A DNA stretch of 64,000 bases from positions 62,001 through 126,000 of the forward strand of contig NW_026782586.1 in the NCBI RefSeq assembly GCF_031769215.1. Direction: 5' to 3'. The notes beneath the pieces were generated by a model. The model did not search any database and was not told the DNA's origin. It was given only the letters and a program-made list of their open reading frames with translations. A program made the translations under genes and the position numbers. This document shows positions 1 through 64,000 of the stretch, piece after piece. This stretch comes from Ylistrum balloti (lineage: Eukaryota). How positions within the stretch are numbered: the stretch's first letter is position 1; each line of letters begins with the position of its first letter.

Positions 1-318
1 ATTTACATTTAAATGTACCAGCTTTAACATGGTTCAATAATTTGGACACATAATTAAAACAATCATAGGATAAGTTAATGACACTGTTCAAGGCAAGATT
101 TGTTAAACTGGACAATCCAAATATGATGATGGCTAGCGAAGCGTTCCAGTCACTGACCCTCCTTCCAGGAAAACCTGTGGAAGACTATTATTGCCAAGTA
201 CTGGAAAAGGCACATTAATGGGGAAACCAAAACTCCTCGGTGGCTTTCCATCAGAACTCTCATTTTTGTCCGAGCCGGTGCACCAAACACATTTGACGAA
301 GCACTGAGTGCGACTAAA

Positions 319-588
319 ATGGGCGAAACTCTGATTCAAGGCCAACAGCCCCAACTGCTAGCCCATCCACAGTATTCGAACCCGTACCCACCCATTACTC
401 CTGGCCAACACCGACAAAATCAAAGGCTTAAAACTCTTTTCACGCCAGAATGGTATGCATGTCATGGGATGGGTCATTTGAGGCAATGCCAATGCCAGCT
501 CTGTTTCCAGTATGGTCACGCGGTACTTACTTGCCGGATGTTTAATGAGCGTTCCAGACACCAGAGTAATGATATTAATAGGCATTAG
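319..588 (+). pseudogene. gag: gag fragment of element A with two degenerate CCHC knuckles
   Basis: ORF contains YACHGMGHLRQC and CQLCFQYGHAVLTC, directly upstream of the protease. Confidence 0.7.
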
Positions 589-662
589 GGAAACCAACAG
601 CGCCTGAGGAGTACCAACCCAACCCCCTCCTCAGGGAATCGGTAAACCACGTTCAAGAGGGG

Positions 663-878
663 TTGCCACCTTCAGTGAATACAGACATCGGTCAGCCAGA
701 CACAACTGAAAATGGTATTAAGAGAACACAATTAATTTTTTTTCTTGTCAAAATTCACCAGATAAAAGTTCACGCTTTAATTGACACAGGAAGAACCTTC
801 AACATCATTAGTAAAGATTTATATAATTCTATTCCCCATTACCACAAATCTGGATTTCACCATTTGGAGAATGACACT
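663..878 (+). pseudogene. Aspartic protease N-terminal half of element A, cut by the BEL insertion
   Basis: IKVHALIDTG motif. The frame ...HHLENDT continues as VVLANNQ at 20235 and in the uninterrupted copy at 33442-34098 (-). Confidence 0.85.
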
Positions 879-1452
879 TGTAACAGTACGTGATAAGGCG
901 GTAGGAGTTAGCTCCCTTGATCGGAACTCTCTAACTTGATTGGGTGCATTTGTTGGTAAAACCTGCGGGAACCGAGACCATGCGGTTGGGTCTCTGCGAG
1001 GATTCCTGTTTGTTTTCTGCGTTGCGAGTAAGCCCAAGGAGGTAATTACTATTAATTGTTATTTTTCTACGATCGTATTTGTTCCGGAATGCTATTAAAT
1101 ACTGTAATTTCGATTCTAGTCAACAAATTGCTTGTCAAATTCGCTAATATGCATAACTGATTTCCATCAAATATTTACTGGCAGATTGAAGTGCTTTCTA
1201 TGTAATTAATGTTTTATAATCGTAATCTAATAGTGAGAATCTGTAAACTTTGTATGTTTAGTTTTCACGGTGAAGTTGAAGTTCAAGTGTGTAGATTCTG
1301 CGTGCGATATATCCAATAAACAAAGCTTCATCAGTAATTCACAAAGACTCGTTAGCTTACTTACGTGGGAGATGCGGCCCCTTGACCTTAACCAGTTTGC
1401 GAAAAGTACAGTGCACGTCACCTATATTGGTCTGTGTGCTACTGTCGTTACA
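879..1452 (+). repeat. 5' LTR of BEL/Pao element
   Basis: 574 bp, near-identical to 19655-20229 (about 15 differences by eye); AATAAA near 1314. Confidence 0.95.
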
Positions 1453-2215
1453 GTGAAAACTCCATTGCTTGCCAGGCAAAGTGGAACATCGGTGAGTGAA
1501 ATACCGTTGCTACGATGTGAAGTAAAGAGCTCTACAAGAACACTGATTTGAATATTGTCTCATCGACTGCTGCTAAACAGTTATTGACTTTATACAGTGT
1601 TTACTGTTTACAACTCTTCTTGAAATTTTACGAAGACAAACTGCATGCTCGCTGCTGCGAAGAAAATGATGTAAATACTGACAGTGATTTGAATTGATAG
1701 CAACACTTATTATTAATTTCAAATTAATTGTTCCTGAATAACTTTGATTGCTTATATTGTACAATATGCGGAGAACTTTACCTGATGACATTGTACAATC
1801 GATTACGAACAACTTGTGAACTTTGTGTGCTGTTATGGCTTGTTACCTATATCTGCATTATTTTGCGAAGAATTCTGCGTACTGCGATGCTGATTGGATG
1901 TCGTGATTCCATGAAGAATACCTGTTTGTGAAAATTGCTGATTCCAGAACTGTTTTCATGGAACGTAAATGAAATTGACATTGTTCCTGCGTCATCCTGT
2001 GATGAACTTTTAAAATGAACTTTAATTGATTAATATTCTAATAATTGCGAACTGCTTTCTGCCAGTATAGCAAATTAGTTAACGAAAACTGGTCACATTG
2101 TTTAGAGTTTGCGACAATCTGTCAGTAGCTAAAACAGCTGGGTATTAATTAGAATGTTTCCTATTTAATCTAATGAAGTAGGAACCAGCACATGTATTTT
2201 AAGGTTAGTGTGATT

Positions 2216-3213
2216 TGTAACACCACTGTGCCCCCGCTCGCGTTGTGTTCTCGAAGAAAAAAGCCAAGTCCAAATTCCTTTCTACTTGTTGTTTATATAT
2301 AGCACAGTGAAGTCCACAAGAAGGCTCGCTCCCTATCACGCTTCCGTAGAGTCAGTCCCACAACCGGAAGTTGTCCCTTTGGCATCCCTAGATCCAAGTG
2401 CAATGAGCAGCGAAAACTGCCCAGTATTTATAGGGGAAGCCAAAAGTCGGACAACTCCGCGGGTGGAAATTCCTCAAGAACAATGGTTGATCCTGGCGAC
2501 CCAACCATATCAAGATTCTGTCAAAATGATACCGATTTGGACACAAAATGCAGAATCTTGGCGCCATTTGTTATTGTGTATGGGATAAGTGCTGATGGAT
2601 TGAGGATGCACATTTAGTGCAACGACCGTTGATTGGTCCATTCCCCAATCACAGGAAGCTATTGTCTGGAATGACAATTGGTACTACCAGTCTTCAGACC
2701 CACCGCATATTGGTCTCTATTTACATATATAATAATCAAATACTTAACAATTACGCAGAACCTAACATCTGCTAAATCGGTCATGTTTACCTTACATACT
2801 CATAATGCTGTACTAAGCAACTATATACAATTTACTATCTAAACTATTATTTTCTCATGACCTTGAAATATTTTACGTAATAATTATACAATTATCGTTA
2901 CTCTAACTGTACTGCACTGTTTATATATACACATCACATTTGTCTATATGAATTCTGGATACCATTGTTTACATAAGTCCCTACTTGCCTATGCAGTGCT
3001 GGACATGTAAAGGTCCAATTTGGTGCAATATACTATATACATATTTAACACTCAATTCCTGTTATAAGCTAAATTAAACAACAATATATTCATGAAAATT
3101 ATTATTTTCATATTTAAAATTTCCAACCAACATTATATACAATAAAATACTGCTTCCTGTTCATATAACCATTTCCGGTTTAACAACAGAGTGATCTACT
3201 TGATAGTGTCACA
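2216..3213 (-). repeat. 3' LTR of env-bearing gypsy
   Basis: 998 bp direct repeat of 12012-12990 (one ~19-bp indel, few SNPs); TGTGAC...GTTACA on the - strand. Confidence 0.95.
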
Positions 3214-4024
3214 TCCGTCCCATACAAAAAAGAAATATAGGCGGTACTAAACTACTGACTATATTTCCCAACAATTTTTAACAATATCAAGGCGAAATTT
3301 TGGCGCTGTTCTTTAATACGGACTTTTACCTTTACTTTCTTACAGCTTTCACACGCCAATCTTTCGCATGCTACATGCAAGCATTATTTTAACTATCTAC
3401 TTGAATTAACAAATTATCTATATGTTTATAAATCCCTTACAACGGTTATAATTCATTGTCACTTAATAATATATATACTGAGAATTATTCGAAAGTCACT
3501 CAATCTTGTCCCAATAGTCATCCCACTGTGACCCTCACATCAGTTCATGGAGATATCCCATATAATAATATAGTTCCTTTAGAAACCATCACATTTTGTC
3601 TGGAAAGTTCTTGGAATGTAACAATCCAAATAATGAAAATTCATCTGGAAAGTTCCACCACATTTCCCGTCTTAAAATGTTCATAAGAATCACGAAATGT
3701 TCATAGGAATCCCATCTTCTGTTCTTCAACAGTTAGTATAACAGCTACACATGTTAAATTCACGTGACTTTATCCTTAATTATCCTTCTTGTCACGAAGG
3801 ACATGCCAAAGGGACTAGTTCCCGTCCAGTTCCTTTCTTATATCAGGATAAAGATCCTGTATCACTGTCTTCCTGGTGGATACCAGAGGGTTATTTTTTA
3901 CTGTTTTTACCTCCTCTGCTACTCCACCTGGTGATGAGGGGTTTGCACCGCCCTCAACGTTGTCGTCGTTGTCAGGTTCACCTGACATCACCTGTAAGTC
4001 TTCCCGGTTCCCATTTAAGTTGAG

Positions 4025-5982
4025 TTAAGGTGGGAAGATTGTCAATTCTTTTAAACACAATTCAGCAAGTCGTCTGTCGAAAGTCGAATCCGGTCTAGGG
4101 AAGTCTACTTCAGAAGTGCTGTGGCGATGTAAGCGTGGTACCATTGTAACATTAGATCGCCTTGGTAAATCTTGTGGTACATCAGGCTCTCGACGAGGCA
4201 AATAAGGCATTGGTAAAGAACTCAACTCCAAATCTCCCTTAACAACTGACCTTTTACTATACCTACTATTCCTATAATTTTGACATTTATCTTTTATTTT
4301 ATGCCGAAAGCAATATCCTATCACTAAGAAAGCAATGACTATACTTCCAATTATGAGGTATGTTTGGATAGAATTATCTGATTCCATAGGAACCAATTTG
4401 TGCATATTATCTAGTTCCGAAATCAAAGGATCAATAGGAATTTCTTTTATAGACTTCAACTTTGGAGGGATTTTGATTGAAGTTATATTTGGAAATTTCT
4501 GAGAAAATGGCTTCCATAGTTTAATTGATCCCATAAAGTAATTATGTATTAAGGCGTTAAAGTCATTAGACAAGTTAAAAGTACTTTCATAATGATGAAA
4601 GGATTGTAAGATCATGAACTCATTTGAAGCAGAGCAGCCCTCATTTAAGCTTATAATATCAATGGGACTTTTCGTGCTAAGGCTGTCTAAAGAGGAAGTA
4701 ACAGGACATTTTAGATGAAAGGTCAATGATTATTCTGAAACAACTACCCAGTGTCCATCAGACAAGTGTTGGGCTTGAGGAGTTGAAGTTCTAGCTTGCA
4801 CCACTGTGGTACAGTATTTATCCATATCTTTAATCCATCCCACAAAAAGATATATTATACACATTTCGTTTGACACTAAAGTATATATTGGATTACGAAA
4901 TCTGCAGTATTTCTTGACGCTACCTCCACATTCCTTAACTTCATCAAGAGATAAGATAACAAATTGTGTCTTGGCTTCATTCACCGCCAAGAGGCCAAAA
5001 GATTTGTTTGGTTTGTTTCCAAATAAGGTAATAAAAGACTGCGTGCTCTATACACAGTGAATTTATCTGATATATCAGTCAAAGGAATGGCAATGTCTAC
5101 CATTAAGTCGTCCTGTCCAATCAGGGTTGTACAAGTCACAGTCTTATAAAATGTCCAAAGGTCTACGTCAGGGTCAAAAGGAATTTGCATATTCATACTT
5201 AGCTTACTTTTAACATCAATTAGTAATTTCCTTAGGTCAGGGGGTGCAATAACAGTTGGCGAGAGATGTCCAAGAGACAACATATTAATTTGAAGCTTCA
5301 AGTGGTTTAAGTAATCTCTAGCTAAACCAACTATTTCCTTAGCTTCACTTAAGGCTCTATCTATCTTTGTATACGTATGCAAGTATTTGTCAATATCTTG
5401 AACTGAATGACTAAGATTCATCTCTAACTTCGCTAGATCAGTTAAAGTATCTATTACTTCATTAATATTCTTTCTGTTATTTGCTATTTGGCCTTGAGCA
5501 GTATGAAGGATAGTTAAACTTTCCTTAACAACATGTTGAAGGTGTACCTGATTATTTCTTAAGGTCCTAACATTAGTTTTGATTGTATCAATATCATCTT
5601 CATCTAATGTACCAAAAAGGAAGGACAGTGCCTTACCTACAATTGGAATCAACGCTCTTTTAGTTCGAGTCTGATGTAGTGTTTTTATATTTCTAAGTTC
5701 TTCTTGTTTTGTCACATCGACTTGAGGCCATCTTTTACATTTAGTCGACCGTCTACGAGATTTTGTTTGAATACATTCTTTTACTTTGCATGGTTGTTTC
5801 TTGAGTACTACTGTTTGAGGTTTCCTGATTTTAGCTACAGGTTTCTTGGTATAAGAAGGCTGACATCTTAGACCTAATAATGAACTACGTGAATAATGTG
5901 TATCTATTGGTTTATTACTTTTCAGACTTAAGTTTTCGAATCTACTTGTAAGGGATTCAGTTGGAGGTGCCTTGTAAGCCAT
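4025..5982 (-). pseudogene. env: F-type (class I fusion; baculovirus F/errantivirus-like) envelope glycoprotein, frameshifted into three ORFs
   Basis: Furin site plus fusion peptide RTKR|ALIPIVGKALSFLFGTLDEDD, heptad repeat, Cys-rich ectodomain (4730-4990), N-glycosylation sequons, TM YLIIGSIVIAFLVIGYCF and a cytoplasmic tail (4025-4726). Confidence 0.88.
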
Positions 5983-6431
5983 CGTTCTCCTAAAAACAAA
6001 AAGATAGAAACTTGTTGCTGGGAATCAGGATGTCTTCTTTTACATGAAGTTTTGCCTAAGGTTTTCTTCATCAAGCTAATTCGTCTAGCCGATCTCTGTA
6101 AATTGGCAAGTCCCTTGAAAAATCCAGGTTTAAGGTTAAAATCTAAATCTAGCTGAGCCATTAACATAACATAGGTCCTATTTGTCATTCTAAACACATG
6201 TCTTAAGTGTTTTATACTGTTCACAATGAGTTTACGGGGTTGGAGATTTGCCTGGTTAATTCTATGGTATTTTAAGATTAATTCAGTGACATCTGGTACC
6301 CTAACGTGTAATTTTTGTATCTTTAAGCATAAATTATCTAAGACCAATGCTTCTTGATCTACGTTTATCACAGAAGGATTTGTATCTGCAATCCCCCATT
6401 TGGATGCTGAGCCTTCTTCCTTTCTTGCCAT
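5928..6431 (-). CDS. Unknown 167-aa accessory ORF between pol and env
   Basis: Open frame MARKEEGSASKWG...; its ATG lies 6 nt after the acceptor-like CCTTAATCTGTCTTGCAG (AG at 6439-6438). No family recognised. Confidence 0.5.
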   Translation of the reverse strand: MARKEEGSASKWGIADTNPSVINVDQEALVLDNLCLKIQKLHVRVPDVTELILKYHRINQANLQPRKLIVNSIKHLRHVFRMTNRTYVMLMAQLDLDFNLKPGFFKGLANLQRSARRISLMKKTLGKTSCKRRHPDSQQQVSIFLFLGERWLTRHLQLNPLQVDSKT

Positions 6432-6482
6432 AACTTTCTGCAAGACAGATTAAGGACATTTTACTTGGAGGCTTTTAATACC

Positions 6483-9400
6483 TTATATCTCTAAGCATGC
6501 CTGAAGTAGTTTTATCGTCTTAGCTAATCTAACTTCTTTTGGGGCATTCTTTTCCTTATTGGACTTTCTCTGTTTTCTAGGGAAATCTACAATTTCCTTT
6601 CTACATTCTATTTTTGGGGTTCCTATTTTCTTAATGACATTAACTTCCTTTTCCTCATTAGTACTACTGTCCTCAGATTCAGTTACGTCATCCTCTGTCA
6701 GGTCCTTGTCAACTGACTGATAGTCTGGGAGTTTATACTGTCTTTTGCATTGTCTTAACTGTGTCAATGACATGTCTTCATCATCAGAGTCAATAACTTG
6801 AGCTTTTTCTGCTAATTCGCGAGTCCTAAGACGTTGCCTAAGTTATGTTAGAGGAATATCATCCTCGTCATCAGAATTTGACCTTTCTTTTCGTGTTCTT
6901 TTAATGACCCGTTGAAGTGGCGGGTCCTCCTCTGGTTCATCATCAGAGCTACTTACATCTTCTGGAGGTACTACATAGGTGGACTTCCTCAAAGGCCGAC
7001 CTATATTATCCTTAGGCAAACTCCATTCATCAACATTTGCCAGACGCAAATGTCTTGCATGTGTCTTAGTGACTTCTCCTGTGAGTTGGTTTCTTACCTT
7101 AAAACTCACGGGTCCTGTTTGTTCAACAATCCTGAAGTATAGTGTCCATTTGTTATCAAGTTTAGATGTTCTTTTATGATTTCTTACATATACAGGATCA
7201 CCTACTTTTAAGTCCTCATCCTTGCTATTTCTGTCAGCAAGTTTCTTTTGTTTTTTCTTAGCCTGTTTCAAGTATCGGTGCACTAATACAAAGGACTTGT
7301 GCTACTGTTCTAGTGCGATTCTGTGTAAGTCTTCCCCAACATATCTTCGTCTCGGCTTGAGAATTTTGTCCAAAGGAAGAACAACGTCACGGTTATATAA
7401 CAGCAAGAAAGGCGATGCCTTTGTCACTTCACTGGTGTGAAATCGCACAGCGGCAAGAGTTTGGTTCAAGAAAAGATCCCATGTATTTGTGCTTTCTTTG
7501 ATCTTTTAGCCATTATATCTACCATGGTTCGGTGAAATCTCTCCACCTTTCCGTTTGCTTGGGGGCAGTAATAAGACGTAGTAATGTGATTATGTTTAGG
7601 GCTTCTAGTGTTTCTTTAACTGATTTTGCAATATTCTCAGAACCATTGTCTGATACGATGCTTAAGACACAGCCATATCTTGGGAAAATTTCTTCTAAAA
7701 TGAGATGCACTATATTTGCTGCTGATTTATCAGGTACAGGAAAAGCCTCTGGCCATCCTGAGTACACATCTACAAAGGATATTATGTACTTATTCCCCGA
7801 AAGTGTTTCTGGATAGGGACCTGACAAGTCCATGGCTATTTTTGCGAAAGGGTAAGGAGGAATGTCAGTATCTTGTAGAGGGGGCTTGGGATTAGCACTA
7901 CTTCTCGTCTGACATGTAACACACTTCTCTATGTGCTGGTGTACTTTCTTGTACATCATTGGAAAATAGTACTTCTTACGCATAGTGTCATAAGTTTTAT
8001 CTAGAGCCATATGACCTAAAGACTCATGATGCTGCTTAATCACAAGTTCCTCAAATTCCTTAGGTATGTAGAGCCTTAAGTTTGGGTCATCTGAGTCAGC
8101 GTTTGACAGATAGTATAAGACGTTGTCTACTACCAAGTATCGCTCCTCCTCATTCTTTGTTGCCTTACCATTACTAAGTCTTGTTCGCAAATTCTTTATG
8201 TCTGTGTCATTTTCTTGGGCATCTTTAATGTTAATGTCTTCTGGTAAATCCATATGAGGCTTAATGATGTCATCTGGCGGATCTACTTCACAACTGGCGT
8301 AGTCTTTAGGACGGAAGTAATTGGAGTTCAGGGCACCTACTTCTAAGGTTCTATCATCAACATCTAAGATATCTTGTGCTTCTTCTGGAGCACCTTGAGC
8401 TTCTTGAGCTTCTTCACTGGTACCAGAAGGTTGTCTAGACAGTAAGTCTGCACAACAATTATACCTGCCCTCTATATATTCCACCTTACAGTTATATGCT
8501 GCCACACTAAGAGCCCACATAGACAGTTTCTTATTTGTAGTCTTTTTATCTGAGAAGATGTAACAAAGTGGTCGATGGTCAGTCCTTATTACAAATCTAC
8601 TATTATGTAAGTAATTGTCAAGCTTTTGTAATGCGTACACTACAGCAAAGGCCTTCTTCTCGATTACAGACCACCTTCTTTGTGTTTGACTGAGCTTATG
8701 TGACAAGTAACATATTGGCTTTTCTTCACCCTCTTTCTTCTGCGTAAGACATGCGCCTATGCAAGAATCTGAAGCATCCGTATAAAGGATATAGTCTTGG
8801 CTAGGATCTGGGTGAGCCAGTAATGGTATTACTGTTAGACTTTCCTTAAGAAAATCAAAAGCATTTTGGCACTTTTCTGACCATTTGAATCTTGCATACT
8901 TCTTTGTTAAGTCCATGAGAGGTTCAGCTATCTCGGAAAAATTGGGTATAAATCTTCTGTAGTTATTCCAATAAATCCTCGTACTTCTCTGACACAAGTT
9001 GGAGATGGTAAAGTTCGAATAGCTTCTACTTTCTTAGTGTCGGGTTTTACTCCTTCATCTGTTATAATAAACCCAAGATATTCAGTTTCGGATTGAAAGA
9101 AGCTGCATTTCTTAAGTTTTAACTTGAGCCCATGTTGTCTTAGCTTCCTAAATACTATCTGGATATGTTTAAGGTGATCCTCTGGTGTCTTACTATAGAT
9201 CAAGACATCATCAAGATAGGCAGTAGTAAACTACTCACATTCCTGTAAGACAATGTTCATCAACTCTTGGAACACAGCAGGGGCATTACTTAAACCAAAG
9301 GACATCCTGTTGAACTGGAAAAGACCTCTATGGCAAGCAAATGCTGTCTTAGGTTCACTTTCCTCGTCTAACTGAACTTGCCAATACCCACTCTTCAAGT

Positions 9401-10627
9401 CTAAGGTAGTAAAGTGCTTTGATTGGCCAAGAAGGTTTAAGATGTCATCTATCAAAGGAAGTGGTACTGACATGGGTGTCACAATCTTATTTAGACTTCT
9501 AAAATCGACACACATCCTTTTGCTGCCATCTTTCTTGTCTACAACAACAAGACCAAAGGACCAAGGACTTCTTGACCTTTCAATTACTTTAGCCTCTAAC
9601 ATCTCATCTATGGCTTCATTTATGACATCGCGTTTGTTGAGTGGGGTGCGGTATTCACGATTTCTTATAGGTTTGTTGCTTCCTGTGTCAATATGCATCT
9701 TCACTGTGTCAGTATGACCTAAATCTGAGTCTTTCTTCGCAAATAGGTCTCTATTTCTTTTAAGAAGTTTAATAGTGTCTTCTCTATATTTTTCTGGTAC
9801 ACTTACATCTATAAATCCTCCTTACTGTTGCCATTTTTGTCAGTTACAGTTGCACTACTTATGTCTTTTGTTTCTACAGCTGTTGCCTTCCCTACTACAC
9901 TACCACGTCTTAAGGTCATTGTTCTATTGGTATTGTTAACTAATAAGACTGGTATCTAAAAGGGATTTTTTACCTGAGCTATGCTTTCCTGTAATACTAC
10001 CCCGGGTTCATTATTTATACAAGGTGTCTCTTCACTTTATATTTCAGGAGAAATATTCAGTAATCTTGACTTGGGCACATCAAAGCTTCTAACAAGTTTA
10101 ATATTGCATATGGTAGCTGTTTGTGGTCTTAAGACAGTTTTCTTGGTCATGCGAATTATAGAAGCAATATGTACATCTTCCTCTTAGGGAACATATGTCT
10201 TTCCTATACGCATGCATGCCAAATCAAAGTACATTCTAACGCCATTTTTTCTTAACCAATCTAGTCCAAGAATACAGTTCCTATTCATTCCTTTAACAAC
10301 ATAAAACGTGTGACTTAAGGTCATGCTTCTCATTTGAATAGGAAGTTCAACAGAACCTATTACCTCGATTGGTGTACTACCGACTGTCTGGAGGGTCATG
10401 TTTTCTTTTCTTAATCTTGGCTTCTTTGGAAAAGTCTTAAAAATCCTATCATTTATAAGGGAAACCTCAGCTCCAGTATCTATCAAGACTCTAACTCTTT
10501 GTTTACCTAATTTTATCACAGTTGTACTTGGGTTACCTGATATATTTATTGTCTTAGATACAGGATTACTTGACCTAATTTTCCTCTCTCCGTCGGTTTC
10601 CTTATGGGGAGAGGTTTTTAGTTTAAC
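6483..10627 (-). pseudogene. pol: pol of env-bearing gypsy (PR-RT-RNase H-IN plus charged tail), frameshifted
   Basis: LIDTGAEVS (10184-10519); RMCVDFR and TTLDLKSGYWQ (9231-9704); YTDASD and RTDHRPL; HHESLGH...CVTC; AMDLSGP; VSDNGSEN (7519-8997); GDPVYVRN...GPVSFKV (6843-7283). Confidence 0.93.
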
Positions 10628-11835
10628 TGAGTATTTCTTGGGTAACTACCACTTAGGCGAGGGCAATTTCTTTTTATATGTCCTACGTTATTGCAATGCC
10701 AACACACTAACGTGGGTGTATATAACCGGTTGTTTTCGTGATTGTCTTGTCTTACGTCTTGTCTTAAAGCCTGCACATGATTAGATTTAGGAGGAACTAA
10801 TGGTGTTTTTGCTTGAGAGCTGTTTGTTTGGGTGTGGCTATTGCCTTTATGATTCCTTGGATGTTGGAACCTACTTTGTCTATCCGAATTGTACTGTCTG
10901 AACCTTGGTCTGTCTATAAATGGGGTGTGACCTTGCCATAACATTATCTCTTTTACATCTATAGCATTGTCTTTGTCTTGAATGGTCTATTTCCATAGGG
11001 ACAATTTGTCTTGGGTCGTTGTCAGAATGTCTTGGGACTGTTTTTGGTTCCAATCTTTGGGAATCTACTTTATGAAAGACATCACTTTTATCTTTTCTTA
11101 AATCAAACCGTTTTCTTAAGTTTTGTTCCCTCATTGCTATGCCTACAGCGTCTTCTGAAGTCTGGGGGTTTCTCTCATGACTTTCATTTTAAGGTAGTCA
11201 TATGCCAACCCGTCGCAAAAGGTATTAACTAATTGCTGTTGCACTATTCCCCTATCATTGTCTTGAGCATTAGTGTAAGCGTCTTCAGCTATCTGTAGAA
11301 GTCGTTCTGCAAATATTTGCACACTTTCAGTGTCTTTTTGCCTAGTTTTTCTCAACAAGGCCAGGGCCTGTTGTGAGTCTGTTATCTCAGCAAACCTTTG
11401 CTTTAATAAATTCTTTAAATCCTCCCAACTAAGGATTCCATCTCCTTCCATAGAATCAATGTACCTTTTAATAAAATCACCTACTGACCCCGTACTTGTC
11501 TGGTAAGCTATATTTGGTATGGACCTATTGTCCAACCCTACCAATTTAGCATATTTTTCTATTTCTTTGATCCAATCCTTAAACTTTGAAGGGTCACCTT
11601 CAAAAATCTTTACTATTTGAAACACACCCTGTGCTGTCATAGCCGCCGAAAGACTTTTGAACTGTTGCGCCATGCTTATGAGTACCTCCCCATCATCTTG
11701 AGGAGTCCCTCTCCCAGGGGCACTTGAGGATGGATTTTCCCGAGGGGGGAGTCTTTCATTTAACTGGGGGGTACCTAGGTTAGCCATTCTCTCAGCAATA
11801 CTACTCATTTCTTCATCTGATAACAAGCTAACCAT
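10618..11835 (-). pseudogene. gag: gag of env-bearing gypsy, frameshifted
   Basis: FEGDPSKFKDWIKEIEKYA capsid-like motif (11143-11835); CCHC knuckle CWHCNNVGHIKRNC (10618-10944). Confidence 0.88.
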
Positions 11836-11983
11836 GACGTCATAAGATATCCTACTTCATTACAATTAATAACCTAATTATAAACAATTGAAGATGCCGC
11901 CAAAGGTCAGTGATAAGGTACAAAATGGGAAAAGAGTTCCACCTACCTTATAAGAGCCAATCCAGTTAAGATGTTGTTACTGG

Positions 11984-12001
11984 ATCCTGGTCACGGCACC
12001 A
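11984..12001 (-). promoter_or_regulatory. Primer-binding site, tRNA-His type
   Basis: TGGTGCCGTGACCAGGAT on the - strand, complementary to the tRNA-His 3' end (...GTCACGGCA-CCA); 10 nt from the 5' LTR. Confidence 0.8.
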
Positions 12002-12011
12002 AATCACCACT

Positions 12012-12990
12012 TGTAACCCCACTGTGCCCCCGCTCTCGTTCTGTTCCCGAATTCCTTTCTACTTGTTGTTTATATATAGCACATTGAAGTCCACAAGAAG
12101 GCTCGCTCCCTATCACGCTTCAGTAGAGTCAGTCTCACAACCGGAAGTTGTCCCTTTGGCATCCCTAGATCCAAGTGCAATGAGCAGCGAAAACTGCCCA
12201 GTATTTATAGGGGAAGCCAAAAGTCGGACAACTCCGCAGGTGGAAATTCCTCAAGAACAATGGTTGATCCTGGCGACCCAACCATATCAAGATTCTGTCA
12301 AAATGATACCGATTTGGACACAAAATGCAGAATCTTGGCGCCGTTTGTTATTGTGTATGGGATAAGTGCTGATGGATTGAGGATGCACATTTAGTGCAAC
12401 GACCGTTGATTGGTCCATTCCCCAATCCCAGGAAGCTATTGTCTGGAATGACAATTGGTACCACCAGTCTTCAGACCCACCGCATATTGGTCACTATTTA
12501 CATATATAATAATCAAATACTTAACAATTACGCAGAACCTAACATCTGCTAAATCGGTCATGTTTACCTTACATACTCATAATGCTGTACTAAGCAACTA
12601 TATACAATTCACTATCTAAACTATTATTTTCTCGTGACCTTGCAATATTTTACGTTATAATTATACAATCATCGTTACTCTAACTGTACTGCACTGTTTA
12701 TATATACACATCACATTTGTCTATATGAATTCTGGATACCATTGTTTACATAAGTCCCTACTTGCCTATGCAGTGCTGGACATGTAAAGGTCCAATTTGG
12801 TGCAATATACTATATACATATTTAACACTCAATTCCTGTTATAAGCTAAATTAAACAACAATATATTCATGAAAATTATTATTTTCATATTTAAAATTTC
12901 CAACCAACATTATATACAATAAAATACTGCTTCCTGTTCATATAACCATTTCCAGTTTAACAACAGAGTGATCTACTTGATAGTGTCACA
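12012..12990 (-). repeat. 5' LTR of env-bearing gypsy
   Basis: 979 bp repeat of 2216-3213, followed by the PBS. Confidence 0.95.
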
Positions 12991-13020
12991 GATTGCGTTA
13001 GTATTGGTCTACAAGTATTT

Positions 13021-16000
13021 TTGCCAAAACGTTTCATGCTGATTTATTGGGTAAGTAGAAGTATTCCTAGCATCCCACTCTTTAAGTTAATTGTACGAAA
13101 GTATGCGACGCAAGATGAAAGGTTATCTACAGACATGGAAGTAAGTGTTGATGAGTCCTCTAGCAATACAGGTGAGGTTTCAAAAAACACCGAAAGGGAT
13201 CGAAAACACACTGAAAAAGGGATGGAGTATAATATTAATCGGTGTTGTGCTAAATACCATTCTGCTGTGTCTGCATGGCGCAAGCATGCAAATAGAATAG
13301 AAGTTCTCCGATCAGACTCGACTAATCTGACCGATATTCGATCGGAACGCGATTTGTGCGAAAATCGTTTAACTGATATTTCCGCGACAATATCCCAGCT
13401 TACTCAGTTGTTTGATGAATGCAGAGAAGAAGAGGTTTTCAAACAGTACGAAAACCTAGAACATGAGATGCTGCAACGATATGATGTCATCGAAAGTGAA
13501 CATCAGCATATAATGCGTGACGTCGCTGACCGCATTCGCGAGATCGAGTCTGATAACGCGGAATTGAGTTCGCGACACAAAAGTCGTTCATGTCATAGTG
13601 GCTTCAGATCTGGGTCATGTGGCTCTACTGGAAGTACTTTAAAATCAAGAAGGTCAGATACCGCTGTTAGAGCAGCTGAGCTCAAGGCCAAGCTCAAGTT
13701 CATCGACATTGAGGCGAAACCTAAAGCTGACTTGAAAAGGGTTCAGACAATGAAACAGCTTGACATTGAGCAAGCTAAGTTAGAAGTCATGGACGATTTG
13801 GAGGAAAGTTTATTTTCGTCCAATGTTAAACCTTCACTTAAACTGTTGCCTCGAGAAAGGGTTGAAAGGGACGACTACGTTGAGAAGTATGTACGGGAAC
13901 ATGCGTATAGGCCGGTAGTAACTGAAGATGGTCTTAGCCCTACATCGAACATAGCCACTGCTACTAGTATAATTTCGACAGCTTCAAATGATTCTCGATT
14001 CGGAGCTGCTGTTATTTCAGAACCCGTAACATCCGCTGTTACTAGTACTGTCAATACGGTTAGTGGGGTGTTCCCTAGTGTTAACTTAAATTTAGGTATG
14101 CCATTACTTAAAGGTGTAGCCAGTACGTTAAACCCATTTCCCTGGGAATTTGTGCCAAAAGGCGCACTTCCGTTCCCTACTGCGTATAATAGCGCTCGGA
14201 CACAAACCACGTGGATGCCAGAATCTCAGTATTTGCGTACCGATATGTCGACCAACCACAACGCGTCTAGCAATGCAGCTGATCAGGGATCTGCCACGAA
14301 CCTGCCCTTGCCAAATGTCAGAACAAGGGCTGATGGCACTTGCGAAATCTCTTGCCGAGCAGGTTACTTTAAGTCGTCTTCCGCCCCCAGAACCGAGTGT
14401 ATTTTTCGGAGATCCTCTGCAATATCCTGGTTGGAAGGCCGCTTTCCAGACTCTAATAGAAGAGAGGAAGATACCGTCATCCGAAAGAATACACTACCTC
14501 AAGAATTATCTCGGTGGTTCTGTGAAGGAAGTGGTTGAGAATTACTTTCTGTTGTCAAGCGATGACGCTTATATGGATGGCAAGAACTTGCTCGACGAGC
14601 GATAAGGCGACCACTTTGTTGTAGCTAATGCTTTTCGTGACAAACTCGATAAATGGCCGAAGGTTAGTTCTCGCGATTCCAGTGGGTTGCGAAAGTTTTC
14701 GGACTTCCTCAGACAATGCCTCGCGGCATCGCAGAGCATAGGTAGACTGGACGTTCTCAATGACAGTCGAGAGAACAAGAAGATGCTATCCAAACTCCCA
14801 GACTGGATTGTCACCAGATGGGGAAGAATTGTAAACCAAACAAAGGAAGAAGGGAATAACTTTCCTCCCTTTAAGGACTTTGTAGCATTCGTTCAGAAGG
14901 AGGCGAAGATTGCATGCGATCCAGTCACTTCACTGCAGTCTTTCCGTACAGATCATGGGGATGATTCGAAATCTGCTAAGGTCACAAGACCTACAACAGG
15001 ACGAACGCTGATGACAGAGGCTTCGCCGAAGGAAGCTAAACCCTGTGGAACTTGTATTTTGTGTAAGAATAACCACGATCTGGATTGTTGTAAACAATTC
15101 CTATCCAAACCGTTGGATAAACGTAAGGAATATGCAAGGGAGAATGGTCTTTGTTTTGGATGTCTTGGGACAGGACACATATCAAAGAAATGTACTCAGC
15201 GGAAACAATGTAAAACATGCGCCAAACCCCATCCCAGTTCCTTACATGGCGATCTGCGAAAGTCAAAGCCTAATGACAAAAATAATAATGTTATAAATAA
15301 TACGAACCTTGATGGCGTTAAGGCTCCTGCGTCTACTAATTCCCATGTGCACGCTGCATTCAACAGTACAGGTACAAGTTGTATACCAGTGTATATTTCT
15401 CATTGTGACAACCCCGGAAGGGAGAAATTGGCTTATGCCTTGTTGGATACGCAGTCAGATACTACGTTTTTTCTGGAGGATACGTGTAGATCTCTTGGAA
15501 TTTCGGGTATGTATGTCAAACTTCTGCTTTCTACCATGTATGCAGAAAATCGAGTAGTGGACAGTCGCAAGGTAAAGGGCCTCGCCGTCCGTGGATTTAA
15601 CAGTTCTCTGAGCATACCACTCCCCGATACTTTCACACGAAGCATCATGCCGGCCAACCGAGCCCACATTCGTACACCGGAAAAGGCCAGACAATGGTCT
15701 TACTTGGAGCCTATTGGTGAGCTAATGCCGTTAACCGATTGCGAAGTCGGACTGCTCATCGGATATAATTGTGCGCGTGCGTTGGCTCCGCGTGAGGTAA
15801 TTGCGCCAAGCGACAGTAGACCCTATGGTCAGAGGACTGACCTTGGATGGGGCATTGTGGGTACTGTTGATGGGGCTAGTGTAGAAGACGTTGATCCTGT
15901 TGGCACGAGCCATCGTAGTATTACGTGTACGGTGCCACCTGCTCTATCATCGGGTGATAGCGAAAAGGTTCCTGACCATGTAGTCTTCTCCTTTAGGTGT

Positions 16001-19000
16001 AGTATCAAGGAGATTATTAATCCCGAAGAACTCGCGTTGATGCTAGAACAGGATTTCAACGAACCCAGTGATACCAACGCAACTTATTCGCATGAGGATC
16101 GTCAATTCCTCAACCTGCTGAAGGACGGAATTCACATCGACAACGGACATTATGAGATGCCATGCCGTGCCTTCCTAACAACAAGACGTTGGCACTAAGT
16201 CGACTTAAACAACTGAAGAAACGCTTGGATTCTAACAACAAATACCGGGAGCACTATACTTCTTTCATGGCAGAGCTAATAGGAAAGGGCTTTGCAGAAA
16301 GAGTCCCAGAAGCTGATATCGAGCTTGAAGACGGGCACGAATGGTATATTCCTCATCGTGGTGTTTATCACCCCCAGAAACCGAATAAAATTCGGGTAGT
16401 CTTTGTTCAAGTTCAAGGGAGAATCCTTAAATTCTCACCTTTTACAGGGACCAAATCTTACCAATACTCTTATCGGTGTCCTGTGTCGTTTCCGTAAAGA
16501 GCCGATTGCGTTTATGTGCGACATCGAACAAATGTTCCACCAGTTCAAGGTAAACGTTGAACTCTGAAACTATCTCCGATTCTTGTGGTGGGAAAATGAA
16601 GACAGCCGTGATGAGCCGATTGAATATCGTATGAGTGTTCATCTTTTCGGCGCCTCGTCATCGCCTGGTTGTGCCAACTTTGCCTTGAAACAAATGGCCT
16701 CTGACAACGAAGAGGAATTCGGATCAGATATTGCGAACTTTATAAAGCGTGACTTTTATGTCGACGACGGGCTGAAGTCCTTACAAACTATCGACATGGC
16801 TGTGGACATGATCAAAGGCAGTAAGGATATGTGCGGCAAAGGTGGATTGCGTCTGCATAAATTTCTGTCAAGCTCGAAGGAGGTGTTGAAGCACATTCCT
16901 GAAGAAGACCGAGCCAAGGGACTCGAGGACATTGACGTAGTCCATGATAAACTTCTGTTGAACGAGCTCTTGGCATACAGTGGTGTATAGAATCAGACTC
17001 CTTCCGGTTTCGAGTTGTTGTGAACGATCGCCCGCTGACTAGACGTGGGGTTCTATCAACTCTCTGCTCGGTTTACGATCCATTGGGATTTATCTCTCCG
17101 TTCATTCTCGTTGGCAAACAGATTTTGCAGCAGATGTGCAAGGGTCATGCGGACTGGGACAGTCCACTTCCTGACACTTTGACGACAAAATGGGAGCGTT
17201 GGAGAGAGGACCTGAAGAACCTCAAGAACATTCAGATCAAACGGTGTTTGAAACCTGATGATTTTGGAGATGTCATCTCGACTGAGCTTCATCATTTCTC
17301 GGATGCGAGTACTAGTGGTTACGGCCAGTGTTCTTATATTAGGCTAGTCAACAGTGAGCAACGAGTGCATTGTGCGTTGTTAATGGGCAAGGCAAGGGTA
17401 GCTCCGTTAAAAACCCGTTACGATTCCCCGGCTAGAACTTGTGGCAGCTTTGGTGTCCGTGCGAGTGAGTTCCATGCTGCTTCGGGAACTTACATGCGAC
17501 CATGTTACGCAGTGGTTCTGGACTGATAGTAGTGTGGTCCTGGGATATATTGGGAACGATTCTCGGAGATTTCATGTATTTGTGTCCAATCGCGTAAAAC
17601 AGATTCGGGACCACACAGAGCCATCTCAGTGGAAACACGTCAGCACTAGGAACAACCCCGCTGATGTTGCGTCTCGAGGTGCAACGGCTGACGATTTGGT
17701 GAAGCATACAAATTGGTTAAGAGGACCAGAATTCCTTTGGAAAAACGACCCCTTTGTAGAATGTGATATTTTGGACAAACCCGTTCTTTCCCCGGATGAC
17801 CCAGAGGTTAAGAAGGTTCAAGTGTTTGACACGGTGGTTGAGCCAGCTAGTGAAGGTTCATTACTGGACTGCCTGGAATATTTCTCCGATTGGACGAGAG
17901 CCAAGAGAGCAGTAGCTCTGTGCTTGGAATTCAAACGCATGTTGAGGACCAGGTCTATTCGGAGGCGAAATGTGTCCGTAGAGGACCTTCAGAATGCAGA
18001 GGTGGCTATTGTCAAGCTTGTTCAGGAAAATGCCTTTAAGGAGGATATCGAGCTTCTTCGTGCCTCCGAGATGTCTTCAGATAACTGCGATCAGAAACGG
18101 AAATGTCGTCTCAAAGGTACATCGTCTCTGTGTGGTTTGGATCCGTTCCTCGACGAAAGGGGAATTCTGCGAGTCGGTGGACGTATTCGACAGGGTGAAT
18201 TTAGTACCGAAATGAAGCATCCTGTCATTCTCCCCAGGAAGGCTCATATCACTGAGCTTGTGGTTCGTCATTTTCACCAGATTGTGAGGCACCAAGGACG
18301 TGGTATAACCACAAACGAAATTAGAGCCAATGGCTTCTGGATTATCGGATGCAGCTCTGCTGTTTCGAGTTGTATCTACAAATGCGTAACATGTCGCAAG
18401 CTGCGAGGCTGCTCTCAGGGTCAGAAGATGGCTGACTTGCCTGCAGATAGACTGCAGTCTGAACCTCCATTTACGTTTAGTGGAATGGATCTCTTTGGTC
18501 CCTTCTACATCAAGGAAGGCCGAAAGGAGTTGAAGAGGTACAGTGTTCTATTTACGTGCATGTCGAGTCGTGCCATCCATCTGAAAACGGCAAACTCTCT
18601 GGATACCAGCTCGTTCATTAATGCACTAAGAAGATTTCTCTCTATTCGTGGTCCAGTAAGACAATTGAGATCGGACAGAGGAACAAATTTTGTGGGTGCT
18701 GAGCGCGAGCTCAAAGAGGTTCTTCTGGAACTTGATGATCAGGCGCTTCAGCGGTACCTCTCCGACAAGGGTTGCGATTACATTGGCTTCAAGATGAATG
18801 TACCCTCCGCTAGCCACATGGGTGGTGTATGGGAGAGACAGATCCGTTCGGTCAGGAATGTTCTTGCGTCGTTGATGCACCAGTCTAGTTCCCAGTTGGA
18901 CGACGAGACCCTTAGAATCTTCTTGTGTGAAGTTTCGCTATAGTGAATAGTAGACCACTCACTGTTACTAACCTGGATGATTCACACTCGGTGGAACCTT

Positions 19001-19446
19001 TGACTCCGAATCACTTGTTGACCATGAAATCAAAGATAATCTTGCCGCCGCCTGGTCAGTTCCAGCGGACAGATCTCTATTGCCGTCGAAGATGGCGTCG
19101 TGTGCAGTATCTTGCCAACGAATTCTGGAATCGTTGGAGAAAGGAGTTTCTCCAGAATCTACAAGTGAGAAACAAATGGACTTCTCCAAAGCGAAACGTG
19201 GAAATCGGAGATGTAGTGATCATCAAGGATGACAACTTGTCGAGGAATCACTGGCGTCTTGGCCGTGTCGTCGAGACATTTATCGAAAAGGATGGACTAG
19301 TGCGCAAGGTTAGACTTGCTGTTGGTGTTCCTACGCTGGACAAGCAAGGTAGACGAGATGGTCCAGAGAACTTTCTTGAGCGACCGATACACAAGTTGGT
19401 GCTATTACTCGAGACCGAGGAATTCCCCACCGAGGAGCCAGAGTAG
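13021..19446 (+). pseudogene. BEL/Pao gag-pol polyprotein, several frameshifts and stops
   Basis: EPSVFFGDPLQY gag motif; three Cys/His knuckles (CILC, CFGC, CKTC); protease YALLDTQS; RT YVDDG; RNase H LHHFSDAS; integrase GMDLFGP, RSDRGTNF and GGVWERQI; C-terminal PLTPNHLL domain. Confidence 0.93.
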
Positions 19447-19654
19447 TATAGTAGTCCAATCGTACAATTAGTACAAGATATGAGCAAGTGTTCACTCGTC
19501 AAATCCAATAGAGGTATAGTATTCTAGTCAGTTTATCTAGTCACGTTAACGAAGTTTGTCTAGTCAATTTCAAATGCGTCAGGTTTGTATAGTCAGTACT
19601 ACCTAGTTATTGAAATGGTTGGGTAAAATAAGTTTCCCTAATTTTGGGGAGCCA

Positions 19655-20229
19655 TGTAACAGTACGTGATAAGGCGGTAGGAGTTAGCTCCCTTGATCGG
19701 AACTCTCTAACTTGGTTGGGTGCGTTTGTTGGTAAAACCTGCGGGAACCGAGACCATGGGGTTGGGTCTCTGCGAGGATTCCTGTTTGTTTTCTGCGTTG
19801 CGAGTAAGCCCAAGGAGGTTATTACTATTAATTGTTATTTTTCTACAATCGTATTTGTTCCGGAATGCTATCAAATACTGTAATTTCGATTCTAGTCAAC
19901 AAATTGCTTGTCAAATTCGCTAATATGCATAACTGATTTCCATCAAATATTTACTGGCAGATTGAAGTGCTTTCTATGTAATTAATGTTTTATAATCGTA
20001 ATCTAATAGTGAGAATCTGTAAACTTTGTATGTTTTAGTTTTCACGGTGAAGTTGAAGTTTAAGTGTGTAGATTCTGCGTTCGATATATCCAATAAACAA
20101 AGCTTCATCTGTAATTCACAAAGACTCGTTGGCTTACTTACGTGGGAGTTGCGGCCCCTTGATCTTAACCAGTTTGCGAAAACTATAGTGCACGTCACCT
20201 ATATTGGTCTGTGTGCTACTGTCGTTACA
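19655..20229 (+). repeat. 3' LTR of BEL/Pao element
   Basis: 575 bp repeat of 879-1452, preceded by the PPT and followed by the TSD. Confidence 0.95.
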
Positions 20230-20234
20230 ACACT

Positions 20235-23200
20235 GTTGTTTTAGCAAATAATCAGACAATATCTATTACAGGAACTGCTTGTATCAAGATATGTGTAGAG
20301 GGAGCAATACATAACATACCTGTCCATATTCTACCGCATACCTCTCACCCGCTTATTCTTGGGATTCAATATTTACGGGACAAAGGAGTTGTTCTGAACC
20401 TTTCTGACCAGACATGCACATTTGGCACTACTACCGTGAAATGTTCTCGAAGAACTGTTATTCCTGCAAATACAGAGGTAGTGATTTGGGGAACACTTCC
20501 GAACTTAGAGATGTCCTTTTATGGTTCTCAATGTGATTGCTGTAGTAGCAGGTATTGTCAGCTTCTAGTGGCCAAGACACTTGTTACTGTATCCCATGAC
20601 AATATGGTATCTATCAAAAATTTGAACTCTACATCTACATCTAAAACGATTCTATCAGGGAAACCTATTACGGAATTCGAACACACAACAGCCCAATGCG
20701 AAACCGAAACATCAGCGGCCTTATCGATTACCACCAGACAAAAGAGAAGTTCTCGGACTTGATGAACATCTTCGCCAATGAATCATTTCTCAGGTAGATG
20801 AATCAGAAAAGATCCTGATCACTAGTCCTGTTGTCCTTGTTTCGAAAAAGTCCAGTTACTAAGGAATCCAGTCTTTCCGAGTTCTGGTTCTGTGCTGACT
20901 TCCGCTATTTAAACTCACAGACCCAGACATTTCAATATGAGATTCCCAACCTCAATGCGCTGACAGAATCCTTCTCTGACAAAACCCCTTAATACTTCAC
21001 TTCGATCGATCTCTCTTCAGGATCTTCCAAATGCCTATTGATTCGGACAACGCCAGACTCACAGCACTCAATACATGCTATGGTATATATAGGTTCTAGA
21101 GACTACCGATGGGTTTAAGCTCAGCTCCAAGTACCTTTCAGCTGTTGATGGACAAAGTGCTCCGCGGCTGTACCTTTAAATCTTGTCTGTGCTATTTGGA
21201 TGATATTCTTATCGCATCATCTACTGTTTCACAACACTTGGAAGACCTTGATGGTTACAACTAGGTCCTAGGAAATGCTCCTTCGCTCAAGAATCATGTA
21301 TTTTTCTCGGTCACCTAATATCGAAGGATGGTATTTCACCGCCACTTGACCGGGTTATGGCTGTACAGGTACATCAGTATTCCACAAAAAAATCAAAGCT
21401 CTTCGGCGCATTCTTGGCCTTTTTGACTGGTTTCGAAAGTTCATTCTGAAATAGTGTTGCCGCACAACCACTAGTTCACCTCACACAAAAAGGTATACCC
21501 TTTCGATGAACAGAAATACATCAAACGGCATTGGACAATCTAAAAACCCTTTCGCAGAACTCAAGAGTTCTTGCTTTTCCAAACTTTGATTTGACCTTCT
21601 GCCTTGCTGTTGATATCTGCGCGAACGGAATTGGTTATATGCTCTACTAAAAGCCCAATGATACCTCTGCAGATTTCCGTGTCATCAGATTTGGATCAAA
21701 ATCACTCAGTAAGTGGCAGCAGTCGTACGGCCAAACTAAACTAGAACTATTGGGAATGGTAACAGCTATCCTGGATTGTGCTACTCATCTTCGGGAACGG
21801 AAATTCATCGTAGAGTGTGACCACCAAACTTTACGGCCATTGTTCCAAAAGCAAATGAAAGGGGTCATATATGAAAGGTGGATCGCGATCTTACAACAAT
21901 TCAATTTTGAGATATGTTATAAACCGGCAGCACAGATGCAAGTTGCTGATACGTTGTCGCGATCTCCTCAGCCAAGTAATGACTCCAACAGTCCAGATGA
22001 AGATGATTCGTACTTTCCGTACTTAAAAGACAACACGGGGAACATAGTGGTACCAAATAGTCATTTTCTACATGGTCTGTAAGCTGATGATTCGCTTGAT
22101 ACCTACAAAATCTCTTGTTAGCACACGGACTCAAGAGGAAGTGTATGACGCTGATTCAGGGGATGTGGAAGAACTCAAAATACGAACGCGATCAAAGAAA
22201 TGTAAAAGCCGAAAACAGTGCTTTCGGACACCATTTATCAATAAAGACATAAAGATCGATATTGTGGAACCAAGTGATATTTTGGACAAATCCTGCTCTT
22301 TGACAACGCAAAGTTGTTCGTGTGATTCTTCGAACCAATCAAGTTCGATAAAGTACATTTCCTCTGATGCCTTAACAGACAAAGATGCAGTCTCCTTTTA
22401 GCAATAACAATGAAGATTTTGGTGCACCAAGCGTTACGATGGATCCATGGGGTCAGAGCGAGCATAGTGCTGCACAAAGCACGGCAGTAGATTCATCAGA
22501 CTAAACTGAGGATAATAATAAGAAATGCTTGACATCAGATTATGTAGCCACAACTACTGACAATACTGATCCGCTATTGGATCAAGTGCGAGCCATTGAC
22601 TTATTTTCTAAAGGAACTTTTGATCTTGACACAGTCAAGACCCTACAGCATCAAGATAAAGCCTTGCGTGTATTTATTGACTACCTCTTGCATGATTGCT
22701 TGCCTTCGTCACAAAAAGAATCACGGCGTGTGTTAATTGAAGGTTCTGACTACCTACTTCATGAAAGAGTTGCGAATTGCAAATACAATACGAACGGAAT
22801 CTCTACAACATTATCAGTTGGCAATTCCAGATGTCATGGTACGAACAGTAATAAAACTTTACCATGACACCCTTTTAGGAGGCCATGGCGGCATCCAACA
22901 TGGAGTAAATAGTATACGGGATTGGTATTTTTTCCGCGTCTTGCTACAATTGTTGCAGATTTTGTTCGATCCTGTCCACAATGCCAGGCTAGGAAAACCA
23001 CTCGAGCCCACACGAAATCTGGAATCGTGGCCTTTCCGACACCAACGCAACCATTCGACGTATGGGAGATTGATCTGTATGGGCCAGTACCTGTCGATCG
23101 CCATGTTCAGTAAATACCTTTTTGCAGTTCCAATTCGCAACAAAGACGCTATCACGGTAACAGAAGCAATTTACTCGCTTATCACAACATTTGGTGTATG

Positions 23201-24296
23201 TAAAACATTGATATCAGATCAAGGATCCGAGTTTATCTTAAAGTGCACCAAAGAGGTTTGTCGTCTTCTTGATATCAAGTAGCAATTTACGCCGAGTTTT
23301 ACTCACCATTGCCTTGGATCTGTGGAGAGAACGCACAGGACACCCAACAGATTTTGACACTATCCCGAGGGACTACAACCACTATATCAAGATGATTAGT
23401 GAACGCTTGGATACAATCCGAGAAGATGTTTCCAAACATGCCGCAGTCGCTAAGGATGCTTTCTTGAAAAGGGAAAACTCTAAAACCAAGCCCTTACATG
23501 TGGATGCTGGGGATTATGTGTACTTGTTGAAAGACCCTACTGGAAAAGGACAGAAGTTTCAGAACAAGTATGCTGGGCCCTTTGTTATTCATGGGGTATT
23601 TTCATCTCATCTAATGCATCTAATGGACCCTACCTCTGCCAAATTACTACCTCGCCAGATCCACATGAACCGCCTTAAACTCGCGTATGTCCGTGTTCCG
23701 GAACCTACAGGATACTTTCTACCGAAAGTTACTCGGACACAAGCACAGCCAAATCCACCAGGTAATCAATTGGTCTATTTGATCACTACAAACATAGATA
23801 CTGTATCTGGTGATGACAGTGTATACAATACCGGAACCAAAGAGGATAGTGAGCCCTCCGGCTCTATCACTAAAGAGAGTGGAAATCAGACGGATTCATC
23901 TGTAGATGACACTGTCTGCGGGTCTAGCAAGCATTCAGACTTGCATATTCCAAGTGTGGTTCAAAACTTGTTTGATAACGATCCAACGTCTCCTCAGCAG
24001 CTTCATGATACCACATCGGCACATAACAAGCGAAATCCAGTGGATGCCCGTCGGCCCGTAAGGACAAATCGGAAACCTGATCGTTTTCGGGATGAGCACC
24101 ATGTTGATCCTAATGAACTACATCTACAAACGGATCTGGGATCTGTAAGGTTCAAAAGGTTTTAGCTCGTAGAAAACACTGCAACGACTACCATTATCGT
24201 GTTCATCACAGAGGAGAGCCCGCCAAATATGCCACATGGGTTTTAGTGGAGAAGTTGGATCCAAAGACTCGTGCATCGTGCGCCCGCCATCTCTAG
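20235..24296 (+). pseudogene. pol: pol of element A (PR C-half, RT, RNase H, IN, chromodomain-like C-terminus)
   Basis: LILGIQYL protease end; RT and RH motifs; LLGGHGG...CPQC integrase zinc finger; frameshifted tail KVLARRKH..YHYRVHHRGEPAKYATWV at 24156-24296. Confidence 0.85.
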
Positions 24297-24686
24297 TGTA
24301 ATGTTCTGGCAATGTGCTGTTAAATGCTTTTGAAGAAACTAAACTGTCGTGCAGTCTTTCGATTTATATTAACTAAAATCTACAAACTTCGATGTTTTGA
24401 TCGTAATTGAATCAATGTTTACCATTTTGGAGACTTCATTTTCATATTCACTAGAAATAGGAATGTACATGTAGTCAAGTAACATGTTATTATAATCACT
24501 CATATCAGTATACTTTTTCTAAGAATATCCGGGATAATACCATGTTTTTTCAACAATGTCTGTATCTACAAGTGTACTAGCTGTATAATGCCTTAACACG
24601 TAATATATAGTATACTGCAAAAGGATACTGTCGAGATACATATTAGATCTTTATCCTCCTTGAGAGATTAGAAGAATCTTGTCATA

Positions 24687-24688
<2 letters not shown>

Positions 24689-24721
<33 letters not shown>
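24689..24721. repeat. (AT)n microsatellite
   Basis: About 16 perfect AT units in the 3' region of element A. Confidence 0.95.
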
Positions 24722-24725
<4 letters not shown>

Positions 24726-25230
24726 ACTCATCTGTATTCCTACAGGAGTTCTTGAACGCCATCTGATGATTTTAGTTATCACAGAGTACTTATAGAAATA
24801 AGCCTTGTAATCACTGTACATGATGAATGTGTATTGTATTCTGGAGAGAAATGGTACAGAAGATATTTGTAGTAGGGGCAGCTAATCTAAGTTAGACAAA
24901 TTCCTTTAATGTAACAATGTTCTCATGTTTTGTAACTTTATTTTGTTAATCTTTTTCTGTTAGTGTTAAAATCAATTTCTCGTTTCTCCCTCTCTAAACC
25001 CACTGAAAAATTGCATGTTGCAATTTTAATTTAAAGGGGCGGATGTTGTGTTGTACTAATGGGTTGGGGGAGGGAGGTAACTCGAATTGATTGGTATTAA
25101 ATCATTGTTTGGTTGAGGTTGAAACTCTTCATATAGAAGGGAGTAAAAAAGTGATGAATAATAAAATTTTGGAAAGGAGATAATTTTCCTCTCACATGCA
25201 GCGCTAACAATCTGTCATTGTAGTTGCAAA

Positions 25231-26067
25231 TGTAATGAAAATTGAAGTATAAGAGTAATGTCCCTTGAATATGACTTGTGTAATGGAAATTGAAGTATAA
25301 GATTTATGTCCCTTGAATATAACTATAGCTAATTACATATTGGTTAATTTGTTCATCTAATGATTTTTGTCGATTAATACAAATGTTTATATTTATGTAG
25401 TAAGATATGGAAAGGTATTTTGTACTATGTTAATAGTTTAGTATGCATCATTTATGGTAAATTAAATATCAACAATTGTCACACCTAATGAAAGAGTTTA
25501 TTAGACATGTAAATAGAAATTACTTTGAATTATTGCGAGATACACAGACGACGAAAGACTTCTTACTAAGCAAGTAACACAGTCATTTGCAACAGGTGGT
25601 AGGTGAAAGTCTGAAATAGTGGCTTTTCCGAAACCGCTTGTCAAGCTGGTGCGAGAGTTGTTTAGTTCTCACCGAAGCTTGGACTTTTGACTGTGGGTAG
25701 CTAGCTATAGGGTGAGGTTAGAACCCGAGCTAGGAACACGAGCAAGGGTTGACTTAGTTGGTAGGACAACCTAGTGCTTAGTCAGGACCGACTAAGTGGT
25801 ATTGCTCGGCGACTAGTTCAGTAGTTGGAACTAGGGTTAGGTGAAGTCACTGGGTGTCGAGCTTGCACTCACGCTCACATGCTAGTCAGAACAGTCTGTG
25901 TCGGGACAGCAGTCCATGTGAATACTAGTTCGTTCGTTAGTTTTATTGTTAACTCAGGTAGTGTTTGCTGTTCCACGCTATATGTATATATCGGCATTTG
26001 TTAGCTAGTATCTCTGCAAGGAATCAGAGACTTACCCACCGTGTGTAAAGCTAGGCTGCACGTTACA
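25231..26067 (+). repeat. 5' LTR of element C
   Basis: 837 bp; starts with a ~48-bp internal tandem duplication; lacks 35 bp present in the 3' LTR. Confidence 0.95.
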
Positions 26068-26071
26068 AAAT

Positions 26072-26089
26072 TGGTGGCAGCGGTGGGAT
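26072..26089 (+). promoter_or_regulatory. Primer-binding site, tRNA-Leu type
   Basis: TGGTGGCAGCGGTGGGAT, 4 nt after the 5' LTR; complement of the tRNA-Leu 3' end ATCCCACCGCTGCCA-CCA. Confidence 0.85.
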
Positions 26090-26339
26090 CTTGCTAGCTT
26101 TCATTTTTTTTATATATAGTATTGTTGTTTGTTTTACCTAGAACTTTGCTGGTTTGCTATGATATATCTATGTTGAAACATGTCAGATCAAGACCAGCTA
26201 TCTTTACAAAAAGATATTGATGCTATCTCTGAGGAGATAAAGCAAATCGAATCTAGGAGAGTCTCTAGACCTGGGCAATGTCGACACTCGCACACCGCCC
26301 ATAAACGTTAGGGTACCGTATCGTGACTCGGGTATCGGT

Positions 26340-29300
26340 ATGCTGCGTTCAGAAAACACGAGTAGCTATAAGAAACTCGGGGCCAGACCGAAACACAGTT
26401 TTGATTTGCACACTACAGAACAAGGTCGTTTGTCTTCAGACATATTGGAGGAAAGTCGACTGACCTTGCCAGAGAGCCCCTACACCCCTTATACTGATTC
26501 AGACAGATACGCTAGTCCTTCTCAGCAAACACCTCCTGCAAACGTCACATATAGACGAAGCAAATTGCCACGCAATTCGTCATTGATGGAGGATCGTAGC
26601 AATCTACAATACTCTTCATCACTGGCTCGTGAAAAGTCTAGTTGTCACAATGCACGAGTTAACCCTGCAAAGTATGCCGGGACAGGTTCCTGGATTGACT
26701 ATCAAGCTCATTTTGAGGCTTGTGCAACTTTAAATAGGTGGACTCCTGAAGAAAAGGGATTAAACCTTGCCGTGGCGTTACGAGGACAAGCGCAAGGTGT
26801 GTTAGGTAACCTAAGGGGTCCTCTTGGTCAAAATTATGATATGCTGGTAAAGTCCTTGGAGGAGCGCTTTTCTCCGCCTAATCAAACAGAGCTTTATAGG
26901 ACACAGCTAAAAGAACGCCGACAAAGAGCTACTGAAACTCTCCCAGAACTGGCCCAAGATATACGCAGATTAACGAACTTGGCATATAACACGGTGCCTT
27001 CAGACGTCAAAGAAACCCTGGCTAAGGAGCAATTTCTTGATGCGCTTGTAGAATCTGATCTGCGAATAAGAACCAAGCAAGCCAGACCAGTAGATTTGAA
27101 CGATGTCCTTCGTCATGCTGTTGAGCTAGAAGCTTATCTTAACTCTGAAAAGAAGATAAGGGAGCAACAGGCTTTCGCCAGATCTATTGACTCTGGTATT
27201 GCGAAAAATGAGAAGGTTTCTGAGAACAAGGCGGCTGAAACAGTAGACCTGGTAGGAATTGAGAAGTTACTTTCTTCCATGCAGAAGTCAGTAAGTGAAC
27301 TTACCAAGGAGGTAAACGCAATGAAGCAAAACAGACGACAGAACCGATTTGCGCGGAGGAGCAATAGTCAGCCAACCGCACAACGATTTACGGACAGAAA
27401 ATGCTATGAATGTGGGTCTCCAAAGCATCTAAAACGTGACTGTCCTAACAAGAAAGGTCAAAGTACTAAGTCTAGACAGCAAGATGACAACGATCAGAAA
27501 CCCAAAGTTACTGTGAATCTGAATAACGTAAAGAAGGAATCTGGTGTGTTCCTTACTACAGAGGTTAATGGGTACCTAATCAGCCTTTTAGTGGATACTG
27601 GTGCTACCGTTAGCCTGTTGTCTGATGAAGTCTTTGACAAGCTTGGCGTAGGCAAACAGCCTGCACTGCAGCCATTGAAGTGTGATGTACTGTCAGCTTG
27701 CGGCTCCCCTCTGGAGATAAGAGGGAAGGCCAATTTTGAATTAGTTATTGGGAGTTTCCGTTGTGCTGAAGAGCTAATGGTTGCAAAGCTGAACATTGAC
27801 AGAGTACTTGGTCTTGACTTTCTGCGTAAGTATGGCTGCATTGTGAACATGACAGACGGTTCTCTTCAGATTGAGGAAAAGAAGCACGACATTAAATTTG
27901 AAGGCTTAAGTGGGTGCTACCGAGTTAGTGTGTCAAACAACTCTAAGATACCTCCACAAAGTGAAGCAGTTATTCACTGTACTGTAACCATTCCTGATGG
28001 AAAGACAGCACCTACAGGCCTCGGTATAATTGAACCTCTAGGTACGTTCCTGGAATCAGACAGAGGTGTAGTTGGGAAAACTCTGGTTACAGGTAGTAAC
28101 CAAGTACCGGTAAGATACATGAATCCCTCTTCTGAACCACAAACGTTGTATGCAGGAACGGCTATTGGACAATACACTGTGGTAAATCACGTCAAGGCTC
28201 TAAGTAGTGTAAAATGTAAGAAAGGAGAGTCTCTTCCATCACATCTATTGGAGTTGTTTGAGAGAAGTAAAGAGTCTCTCTTACCTCAGCAGACAAGTCA
28301 GGTTCGGGAATTGCTTCTAACGTACTCTCCATTATTCGCTGAAACTGATAAGGATCTTGGGCGAACTGACATTATCAGGCATAAAATTGATACAAGAGAC
28401 GCAAGACCGGTGAAGCAACCGTTGCGACGAATGCCTGCACCCATGGCCGACGAAGTTGACAAACAGGTAGATGACCTCTTGGAAAGAGATGTAATTCAGT
28501 CATCGACAAGTCCTTGGGCATCAGGTGTAGTGCTCGTTAAGAAGAAGGACGGAACGACACGATTTTGTGTCGACTATCGGCGACTAAATGCATTGACAGT
28601 GAAAGATGCGTATCCTTTACCGAGGATCGATCAGTCCTTGGATCAACTTGCTGGTTCTAAGTGGTTCTCCACTTTAGACCTCTGTTCGGGCTACTGGCAA
28701 GTTGAAGTAGATGAGAGCTCTCGGGAAAAGACTGCATTCTCCACAAGGAAGGGTTTGTTTGAGTTCAAATTAATGCCATTCGGGTTGTGCAATGCACCCG
28801 CTACATTTGAACGAGTCATGGAGACTATCCTTGCTGAACTACATTGGCAGACCTGTCTAATATATCTGGACGATATCATAGTGATGGGAAAATCATTCGA
28901 AGACATGATCAATAACCTGACACAGGTGTTTGACAAACTACTTTCAGCAGGTCTCAAATTAAAGGCCAGAAAATGTTGTTTGTTTGCTAAGCAGGTAGAA
29001 TTCCTTGGTCACATTGTGTCTGAGGAAGGATGCGCTACTGACCCAAAGAAGATTAAGACAGTCCACGAATGGCCTGAGCCAGTAACTGTCTCTGAAGTTA
29101 GATCCTTCCTCGGTCTTTGTAGCTATTATAGAAGATTCATAGAGTCATTTGCTGCAATTGCAAGACCTCTTCACAGACTGACCGAGAAGTCAAGAGCTTT
29201 TGTCTGGACCAAAGAATGTCAGGAGGCATTTTATGAGTTGAAGTGTAAACTGACAAATGCACCAATTCTCGCACATCCCAATTTTACGGACTTATTCATC

Positions 29301-31233
29301 CTGGACACTGACGCAAGCAACAGTTCAATTGGTGGAGTTTTATCTCAAATACAAGACGGGGTTGAACAACCAATAGCGTACGCAAGTAGAGCACTCACGA
29401 AAAGTGAACGAGCGTATTGTGTTACAAGAAAGGAACATCTTGCTGTTGTCTTCTTTACCAAATACTTCCGGAACTATTTGTACGGGAGACGGTTTCTGCT
29501 GCGTACTGATCATAGTTCGCTGCGATGGCTGACTAGCATGAAGGAGCCAGAAGGACAGTTAGCCCGCTGGCTAGAGGTCTTGTCTACGTATGACATGGAA
29601 ATCCAACATAGACCTGGAAGGCTCCATGGGAACGCTGATGCGTTAAGTAGGATGCCTTGTAAAACCCCAGATGTTCACCCAACAGGAATTTGTTGAAGCT
29701 ATTCAAACAGTGAAGCCGTCTAAGTTATCGATAGACAGTACTTACGAATCGGTGACTTTCAGCAAGCTGCAAAAAGAGGATCCTGATTTGTCAGAAGTAA
29801 TGCAAACAGTTGAAACTGGAACTCAACCAAGTTATGCGGAAATCAGCACAAATAATGCCTTTGCCAAATCACTGTACAATCCGTGGAGTTCTCTAGTAAT
29901 AGAGAATGGTGTGTTGTGTCGGAAATGGACCTGCACTGGGAACAAAGAGGCAAAGATCCAGGCCGTGGTTCCTAGTAAGGAACGGGTGAAGGTACTTCAG
30001 CAGTGTCACGACAGTCGAACAGCCGGTCATCTAGGGGTAACAAAAACTCTATCTAAGATAAGACAGAGTTACTACTGGCCGGGGATACAACAAGACGTCC
30101 AACGCTACATTGCCGGTTGTGATAAGTGTTGCCGTAGAAAGAATCCTCAAAAGACAAAGCGTGCTCCTATGCAACTGATACAGGTTGGGTATCCGATGGA
30201 ACGAATCGCGACAGACATCCTTGGCGAACTTCCGATGACAAGGCAAGGCAATCGGTATATTTTGGTTGTGTCCGACTACTACACCAGATGGACAGAAGCC
30301 TTCCCTATGCGCAACATGGAATCTGTTACAGTTGCAAAGCTCATAGTTGAGGAAATTGTAGCAAGGTATGGAGTACCAAATTCTAAACACTCCGACCAAG
30401 GAGGTCAGTTTGAAGGAAAATTCTTTACTGAGATGTGTCGACTTTTGGGTATCAACAAGACTCGCACGACACCGTACCACCCGCAATCGGACGGGATGGT
30501 CGAGCGTTTTAATAGATCACTCGCTACCATGCTGAGCGCTTACGTGAACGAGTCACACACAGACTGGGACGTGCAGCTTCCATATGTTATGATGGCCTAT
30601 CGGTCTGTCGAACATGAAAGCACGGGTTGCACACCGAACAGTCTGATGTTGGGCCGAGAGGTCAGCACTCCTCTTGATCTGATGTACGAGATGCCAGTCC
30701 CAATAAAAAGCATACCTCAAAATGACTGGGTGTGGGTCCTCCAAGAACGAATGGAAAAGACACACGCGCTTGTCCGAGAAAGCACACAAAATGCTATGCA
30801 ACGGCAGAAAAAGTATCACGATCGGAAATTGTACTGGCAATCATTTGAGCTAGGAGATCGAGTTTACGTATTCTTTCCGAGGAAAGAAGCCGGACAATCG
30901 CCGAAATTTGCATCGTATTGGAAAGGGCCATTCGATGTTATCGAGAAAATCAATGACGTGAACTACAAGGTCAATTGTGGCCAAAAGAATCAGCCACAAG
31001 TCATTCACGTTGACCGCATGCGCTTAAAGAAAAGCCAGCTACTATCCCATGAAAGATCAGACCTTGACGAACCTCTTTCTGATAAATATGAATGTTGCTC
31101 CGATACCGAGTCTGCAGAATCATTTAGTGATGCTACTGAAAGCGAGGACGAGCATGATTTTTGCATGGGTCGTCCAAAAAGACTTAAACGCAAACCATCA
31201 AAGTTCGGTGACTATGTCATGACCTTGTGCTAA
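26340..31233 (+). CDS. gag-pol polyprotein of element C (1118 aa + 520 aa; one frameshift near 29680)
   Basis: Gag PAKYAG...WIDYQAHFE; CCHC CYECGSPKHLKRDC; LVDTGA; YLDD; DTDAS; HDSRTAGH...CDKC; TDILG; HSDQG; VERFN; GPF motif. Confidence 0.92.
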
Positions 31234-31606
31234 AGCAATGGAACCGGAGCCCAAGTTGTCTGGTCCATCTGCTAAGCGGTTGTGCGATATAGGTGTACAG
31301 ACCGAGGGACCCTACACTTGTAAGAGAGTGATTAGAAAAATTGTCACATACAGAGATGGTGACAGGAAGGTAAAGGAGGTGGACGGACAGATTATCATAT
31401 AATATGTCCATACCTGCTGGGTGCAGAATTTGGGACACTATATCTTTCGTAAAACAGGATTATTGTTGACTGTATTTCATGATCAAGTTGTTGTTTTGTA
31501 TCGGTTGTTAAAAAAAATAATAATAATAAAAAAAGAAGAAAAAAATGAATGAAAATAATTTGTTAATGATCGTTATGCGGGACGCATAAGTCGGAGGCGT
31601 GGGTAA

Positions 31607-32478
31607 TGTAATGAAAATTGAAGTATAAGAGTTATGTCCCTTGAATATGACTTGTGTAATGGAAATTGAAGTATAAGATTTATGTCCCTTGAATATGATT
31701 ATAGCTAATTACATATTGGTTAATTTGGTCATCTAATGATTTTTGTCGATTAATACAAATGTTTATATTTATGTAGTAAGATATGGAAAGGTATTTTGTA
31801 CTATGTTAATAGTTTAGTATGCATCATTTATGGTAAATCAAATATCAACAATTGTCACACCTAATGAAAGAGTTTATTAGACATGTAAATAGAAATTACT
31901 TTGAATTATTGCGAGCGCTGTTATACTGACTGTTGGTAAAGCTTTCAGAGATACACAGACGACGAAAGACTTCTTACTAAGCAAGTAACGCAGTCATTTG
32001 CAACAGGTGGTGGGTGAAAGTCTGAAATAGTGGCTTTTCCGAAACCGCTTGTCAAGCTGGTGCGAGAGCTGTTTAGTTCTCACCGAAGCTTGGACTTTTG
32101 ACTGTGGGTAGCTAGCTATAGGGTGAGGTTAGAACCCGAGCTAGGAACACGAGCAAGGGTTGACTTAGTTGGTAGGACAACCTAGTGCTTAGTCAGGACC
32201 GACTAAGTGGTATTGCTCGGCGACTAGTTCAGTAGTTGGAACTAGGGTTAGGTGAAGTCACTGGGTGTCGAGCTTGCACTCACGCTCACATGCTAGTCAG
32301 AACAGTCTGTGTCGGGACAGCAGTCCATGTGAATACTAGTTCGTTCGTTAGTTTTATTGTTAACTCAGGTAGAGTTTGCTGTTCCACGCTATATGTATAT
32401 ATCGGCATTTGTTAGCTAGTATCTCTGCAAGGAATCAGAGACTTACCCACCGTGTGCAAAGCTAGGCTGCACGTTACA
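31607..32478 (+). repeat. 3' LTR of element C
   Basis: 872 bp repeat of 25231-26067; preceded by a 7-bp-stem hairpin TTATGCG-GGA-CGCATAA and the PPT. Confidence 0.95.
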
Positions 32479-32634
32479 CATGCAGTAATGTCATGCATCC
32501 GTAACCATTCCCGGCGGCTAATTTAGTGCACTAAAATATACTGTACAAAGAAATTCATATCCTACATGTATACGTGCGATATGTAACGTACAAGGCCCTA
32601 AATGGAATGTTTTTGAAATATATTTGTAGCTTTT

Positions 32635-34123
32635 GGAAGCGTATTCCGGCCTGATTGTGTTTTATTCTAACACGAAATATCGAGTGAGTAATCCGAGGAT
32701 AGCAACTCGAAATTTTGAGTTAGTAATCCAAAATTTTGAGTTAGTAAGTCAAAATTTCGAGTTACTATCTCGAAATTTCGGGTTCGACTTAGTAACTCAA
32801 AATTTCGGATTACTAACTCGGAATACAGCCATAACCCGGTCAAGTGGCGGTGAAATACCGTCCTTCGATATTAGGTGACCGAGAAAAATACATGATTCTT
32901 GAGCGAAGGAGCATTTCCTAGGACCTAGTTGTAACCATCAAGGTCTTCCAAGTGTTGTGAAACAGTAGATGATGCGATAAGAATATCATCCAAATAGCAC
33001 AGACAAGATTTAAAGGTACAGCCGCGGAGCACTTTGTCCATCAACAGCTGAAAGGTACTTGGAGCTGAGCTTAAACCCATCGGTAGTCTCTAGAACCTAT
33101 ATATACCATAGCATGTATTGAATGCTGTGAGTCTGGCGTTGTCCGAATCAATAGGCGTTTGGAAGATCCTGAAGAGAGATCGATCGAAGTGAAGTATTGA
33201 GGAGTTTTGTCAGAGAAGGATTCTGTCAGCGCATTGAGGTTGGGAATCTCATATTGAAATGTCTGGGTCTGTGAGTTTAAATAGCGGAAATCAGCACAGA
33301 ACCAGAACTCGGAAAGACTGGATTCCTTAGTAACTTGTAGGTTTGGATCTAGCCCTTTTCGAAACAAGAACAACAGGACTAGTGATCAGGATCTTTTCTG
33401 ATTCATCTACCTGAGAAATGATTCATTGGCGAAGATGTTCATCAAGTCCGAGAACTTCTCTTTTGTCTGGTGGTAATCGATAAGGCCGCTGATGTTTCGG
33501 TTTCGCATTGGGCTGTTGTGTGTTCGAATTCCGTAATAGGTTTCCCTGATAGAATCGTTTTAGATGTAGATGTAGAGTTCAAATTTTTGATAGGTACCAT
33601 ATTGTCATGGGATACAGTAACAAGTGTCTTGGCCACTAGAAGCTGACAATACCTGCTACTACAGCAATCACATTGAGAACCATAAAAGGACATCTCTAAG
33701 TTCGGAAGTGTTCCCCAAATCACTACCTCTGTATTTGCGGGAATAACAGTTCTTCGAGAACATTTCACGGTAGTAGTGCCAAATGTGCATGTCTGGTCAG
33801 AAAGGTTCAGAACAACTCCTTTATCCCGTAAATATTGAATCCCAAGAATAAGCGGGTGAGAGGTATGCGGTAGAATATGGACAGGTATGTTATGTATTGC
33901 TCCCTCTACACATATCTTGATACAAGCAGTTCCTGTAATAGATATTGTCTGATTATTTGCTAAAACAACAGTGTCATTCTCCAAATGGTGAAATCCAGAT
34001 TTGTGGTAATGGGGAATAGTTGCTATCTCGGAATTTCGGGTTAATATCTCAAAATTTCGGATAGTTGTTATCTCGAAATTTCGAGATAAATAAAACACAA
34101 CGTGGCCGGAATACGCTTCCGTA
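32635..34123. mobile_element. Non-autonomous TIR element (MITE-like) with ~21-bp internal repeats and a captured gypsy fragment
   Basis: Inverted termini GGAAGCGTATTCCGGCCnnnTTGTGTTTTATT (32635-32666 and 34089-34120); CGAAATTTCGAGTTA-type repeats at 32672-32823 and 34020-34087. Confidence 0.8.
32824..34019 (-). pseudogene. Inverted 1.2-kb copy of element A protease-RT region (uninterrupted allele)
   Basis: Reverse complement matches 829-878 joined to 20235-21365 with a single ACACT; ORF 33442-34098 reads through the BEL insertion site. Confidence 0.92.
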
Positions 34124-34768
34124 TAATAGTAATATCAACTTTATTTATTTTAAGTAAAAAGGCGAGTGATTTACCACTGCGCTACCAATCATCCACGTTT
34201 GCTACTTTACTAATGTAACGTAAATCTTTTAATGGTAATACATCGACTCATCATATCTTGGATTTTCTCTCTGCATTTACAGATGTCAGAGGTACACTAG
34301 AGTTGATTTATTCGGGTTTACCTGGAAATTTAGAACAGAATCCAAAATATGAGACATCTCGTCCAAAAAATTAATTATGTAAATAGCTTACATTATATAT
34401 ATCATTCCTCACTTTAAATTTTTTTTTATCTTTTTAGCTATTGCCATTACTTTCATTTTCACGTATTCATTCTAACTTTTTTCAAAACCCAAAAAGGTCG
34501 AATAAAAACGCGACGCGATGATCGTATTGTTTTGATTTTGTTTGTTTAACGATGATTGTACCAACTGCTTAAAAGTTAAATAGTCTACTTTCCCCTTGTA
34601 TTTCGCATTAGTGCCTCATTAAGTTAATGTACTTTATTATGGTCTTGCGAATACTAGTCGATTCACTTATAATTCTGTGCAAAACTGGATAAAGGGAGAT
34701 AATCTCTCTATAATCTGCCCTAGCGGCCGTTGGCGAATCAAGGGCAGTTAATTGTAATTATAACGAGA

Positions 34769-34777
34769 CGCCATTTT
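34769..34777 (+). promoter_or_regulatory. YY1-like motif near the U2AF2 start
   Basis: CGCCATTTT about 27 nt upstream of the ATG; motif match only. Confidence 0.3.
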
Positions 34778-34803
34778 GAACCGGTGCGTGTACTTACAAC
34801 AAG

Positions 34804-47809
<13,006 letters not shown>

Positions 47810-48182
47810 GCATTTAACACGGTTGTCCATTTGACATTTTACAATACAATATTGGTATTGAAATTCTCCATTATAGTATGCAGCCAGTGTTTTTGTCACA
47901 ATTATGTCAAATGTTGCATTTACCGTGAATCTAGGATCATATTTACATACTGTCCATTATGTTGTTTTCATCATATAAATATGAACATGTCATTTTCTTT
48001 CCACTTGAATTTACAGATGTTTAAATTCAGTGTTGAAAGGATGAATCTGTAGTCATGAAAAGTTAAACACATGAAAATCATTTTCACAATTACTGATAGA
48101 AATTTCTGGCTTAAAGATCATGGCAATTGTATATCTTAATAATGTGTTTTTCCGAGTCATCTTTATAACTGAAGAAAGATTG

Positions 48183-48188
48183 AATAAA
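48183..48188 (+). terminator. Candidate polyadenylation signal of U2AF2
   Basis: First AATAAA noted after the stop codon (about 375 nt downstream); others occur near 48.9 kb. Confidence 0.4.
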
Positions 48189-49510
48189 CTGTGGATTAAA
48201 GTTTTTTTTTTAAAGCTTGTCATTACTCATGTAGAAAGCATAGATAGATGTATCACATAATCTGTCATCTGTTCAACAATACCCATTGAAAATTGTTATC
48301 ATTACATAACCTAGCCCGGCTTGGAGTGGCTGAGGGTTTTCCATAGTGACATCATATACATGATATCCAATGTGACATCACTAAAGAGTGAGGATACTTC
48401 TAATTTAGAGTTTACATTGGTATGACATAATGCTGTTTTCAAGAATGTGAATGAGATATAATTTAGTTTTTAAATGCTCATCGGCAATGGTTGTAATATG
48501 GTATACATACATTGCACTGTCTGTCTGTCAGTACTTTAAAATATTCTTGTAAGCGCCCTCTTACCTTTATGTATAGACTGATTTTAATGAATCTTCTTGC
48601 AAATATTCCATCCCAGAATAGCTCAAACGAGTTGGCTTTAGAGATATTTTCAATCTTTTTAGCAGAATTATGTCCTTTATATTGGCAAATATAGTCATTT
48701 TGCAGAAAAGACAAGAACTTTTTTAAAGTGACATCACGGTAAAAACGTTAATTTCATCAGAAAAGAAATATCTTGATGGGATGACATTGCAGTTAGTTAA
48801 AATCAATTTTATTGCACACAAGACAAATTGATTGGACAAATGTTATTACCAACTTACTTGCTTCCTTTCCGTAACAAATAAATACATACAAAATAAATTT
48901 ACCTTGTAATAGTCTAAGATTAATTTATATGAGGGACAATTCAGTCTTGGTTATGAAATTATGACACAAAAACAAAATTTTCAAACACATATTTCAAAAT
49001 GAATGCTAACATGTTTAAAAGAAATAACCTTTGTCCTTTTGTGTCATGATATTCAGAAGATAGTTTCACAAGAGGTTTTCAAGAAAATAGGAGTAAAAAT
49101 AATTTCCCAGAATTTGTTGTGTTCATAACATGGTGTCTTTAGAAGCTTTTTTTAACATTAAGAACTTGTGTACATGTTCAGATGACTTGATGTGTTTGTT
49201 CTTGTATATAAATATTACTCTCAATCAAAATAGTGACCTCAACACATTGAGAGCAATTTTATAGTAAACTATAATTGGACACCGTTACGACCTCAACATA
49301 TGCAAATAAAGTTATTTTTATCACATTTTGAAAATTACTTGAAACGTGGATATTTTATCTCTGAAGAATGTTGTGATTTTCAATAAGACAATAACTGTTT
49401 TGAAAATACATACCCTAGGAAACCTTATAAAGCGTACATTGGTTCATTTGTTGGGTAGTAACACGGACACCAAGTTACAACTCGGACATACCACGGATAG
49501 AGTTTATTTA

Positions 49511-50360
49511 GATATCACGAACCAGATTGATATACTGGGAGTTACCACGAATCCGGTTAATATTTATACTGGGAGATACCACGAACCAGGTTAATATTTA
49601 TACTGGGAGATACCACGAACCAGGTTAATATTTATACTGGGAGTTACCACGAACCAGGTTGATATTTATACTGGGAGATACCACGAACCAGGTTGATATT
49701 TATACTGGGAGATACCACGAACCAGGTTGATATTTATACTGGGAGATACCACGAACCAGGTTGATATTTATACTGGGAGATACCACGAACCAGGTTAATA
49801 TTTATACTGGGAGATACCACGAACCAGGTTGATATTTATACTGGGAGATACCACGAACCAGGTTAATATTTATACTGGGAGGTACCACGAACCAGGTTAA
49901 TATTTATACTGAGAGATATCACGAACCAGGTTAATATTTATACTGGGAGATACCACGAACCATGTTAATATTTTTACTGAGAGATACCACGAACCAGGTT
50001 AATATTTATATTGGGAGATACCACGAATCCGGTTAATATTTATACTGGGAGATACCACGAACCAGGTTAATATTTTTACTGAGAGATACCACGAACCAGG
50101 TTAATATTTATACTGGGAGATACCACGAACCAGGTTAATATTTATACTGGGAGATACCACGAACCATGTTGATATTTATACTGGGAGATACCATGAACCA
50201 GGTTAATATTTATACTGGCAGATACCACGAACCAGGTTGATATTAATACTGGGAGATACCACGAACCATGTTGATATTTATACTGGGAGATACCACGAAC
50301 CAGATTAATATTTATACTGGGAGATACCACGAACCAGGTTAATATTTATACTGGGAGTTA
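49511..50360. repeat. 34-bp minisatellite, about 25 copies
   Basis: Unit GGGAGATACCACGAACCAGGTTAATATTTATACT in head-to-tail tandem with no spacers. Confidence 0.95.
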
Positions 50361-50519
50361 GCCAGGATTTCCTTATTGTTGAAAGTCAGTATCAAAACAT
50401 AGTTTTTATAACCAACAATTTTCTCCATTTCACCATTTTGCAATAAATTGATTATATAAAGACTCGAAACACGCGAAAGCATCACGGATAAAAAGTAAAT
50501 GGTTCATGTAACGGGAAAG

Positions 50520-50656
50520 CGATAGCAAGCTAACTCGTAATAATGGGATAGCTTAAGTCGTATTAACGAGATAACATAAGTCGTAATAACGAGATAACTT
50601 AACTCGTAATAACGAGAACATTTTTATTTTTCATGTAGAACTAACCGACGTTCGTA
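50520..50656. mobile_element. MITE end fragment
   Basis: TCGTAATAACGAGATAA-type short repeats ending ...CGTTCGTA, similar in style to the right end of 32635-34123. Confidence 0.4.
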
Positions 50657-50911
50657 GATGTACCTGTTCATGGTAAGAAAATAAGTATATATTCATGCTC
50701 TCTGCCGGTGTGAAATTTCCTAGTCTCGCCTTAGGTTCAAACAGTTTTATAACTATGACGTCAAGCAAACAATGTGAATCACCGAGACAATAAAAGATAC
50801 CTCCGTCAGGAAGGCCGCCAGGATGAGAAAAAAATTACCCCCTTGTTGGTGAGTATATGATCTGAACCTTCGGGAAAAATCGAGTGTTGCAAACACTCGG
50901 CAAACGTCGTG

Positions 50912-51351
50912 TGATGCAACTCTTAAGGTAATAACGGCGTTTAATGTAATACGTATTACAATAAGCGTTGCAACGGCTACGCTTAATGTAATAAAGTTAT
51001 TTGTATTACATTAAGCGGGGCAAGTGTTGCGTTTAATGTGGCTAAAATGCCAGTTACCTCACTTTTTGTATGCATACACATTATGATGATCCCCGTCAGC
51101 CGTGTCATATCAAAGACGGGAACATACACCATTATAGTATATTATTGCAATATTGTCTTGTAATCGACACGCAGTGTAATTTAAATACGACCACAACGCT
51201 TAGTGTAATACTTTATTTTGTATTAATCTCAGTGTAACAATTGCAACTCTTAATGTAATAAGGACAAGTTTATTACATTAAGCGTAACGGTCGCAACGCT
51301 TAATGTAACAATTATTACATTATCGCCGTTATTACATTAAGAGTTGCGTCA
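50912..51351. mobile_element. 440-bp MITE with 28-bp TIRs and a 6-bp TSD
   Basis: TGATGCAACTCTTAAGGTAATAACGGCG versus the reverse complement of the right end (26/28 match); TSD GTCGTG (50906-50911 and 51352-51357); internal TTAATGTAAT repeats. Confidence 0.85.
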
Positions 51352-52385
51352 GTCGTGATTGCCAATTACATCATCTTCCTTCTATCTCACTCCCGATTGA
51401 TGAAATATTATATTAATCAATATATTCATTAACGTTAATTGCTAGAATGGATTTGCAGTGGTTTATTCTTAACTCCTTCCCGTTTATTTATCACATTTAC
51501 AGAAACTAGCGTGTGTTTCAGCGGGGCATGGACGTTTTCAGGATTCCGAGGCATGAAATAAAAGTGAACCCATGCATACTGTTTTAAGTATGAATAGCCA
51601 ATCGTGGTGTTTAAAAACAAGGAAGTATCCCATGATATAATCGCTGAATACATAGCAAAGGCACTGAATGTATAGACAAATTAAAGCATGCACACGATAA
51701 CCATGCATAACATCCGTGACAGCTCTCTTCCAGAATAAAATGAAATACAATGAGACTGATTCTCAAGGTCGACGGCTGTATGACAGCTCTTTAGGGGAAG
51801 ATTGTTTTTTTTTATTGATACGTGAGTGTTATGTTTTACATCCCTTCATTCTAAAAGACTTAGCTTAGTATCTTGTTTCTTAATATTGTATTTATTAGAT
51901 TATTAAATGGAAGTTATCGCCATTAGAACTCTTTTAAAATGAAGGTGCTTTTAGACATGTGATTGTGGCAACGTTGTAAACAATGAAGCATGGGCTTGAC
52001 GGCAAATGTCAAACTACATGTTCATATCTTTTTATTGCTGTCTTGTTGATATATCCTTATTTCTTATATTTATTTATATTACATTTGCAAATTCGTTCTG
52101 TATTATATTTCAAAATATGTTGTAAAACGTACACGTATGTGTAATTATATTTATCCTCCAAAACACCGTCCTTTTGAGACGTTTGAATACTGTTTAGAAC
52201 TCGTTTTCTATGTATACGGTTCATTCTCCATGTCATTTGTTTAAGATGTATGTGTGTACAGCGTTTTTTTATTTGCTATAACATATCTTGTGATCTTCTG
52301 GGTATTTTGCAGTACATATCAAGATTATTTTGTAGTGACATACAGAGTTAACTCCCCTGAATTATTCAACTCGTAGAAAAGAAAA

Positions 52386-54669
52386 ATGGCGTCGGTTTTG
52401 ACTTGCTGTTCAAAAAGGAAGCCCGAAATCAAAGGTAAAGACGGGATCTCGGTGAGTTCTTACTCGTAAGTAGTCTAATAAGTGTAAAAACGAGTATTTA
52501 ATAATGGTTGTGATTGAATGGAATGACATAATGTACCAATAGACAATCGAAAGGCAGACAGTGCTGCATTGCACCGGTGTTACCGGTAAAATATACCAAC
52601 TATCTTAGTGCAAGTTGAGCCGCGGGAACTCCTTCGTTCGGGAAAAAATGTATTTGGGTTAAATCAAATTAAGTCCATTTCAATGCATGTGCTGTGATAT
52701 AACATATGGGTTATTCAATAAGTATTGTGATTTAGGTGTTTATGTGCAAAATAGAAAGCATTTTGTGTGTGTGAAACTAATGGGAGGGGGGGGGTTCTGA
52801 ACTAGTACTGTACTGTACTAGTACTGTAGCATGAAATATAGGCCAAATGTACATGTAGATTGAAAATAGTAAGGTATTTACTGTATACTGTACATGTATA
52901 TATGCTTATACATCTCAAGCTAAAAATAGTTTTCTAATGCATTCACACTCTTCCACCCAAAGGTTCCAAGTACATCTAAAGCGTAAATGTAAAATTTCAT
53001 TTGTATATTGTAAAATCAATATTTTTTGCAGAGATTTGAACTTTGTTGAATTGCCAAAGGCAAGAAAGAGCAGTTTGAAATCAAAAGAGTGGAAAGCAGG
53101 ATTGTATCCGGTGGAAATCCTGTCCAGTCCAGAAGATGGTTATGTCAAAGTTCATTTTACAGGTATGTTGTATGTATAATGTAGTAAATACTATTGATAA
53201 TTATTGCTTTCAGCATTTTGTTGACTTTTTTATTATTTATTTTTAACTGTATACATATAATATATGCATGCATAAACTTTCATCATTAGGTGTGTAACAT
53301 TTAACACAGGCTGTTGAACAGTAACAGTTATGTTCTATAACTTAAAAACAAATTACCAATGTTATACCATTAATTAAGAATCTTCAGGATTTTTTTAAAC
53401 TCAAGTCTCCTTATATATATGCATAAATATGTGATCATTAACACTTTCGATACATGATTAATATTATATCATTGTATATAGAAAAATCTGTATAATCAAA
53501 TGTAATCTTTCAATTCCTCTAAAGAAAATCTTATGTCAGCCTTGTAAATACTAGCTGTTTCCTACCAACTCAGCTAGGGAGATCTTGTTATCTCATTCAG
53601 TAAAGTGTAACACTAGTTAGCGAGAGCAGGGACATATAATACGTATACTCTGTTATATACGTCCCTGGTGAGAGGTCATGAGTTCGACTCCTAGTGACGC
53701 ATTAAGAAAATTAATAATCTCTGTTACTCTTATGATAGTTTCGTCTGCTTTTTCTTCTTCTTCTTCATCTTAAAAAAATTATCAGGTATCAATGGATCAA
53801 TCATAGTAATACATTTTTGTTTGAAAACATTAATTTTAAAAACTACCTGGAGTAATACCTCCCTTGACAAAATAACACTATGGGATCATATTACATGTAA
53901 TGAAATGAAATACAAAACATTTTTCGAACAAAATGTTACAAATGTACCTTCTCATTTAACTCCCTGCCAGAAATTGAACGGATATTGGGGAGAGGAAGGA
54001 AGGGGGGGGGGGGAAGAAATTGTTTGAAGTCACTTCAAGCTAATAATTCAATGTACCGGTAAATGGTTTTTGCACACTAGATCAACAGGTGTATTTGATA
54101 AAATGCATCATTGAAATTTGTCATAGTTTATTTATGATGTAAAATCTTTATTGATAGGATGGAGTGCAAAGTATGACACTATCATCAAAGAGGCAGAACT
54201 TGAGACTAATGAATGTGAGGGGACACAGTCAATTGTGAATGTGGGTTCAATGATCAAGGACAGTCTGACAACAGGTTCAAGACTGGACAGCATTGTAAGG
54301 CTAAAAACTCCTATGGATGAAAGGGATTTTTCTTGTCTTCAAGAAAAGCTACACATGTTTAAAAAAACAGAAACAAAAACTGTGTACAGCTTAAGGTCAC
54401 GCTTCGACTTGAACTCTATTTTTGGGAAACATTGGGATTTTAGGATACTTAATAAGGAAGGAGATTGTGTTTATATTAAAACAGCAACAGTTAAGATTTA
54501 TCATAAATCTCTAAGAGAATCCAAAGAATTTGTTGTCCAAAAGACTGGTGGTCAGCTCAGGATTGAAGAATCATTTCGGCCAAGGGGCAAACAAGTCATA
54601 GTCAGTTTTGTGAAGTGCACTGGCAACTACAGAATGTTACCAAATTTGATGGATGACCCTCTCTTGTAA
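52386..54669 (+). CDS. Three-exon, 240-aa protein with a chromo-barrel/Tudor-knot-like motif (putative transposase partner)
   Basis: Exons 52386-52465 (CTC|GTAAGT), 53032-53162 (TTTTGCAG; ACAG|GTATGT) and 54158-54669 splice in frame (723 nt). The exon 2/3 junction rebuilds LYPVEI...GYVKVHFTGWSAKYD. Exon 1 is the least certain. Confidence 0.7.
53590..53700 (+). mobile_element. tRNA-derived SINE-like relic interrupted by a 41-bp mini-MITE (53627-53667)
   Basis: B-box-like GAGTTCGACTCC; insert CAGGGAC...GTCCCTG flanked by GCGAGAG/GTGAGAG. Confidence 0.45.
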
Positions 54670-54691
54670 TGCCAAAGTTAACATTTAAAAA

Positions 54692-56776
54692 ATGATCATC
54701 ATTTCTAGAGAAGAACTTTTTAATATACTATTGAAAAACTATTGGAATAAACCATTAAATATACCAACTGTTAAAGAAATATCAACAGCTATTGAAAGCA
54801 TCTGTACATTGAAATTTCTCCCAGATGAACATAGTTTGAAATGTTTACGTGCTGAACTTTTTAGGCTTAAACAAAATGGTTTACAAGCAAAAGTGAAGGG
54901 TGGGTCACAATTTAGAAAGTTTAAAGAACAATTAAAACATTCCAAATATAGTTGGGACGTCAAAGTTGATAGAGAAGAAACTCAGTTTTTAGTTGATAAA
55001 ATAAAGGCTGATACTGAAAAAGATCTAAGGGATAAAGAAAAAGAAAACAAAGAGTTGAGGGAAAAGTTATGTAATTTAAGTGCAGTAATTGGTACTCCTG
55101 AAGTGAAACCTATAAAGCGGAAAGCATTTGCTGATTGCACACCTAGTTGGCAGTCCAAAATTAGGAAAAAAAATGAAGAACATTGTAAAAAAGCACTGTC
55201 ATTTTTAAAAGATTCAGATGCTGTGCCTGTATCTGTCACAGTGGTCAGGAATGGAAAAGAGGAGGTGCTTAGATTGTATGAAACTGGTGAAAATAAGGAA
55301 AACCAGTCACTGGAGGCAAGTGAAACTTTAGATGATTTGAATGCTCTGATTTACATTTTAGATACATTTAACATCAGTAAAGATGCATATCATGAGTTGA
55401 GTATGGCATTTAAAACCCTCCCAAGAATTAACGCTGTTAATAAAGTTCTTTCAGATTTAAATTCAAAATTTGATATCATCCAAACTCCAGATGGACTTGG
55501 TGTTCAGCAGAGTTTGAAAAAACATTTACATGACGTACTTTCACATAAGATTAAAACTGACAAGAACTTTGCCCCTGCAGGTGAGGTAAAAATTAAAATA
55601 TCAGGGGATGGTACAAATATAGGGAAAAGGATTCATGTTGTTAATGTTACTTTTACTATTGTAAATGAAGAAAGGAGTGATCTAGTATTGGGTTTATCAG
55701 ATTTGGTTAAGGAAGTTGAGGAACTAGATGGCAATAGTCTAAAAGTACAACATAGAAGTTTTGATATTGAAATAGTTTTAGGCGGGGATTATAAATTTCT
55801 TCTGCTTGCTACTGGAATATCTTTAGTAGCTTGTCAGCATTTTTGCATTTACTGCACATGTAACAAGGCTGAAAAACTAGACCTCAGTAGAAATTGGTCT
55901 ATGGTTGATCCATCCAAAGGAGCTAGACTTGAGTATAAGTGTGAGGAATTGGTACAATCTTCATCACTAAAGAGAAAGAAGGTCAACAAGGGTTTTTTTT
56001 CTGTGAAGAATAAGCCACTTTTTCCAAGCATTACTCCAAATCGTGTTGTTATAGACCATTTGCATATGTATTTGAGAATATCTGACAAATTGTTCAATCT
56101 TCTCCTTTCTGACTTAAGATGCTTAGATAACATAAATGAGAACTCCACATTTACAAGTGTGTACGAGAAGAAAGACAAACTGAAGCATGTTTTGAAATTA
56201 GAAAATGTGCTACAGCAACTTGGAATACATTTTGAGATAGGTGTAAATCAAGAAACAAAGAAATTGGACTACAGAGACCTTACAGGTCCAGAGAAGCGTG
56301 TTTTGTTTGACCATTTTCATGCATCAGATTTGTTTGAGGATAAGGACAGAGCAGCAGAGATTCAGGAATTATGGGATGGCTTTAAAGACATAAATGAGTT
56401 AATAAAATCTGAAAATCCAGACCCTGATGAGATTGAAGCGAAGGCAAAAAGCTGGTGTGCTCTTTATATACAGGTGTATCAAACAAGAGATATTACCCCA
56501 TACATACACTTGTTGAGATATCATGTGGGAGAGATCATTAGAACTCATGGAACCATGGTAAGATTTAGCCAACAAGGACTAGAAAAACTCAATGATAATA
56601 TAACAAAGCAGTTTTTTAGGGGATCATGTCATAGAGGATTACCTGCATTGAAGCAAGTATTAGAGAAACAAAATCGGCTCTTATTTCTCGAGGGAAAAGG
56701 GAAAAGAACAAAAGAAAGTAGGAAATGTTCAAACTGTCATGGTGCAGACCATAACTCAAAGTCATGTGCCAAGTAG
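54692..56776 (+). CDS. RAG1/Transib/CMC-fold DDE transposase, 694 aa, uninterrupted ORF
   Basis: Ordered motifs KISGDG (D1), GGDYK (D2), CIYC, IDHLH, TPYIHLLRYH (H-x4-H), FSQQGLEKLN (E); NBD-like KRKAFADCTPSWQSKIRK; C-terminal CCHC knuckle CSNCHGADHNSKSC. Confidence 0.82.
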   Translation: MIIISREELFNILLKNYWNKPLNIPTVKEISTAIESICTLKFLPDEHSLKCLRAELFRLKQNGLQAKVKGGSQFRKFKEQLKHSKYSWDVKVDREETQFLVDKIKADTEKDLRDKEKENKELREKLCNLSAVIGTPEVKPIKRKAFADCTPSWQSKIRKKNEEHCKKALSFLKDSDAVPVSVTVVRNGKEEVLRLYETGENKENQSLEASETLDDLNALIYILDTFNISKDAYHELSMAFKTLPRINAVNKVLSDLNSKFDIIQTPDGLGVQQSLKKHLHDVLSHKIKTDKNFAPAGEVKIKISGDGTNIGKRIHVVNVTFTIVNEERSDLVLGLSDLVKEVEELDGNSLKVQHRSFDIEIVLGGDYKFLLLATGISLVACQHFCIYCTCNKAEKLDLSRNWSMVDPSKGARLEYKCEELVQSSSLKRKKVNKGFFSVKNKPLFPSITPNRVVIDHLHMYLRISDKLFNLLLSDLRCLDNINENSTFTSVYEKKDKLKHVLKLENVLQQLGIHFEIGVNQETKKLDYRDLTGPEKRVLFDHFHASDLFEDKDRAAEIQELWDGFKDINELIKSENPDPDEIEAKAKSWCALYIQVYQTRDITPYIHLLRYHVGEIIRTHGTMVRFSQQGLEKLNDNITKQFFRGSCHRGLPALKQVLEKQNRLLFLEGKGKRTKESRKCSNCHGADHNSKSCAK

Positions 56777-58633
56777 TTTTCTGTGTGTATCTATTAAAAA
56801 TGCAGCATGCTTTCTCAAGTAAAATCCAATCTATATTGTATTGAGGTTGTGTAACTGCCAGTTATTTGTTGATGTAAAAATGATATACCTGCAGATATAA
56901 AAAAAAGGCATTCAATTAATATGAAAGTGAAATATATGACTGCATTAAATACATGTACTGAAATGAAGTTTTTGTTGAAGTTTAACATGCAAATGCATGC
57001 ATAGATTTGTTTATCTCACTTGGATCTTGGTTTATACATGTATGTAATTTTATAATTGCTTTAAACATGTAATCACCTTTTTCTGTTATATTTTATTCCT
57101 ATTTTTCATTTATTATTATTATTGTTTTTGTTATCAGTGCAAAGCAGCACGTTATTTTTTCAAATAAATTTTGATTGCAAAAATTAATGGTTTAATGGTC
57201 TTTTATCACGTCTTTGTACTTAAGCTGAGAAGTATAAATTTCAGGCGCAGTGCAGAATACTCAGGTAGAAAATTGCGTCAACACCGTTTCGAAAAATAGC
57301 CGGGAAATCCTTTAAAAACGGCGGAAATCCTGTCTTTTTATATCCGATTTTTCATTGGTCAAGGGCGTCAAGGTCTCAATGACGTTATCCTATTTGTAAT
57401 AGACGATTGGTTCCGAAGATCAACATGTTTTTTATAGAATAAGCAGGACGGTGTGGTATTTCCTATTGATAAGTTGGGTACCCTAGTACCTTACATTGCT
57501 GTCAGTACGGACGATTTTCGTTATATTGCAAGAAGATTACGTAATTAAACAATGACCAAATATTCAAAGAAAAACATCCAGTTTGTAATAGAGATTCTGA
57601 GAAGTGGCCTTGAAAATAAAAACAATTTCTCCGAAAAATCGAGGTCGATAACTTGCAATATCGACAGGAAGAGCTCCAATTTCAAGGGAGATAATTTCCG
57701 ACTACAACTATATATTGATATGCCAAGTCCATAAAATGTCAAACATTTGTAGTTATCGGGGCCAGTGACTACACATACAAGTAAATAGTTTTATTTTCAT
57801 AGGAAAACATATGAGTGACTGCTTGTCTGGTGCAGTATGTAGAATTCAGCTAGGAATTCTATATCGGGTGATTGCCTTTCGGTATATGAACTTGTTTCAT
57901 GCCAATTTTCTCTGTTTTTAGATGAATACAGTGTTTCAACCCATTGGGGGTGAGATATGGTATTTCCACCCGAAGAGAAGATAATAGAGTCGGCAAAACC
58001 GGAACAACCGAGGGTTTATAACTTTAAAATATTTCCCGAGAACTGAGACCAACCTACTTCACCTAAAATGGGATGAATGGTTATGTTCTGCTCGCCCTTG
58101 TCTACGTGTCGTTACTCAAAATATATGTATAAAAAAAAAAACCAAACCCAATCGACTTTAATACGATAATAGTAAAATTTAAAACTCCGTACAGACACTG
58201 TATTACTACAGTAATTTATAGACTCTTTTTAAATGGAGGTTATTTTAATCGTGTCACTTGCTAACTCTACAGTCAAGCACGATGGCCAATATAAAACTAT
58301 TGGTTGTGATTGTTCAATGATCTCAGCATTGCCACATTTTATTTATATGTATCTTAATCAGAAGTCTAAATAATATGTTCTATAATTTCTGTTTCACATT
58401 CAATTTTAGAAAGAATATGGTATCATTGAACATCAATAAATTTTGCATTCAAAATTGTGGAATAAATAAAATGTTTATTTTTCTTTTTGCATATCAATAT
58501 GCAGTTACCCTGTAGATTTTAGATTACTAGAGGAAACTTGTTATCACACCCTTTTCTGGTATTCAATATCACACGTTCCTGGACACCCATCCTCTCTCTC
58601 TCTTTCTTTTGAAACAACATCAAATATCACGTT

Positions 58634-59269
58634 TCCGCACCAACTCCCCACTCCCTACAATTCTGTCTTCGCACCACCCCCACTCCCTACAATTCTGTCT
58701 CCGCACCACCTACCCACTCCCTACAATTCTATCTCCGCACCACCTCCCTACAATTCCGTCTCCACACAACCTCACCAAAATTCTTTCTCCGTACCACCTC
58801 ACCACAATTCTCTCTCCCCCCCCCCCCAACCCTACAATTCTGTCTCCGCACTACCTCACCACAATTCTGTCTCCGCACCACCTCCTCACTCCCTACAATT
58901 CTGTCTCCGCACCACCTCACCACAATTCCCCCCCCCCCCCCCAACCCTACAATTCTGTCTTCGCACTACCTCACCACAATTCTGTCTCCGCACCACCTCA
59001 ACACTCCCTACAATTCTGTCCCCGCACTACCTCACCACAATTCTGTCTCCGCACCACCTCCCCACTCCCTACAATTCTGTCTCCGCACCACCTCGACACT
59101 CCCTACAATTCTGTCTCCGCACCACCTCCCCACTCCCTATAATTCTGTCTCCGCACCACCTCACCACAATTCTGTCTCCGCACCACCTCCCCACTCCCTA
59201 TAATTCTGTCTCCGCACCACCTCACCACAATTCTGTCTCCGCACCACCTCCCCACTCCCTACAATTCTG
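58634..59269. repeat. Composite 34/27-bp C-rich minisatellite
   Basis: Core CAATTCTGTCTCCGCACCACCTC followed by CCCACTCCCTA or ACCA; two poly-C interruptions. Confidence 0.93.
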
Positions 59270-60346
59270 AATACAAACCGACAGGTGTATAGAACGTCAC
59301 AATGTATCAGACTTTTTAAAATATTTTTTTTTTGGTTAATTTTCCCGCCAAAACTAACTTCTGTTTGAAAACATGCGGATTGTAGCTGTACAATGCATGG
59401 ATTACACGGAATTGTAACGAAGGGTTGGGTTTTCCAATGATTTTATAGAAAATATGTATTTTCGTTTGACGATACTCTTTTTACGAACACAATAGATATA
59501 GATAAAATATCTATGTGTATACTAAGGGTGTGTAACATCAACACACACATGCCTTAAACAATTGATGTCATGTACATATATTATTGTCGCATGTTTTGGC
59601 CTTCGATATTCTGTTTGTCGTGATTATTGATACTGGTTATCCCCCCTTGGGGTAGAAATTGATTATTGATTTACGTAATAATTGACACATGAAAAAGCAT
59701 GCGTGTTTTAAACATAAGGATTAAAAACTGTATTTATCATATATATGTTATATATTCTGTCATCGAGAGTCGAAGAAAAACTGATCTACTGATCTTATGT
59801 CTCACATAATAAAAAGACTTGTGGCACAATTCTTTCCCCTATCCAAATAACAGCATCCCTTGATGACATGAGCGATGCTTTCGAATCCACCTTTTATCCA
59901 CTTTTACACCAATATGTCTTTCCAAATTCTTTATACCGTGATTATCACGTCCGCGACTTCTTATACCGAATCTAAGCATCCGTGATTTTTTTGGAATCTT
60001 TTTTTTATACTGAGATTTCACGTACGCGATATTTTGAGTCCAAGACGTCTACACTGAAATTTTACGTCCACGATTTTTCATCTATATTTTGGAATCGCAA
60101 TTTTTTTTACTGATATTTCGTATTCACGATTTCTGCTAAATTCGAATGTGCCAAAGCATTGAAATAGCAACTGAATTCTTGAGGTATAAAAAACTTAAGA
60201 GTGACGACAATGCTCTCTTTTCCCGTTTTAGAACTTATCATCGCACGTAAGCAAAGCCTGAAATAAAATGGTATATATTTTCTAACGCATGTTTTATTGA
60301 TATGTATTTATTGATAGATAAAACTGAAGATGACGTTGAAGGATTC

Positions 60347-61024
60347 CAGCACCATTCTTTCTACTACCATCCTGTCTCCCCCTTTCACCTTTTCCCTTGC
60401 CGCTTTCACAGCACCATTCTTCCTACTTCCATCCCGTCTCCCCCTTTCACCTTTTCCCTTGCCGTTTTCATAGTACCATTCTTCCTACTACCATCCTGTC
60501 TCCCCCTTTCACCTTTTCCCTTGCCGCTTTCACAGCACCATTCTTCCTACTACCATCCTGTCTCCCCCTTTCACCTTTTCCCTTGCGGCTTTCACAGTAC
60601 CATTCTTCCTACTACCATCCTGTCTCCCCCTTTCACCTTTTCCCTTGCCCGCTTTCATAGTACCATTCTTCCTACTACCATCCTGTCTCCCCCTTTCACC
60701 TTTTCCCTTGCGGCTTTCATAGTACCATTCTTCCCATTACCATCCTGTCTCCCCCTTTCACCTTTTCCATTGCCCGCTTTCATAGTACCATTCTTCCTAC
60801 TACCATCCTGTCTCCCCCTTTCACCTTTTCCCTTGCCCGCTTTCATAGTACCATTCTTCCTACTACCATCCTGTCTCCCCCTTTCACCTTTTCCCTTGCC
60901 GTTTTCATAGTACCATTCTTCCTACTACCATCCTGTCTCCCCCTTTCACCTTTTCCCTTGCCGCTTTCATAGTACCATTCTTCCTATTACCATCCTGTCT
61001 CCCCTTTCACGTGCCCGCTTTCAT
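60347..61024. repeat. 62/63-bp pyrimidine-rich minisatellite, 11 copies
   Basis: Unit CTTCCTACTACCATCCTGTCTCCCCCTTTCACCTTTTCCCTTGCCGCTTTCATAGTACCATT. Confidence 0.95.
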
Positions 61025-61176
61025 ATTTTTATTTGTTTTACATCAGATGACATCACGACAGCTGTACTATTGTCGAGACATTTGATAATCCCTACTTTAC
61101 TTGATATGGATGTGAAGTGGTTTTTACTGCAGAATTTATCAGTTGATGGTGGTTATATTGCATACCTCTACATCAG

Positions 61177-64000
61177 TGTAAATTACCCGTATCTTCCGAT
61201 CACCTCCGTTCGTCTGTCCTAATGCATAGACGAACATCTACCGTGTAAGCGTAATGCACGATCTGTACATTGTGTAGACATTGTATCTAAGTTATACTCT
61301 AAATCTAACATAAGCCCCGTAAGCATCGTATAGGAGTATATTGCTTTGCTTAGACGTTTCAGCGATAGACTAAACAACACGTTTCTTCTCAGCTCCATGT
61401 TTGTTTTTTATTCCCAGAACGAGGCTGTCATATAACCAATACAGGAGAGGATCTAAGAGAGATAACTCTTACGAGATTACAACTACTATAGATCATTACA
61501 ACTCCCCTTTTGAAAATAGGTATTTTATCTTTAAAAGTTCAATTGTCATTGGAGGGAGCATATGATATATATGTAACTTGTATTTTGTGGTTAATTGACC
61601 ATACTGAAACAAAATAGCTCGAAATTAAACTGCATGTTGATACATGTCTGAAACTTAATATTTCTTTGTTGTTTATAATATTGTCACAGTTTCTAAGTAA
61701 TAGTGTATATCCAACCCTCTTGATTGAGAATTATATGTGGAACACAAGCAACAAATAAAATGTGATAATTTTGCAATTATGAGTGACCAAATTCACCAGA
61801 AGATAATGGACCAAAAATAGTTTTGATTTTGAACTCTTTACTGATGAATTTTATCAAGCATAACTACCAGGATCAGGATAGACTGTCCTGCCTGAGACCT
61901 AACATTAAAAAGGGGATTATTCTGCCCCTGTGCACTTCACATCTCATAATCTTTGAATCGTGCTGGCAGTTTCACACTTCTGCCGTATTTTGTCTTCATA
62001 CTCGGAGAGTTTCCGGTGGGCATTGCTAGTGCTGTCGCCTTATGCTTTGGCGTGTCACTAGGTTTCGTAGTTGATTCTTGCTCCATGAAATCAGGAATGT
62101 CCTCTGTGTTTCTCCTGAATGATGTCTCGACGATTTCGACGAAACTTCTCACCATCAGGTGTCACTACTGTGTAGGACCTCGGGTATTCAGAGTGATTAT
62201 AAATGTTTCCTGGAGTCCATTGTCCTCTGTGTTTAAAACGAATCTTATCTCCGTCATTTAATTCCGACAGGCGTTTGGCTCCAATATCGAAATATTTTTT
62301 CTGCTTTTGCTGCGATTTCTGTCTGGTTTTCTGAACGTGTTCTGAAGACACTACACGTGGTTGAAGTTTAAGTTGGGTAACTGGTAGCACAGATCTAAGC
62401 TCTCTGCTCATGAGTAGTTGTGCTGGTGATTCTGTATCCGTAGGCGAGTTCCTGTACTCGAGTAGAGCAAGATACGGATCTTGCCCGTTAGCGTTGGTTT
62501 TCTCAAGGATGCGTTTCATGGTTTGTACAGATTTCTCTGCAAAGCCGTTCGCTTGAGCAAATAGGGACTTGATGTTGTGTGTTTAAACTTCCACTTTGTC
62601 GCAAATGTTTTGAATTCGGATGAGGAATATTGTGGACCATTGTCGCTCCTCACTTCAAACGGTATTCCATGTCGTGCAAAGATAGATTTCAGGTGTGTTA
62701 TTACTGTTACACTTTTAGTGTTCTCCAACTTTGCTACCTCAAAGTATCGGGAATAGTAATCAGTGACTATCAGGAAGTCTGACTGGTTCCATGAGAATAA
62801 GTCGGTTCCCACAACTTGCCACGGTCCACTTGGTACAGGTGTTGGCTTCAAAGGTTCTTTCTGATTGTTGTTCCTCATATCCATACAGGTACTACACCTT
62901 GATATCATGTCAGCAATATCAGTGTTCATGCCATGCCAATAAACAATACTTCTGGCTCTGAGTTTGGTTTTTTCTATACCAAAGTGACCTACATGAAGAT
63001 CTGACAGTATTTCATCTTGGAGACTTTCCGGAATTACTATCCTTTCTCCTTTGAGCACTATGCCTTCGTTGATAGTTAGTTCATTTCTAAGTTTCCAAAA
63101 CTCTTGTAGGTTTTTTGTTAGAACATTTTTATTTTCTGGCCAGCCATTCTCTATCAATGCCTTAACTTGACTGAGTTGTTCATCCTCGTCTGTTCGAGTG
63201 CGAATTTGATCCATTTTATTGACAGAGACAGGTAGACTGTTCAAAACAGTGTGTACATGACAATTGAGTTCTTCATCCATGTTCCCATCCTTGTTGGGAA
63301 GATATGCACGAGAAAGTGTGTCCGCTACTACTAATTCCTTGCCTGGCCTGTAGATTAGAGTGAAATCATAGCGTTGTAGACGTAGAAGCATTCTCTGTAA
63401 CCTAGGTGGCGCTTGAGATAGGGGTTTCTTTAGTATGGCTTCCAACGGCTTGTGATCACTTTCTACAGTTAGTGCCTGCGATCCACAGGTGTAGTTGTTG
63501 AAGCGTTCTAAAGCAAAGGTAACTGCAAGAAGTTCCTTCTCTATTTGTGCATATCTTGACTCTGTGTCAGTCATTGCTCTAGAGGCAAATGCTATGGGCT
63601 TATTCCTCTGTAGAATTACAGCACCTAATCCGTATTTTGATGCATCTGCACTTACGGTGGTTGGTAATCTTGGTCATAAAATGCTAGTACTGGCTCTTTT
63701 GACAATATGCCTAGTATTTGCTTGAAAGCGTCATCCTGACTTTTGTTCCACTGAAATGCGACATCCTTTCTGAGCAACTCTCGAATCGGCTGTGTGATGG
63801 TTGACATGTTTGGTATGAACTTGGCTAAGTAATTGACAGTTCCAAGTAGTCTCTCTACTCCTTTTTTGTCAACTGGTCGGGGCATCTCAGTAATTGCACT
63901 CAGTTTTTCTGGATCTGGTTTTACACCAGCGGCAGACAGTCTGTGACCTATATATGTGACCTCATTTTCGCTGAACCTGCATTTGTCCTTGTTCAAGGTG
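61177..64000 (-). mobile_element. 3' part of a Ty3/gypsy element, Mag-lineage-like (runs off window)
   Basis: pol on the - strand; PPT AAAAGGGGAGT followed by TGTAATG at 61500 (3' LTR start); AATAAA in the LTR. LTR end is uncertain (61177 or 61244). Confidence 0.85.
61937..63996 (-). pseudogene. pol: pol (RT end, RNase H, integrase) of Mag-like gypsy, frameshifted
   Basis: VERLLGTVNYLAKFIPN; SRYAQIEKELLAV; ESDHKPL; LHVGHFG...CSTC; VGTDLF; RSDNGPQY; DPYLALLEYRNSP; terminal TKYGRSVKLPARFKDY. Confidence 0.9.

Follow-up and report, generated by a model that had tools for sequence, protein, structure and literature searches.

Two open reading frames between pol and env in a scallop Ty3/gypsy retroelement with an F-type envelope

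The 64,000-nucleotide stretch of DNA analysed here (the window) probably contains one damaged copy of a scallop Ty3/gypsy retroelement that has been spreading recently. The element has the order LTR-gag-pol-ORF-X-ORF-Y-env-LTR, and its two extra ORFs are likely to encode accessory proteins made from spliced RNA and possibly regulating the RNA of the element. What is new is the two accessory ORFs and a spliced copy of the family, while the lineage of mollusc gypsy elements with an F-type env is already known. An earlier note on this DNA had described an endogenous Ty3/gypsy element with an F-type env, a description borne out by the gag-pol domains, the LTRs, the target-site duplications and a match to the Pfam family Baculo_F; it had overlooked the two extra ORFs and had taken the start of ORF-Y for the start of env.

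The window copy and its relatives in the genome

The element occupies positions 12990-2216 on the minus strand of the window (Table 1). Its gag lies upstream of pol, and the domain order PR-RT-RH-IN is that of Ty3/gypsy (Metaviridae) elements; LTRs with TG...CA ends, a tRNA primer site and a target duplication, all Ty3/gypsy features, are likewise present. The two LTRs differ by 18 mismatches and one gap. Relative to all three sister copies compared, five or more indels shift the frame within gag and pol. The primer-site pattern was matched five times in two loci, each time inside a tRNA-His(GUG) gene. One stretch of the assembly, G000:C1069:19296-46930, has the tRNA-His/primer-site motif at intervals of 3.34 kb, which suggests a tandem array, either of a tRNA gene unit or of a truncated element.

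Table 1. Features of the element and their positions in the window.
Feature	Position	Strand	Remarks
Target-site duplication, downstream copy, 4 bp	2212..2215		Same 4 bases at 12991-12994
3' LTR, 998 bp, TG...CA	2216..3213	-	18 mismatches and one gap relative to the 5' LTR
Likely PPT, a short purine-rich tract abutting the 3' LTR	3214..3225	-	From sequence; presumed function
F-type env remnant, residues 107-743 of the family env	3815..5706	-	Frameshifted near 4990; stop codons at 4730-4732 and 4025-4027
Env transmembrane segment	4297..4360	-	Hydropathy and model helix 560-588 of sister ORF
Furin-type site, then predicted fusion peptide	5593..5667	-	The motif of the earlier note
Junction of the 724-bp deletion at a 10-bp repeat	5698..5707	-	ORF-Y joined to env in frame
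Accessory ORF-Y, 5' part	5707..5982	-	About 92-95 of 215 codons
Splice-acceptor-like site before ORF-Y	5990..6010	-	Putative; top ad hoc score in sister L029 (rank 1/640 AG sites)
Accessory ORF-X, 139 aa in sisters	6015..6431	-	Reads on to 5928 in the window copy
Splice acceptor before ORF-X	6438..6460	-	Joined to the leader donor in the C6 copy
Fragmented pol (protease, RT, RNase H, integrase)	6483..10645	-	Several frameshifts
gag in pieces (Retrotrans_gag, zinc knuckle)	10618..11835	-	Pfam
Splice donor in the leader	11941..11949	-	Exon ends at 11947
Primer-binding site complementary to tRNA-His(GUG)	11984..12001	-	Same 12-mer in a table of PMC13524379
5' LTR, 979 bp, TG...CA	12012..12990	-	
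Target-site duplication, upstream copy, 4 bp	12991..12994		Same 4 bases at 2212..2215

The host had been supposed to be a mollusc, and COX1 from the mitochondrial contigs of the assembly places it among the scallops (Pectinidae). The best named matches are all scallops, at 85-100 %, followed by a related family at 72 % and by other animals at about 61 % or less. Among 41 env matches, six bear a species name, and all six come from mussels or abalone.

The limits first given for env, 4025 and 5982, do not hold at either end. Alignment with the sister copies rules out the ATG at 5982 as the env start, that codon being the start of ORF-Y, and 4025-4027 is a premature stop, with the homologous frame ending at 3815. 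Relative to seven of nine sisters, the window copy is missing 724 bp at the 10-bp repeat, a deletion that takes out env residues 1-106 (the signal peptide and most of F2) together with the 3' half of ORF-Y. A splice event was ruled out as the source of this gap, since GT-AG ends are absent and the 10-bp repeat sits at the junction. The env also carries a frameshift and an internal stop (Table 1). The window copy is dead, and a secreted, anchored Env cannot be made from it. Since the deletion happens to join ORF-Y and env in frame, yielding a 333-aa ORF, the fusion might be taken for a functional or co-opted gene, or for an assembly error; either is very improbable, for the fusion ORF lacks a signal peptide and ends ahead of the Cys-rich region and TM, its junction is seen in one of ten copies and is located at the 10-bp repeat, and an in-frame outcome is expected by chance for one deletion in three.

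The element seems to have integrated at the beginning of a BEL/Pao-like element (window 12961-19446, with ORFs read by eye), which is nested in turn among other LTR elements (repeats 879-1452/19655-20229 and 25229-32247). Additionally, the window contains another gypsy element at 26241-31233, with a largely open gag-pol, LTR-like repeats and no obvious env, and two ORFs of 180 and 695 aa at 54127-56776 that probably belong to a DNA transposon or other mobile element, as well as an exon at 44143-44637 that we take to resemble the splicing factor U2AF large subunit.

Across the genome, the env query returned 86 matches, with ten at 96-100 % (family A, which includes the window copy) and seven at 71-73 % (family B). 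Target duplications of 4 bp flank all nine copies examined (the window copy and eight sisters), whose LTR pairs are 95.4-100 % identical, over a partial LTR only in three sisters; copy C1092 was left out of this test. Family A is young. The search for intact copies that had been proposed found an unbroken env with a signal peptide in only two of the ten, and deletions touch the pol-to-env interval in five of the ten. The earlier note had named an env not linked to this pol in other copies as grounds for refutation; in seven of the nine sisters, pol or the leader is followed by the spacer and then by env, so the env is linked to the same pol or leader elsewhere.

The 86 matches fall into several families, and many of them have frames open over 670-830 aa; the scallop genome is thus rich in env-bearing elements. 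Among them, L069-L074 constitute a second, distant env-F lineage that is separate in both the RT and env trees, and the pol of L073 ends with a chromodomain-like match (E 1.6e-4, below the cut-off), resembling in this a clade described in PMC13524379. One locus of the assembly, L081 (G000:C1253), holds a bacterial-type cbb3 oxidase gene cluster and likely represents a contaminant or symbiont contig.

The envelope and its known relatives

The motif from which the F-type assignment had been drawn, located at 5667-5593 on the minus strand, matches exactly the pattern given for it in the earlier note, and that pattern has one match in the six frames of the window and none in 100 shuffles. However, the exact pattern is satisfied by only two of 44 aligned env relatives; it is therefore not diagnostic, and the assignment rests on the Pfam profile rather than on the motif. 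Baculo_F matches window 4984-5982 above its curated cut-off (E 9.8e-10, 38.1 bits versus 24.1) and scores 68.6 bits (E 5.6e-19) against the env of sister L002, an unaltered, unbroken ORF of 743 aa that was used for the profile and fold tests. The parts said to follow the motif, namely a helical heptad region, a Cys-rich region, a TM (about 4360-4297) and a tail, are all present. Within L002, the env has a hydrophobic N-terminus (a signal peptide by hydropathy), a single furin-type site at 120-123 with a predicted fusion peptide after it, a TM spanning about 558-584 and a long proline-rich tail of about 155 aa, and the env alignment contains five invariant residues and four invariant cysteines.

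A profile of 44 env sequences matches PDB entries 9w4d (E 4e-12) and 9w4c (E 1.5e-10), both named 'fusion protein'. Structure prediction, which had been put forward as a check, agrees: the Foldseek matches listed for the AlphaFold2 model of L002 env (pLDDT 68, pTM 0.53) are all RSV/paramyxovirus F proteins, with a best E of 1.7e-10 and modest TM-scores (TMq 0.30, TMt 0.48). The env is an F-type protein and a predicted class I membrane fusogen. It has its Pfam family and predicted fold in common with baculovirus F and pneumo/paramyxovirus F, whereas it is set apart from them by an identity of 9-13 % to the solved F proteins among the matches listed, and by its proline-rich tail.

The suggestion that the lineage might be new has not stood, because gypsy elements with F-type env are already catalogued in molluscs, as part of the 'ancient errantiviruses' that PMC13524379 describes across metazoans. 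In supplement 1 of that work, at least 45 of the 46 mollusc rows are ENV_F; among these 45, ten have a tRNA-His primer site and none comes from a scallop, though scallop genomes were screened. The catalogued mollusc elements share with it the gag-pol-env order, a furin site and fusion peptide in F-env, LTRs and a multicopy state, but the filter applied in PMC13524379 allows at most 1000 bases from pol to env, compared with a gap of about 1.2 kb in scallop families A and B. Accessory ORFs go unmentioned in the main text of that work, but the words 'accessory orf' occur once in a longer version, where its authors or reviewers may have raised the matter. Under the operational definition in PMC13524379, an errantivirus has, inside its LTRs, a gypsy gag-pol to which an ORF resembling env is linked, as is found here, and intact ORFs, which are lacking in the window copy, with unbroken frames occurring in other copies of the family. 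The Drosophila errantiviruses or insect ERVs (gypsy, ZAM, Idefix) have the same Env-F family, and the fly env-F is made from a spliced subgenomic RNA (PMC12992720). Unlike them, the scallop element has a mollusc host and a Gag with a zinc knuckle (zf-CCHC), which is described as missing in fly errantiviral Gag, so that it lies outside the insect errantiviruses in the strict sense (insect host, Gag without zinc knuckle). Its env also differs from that of Drosophila errantiviruses in having its own ATG and signal peptide.

ORF-X, ORF-Y and a probable spliced copy of the family

In families A and B, two ORFs that belong to no known family and are conserved at the protein level separate pol from env. 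In both, the pol-to-env spacer of about 1.2 kb holds ORF-X (139 aa in family A and 150 aa in family B) and ORF-Y (215 and 210 aa, respectively). Elsewhere, env-F loci have env within about 260 bases or less of pol where both ends are present; the X/Y profiles matched none of 23 other env-F loci, and a metagenome scan gave four loci with X/Y in none. Because families A and B group in a single RT clade (100/100), with families that lack X/Y ORFs around them, and are sisters in the env tree, a single gain of X/Y would be the simplest reading; the rows of the RT tree are local or nameless, and L059 and L066 were omitted as having too little RT. Three sibling env-F families (L060:1436-1633, L061:8412-8639 and L063:8312-8623) have a different feature, a related basic ORF of 66-104 aa between the primer site and gag, which has no Pfam match above the cut-off and is unrelated to X or Y. 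The R-P-R-G stretch in these leader ORFs presumably resembles an AT-hook.

ORF-Y is open at 213-215 aa in six of the seven sisters that hold it. Between families A and B, its products are 40 % identical (blastp E 3e-41). At the DNA level no more than 123 bp can be aligned; synonymous sites are close to saturation (pS 0.71), and pN is 0.41. Antisense frames of the interval also match between the families (E 2e-16 and 4e-9), far below the sense frame. Identity between the families reaches 65 % in the env ectodomain and 82 % over the first 800 aligned codons of pol. Searched against 1.84 billion proteins, the ORF-Y profile gave four matches, of which P0164 was dropped as an artefact of a 22-fold repeat. 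The other three, P0162 (E 2e-39, full-length), P0163 (E 3.5e-7, and recovering ORF-Y when used as the query) and P0165 (E 7.7e-5), are plausible outside homologues, as judged by sequence similarity.

For ORF-X, the families share 30 % identity over 112 aa (E 3.9e-7), with codon-position values of 0.51/0.59/0.28, the third position being the least conserved, and only three of the six sisters that hold its start have it at full length. In a second organism, one contig, at about 90 %, spans ORF-Y and runs on into env, and a further contig, at about 85 %, covers ORF-X. On the ORF-Y profile, the ORF-X of family A reaches 20.4 bits, where the best of 963 scored shuffles gives 9.5, but the ORF-X of family B only -0.3 bits; the hhalign X-Y probability is a non-significant 2 %. 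ORF-X may be a diverged duplicate of ORF-Y.

The ORF-Y protein is basic (pI 9.9-10.3), with a Lys/Arg-rich N-half of low structure and a helical C-domain. None of the four X/Y proteins has a membrane segment, their highest 19-residue hydropathy being 0.74-1.33, and the single transmembrane segment of a FAST-like sORF2 fusogen is thus lacking from X/Y. Pfam has no match to either ORF. For ORF-Y, nothing credible emerged from PDB sequences, BFVD or VIA (the highest Z was 5.2, with a helical model of poor quality), an atlas search gave no usable match, a word-index search supported none of 58 candidates, and none of 100 pattern matches in viral contigs was supported as ORF-Y. As the structure model of ORF-Y is poor (pLDDT 52.6, pTM 0.23), it lends no backing to any function.

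Splice signals are arranged around these ORFs. Family A has a consensus donor about 55 bases past the start of the primer site, and in family B the donor lies at 97 bases in all four loci compared. An ad hoc score places the AG sites ahead of X, Y and env at ranks 2, 1 and 5 among the 640 of family A copy L029, and at ranks 115, 24 and 1 among the 701 of a family B copy; the AG before ORF-Y is altered in three of the five sisters compared. In one genomic copy (the C6 copy; L037, G000:C6:49368-59367), the gag-pol region has been removed precisely between the leader GT donor and the ORF-X AG acceptor, six bases before the ORF-X ATG, and this copy has its own LTRs and a 4-bp duplication. The join, which has a 3-base ambiguity, is present in one of nine leader-holding copies. 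The simplest reading of this one copy is that a spliced RNA was packaged, copied and integrated.

A working model, its alternatives and its significance

Taking these observations together, full-length RNA would very probably give Gag and Pol, be primed by tRNA-His and be integrated with a 4-bp duplication, and the leader donor would be spliced to acceptors before ORF-X, for which there is support, and before ORF-Y and env, for which there are motifs. Env would then, somewhat more probably than otherwise, be cut at its furin site and let particles enter other cells, by analogy with Drosophila. Much more tentatively, ORF-Y might bind the RNA of the element and balance its spliced and unspliced forms, and ORF-X is possibly the diverged duplicate of ORF-Y. 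Retroviral Rev and Rex are accessory proteins made from spliced RNA and needed for export of unspliced genomic RNA. Similarly, CERV of the Caenorhabditis elegans element Cer1 is an accessory protein from spliced RNA that is required to export unspliced genomic RNA (PMC10309623), and together these serve as the working model, by analogy, for ORF-Y. With regard to production from spliced RNA, which Rev, Rex and CERV have in common, one GT-AG-joined genomic copy was found for ORF-X, and for ORF-Y an acceptor motif only. No sequence or fold match of ORF-Y to Rev/Rex-type factors was found in Pfam, PDB, BFVD or VIA, where the comparison involves a shallow alignment and a poor model.

Instead of acting on splicing or export, the same two proteins might work against silencing by the host (through piRNA or chromatin) or switch on the LTR promoter. 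This role in host conflict is to be held about as tentatively as that of an RNA regulator. It would suit basic, soluble and fast-evolving proteins (40 % identity, versus 65 % for the env ectodomain and 82 % for the pol codons compared), and retroviral accessory genes are known in such roles (PMC3383448), but X and Y match no known suppressor or DNA-binding family in Pfam, PDB, BFVD or VIA; the present observations accommodate both roles. Far less probable is that the spacer is captured, decaying sequence with X and Y as passengers and the C6 copy an ordinary deletion. In its favour, ORF-X is broken in three of six sisters, half of the ten copies have deletions touching the pol-to-env interval, and related families transpose without X/Y. 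Against this stand two ORFs that remain open and protein-similar across synonymous saturation, the full-length outside homologue of ORF-Y (P0162), and a join in the C6 copy that falls exactly at a consensus donor and a top-ranked acceptor six bases before an ATG.

A further question concerns the use of Env, since the family might have retained env and yet move only within germ cells, with Env unused for entry into other cells. According to PMC13524379, cell entry is demonstrated for Drosophila elements only, and loss of env is described as common in fly lineages (PMC12992720); an unbroken env with a signal peptide is also scarce among the copies of family A. Nevertheless, such a restriction is unlikely given that the ectodomain is under purifying selection between families A and B (pN 0.23, pS 0.72) and that the furin site, fusion peptide, cysteines and TM are kept, and entry into other cells is the reading preferred here.

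Other small accessory ORFs have been described in gypsy elements. The MDG1 group likewise has two, sORF1 and sORF2, which precede gag and replace env, sORF2 being a membrane protein (PMC11952523); in contrast, X and Y are located downstream of pol, occur alongside an env and lack a membrane segment. As of 2012, accessory genes were given as 'not shown' for errantiviruses (PMC3383448), and a literature search found no report of accessory genes in the interval from pol to env in a gypsy element that bears an env. It is conceivable, at somewhat less than an even chance, that a mollusc gypsy lineage independently became a 'complex retrovirus', with an accessory pair of a new family that arose by duplication, is alternatively spliced from one leader donor, and controls RNA splicing and export or blocks host silencing.

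On its own, the envelope would do no more than put a scallop on a list that already exists. Accessory genes are a mark of complex vertebrate retroviruses, and for this reason the extra ORFs matter more than the env. A new small protein family in a young element and a genomic fossil of a spliced RNA may together offer a direct handle on how invertebrate retroelements export their unspliced RNA or evade piRNAs.

Follow-up and report, generated by a model that had tools for sequence, protein, structure and literature searches.

The minus-strand LTR element at 12990-2216 of the window (the whole 64,000-nucleotide stretch of DNA that was analysed) is very probably a damaged copy from an envelope-carrying gypsy family that has two conserved extra genes, here called ORF-A and ORF-B, between pol and env, with ORF-A, ORF-B and env likely expressed from three separately spliced messengers that have a leader exon in common. 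As read from the sequences, the layout is more complex than the original prediction of one donor and two acceptors, since it comprises three candidate acceptors and two putative accessory genes.

Between its LTRs the element carries gag, then pol (domain order PR-RT-RH-IN), then an F-type env, all three of them broken in the window copy (Table 1). The two LTRs (12990-12012 and 3213-2216) have TG..CA ends; an alignment of one with the other has 18 mismatches and one 19-nt gap, and the target-site duplication AATC is present on both flanks of the element. A search of the host for tRNA-His(GTG) gave 15 pattern matches and 4 genes called His (3 loci scanned). The Baculo_F domain scores 38.1 bits (cut-off 24.1) in the env remainder of the window and 55.8 bits in a sibling env, which has a signal peptide, an RTKR furin-like site and a transmembrane segment. 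The donor and both acceptors were found where they had been predicted, with ATGs 6 nt and 7 nt downstream of the acceptors. (A 30-codon ORF ends inside the LTR.)

Table 1. Features of the element in the window copy, in window positions.
Feature	Position	Strand	Remarks
5' LTR	12012..12990	-	TG..CA ends; AATC precedes
PBS, tRNA-His	11984..12001	-	10 nt past LTR end; complementary to host tRNA-His(GTG) 3' end
Splice donor AAG/GTAGGT	11941..11950	-	exon end 11947
gag (Retrotrans_gag, zf-CCHC)	10618..11835	-	split over several frames in window copy
pol (PR, RT, RNase H, IN, acidic tail)	6483..10645	-	stops and frameshifts in window copy
Acceptor 1	6438..6455	-	exon start 6437; AG kept in 7/7 unspliced siblings; exact junction in copy L016
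ORF-A	6015..6431	-	139 aa in family; extends to 5928 (167 aa) in window copy only
Acceptor 2	5990..6010	-	exon start 5989; directly 3' of the family's ORF-A stop
ORF-B, first 95 codons	5698..5982	-	215 aa in siblings
Deletion point of window copy	5698..5707		724 bp gone between 10-nt direct repeats
F-type env remainder	3815..5706	-	furin-like RTKR, fusion-peptide-like segment, transmembrane segment; broken in window copy
3' LTR	2216..3213	-	AATC after

The family layout becomes apparent from the sibling copies, of which the host genome holds nine further family-1 matches. Seven of the nine have about 720 extra bases at window position 5707/5698 (724 between the 10-nt repeats); the other two have deletions of their own at that site, yet retain env sequence that is absent from the window copy. 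The missing 724-bp stretch contains the second part of ORF-B, acceptor 3, the env start with its signal peptide, and most of the pre-furin part of env. By this loss, ORF-B was fused to env in the window copy and the signal peptide was removed. The 333-aa ORF of the window was considered as an env and rejected, since it is this deletion-made fusion: its maximum hydropathy is -0.04, vs 2.95 in the sibling env, and it has no signal peptide. The acceptor at 5990, which had been thought to feed the env-containing ORF, would thus feed ORF-B in the family, while env has a candidate acceptor of its own, deleted from the window copy. The accessory ORF that had been proposed is real, but its 167-aa length is peculiar to the window: in 7/7 siblings covering the site, a stop at window position 6014-6012, directly 5' of the acceptor 2 pyrimidine tract, gives 139 aa. 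Acceptor 3 of the siblings contains the ORF-B stop, and the env start with its signal peptide follows 28 nt further on. The order in the family is donor ... pol - A1 - ORF-A - A2 - ORF-B - A3 - env, with a single donor in the leader.

In the ranking of splice sites, which used a home-made matrix with approximate frequencies, the window donor comes first of the 460 GT sites in the element; among its 723 AG sites, the acceptor at 5990 comes first and that at 6438 fifth. The donor is kept in 7/7 unspliced siblings that have a leader. Conservation of the two acceptors, on which the original prediction depended, is complete for acceptor 1, but at acceptor 2 only 3/7 siblings have AG and 4/7 have TG, with another AG 3 nt on. 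In the seven-copy sister family (family 2), which was found via ORF-B, the donor GAG/GTAAGC occupies the same leader position and again ranks 1 of 460. Between its first acceptor (A1'; rank 6 of 813, shown for three copies) and ORF-A' downstream are 104 nt that contain no ATG. Its second acceptor (A2') lies 9 nt before ORF-B' in 6/6 (rank only 47 of 813) and its third (A3') about 35 nt before env in 7/7, and the stops of the preceding genes fall inside A2' and A3' or a little ahead of them.

Family 2 is 87% identical to family 1 in RT, 72% in gag and 56% in env; ORF-A' is 30-31% identical to ORF-A, and ORF-B' 39-42% identical to ORF-B. Between the families, ORF-A aligns with a score of 75 (at most 62 in 2,000 shuffles) and ORF-B with a score of 358 (63 in 2,000 shuffles); the local scores of both exceed those of all other frames, and third codon positions are the least alike. 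The corresponding pN and pS are 0.46 and 0.79 for ORF-A and 0.385 and 0.745 for ORF-B, with synonymous sites saturated, and were obtained from a protein-guided alignment, which favours low pN. Within family 1, where all comparisons use one common reference copy, pN is mostly near half of pS in ORF-B and env, and about equal to pS in ORF-A (e.g. 0.024 vs 0.023); ORF-A is broken in three of six full-length sibling copies. The expected conservation of ORF-A is thus present at the protein level in family 2, but not in the substitutions among family-1 copies. At the level of sequence, both accessory ORFs are conserved as proteins across two families.

Are the predicted splice sites used? Copy L016 consists of an LTR, the PBS and the leader, followed by the acceptor-1 exon, and the 5,509 nt that it lacks run exactly from GT to AG (11946-6438). 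It is integrated, with CAAT on both flanks, and is best read as reverse-transcribed spliced RNA. Spliced leaders were found in 1/9 copies of family 1 and 0/7 of family 2; the short family-2 copy L137, considered as a second spliced copy, was rejected, its deletion lying about 35 nt past the donor instead. Further joints come from contigs of three runs (X1-X3), which were aligned to the window and L016; the runs are only presumed to be RNA and derive from a different organism, whose element is about 90% alike. X1 and X3 contigs cross the A1 junction without an added gap, X1 reaching 51 and X3 60 letters into the leader; in X2 no more than 12 aligned letters go across, and it was excluded, leaving two of three runs. 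One X1 contig (one of three runs) matches ORF-B up to the acceptor-2 AG and then 39 letters of the leader, the letters between not being shown. (A near-identical run of uncertain kind and flat depth, X4, has only unspliced forms.) Of the junctions that had been predicted, 11947 to 6437 is therefore supported by L016 and by the X1 and X3 contigs, and 11947 to 5989 by one X1 contig. These joints and L016 support the complex layout as it was first proposed, with at least two subgenomic RNAs and an accessory protein that has no named homologue. The element likely gives rise to more than one spliced RNA, acceptor 1 being well supported and acceptor 2 more weakly, by the one contig. One may infer that acceptor 3 is spliced as well, and that ORF-A and ORF-B are translated.

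In the proposed scheme, unspliced RNA would serve for gag-pol and for packaging, and the common donor would be joined to A1, A2 or A3, making ORF-A, ORF-B or env the first long ORF. Because each gene ends inside the next acceptor or a little ahead of it, every messenger would offer a single ORF as its first.

The cassette of two genes is restricted in its distribution. From the 94 env matches in the genome, 20 more distant loci were examined, and none of the 20 has an ORF-B match (the ORF-A comparison there is too insensitive to count). The distance from the pol stop to the env start is 44-90 nt in the 10 distant loci where both anchors were found, vs 1,176-1,192 nt (five copies) and 1,301-1,419 nt (six copies) in the cassette families. 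In an unrooted RT tree of 18 of the 24 rows (6 with short matches being left out), made up of elements of this genome only and no named references, the four cassette rows fall on one side of a branch with 99/100 support. The cassette-less relatives also possess a donor, and an acceptor-like tract immediately precedes their env; they would thus export their unspliced RNA without ORF-A or ORF-B.

What might the two proteins do? Word-based protein searches, restricted to lengths near that of the query, gave no homologue of either. When 1.84 billion proteins were searched with a profile, three credible ORF-B homologues emerged (E 1.8e-38 to 4.4e-5), all unnamed singletons on short contigs and of the same length as ORF-B; one repetitive match was dropped. 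Pfam has no match for either ORF, except that one family-2 protein matches Dus (E 0.069). For ORF-A, the HMM and structure searches that had been suggested led to no homologue of known function: there is one weak PDB sequence match (E 0.094), and the AlphaFold models of ORF-A and ORF-B are unreliable (pLDDT 38 and 51) and weakly helical, the best hits of a fold search with the low-confidence ORF-A model being unrelated common helical bundles (Z 6.7 at most). Paralogy between ORF-A and ORF-B is not detectable (probability 0.2%). The proteins are basic (pI 9.9-10.5), and a membrane segment such as a FAST- or sORF2-like fusogen would have is absent, the maximum 19-residue hydropathy being 0.65-1.33 in six proteins. 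HIV Rev acts on the balance or the export of unspliced RNA. By analogy with Rev and with Cer1 CERV, ORF-A and ORF-B could be basic, non-membrane, helical regulators that are nuclear or bind nucleic acid, at least one of them acting on the balance of unspliced RNA or on its export, a proposal to which somewhat less than an even chance may be given. It is weakened by the cassette-less relatives, which splice env without these genes.

Several other explanations must be weighed. Internal deletions are common in these families (the window copy, L017, L018, L019 and L137), and the donor and acceptor have AG/G in common, so L016 might have arisen by microhomology deletion of the ordinary kind, and such DNA, rather than splicing, might be the source of the contig joints. 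However, the chance that one deletion, limited to AGG pairs, would match the top donor and one of the three acceptors is 3 in 10,360; none of the five other deleted copies has its deletion at splice sites; and the same joint occurs in the element of a different organism, making this explanation extremely improbable. An unlikely, if less remote, alternative is that acceptors 1 and 2 alone are in use, with env translated from the ORF-B messenger through leaky scanning or re-initiation, or else expressed from a promoter inside the element, as happens in some Tor elements. The env ATG lies only about 35 nt past the ORF-B stop, and env of Tor3b/4b is expressed from an internal promoter (PMC4402516). 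No leader-to-acceptor-3 joint was found in the contigs of the three presumed RNA runs, and X1 and X2 contigs pass acceptor 3 unspliced; contigs, however, cannot prove absence. Against this alternative, acceptor 3 is kept in 7/7 family-1 and 7/7 family-2 copies shown, with approximate ranks of 8 of 731 and 5 of 813, and the cassette-less relatives have their own acceptor-like tract before env.

Other doubts concern the proteins themselves. The spliced layout could be right while ORF-A and ORF-B act not in RNA export but in counter-defence (anti-silencing or anti-piRNA) or in trans-activation of the LTR, a reading that deserves as much credence as the export role, again a little below evens. Proteins in conflict with the host often evolve fast, and these two, with their 30-42% identity between families, evolve far faster than RT, gag and env (87, 72 and 56%); the cassette-less relatives, moreover, manage without them. 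On the other hand, there is no positive evidence for such a function, and the basic charge suits either role. It is very unlikely that ORF-A and ORF-B are captured sequence in decay and that duplication of env acceptors produced the splice sites as a by-product. The near equality of pN and pS in ORF-A among young copies would fit such decay, as would the frequent cassette deletions in copies of both families and in X2 and X3 contigs, but between the two families, with their saturated synonymous sites, both frames are still open and alike as proteins, and ORF-B has outside homologues of its own length.

If the spliced cassette is taken at its fullest, an invertebrate gypsy lineage would have become a complex retrovirus independently, with three nested messengers from one donor, stackable units of acceptor plus gene, stops that double as the next acceptor, and two new families of regulatory proteins, one of them Rev- or Tax-like, beside a fusogenic envelope. 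This fuller picture is offered tentatively and is slightly more doubtful than the export role. Two unnamed protein families are provided for testing, and the presence in one genome of sister families with and without the cassette constitutes a natural comparison.

Accessory genes on multiply spliced RNAs are regarded as a mark of complex vertebrate retroviruses, and extra ORFs are reported for plant and rotifer elements. In the literature searched, mostly without subscription papers, Repbase/Dfam annotations and bioRxiv supplements, no gypsy element is described that has, between pol and env, several ORFs each fed by an acceptor. In Tor elements, splicing or an internal promoter serves env only (PMC4402516). 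The "ancient errantiviruses" with an F-type env (PMC13524379) resemble the present element in their LTR-gag-pol-env layout, PR-RT-RH-IN order, Baculo_F env, tRNA primer and multicopy state. Splicing and accessory or extra ORFs are not mentioned in the text of that survey or in seven of its supplementary files (0 term matches). Its first filter excluded pol-env gaps above 1,000 nt, and the gap found here is 1,176-1,419 nt, although a later manual step could still catch larger gaps; the present finding suggests that surveys limiting this distance miss such elements.

The best precedent for the role of ORF-A and ORF-B may be CERV of the C. elegans element Cer1, likewise a novel accessory protein of a gypsy element made from a spliced mRNA, and needed for export of the unspliced RNA (PMC10309623). 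CERV, however, is one 517-aa protein encoded by five exons, partly in common with gag, and stands in the place of env, whereas here there are two small separate ORFs beside a real env; the likeness is one of description. In the Drosophila MDG1 group, too, gypsy-class elements have a pair of small accessory ORFs, but these sORFs lie upstream of gag, are unspliced and occur in elements without env, and sORF2 is a membrane protein (bioRxiv 10.1101/2025.03.14.642691). Similar in plan are the complex vertebrate retroviruses, in which, as in the lentivirus central region (PMC2238898), one leader donor and several acceptors serve small accessory genes between pol and env. The present element differs in being Ty3/gypsy, with an F-type env and single-exon, non-overlapping tandem ORFs, and no second coding exon was seen in it. 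The resemblance would be convergent, and a gypsy element with an F-type env and spliced accessory genes would show that the step to a complex retrovirus evolved again outside the Retroviridae.

In the family of the window copy (family 1), the acceptor that precedes env (acceptor 3) contains the stop of ORF-B, the second accessory frame. Its pyrimidine tract encodes the last residues of that protein, LFYV there and TFSYD in the sister family (family 2). A contig from run X2, one of three sequencing runs presumed to be RNA (X1–X3), matches the end of ORF-B up to the acceptor AG (L016:3030-3259) and continues into 246 unrelated letters. The protein P0001 ends in VFSY, and this resemblance, at the protein level only, hints that its gene may carry the same embedded acceptor.

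Runs X1–X3 also include versions of the related element with internal deletions, joined at window positions 5416/6483 and 4450-4464/11551, which are the deepest contigs in some of these runs. Their ends are not splice-like, and one form lacks both accessory ORFs and the env start. In the env families without the accessory cassette, a basic ORF of 76–104 aa lies upstream of gag (L095:rc 2208-2438, L097:4696-5010, L099 and L113) and stops close to, or right at, the donor-like site of these families; it is possibly an alternative accessory gene.

The gypsy element under study is inserted inside an older BEL/Pao-like element. The second gypsy element in the window has no env-sized ORF.

Other repeats in the window
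Feature	Window positions	Remarks
BEL/Pao-like LTR pair	879-1452 and 19655-20229	~96-98% alike
BEL/Pao-like element, domain matches	17411-18943	weak Peptidase_A17 and rve matches
Second gypsy element	25219-32247	LTRs 98-99% alike
Second gypsy element, long gag-pol frames	26241-29696 and 29647-31233	
Tandem array	49395-50510	34-nt units
Tandem array	58645-59330	27/34-nt units
Tandem array	60254-61069	62-nt units

Families 1 and 2 share a conserved leader stretch of about 50 nt that follows the donor (window 11949-11855 against the family 2 leader, L049; score 57, 0 of 2,000 shuffles); elsewhere the leader is not conserved. The conserved stretch contains CACTGAC, which resembles a branch point, and in family 2 an AG that looks like an acceptor lies 7 nt upstream of gag; together these features could possibly represent a short leader intron or a cis element. 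One X3 contig reads through the stretch unspliced, and the integrated spliced copy (L016) lacked it when packaged. In both families, 10 nt separate the primer site from the LTR end (window 12011-12002), a spacing greater than usual.

Follow-up and report, generated by a model that had tools for sequence, protein, structure and literature searches.

In a 64,000-nucleotide stretch of the genome of the scallop Ylistrum balloti (hereafter the window), two neighbouring genes appear to pair a RAG1-like transposase with a protein resembling histone readers. An earlier, sequence-only reading of the window left two explanations for the pair, a recently active element or a domesticated gene pair, and the locus raises the question of which it is and what the second protein does. 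The evidence described below indicates that the locus is probably a copy of a DNA transposon from the CACTA/Mirage/Chapaev/Transib-RAG1 (CMCT) clade, a two-gene, cut-and-paste element active in the recent past, whose ORF2 encodes a transposase with a RAG1/Transib core and whose ORF1 encodes an accessory protein. All coordinates are positions in the window, and all features lie on the forward strand.

Ends, copies and insertion site of the element

The whole transposon copy occupies positions 52315–57722 (5,408 bp). The sequence-only reading proposed that a multi-copy alignment would define its ends; blastn against seven other copies set them at 52315 and 57722, and contigs carrying the empty site confirmed these edges. 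The left terminal inverted repeat (52315–52336) starts 5′-CATATCAA, an end also present in other copies. The right terminal inverted repeat (57701–57722) ends ...TTGATATG-3′, and reads of other insertions part ways at position 57722. When the right end is reverse-complemented, it agrees with the left end at 17 of 22 positions, the first eight being identical. Terminal inverted repeats, of which no convincing example had been noticed, do therefore exist and are common to other copies. Lineage A has the termini CATATC...GATATG, and lineage B, whose ends were read from loci found by searching the genome, has CATGTC...CAGTATG; the 5′-CA...TG-3′ termini that are a trait of the CMCT clade are thus present in both lineages.

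The Ylistrum balloti genome holds at least eight copies of the element, with DNA identities of 95–99.9%. At the protein level, at least six genome copies of the transposase are 99–100% identical, and many further lineages are found at 40–60% identity. The window insertion is polymorphic, because contigs from three public runs (two studies) carry the exact site empty. These contigs join position 52314 to position 57723 with no extra letters and with nothing duplicated or lost, so the earlier failure to find a target-site duplication reflects a real absence: the element is the whole difference between the empty and the filled allele.

This direct comparison of alleles covers one insertion, that at the window site. 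Flanking repeats were likewise absent from four other copies of lineage A in which both flanks could be read and from all three lineage-B copies, whose ends are also CAT...ATG. The 2–5 bp target-site duplication of the CMCT clade is therefore missing at the window site and at seven other copies across two lineages, a test from which one satellite-embedded copy with a truncated right end (L033) was left out. No target motif was evident among the seven sites seen, and no paralogous empty sites were found for two other copies. It is proposed that the transposase pairs both ends, then cuts and joins in the manner of RAG and Transib enzymes. The missing duplication would be explained if the two strand transfers struck directly opposite phosphates.

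The transposase and its RAG1-like core

The transposase ORF spans positions 54692–56776 and encodes 694 residues in the window copy, compared with 713 in intact copies. All of the RAG1-order motifs that had been read from this ORF are present in the stated order: SGDG (residues 304–307), GGDYK (364–368), CIYC (385–388), DHLH (455–458), H606-x4-H611, QGLEKLN (628–634) and a C-terminal CX2CX4HX4C zinc knuckle (679–692; positions 56726–56767), the last being a motif read from the sequence. The RAG1-core-like residues Asp306 (55607–55609), Asp366 (55787–55789) and Glu631 (56582–56584) show little or no variation across the family alignment; Asp366 and Glu631 align with RAG1 catalytic residues, and Asp306 lies on strand β1 of the model. 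Cys385 and Cys388 (CxxC; 55844–55855), of which the first is invariant and the second nearly so, begin 19 residues after Asp366 and align with the RAG1 ZnC2 cysteines. Similarly, His606-x4-His611 (56507–56524), placed 20 residues before Glu631, aligns with the RAG1 ZnH2 histidines. The CCHC knuckle is kept in most family members, and its profile matches to knuckle proteins are weak.

The motif match to RAG1 is not a chance one, as the family profile retrieves RAG1 chains from the PDB (E 1.4e-6). In this alignment, the second Asp and the CxxC motif fall on RAG1 'GYDEK...YICTLC', and the HxxxxH motif and the Glu fall on 'YFHKTLAH...EGNES'. Correspondingly, all 49 Foldseek matches of the transposase model at E ≤ 0.001 were RAG1, BbRAGL or HzTransib. 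Structural alignment (VIA) of the family model gave Z 27.5 against the RAG1 core (449 aligned residues, rmsd 4.1), Z 24.8 against BbRAGL and Z 23.5 against HzTransib (403 aligned, rmsd 3.7), in contrast with Z 12.9 for the P element and Z 8.8 for Hermes. Profile, Foldseek and structural alignment thereby support the core fold and the catalytic and zinc motifs of the RAG1/Transib-type transposase first suggested from the sequence. ORF2 would then be a DDE transposase composed of an RNase H-like domain, CxxC and HxxxxH zinc sites, a C-terminal domain and the CCHC knuckle.

The structural match spans RAG1 residues ~458 to 1008 and starts at model residue ~207. RAG1 ~458 presumably lies after the NBD, and a basic NBD-like segment proposed previously for the transposase was not confirmed. 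In the model, helices make up most of the N-terminus, short strands are also present, and there is no cysteine cluster. No Pfam model matches the transposase, and no RAG1 Pfam family was listed at any E value up to 10. A phmmer search of the PDB with the single window transposase returned only noise, and a profile word search reached no annotated distant relatives.

The window copy differs from its relatives by a 57-bp in-frame deletion, whose junction lies at 55676–55683 (break between 55679 and 55680, with AGTG microhomology). The deletion removes residues 329–347 of the intact protein. Contigs from another individual run on with the undeleted letters after position 55679, and five other copies encode an intact transposase. 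Both frames had been described as open; the transposase frame is indeed open, but it carries this deletion, which is absent from the other copies. The window copy is probably catalytically dead, because the 19 lost residues include strand β3 of the RNase H-like fold. Intact sister copies could nevertheless mobilise it in trans.

These observations bear on whether the locus is instead a domesticated host gene pair. Open frames, and the listing of both genes by NCBI as ordinary protein-coding loci, are what such a pair would display. Against this stand the at least eight near-identical copies with shared inverted ends at unrelated sites, the absence of the insertion from three other data sets, and a window transposase that lacks a core strand. 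The domesticated pair is consequently rejected as having almost no probability. A recently active element, the other option of the sequence-only reading, agrees with the multiple copies, the inverted ends and the polymorphic insertion. Furthermore, the five intact, near-identical copies and the polymorphic insertion suggest that members of the family may be mobile in a scallop even now.

The partner gene and its Royal-family domain

The spliced gene noted upstream of the transposase is real: NCBI models it as a 245-residue protein (P0028) with a predicted splice pattern, and its exons match the family profile. The upstream exon of that model (52937–53162) encodes an N-terminal tail and the first half of a barrel (from ~53090), and its frame matches profile positions 7–62 (E 2e-11). 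The GT..AG intron (53163–54157; 995 bp), whose GT donor starts at 53163, splits the barrel between Gly76 and Trp77, such that the motif YVKVHFTG-WSAKYD straddles it. The last exon (54158–54669) encodes the second barrel half (to ~54210), an α/β C-terminal domain (~54220–54666) and the stop, and matches profile positions 61–230 (E 3.5e-52). The same split position, with introns of other lengths, recurs in two diverged paralogs (L012 and L019) and in Argopecten (L042). The family profile gives no support to the ATG at 52387 as the ORF1 start, and no RNA runs were found to hold the element.

ORF1 has 113 relatives of 200–250 residues, with the consensus VKVHYxGWSxxYDEW. The window protein alone falls below Pfam thresholds (E 0.005), and Pfam searches with pieces of it found nothing. 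Among 36 family members, however, 14 match an MSL3_chromo-like model, seven match Tudor-knot and four match MBT. Against the PDB, the family profile finds L3MBTL3 (9e-11), followed by MRG701 (2e-7), Eaf3 (4e-7) and MRG15 (6e-6), with MOF also in the range 2e-7 to 6e-6. Residues 52–93 of the ORF1 model align structurally with MRG15, Tudor and chromodomains at rmsd values of 1.5–2.5 Å, and the barrel reaches a structural Z of only 4.0–4.9, as is usual for 40 residues. The resemblance to Tudor-knot and chromo-barrel readers that the motif had suggested is thus supported at the level of the family profile, at which ORF1 carries a Royal-family domain of chromo-barrel/MBT type.

Searches with more of the protein were less informative. 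Foldseek found nothing significant for the whole ORF1 model, and an Atlas shape search reached no TM value of 0.3 or more; Royal-domain clusters were among its matches. The product of the last exon is modelled with AF2 pLDDT > 90 over most of its length; the C-terminal domain has no fold match with Z ≥ 5, and an Atlas feature search with residues 97–245 gave no usable match. Co-folding of the intact transposase with ORF1, performed without alignments, scored 0.00 and gave no answer.

It is proposed that ORF1 is a conserved accessory protein of ~230–245 residues, with a Royal-family barrel and an α/β C-terminal domain. Its likeliest role beside the transposase would be to tether the latter to chromatin, or to regulate it there, through recognition of methyl-lysine. 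We infer both histone reading by ORF1 and its contact with the transposase. Residues [YF]74, Trp77 and Tyr81, which we take to match the aromatic cage positions of MBT and chromo-barrel domains, are nearly invariant in the 36 relatives, and the F-x2-W-x3-Y spacing is that of the aligned L3MBTL3 'HFDGWNNCYDYW'. The last Trp of 'YDEW' is Ile in the window protein and Trp in most relatives.

An unlikely though still appreciable alternative is that transposition requires ORF1 in a role other than histone reading, with the barrel or the C-terminal domain binding the transposon ends, other nucleic acid or the transposase. In two-protein DNA transposons, such as Harbinger and En/Spm, the second protein usually binds the ends or serves nuclear import; on this alternative ORF1 would be comparable to the Myb-like second protein of PIF/Harbinger or to TnpA of En/Spm. 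The larger and best-conserved part of ORF1 is, moreover, the C-terminal domain without any match, and Royal-type barrels also bind nucleic acids, a PWWP–ssDNA complex being among the structural matches. The near-invariance of the cage-matching residues and the identity of the best profile matches, which are methyl-lysine readers, argue instead for the reader.

The two-gene pairing itself holds across genomes. ORF1 adjoins the transposase in all seven loci examined from other taxa, and the genes also stay linked in diverged lineages of the Ylistrum balloti genome. Their order is tandem in the scallop and in starfish, and convergent, on opposite strands, in four other eukaryote assemblies. Between the ORF1 stop and the transposase ATG lie only 22 bp in the window element and 15 bp in Patiria. 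This short gap, the splicing of ORF1 itself and the rarity of bicistronic mRNAs in animals are compatible with a single gene, in which the ORF1 stop is spliced out or exons from upstream are spliced to the transposase ORF, yielding a chromo-barrel–transposase fusion or alternative products, as in En/Spm. That arrangement is improbable, since the convergent loci imply that the two can function as distinct proteins, scallop relatives conserve the transposase N-terminus (M-[IV]-x-[LIF]-[SF]-[RK]) from its own ATG onwards, and NCBI has two gene models.

ORF1 might also play no part in the element and be a mere passenger, captured as a fragment of a host gene. Such capture is known for DNA transposons, and ORF1 duplicates are found elsewhere, as partial extra copies in Argopecten and as a nine-unit tandem array in the Ylistrum balloti genome. 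Yet ORF1 is full-length, intact and adjacent to the transposase in a mollusc, an echinoderm and four other eukaryote assemblies, and this adjacency is kept although protein identity falls to ~25% and gene order varies, which makes a passenger very improbable.

Relation to known transposons and to RAG1–RAG2

Members of the CMCT clade (EnSpm/Mirage/Chapaev/Transib, including RAG1) share a DDE triad on an RNase H-like fold, 5′-CA...TG-3′ termini and a 2–5 bp duplication (PMC12730594). The scallop element has the DDE/RNase H-like fold, the zinc-site motifs and the CA...TG ends, but not the duplication.

Transib elements have a single gene and a CACAATG-like heptamer; their duplications measure 5 bp, and those of some relatives 3 and 2 bp (preprint 10.64898/2026.08.26.747230). 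The transposase fold of HzTransib (PDB 6PQX) and the CA...TG termini are shared, whereas the scallop element carries a second gene and an additional CCHC knuckle, has CATATCA or CATGTCG at its ends and leaves no duplication. Strict membership of Transib was rejected, as the heptamer and the 5-bp duplication are both missing despite the RAG1-core-like structure.

Chapaev transposases carry DUF1280 and group with RAG1 (PMC3985635), have invariable CAC...GTG termini and 3–4 bp (TWA) duplications (PMC4079192), and bear an N-terminal Chapa zinc finger (PMC4411706). A language-model search ranked DUF1280-bearing clusters first (0.91 and 0.90), and the Atlas structure cluster nearest to the transposase also bears DUF1280. 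In contrast, the termini, duplication and zinc finger of Chapaev are all absent: no Cys/His column is conserved before residue 244 in 21–23 aligned members, and PF06918 (DUF1280) has no match at E up to 10 in seven family proteins. A genome-wide PF06918 search was also without matches, its controls being equally silent. Strict membership of Chapaev was accordingly rejected.

The RAG1–RAG2 and RAGL systems share with the scallop element the core transposase fold (Z 24.8–27.5), aligned DDE, CxxC and HxxxxH residues, and a second element-encoded protein with a chromatin-reader-type module; as in RAGL, some lineages of the family have the two genes in convergent orientation. The partner, however, is a Royal-barrel protein of ~240 residues instead of a kelch propeller with a PHD finger. 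The scallop transposase is only ~14–18% identical to RAG1 and lacks an N-terminal zinc finger or RING domain, and the element has CAT instead of CAC ends, tandem genes and no 5-bp duplication. Two further traits of RAGL/ProtoRAG transposons, a RAG2-like kelch partner (with or without a PHD finger) and a RAG1 Pfam match at curated thresholds, are absent.

Spy elements (PIF/Harbinger-ISL2EU) are eukaryotic DDE cut-and-paste transposons that insert without a target-site duplication (PMC4122938). The scallop element does likewise, with a transposase from an unrelated superfamily. Spy inserts between AAA and TTT, whereas the sites of the scallop element share no evident motif. Spy was the only precedent found in a literature search for duplication-free eukaryotic cut-and-paste insertion.

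Chromatin tethering is known from the chromodomain of chromovirus integrase, from LEDGF PWWP with HIV integrase and from the RAG2 PHD finger, which tethers or regulates RAG1 on chromatin by recognising methyl-lysine. By analogy, the scallop element may couple a methyl-lysine-reader-type module to a DDE recombinase; the putative reader differs in being a separate protein encoded by a DNA transposon.

The family may already be catalogued in Repbase or Dfam under a CMC label. A broader reading, offered tentatively and as the less probable one, is that it represents an undescribed superfamily-level lineage of RAG1/Transib-type transposons in several animal phyla, which integrates without target-site duplication and possesses a dedicated chromatin-reader subunit, independently evolved or ancestral, that guides or licenses the transposase. 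Such integration would imply a target-capture geometry unlike that of RAG and Transib. Duplication-free insertion by a RAG1-fold enzyme would be new for the CMCT clade and bears on the spacing of the two active sites on target DNA.

RAG1–RAG2 is the textbook case of a transposase with a histone-reading partner, and the origin of that partnership is still argued. The scallop element offers a living relative whose RAG1-fold transposase is accompanied by another reader-type protein. The pairing is found in tandem and in convergent layouts, and it becomes possible to test by experiment whether reader partners recur as a solution for this class of enzyme. If the proposed role of ORF1 is true, the element would provide a second, natural version of the RAG1–RAG2 division of labour.

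A young transposon with copy-defined ends

The window was compared by blastn with the 10-kb loci around seven copies of the element (95–99.9% identity), and similarity among these copies begins and ends at the same two points, which bounds a 5,408-bp element at 52315–57722 (+). Its left end is CATATCAAGATTATTTTGTAGT and its right end, reverse-complemented, is CATATCAATATATAGTTGTAGT; 17 of the 22 positions match and the first eight are identical, giving inverted ends where the sequence-only reading had seen no convincing ones. A six-frame search of the Ylistrum balloti genome recovered five further transposase copies at 99–100% identity, together with degraded copies and dozens of lineages at 40–60% identity.

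In three public runs belonging to two studies, Logan contigs (a single one of 2 kb in each run) show an empty locus, in which position 52314 is joined straight to 57723 and 5,408 bases are skipped with no letter gained or lost. The insertion is therefore polymorphic, so that a domesticated gene pair, one of two origins suggested earlier for the module, is excluded. The other, a recently active element, agrees with the near-identical copies, their common ends and the polymorphism. The window element is a young transposon.

Several irregularities were observed at and around the element and its copies. In two runs, contigs link position 57630 back to 54679 via TTAAAA, and represent a rearranged or nested element variant in the DNA of other individuals. 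A single contig from a single run joins 54379 to 57781, and may be chimeric, as 57781 falls outside the element, 59 bp beyond its right end. Contig depth over 53668–53863, inside the intron of the partner gene, is 3–5 times that of the rest of the element; the loose ends in this stretch consist of simple sequence rich in T/C, indicating a simple repeat common to other loci. Two otherwise intact copies (L029 and L030, the latter at 2880–2895) have altered left ends, one reading GATATGGCG for CATATCAAG and one lacking the first four bases, and both ends may have lost their recognition. A degraded copy at L033:7080–8130, on contig C304 of the Ylistrum balloti genome, lies within a satellite of 33-bp units (GTAGAATTACACGTCCCTTGTAACAGAGGGGAG) and is truncated at its right end. 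Just downstream of the window element, the stretch 58001–62000 has a strongly negative GC skew (−0.41 and −0.32), unlike the remaining window.

A RAG1-fold transposase

The 694-aa transposase ORF (54692–56776, +) contains all the RAG1-like motifs listed in the sequence-only reading, in the order stated there, and its C-terminal knuckle, CX2CX4HX4C, is conserved in most relatives. No Pfam model matched the window transposase or five relatives, even at an E of 10. Relatives in large protein collections, which come from scallops (Argopecten, Pecten, Mizuhopecten), the starfish Patiria miniata and further eukaryote assemblies, are all 'uncharacterized' and without a Pfam domain. A profile of 21 family members reached E 1.4e-6 against RAG1 chains and 0.014 against RAG1L of amphioxus. 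The alignment places family LGGDxKF...CIWCKC over RAG1 'GYDEKLV...YICTLC' and TPYxHxxxxH...QQGLEKLN over 'NYFHKTLAH...ASEGNES', segments that we take to contain D708, C727/C730, H937/H942 and E962. Motif spacing is the same in the family and in RAG1 (D to C 19 residues, H-x4-H, H to E 20).

An AlphaFold2 model of P0001, the intact 713-aa transposase, has a mean pLDDT of 85. Searched with Foldseek, it gave 49 PDB matches at E ≤0.001, all of them RAG1, BbRAGL or HzTransib (best 5e-14). Similarly, VIA-align superposed model residues 206–692 on RAG1 with Z 27.5 (449 aligned, rmsd 4.1), followed by BbRAGL (24.8) and HzTransib (23.5), and then by the P element (12.9), ISCth4 (10.3) and Hermes (8.8). 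The predicted structure thus points to the RAG1-like fold that had been proposed. The alignment spans RAG1 ~458 to 1008, presumably the core that follows the nonamer-binding domain, so it does not confirm an 'NBD-like' segment reported earlier. In the model, helices make up most of the N-terminal 200 residues, a long one spanning 94–133, and no conserved Cys or His occurs there in the family alignment, so that a Chapa/NZD zinc finger is absent.

Atlas language-model and shape searches ranked DUF1280-bearing clusters first, with RAG1 clusters close behind. DUF1280 represents Chapaev transposases, which group with RAG1 (PMC3985635). PF06918 (DUF1280) matched neither the family proteins nor the genome, in a genome search whose controls were also silent. 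Sequence profiles and modelled structure together place the family in the CACTA/Mirage/Chapaev/Transib-RAG1 (CMCT) clade, near its RAG1/Transib/Chapaev part. Filing it in Transib or Chapaev proper was rejected, given the silence of PF06918, the missing Chapa finger and the missing target duplication. The element is very likely a two-gene transposon of CMCT/RAG1 fold.

The window copy lacks 19 residues (329–347 of P0001) that are present in all other family members and fall between the first and second catalytic Asp. At the DNA level, 57 bp flanked by AGTG tetranucleotides have been deleted, with the junction between 55679 and 55680; in a contig from another individual, undeleted sequence runs on past 55679. 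In the P0001 model, the deleted segment contains strand 336–342, which is strand three of the RNase H-like sheet, and with this strand lost the enzyme encoded by the open frame of the window copy is very probably inactive. The complete 713-aa protein, with 0–5 substitutions, is encoded by five other copies, which could supply transposase in trans.

A linked partner with a Royal-type domain

Directly upstream of the transposase lies ORF1, the spliced gene that had been predicted there at 240 aa. Its open pieces at 52937–53162 (+) and 54158–54669 (+) are joined by a predicted GT..AG intron, and together form the 245-aa NCBI 'uncharacterized protein' P0028; the motif YVKVHFTG/WSAKYD crosses the intron at the slash. 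Its 5' exon may start at the ATG of 52387 or at 52937. The search for RNA runs carrying the element came up empty. An exhaustive HMMER search found 113 relatives of P0028, most of 200–250 aa and mostly aligning from ~residue 35 to the end, with the consensus LYxxEV...VKVHYxGWSxxYDEW.

The suggested likeness to Tudor-knot and chromo-barrel readers emerges at the family level. The window protein alone has a best domain match of only E 0.005. Single-member Pfam scans (n=36) returned MSL3_chromo-like domains in 14, Tudor-knot in 7, MBT in 4 and Chromo in 3, and the family profile matched the MBT repeats of L3MBTL3 and L3MBTL1 (9e-11 to 1e-8) as well as the chromo barrels of MRG701, Eaf3, MRG15 and MOF and a domain of ARID4A (2e-7 to 6e-6). 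In an AF2 model (pLDDT 85.7), residues 52–93 superpose on MRG15, Tudor domains and HP1/Polycomb chromodomains with an rmsd of 1.5–2.5 Å, at a Z of only 4–4.9, as expected for 40 residues. The aromatic residues [YF]74, W77 and Y81 are conserved among relatives and spaced as in the MBT repeat aligned with them; the window element has Ile in place of the final Trp of 'DEW'. Residues 97–245 form a confidently modelled alpha/beta domain, for which structure and Atlas searches gave no match above noise.

In many Ylistrum balloti lineages whose transposases are only 40–60% identical, an ORF1-like frame directly precedes the transposase, and the barrel exon and its G/W split are kept in two diverged lineages. 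Across species, the two genes sit side by side at all seven foreign loci inspected, and gene order varies among them. Three loci are tandem, in Patiria miniata (15-bp gap, no intron), NCBI assembly GCA_029531755.1 and Argopecten irradians (intron at the same position); in four ENA eukaryote assemblies, at one locus each, the genes are convergent, tail to tail. A convergent layout implies that ORF1 and the transposase can act as separate polypeptides. Because the linkage lasts to ~25% identity, across phyla and in two orientations, the sequence comparisons argue for a functional two-protein module and against ORF1 as a passenger.

Segments of ORF1 have also been duplicated locally. At 298219–311276 of contig C373 in the Ylistrum balloti genome, nine head-to-tail ORF1-like frames, ~40% identical to the window ORF1 and each open over 203 aa, repeat with a period of exactly 1,567 bp, followed by transposase fragments at 311598–312560; this array is a partner-gene segment amplified in tandem. 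At the Argopecten irradians locus (L042), two partial duplicates with identical scores, both from the C-terminal part of ORF1 (4246–4500 and 4586–4840), sit between the full ORF1 and the transposase.

Probable integration without target-site duplication and a proposed chromatin role

With the element in place the locus reads ...GCAGTA[element]CCAAGT..., and when empty it reads ...GCAGTACCAAGT..., with zero bases duplicated or lost. Four other lineage-A copies (the lineage of the window element) with both flanks readable have no flanking direct repeats. Lineage B, with ~44% transposase identity to lineage A, has three copies that are 99.4% identical; their ends, CATGTCGTGAAATAATTG...CAAATATTTCACAGTATG, share CAT...ATG with lineage A, and a target-site duplication is absent from all three. 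The absence of a duplication noted in the sequence-only reading is thus real, as judged from a true empty allele for one insertion and from missing flanking repeats in the other seven copies, and the element in all probability inserts without one. In contrast, Transib duplicates 5 bp, and some relatives 3 and 2 bp (preprint 10.64898/2026.08.26.747230), and Chapaev, with CAC...GTG ends, duplicates 3–4 bp (PMC4079192). The CMCT clade overall has 2–5 bp duplications and CA...TG ends (PMC12730594). Spy, of an unrelated superfamily, is a eukaryotic cut-and-paste group without duplications (PMC4122938), and the literature searched yielded no other.

Neither the fold class nor the concept of a RAG-type transposase with a reader partner is new. 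Pfam, NCBI names and the literature searched contain neither this family nor its Royal-domain partner nor its integration without duplication; with novelty judged on these sources, Repbase or Dfam may already list the family as a CMC element.

By its structural family, the transposase would pair two CAT-ended repeats and perform DDE-catalysed cleavage and strand transfer, as in RAG and Transib. That no duplication arises implies strand transfer to phosphates facing each other on the two strands, in place of a 5-bp stagger. The RAG2 PHD finger with H3K4me3, LEDGF with HIV integrase and the chromodomains of chromovirus integrases all provide tethering or licensing by methyl-lysine reading. ORF1 may be an analogous chromatin tether, and its role as a methyl-lysine-dependent adaptor is put forward tentatively, at somewhat under even odds; that it is instead an end-binding or regulatory factor is the less likely alternative. 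As a chromatin adaptor, ORF1 would read methylated lysine, and so tether or license the transposase on chromatin.
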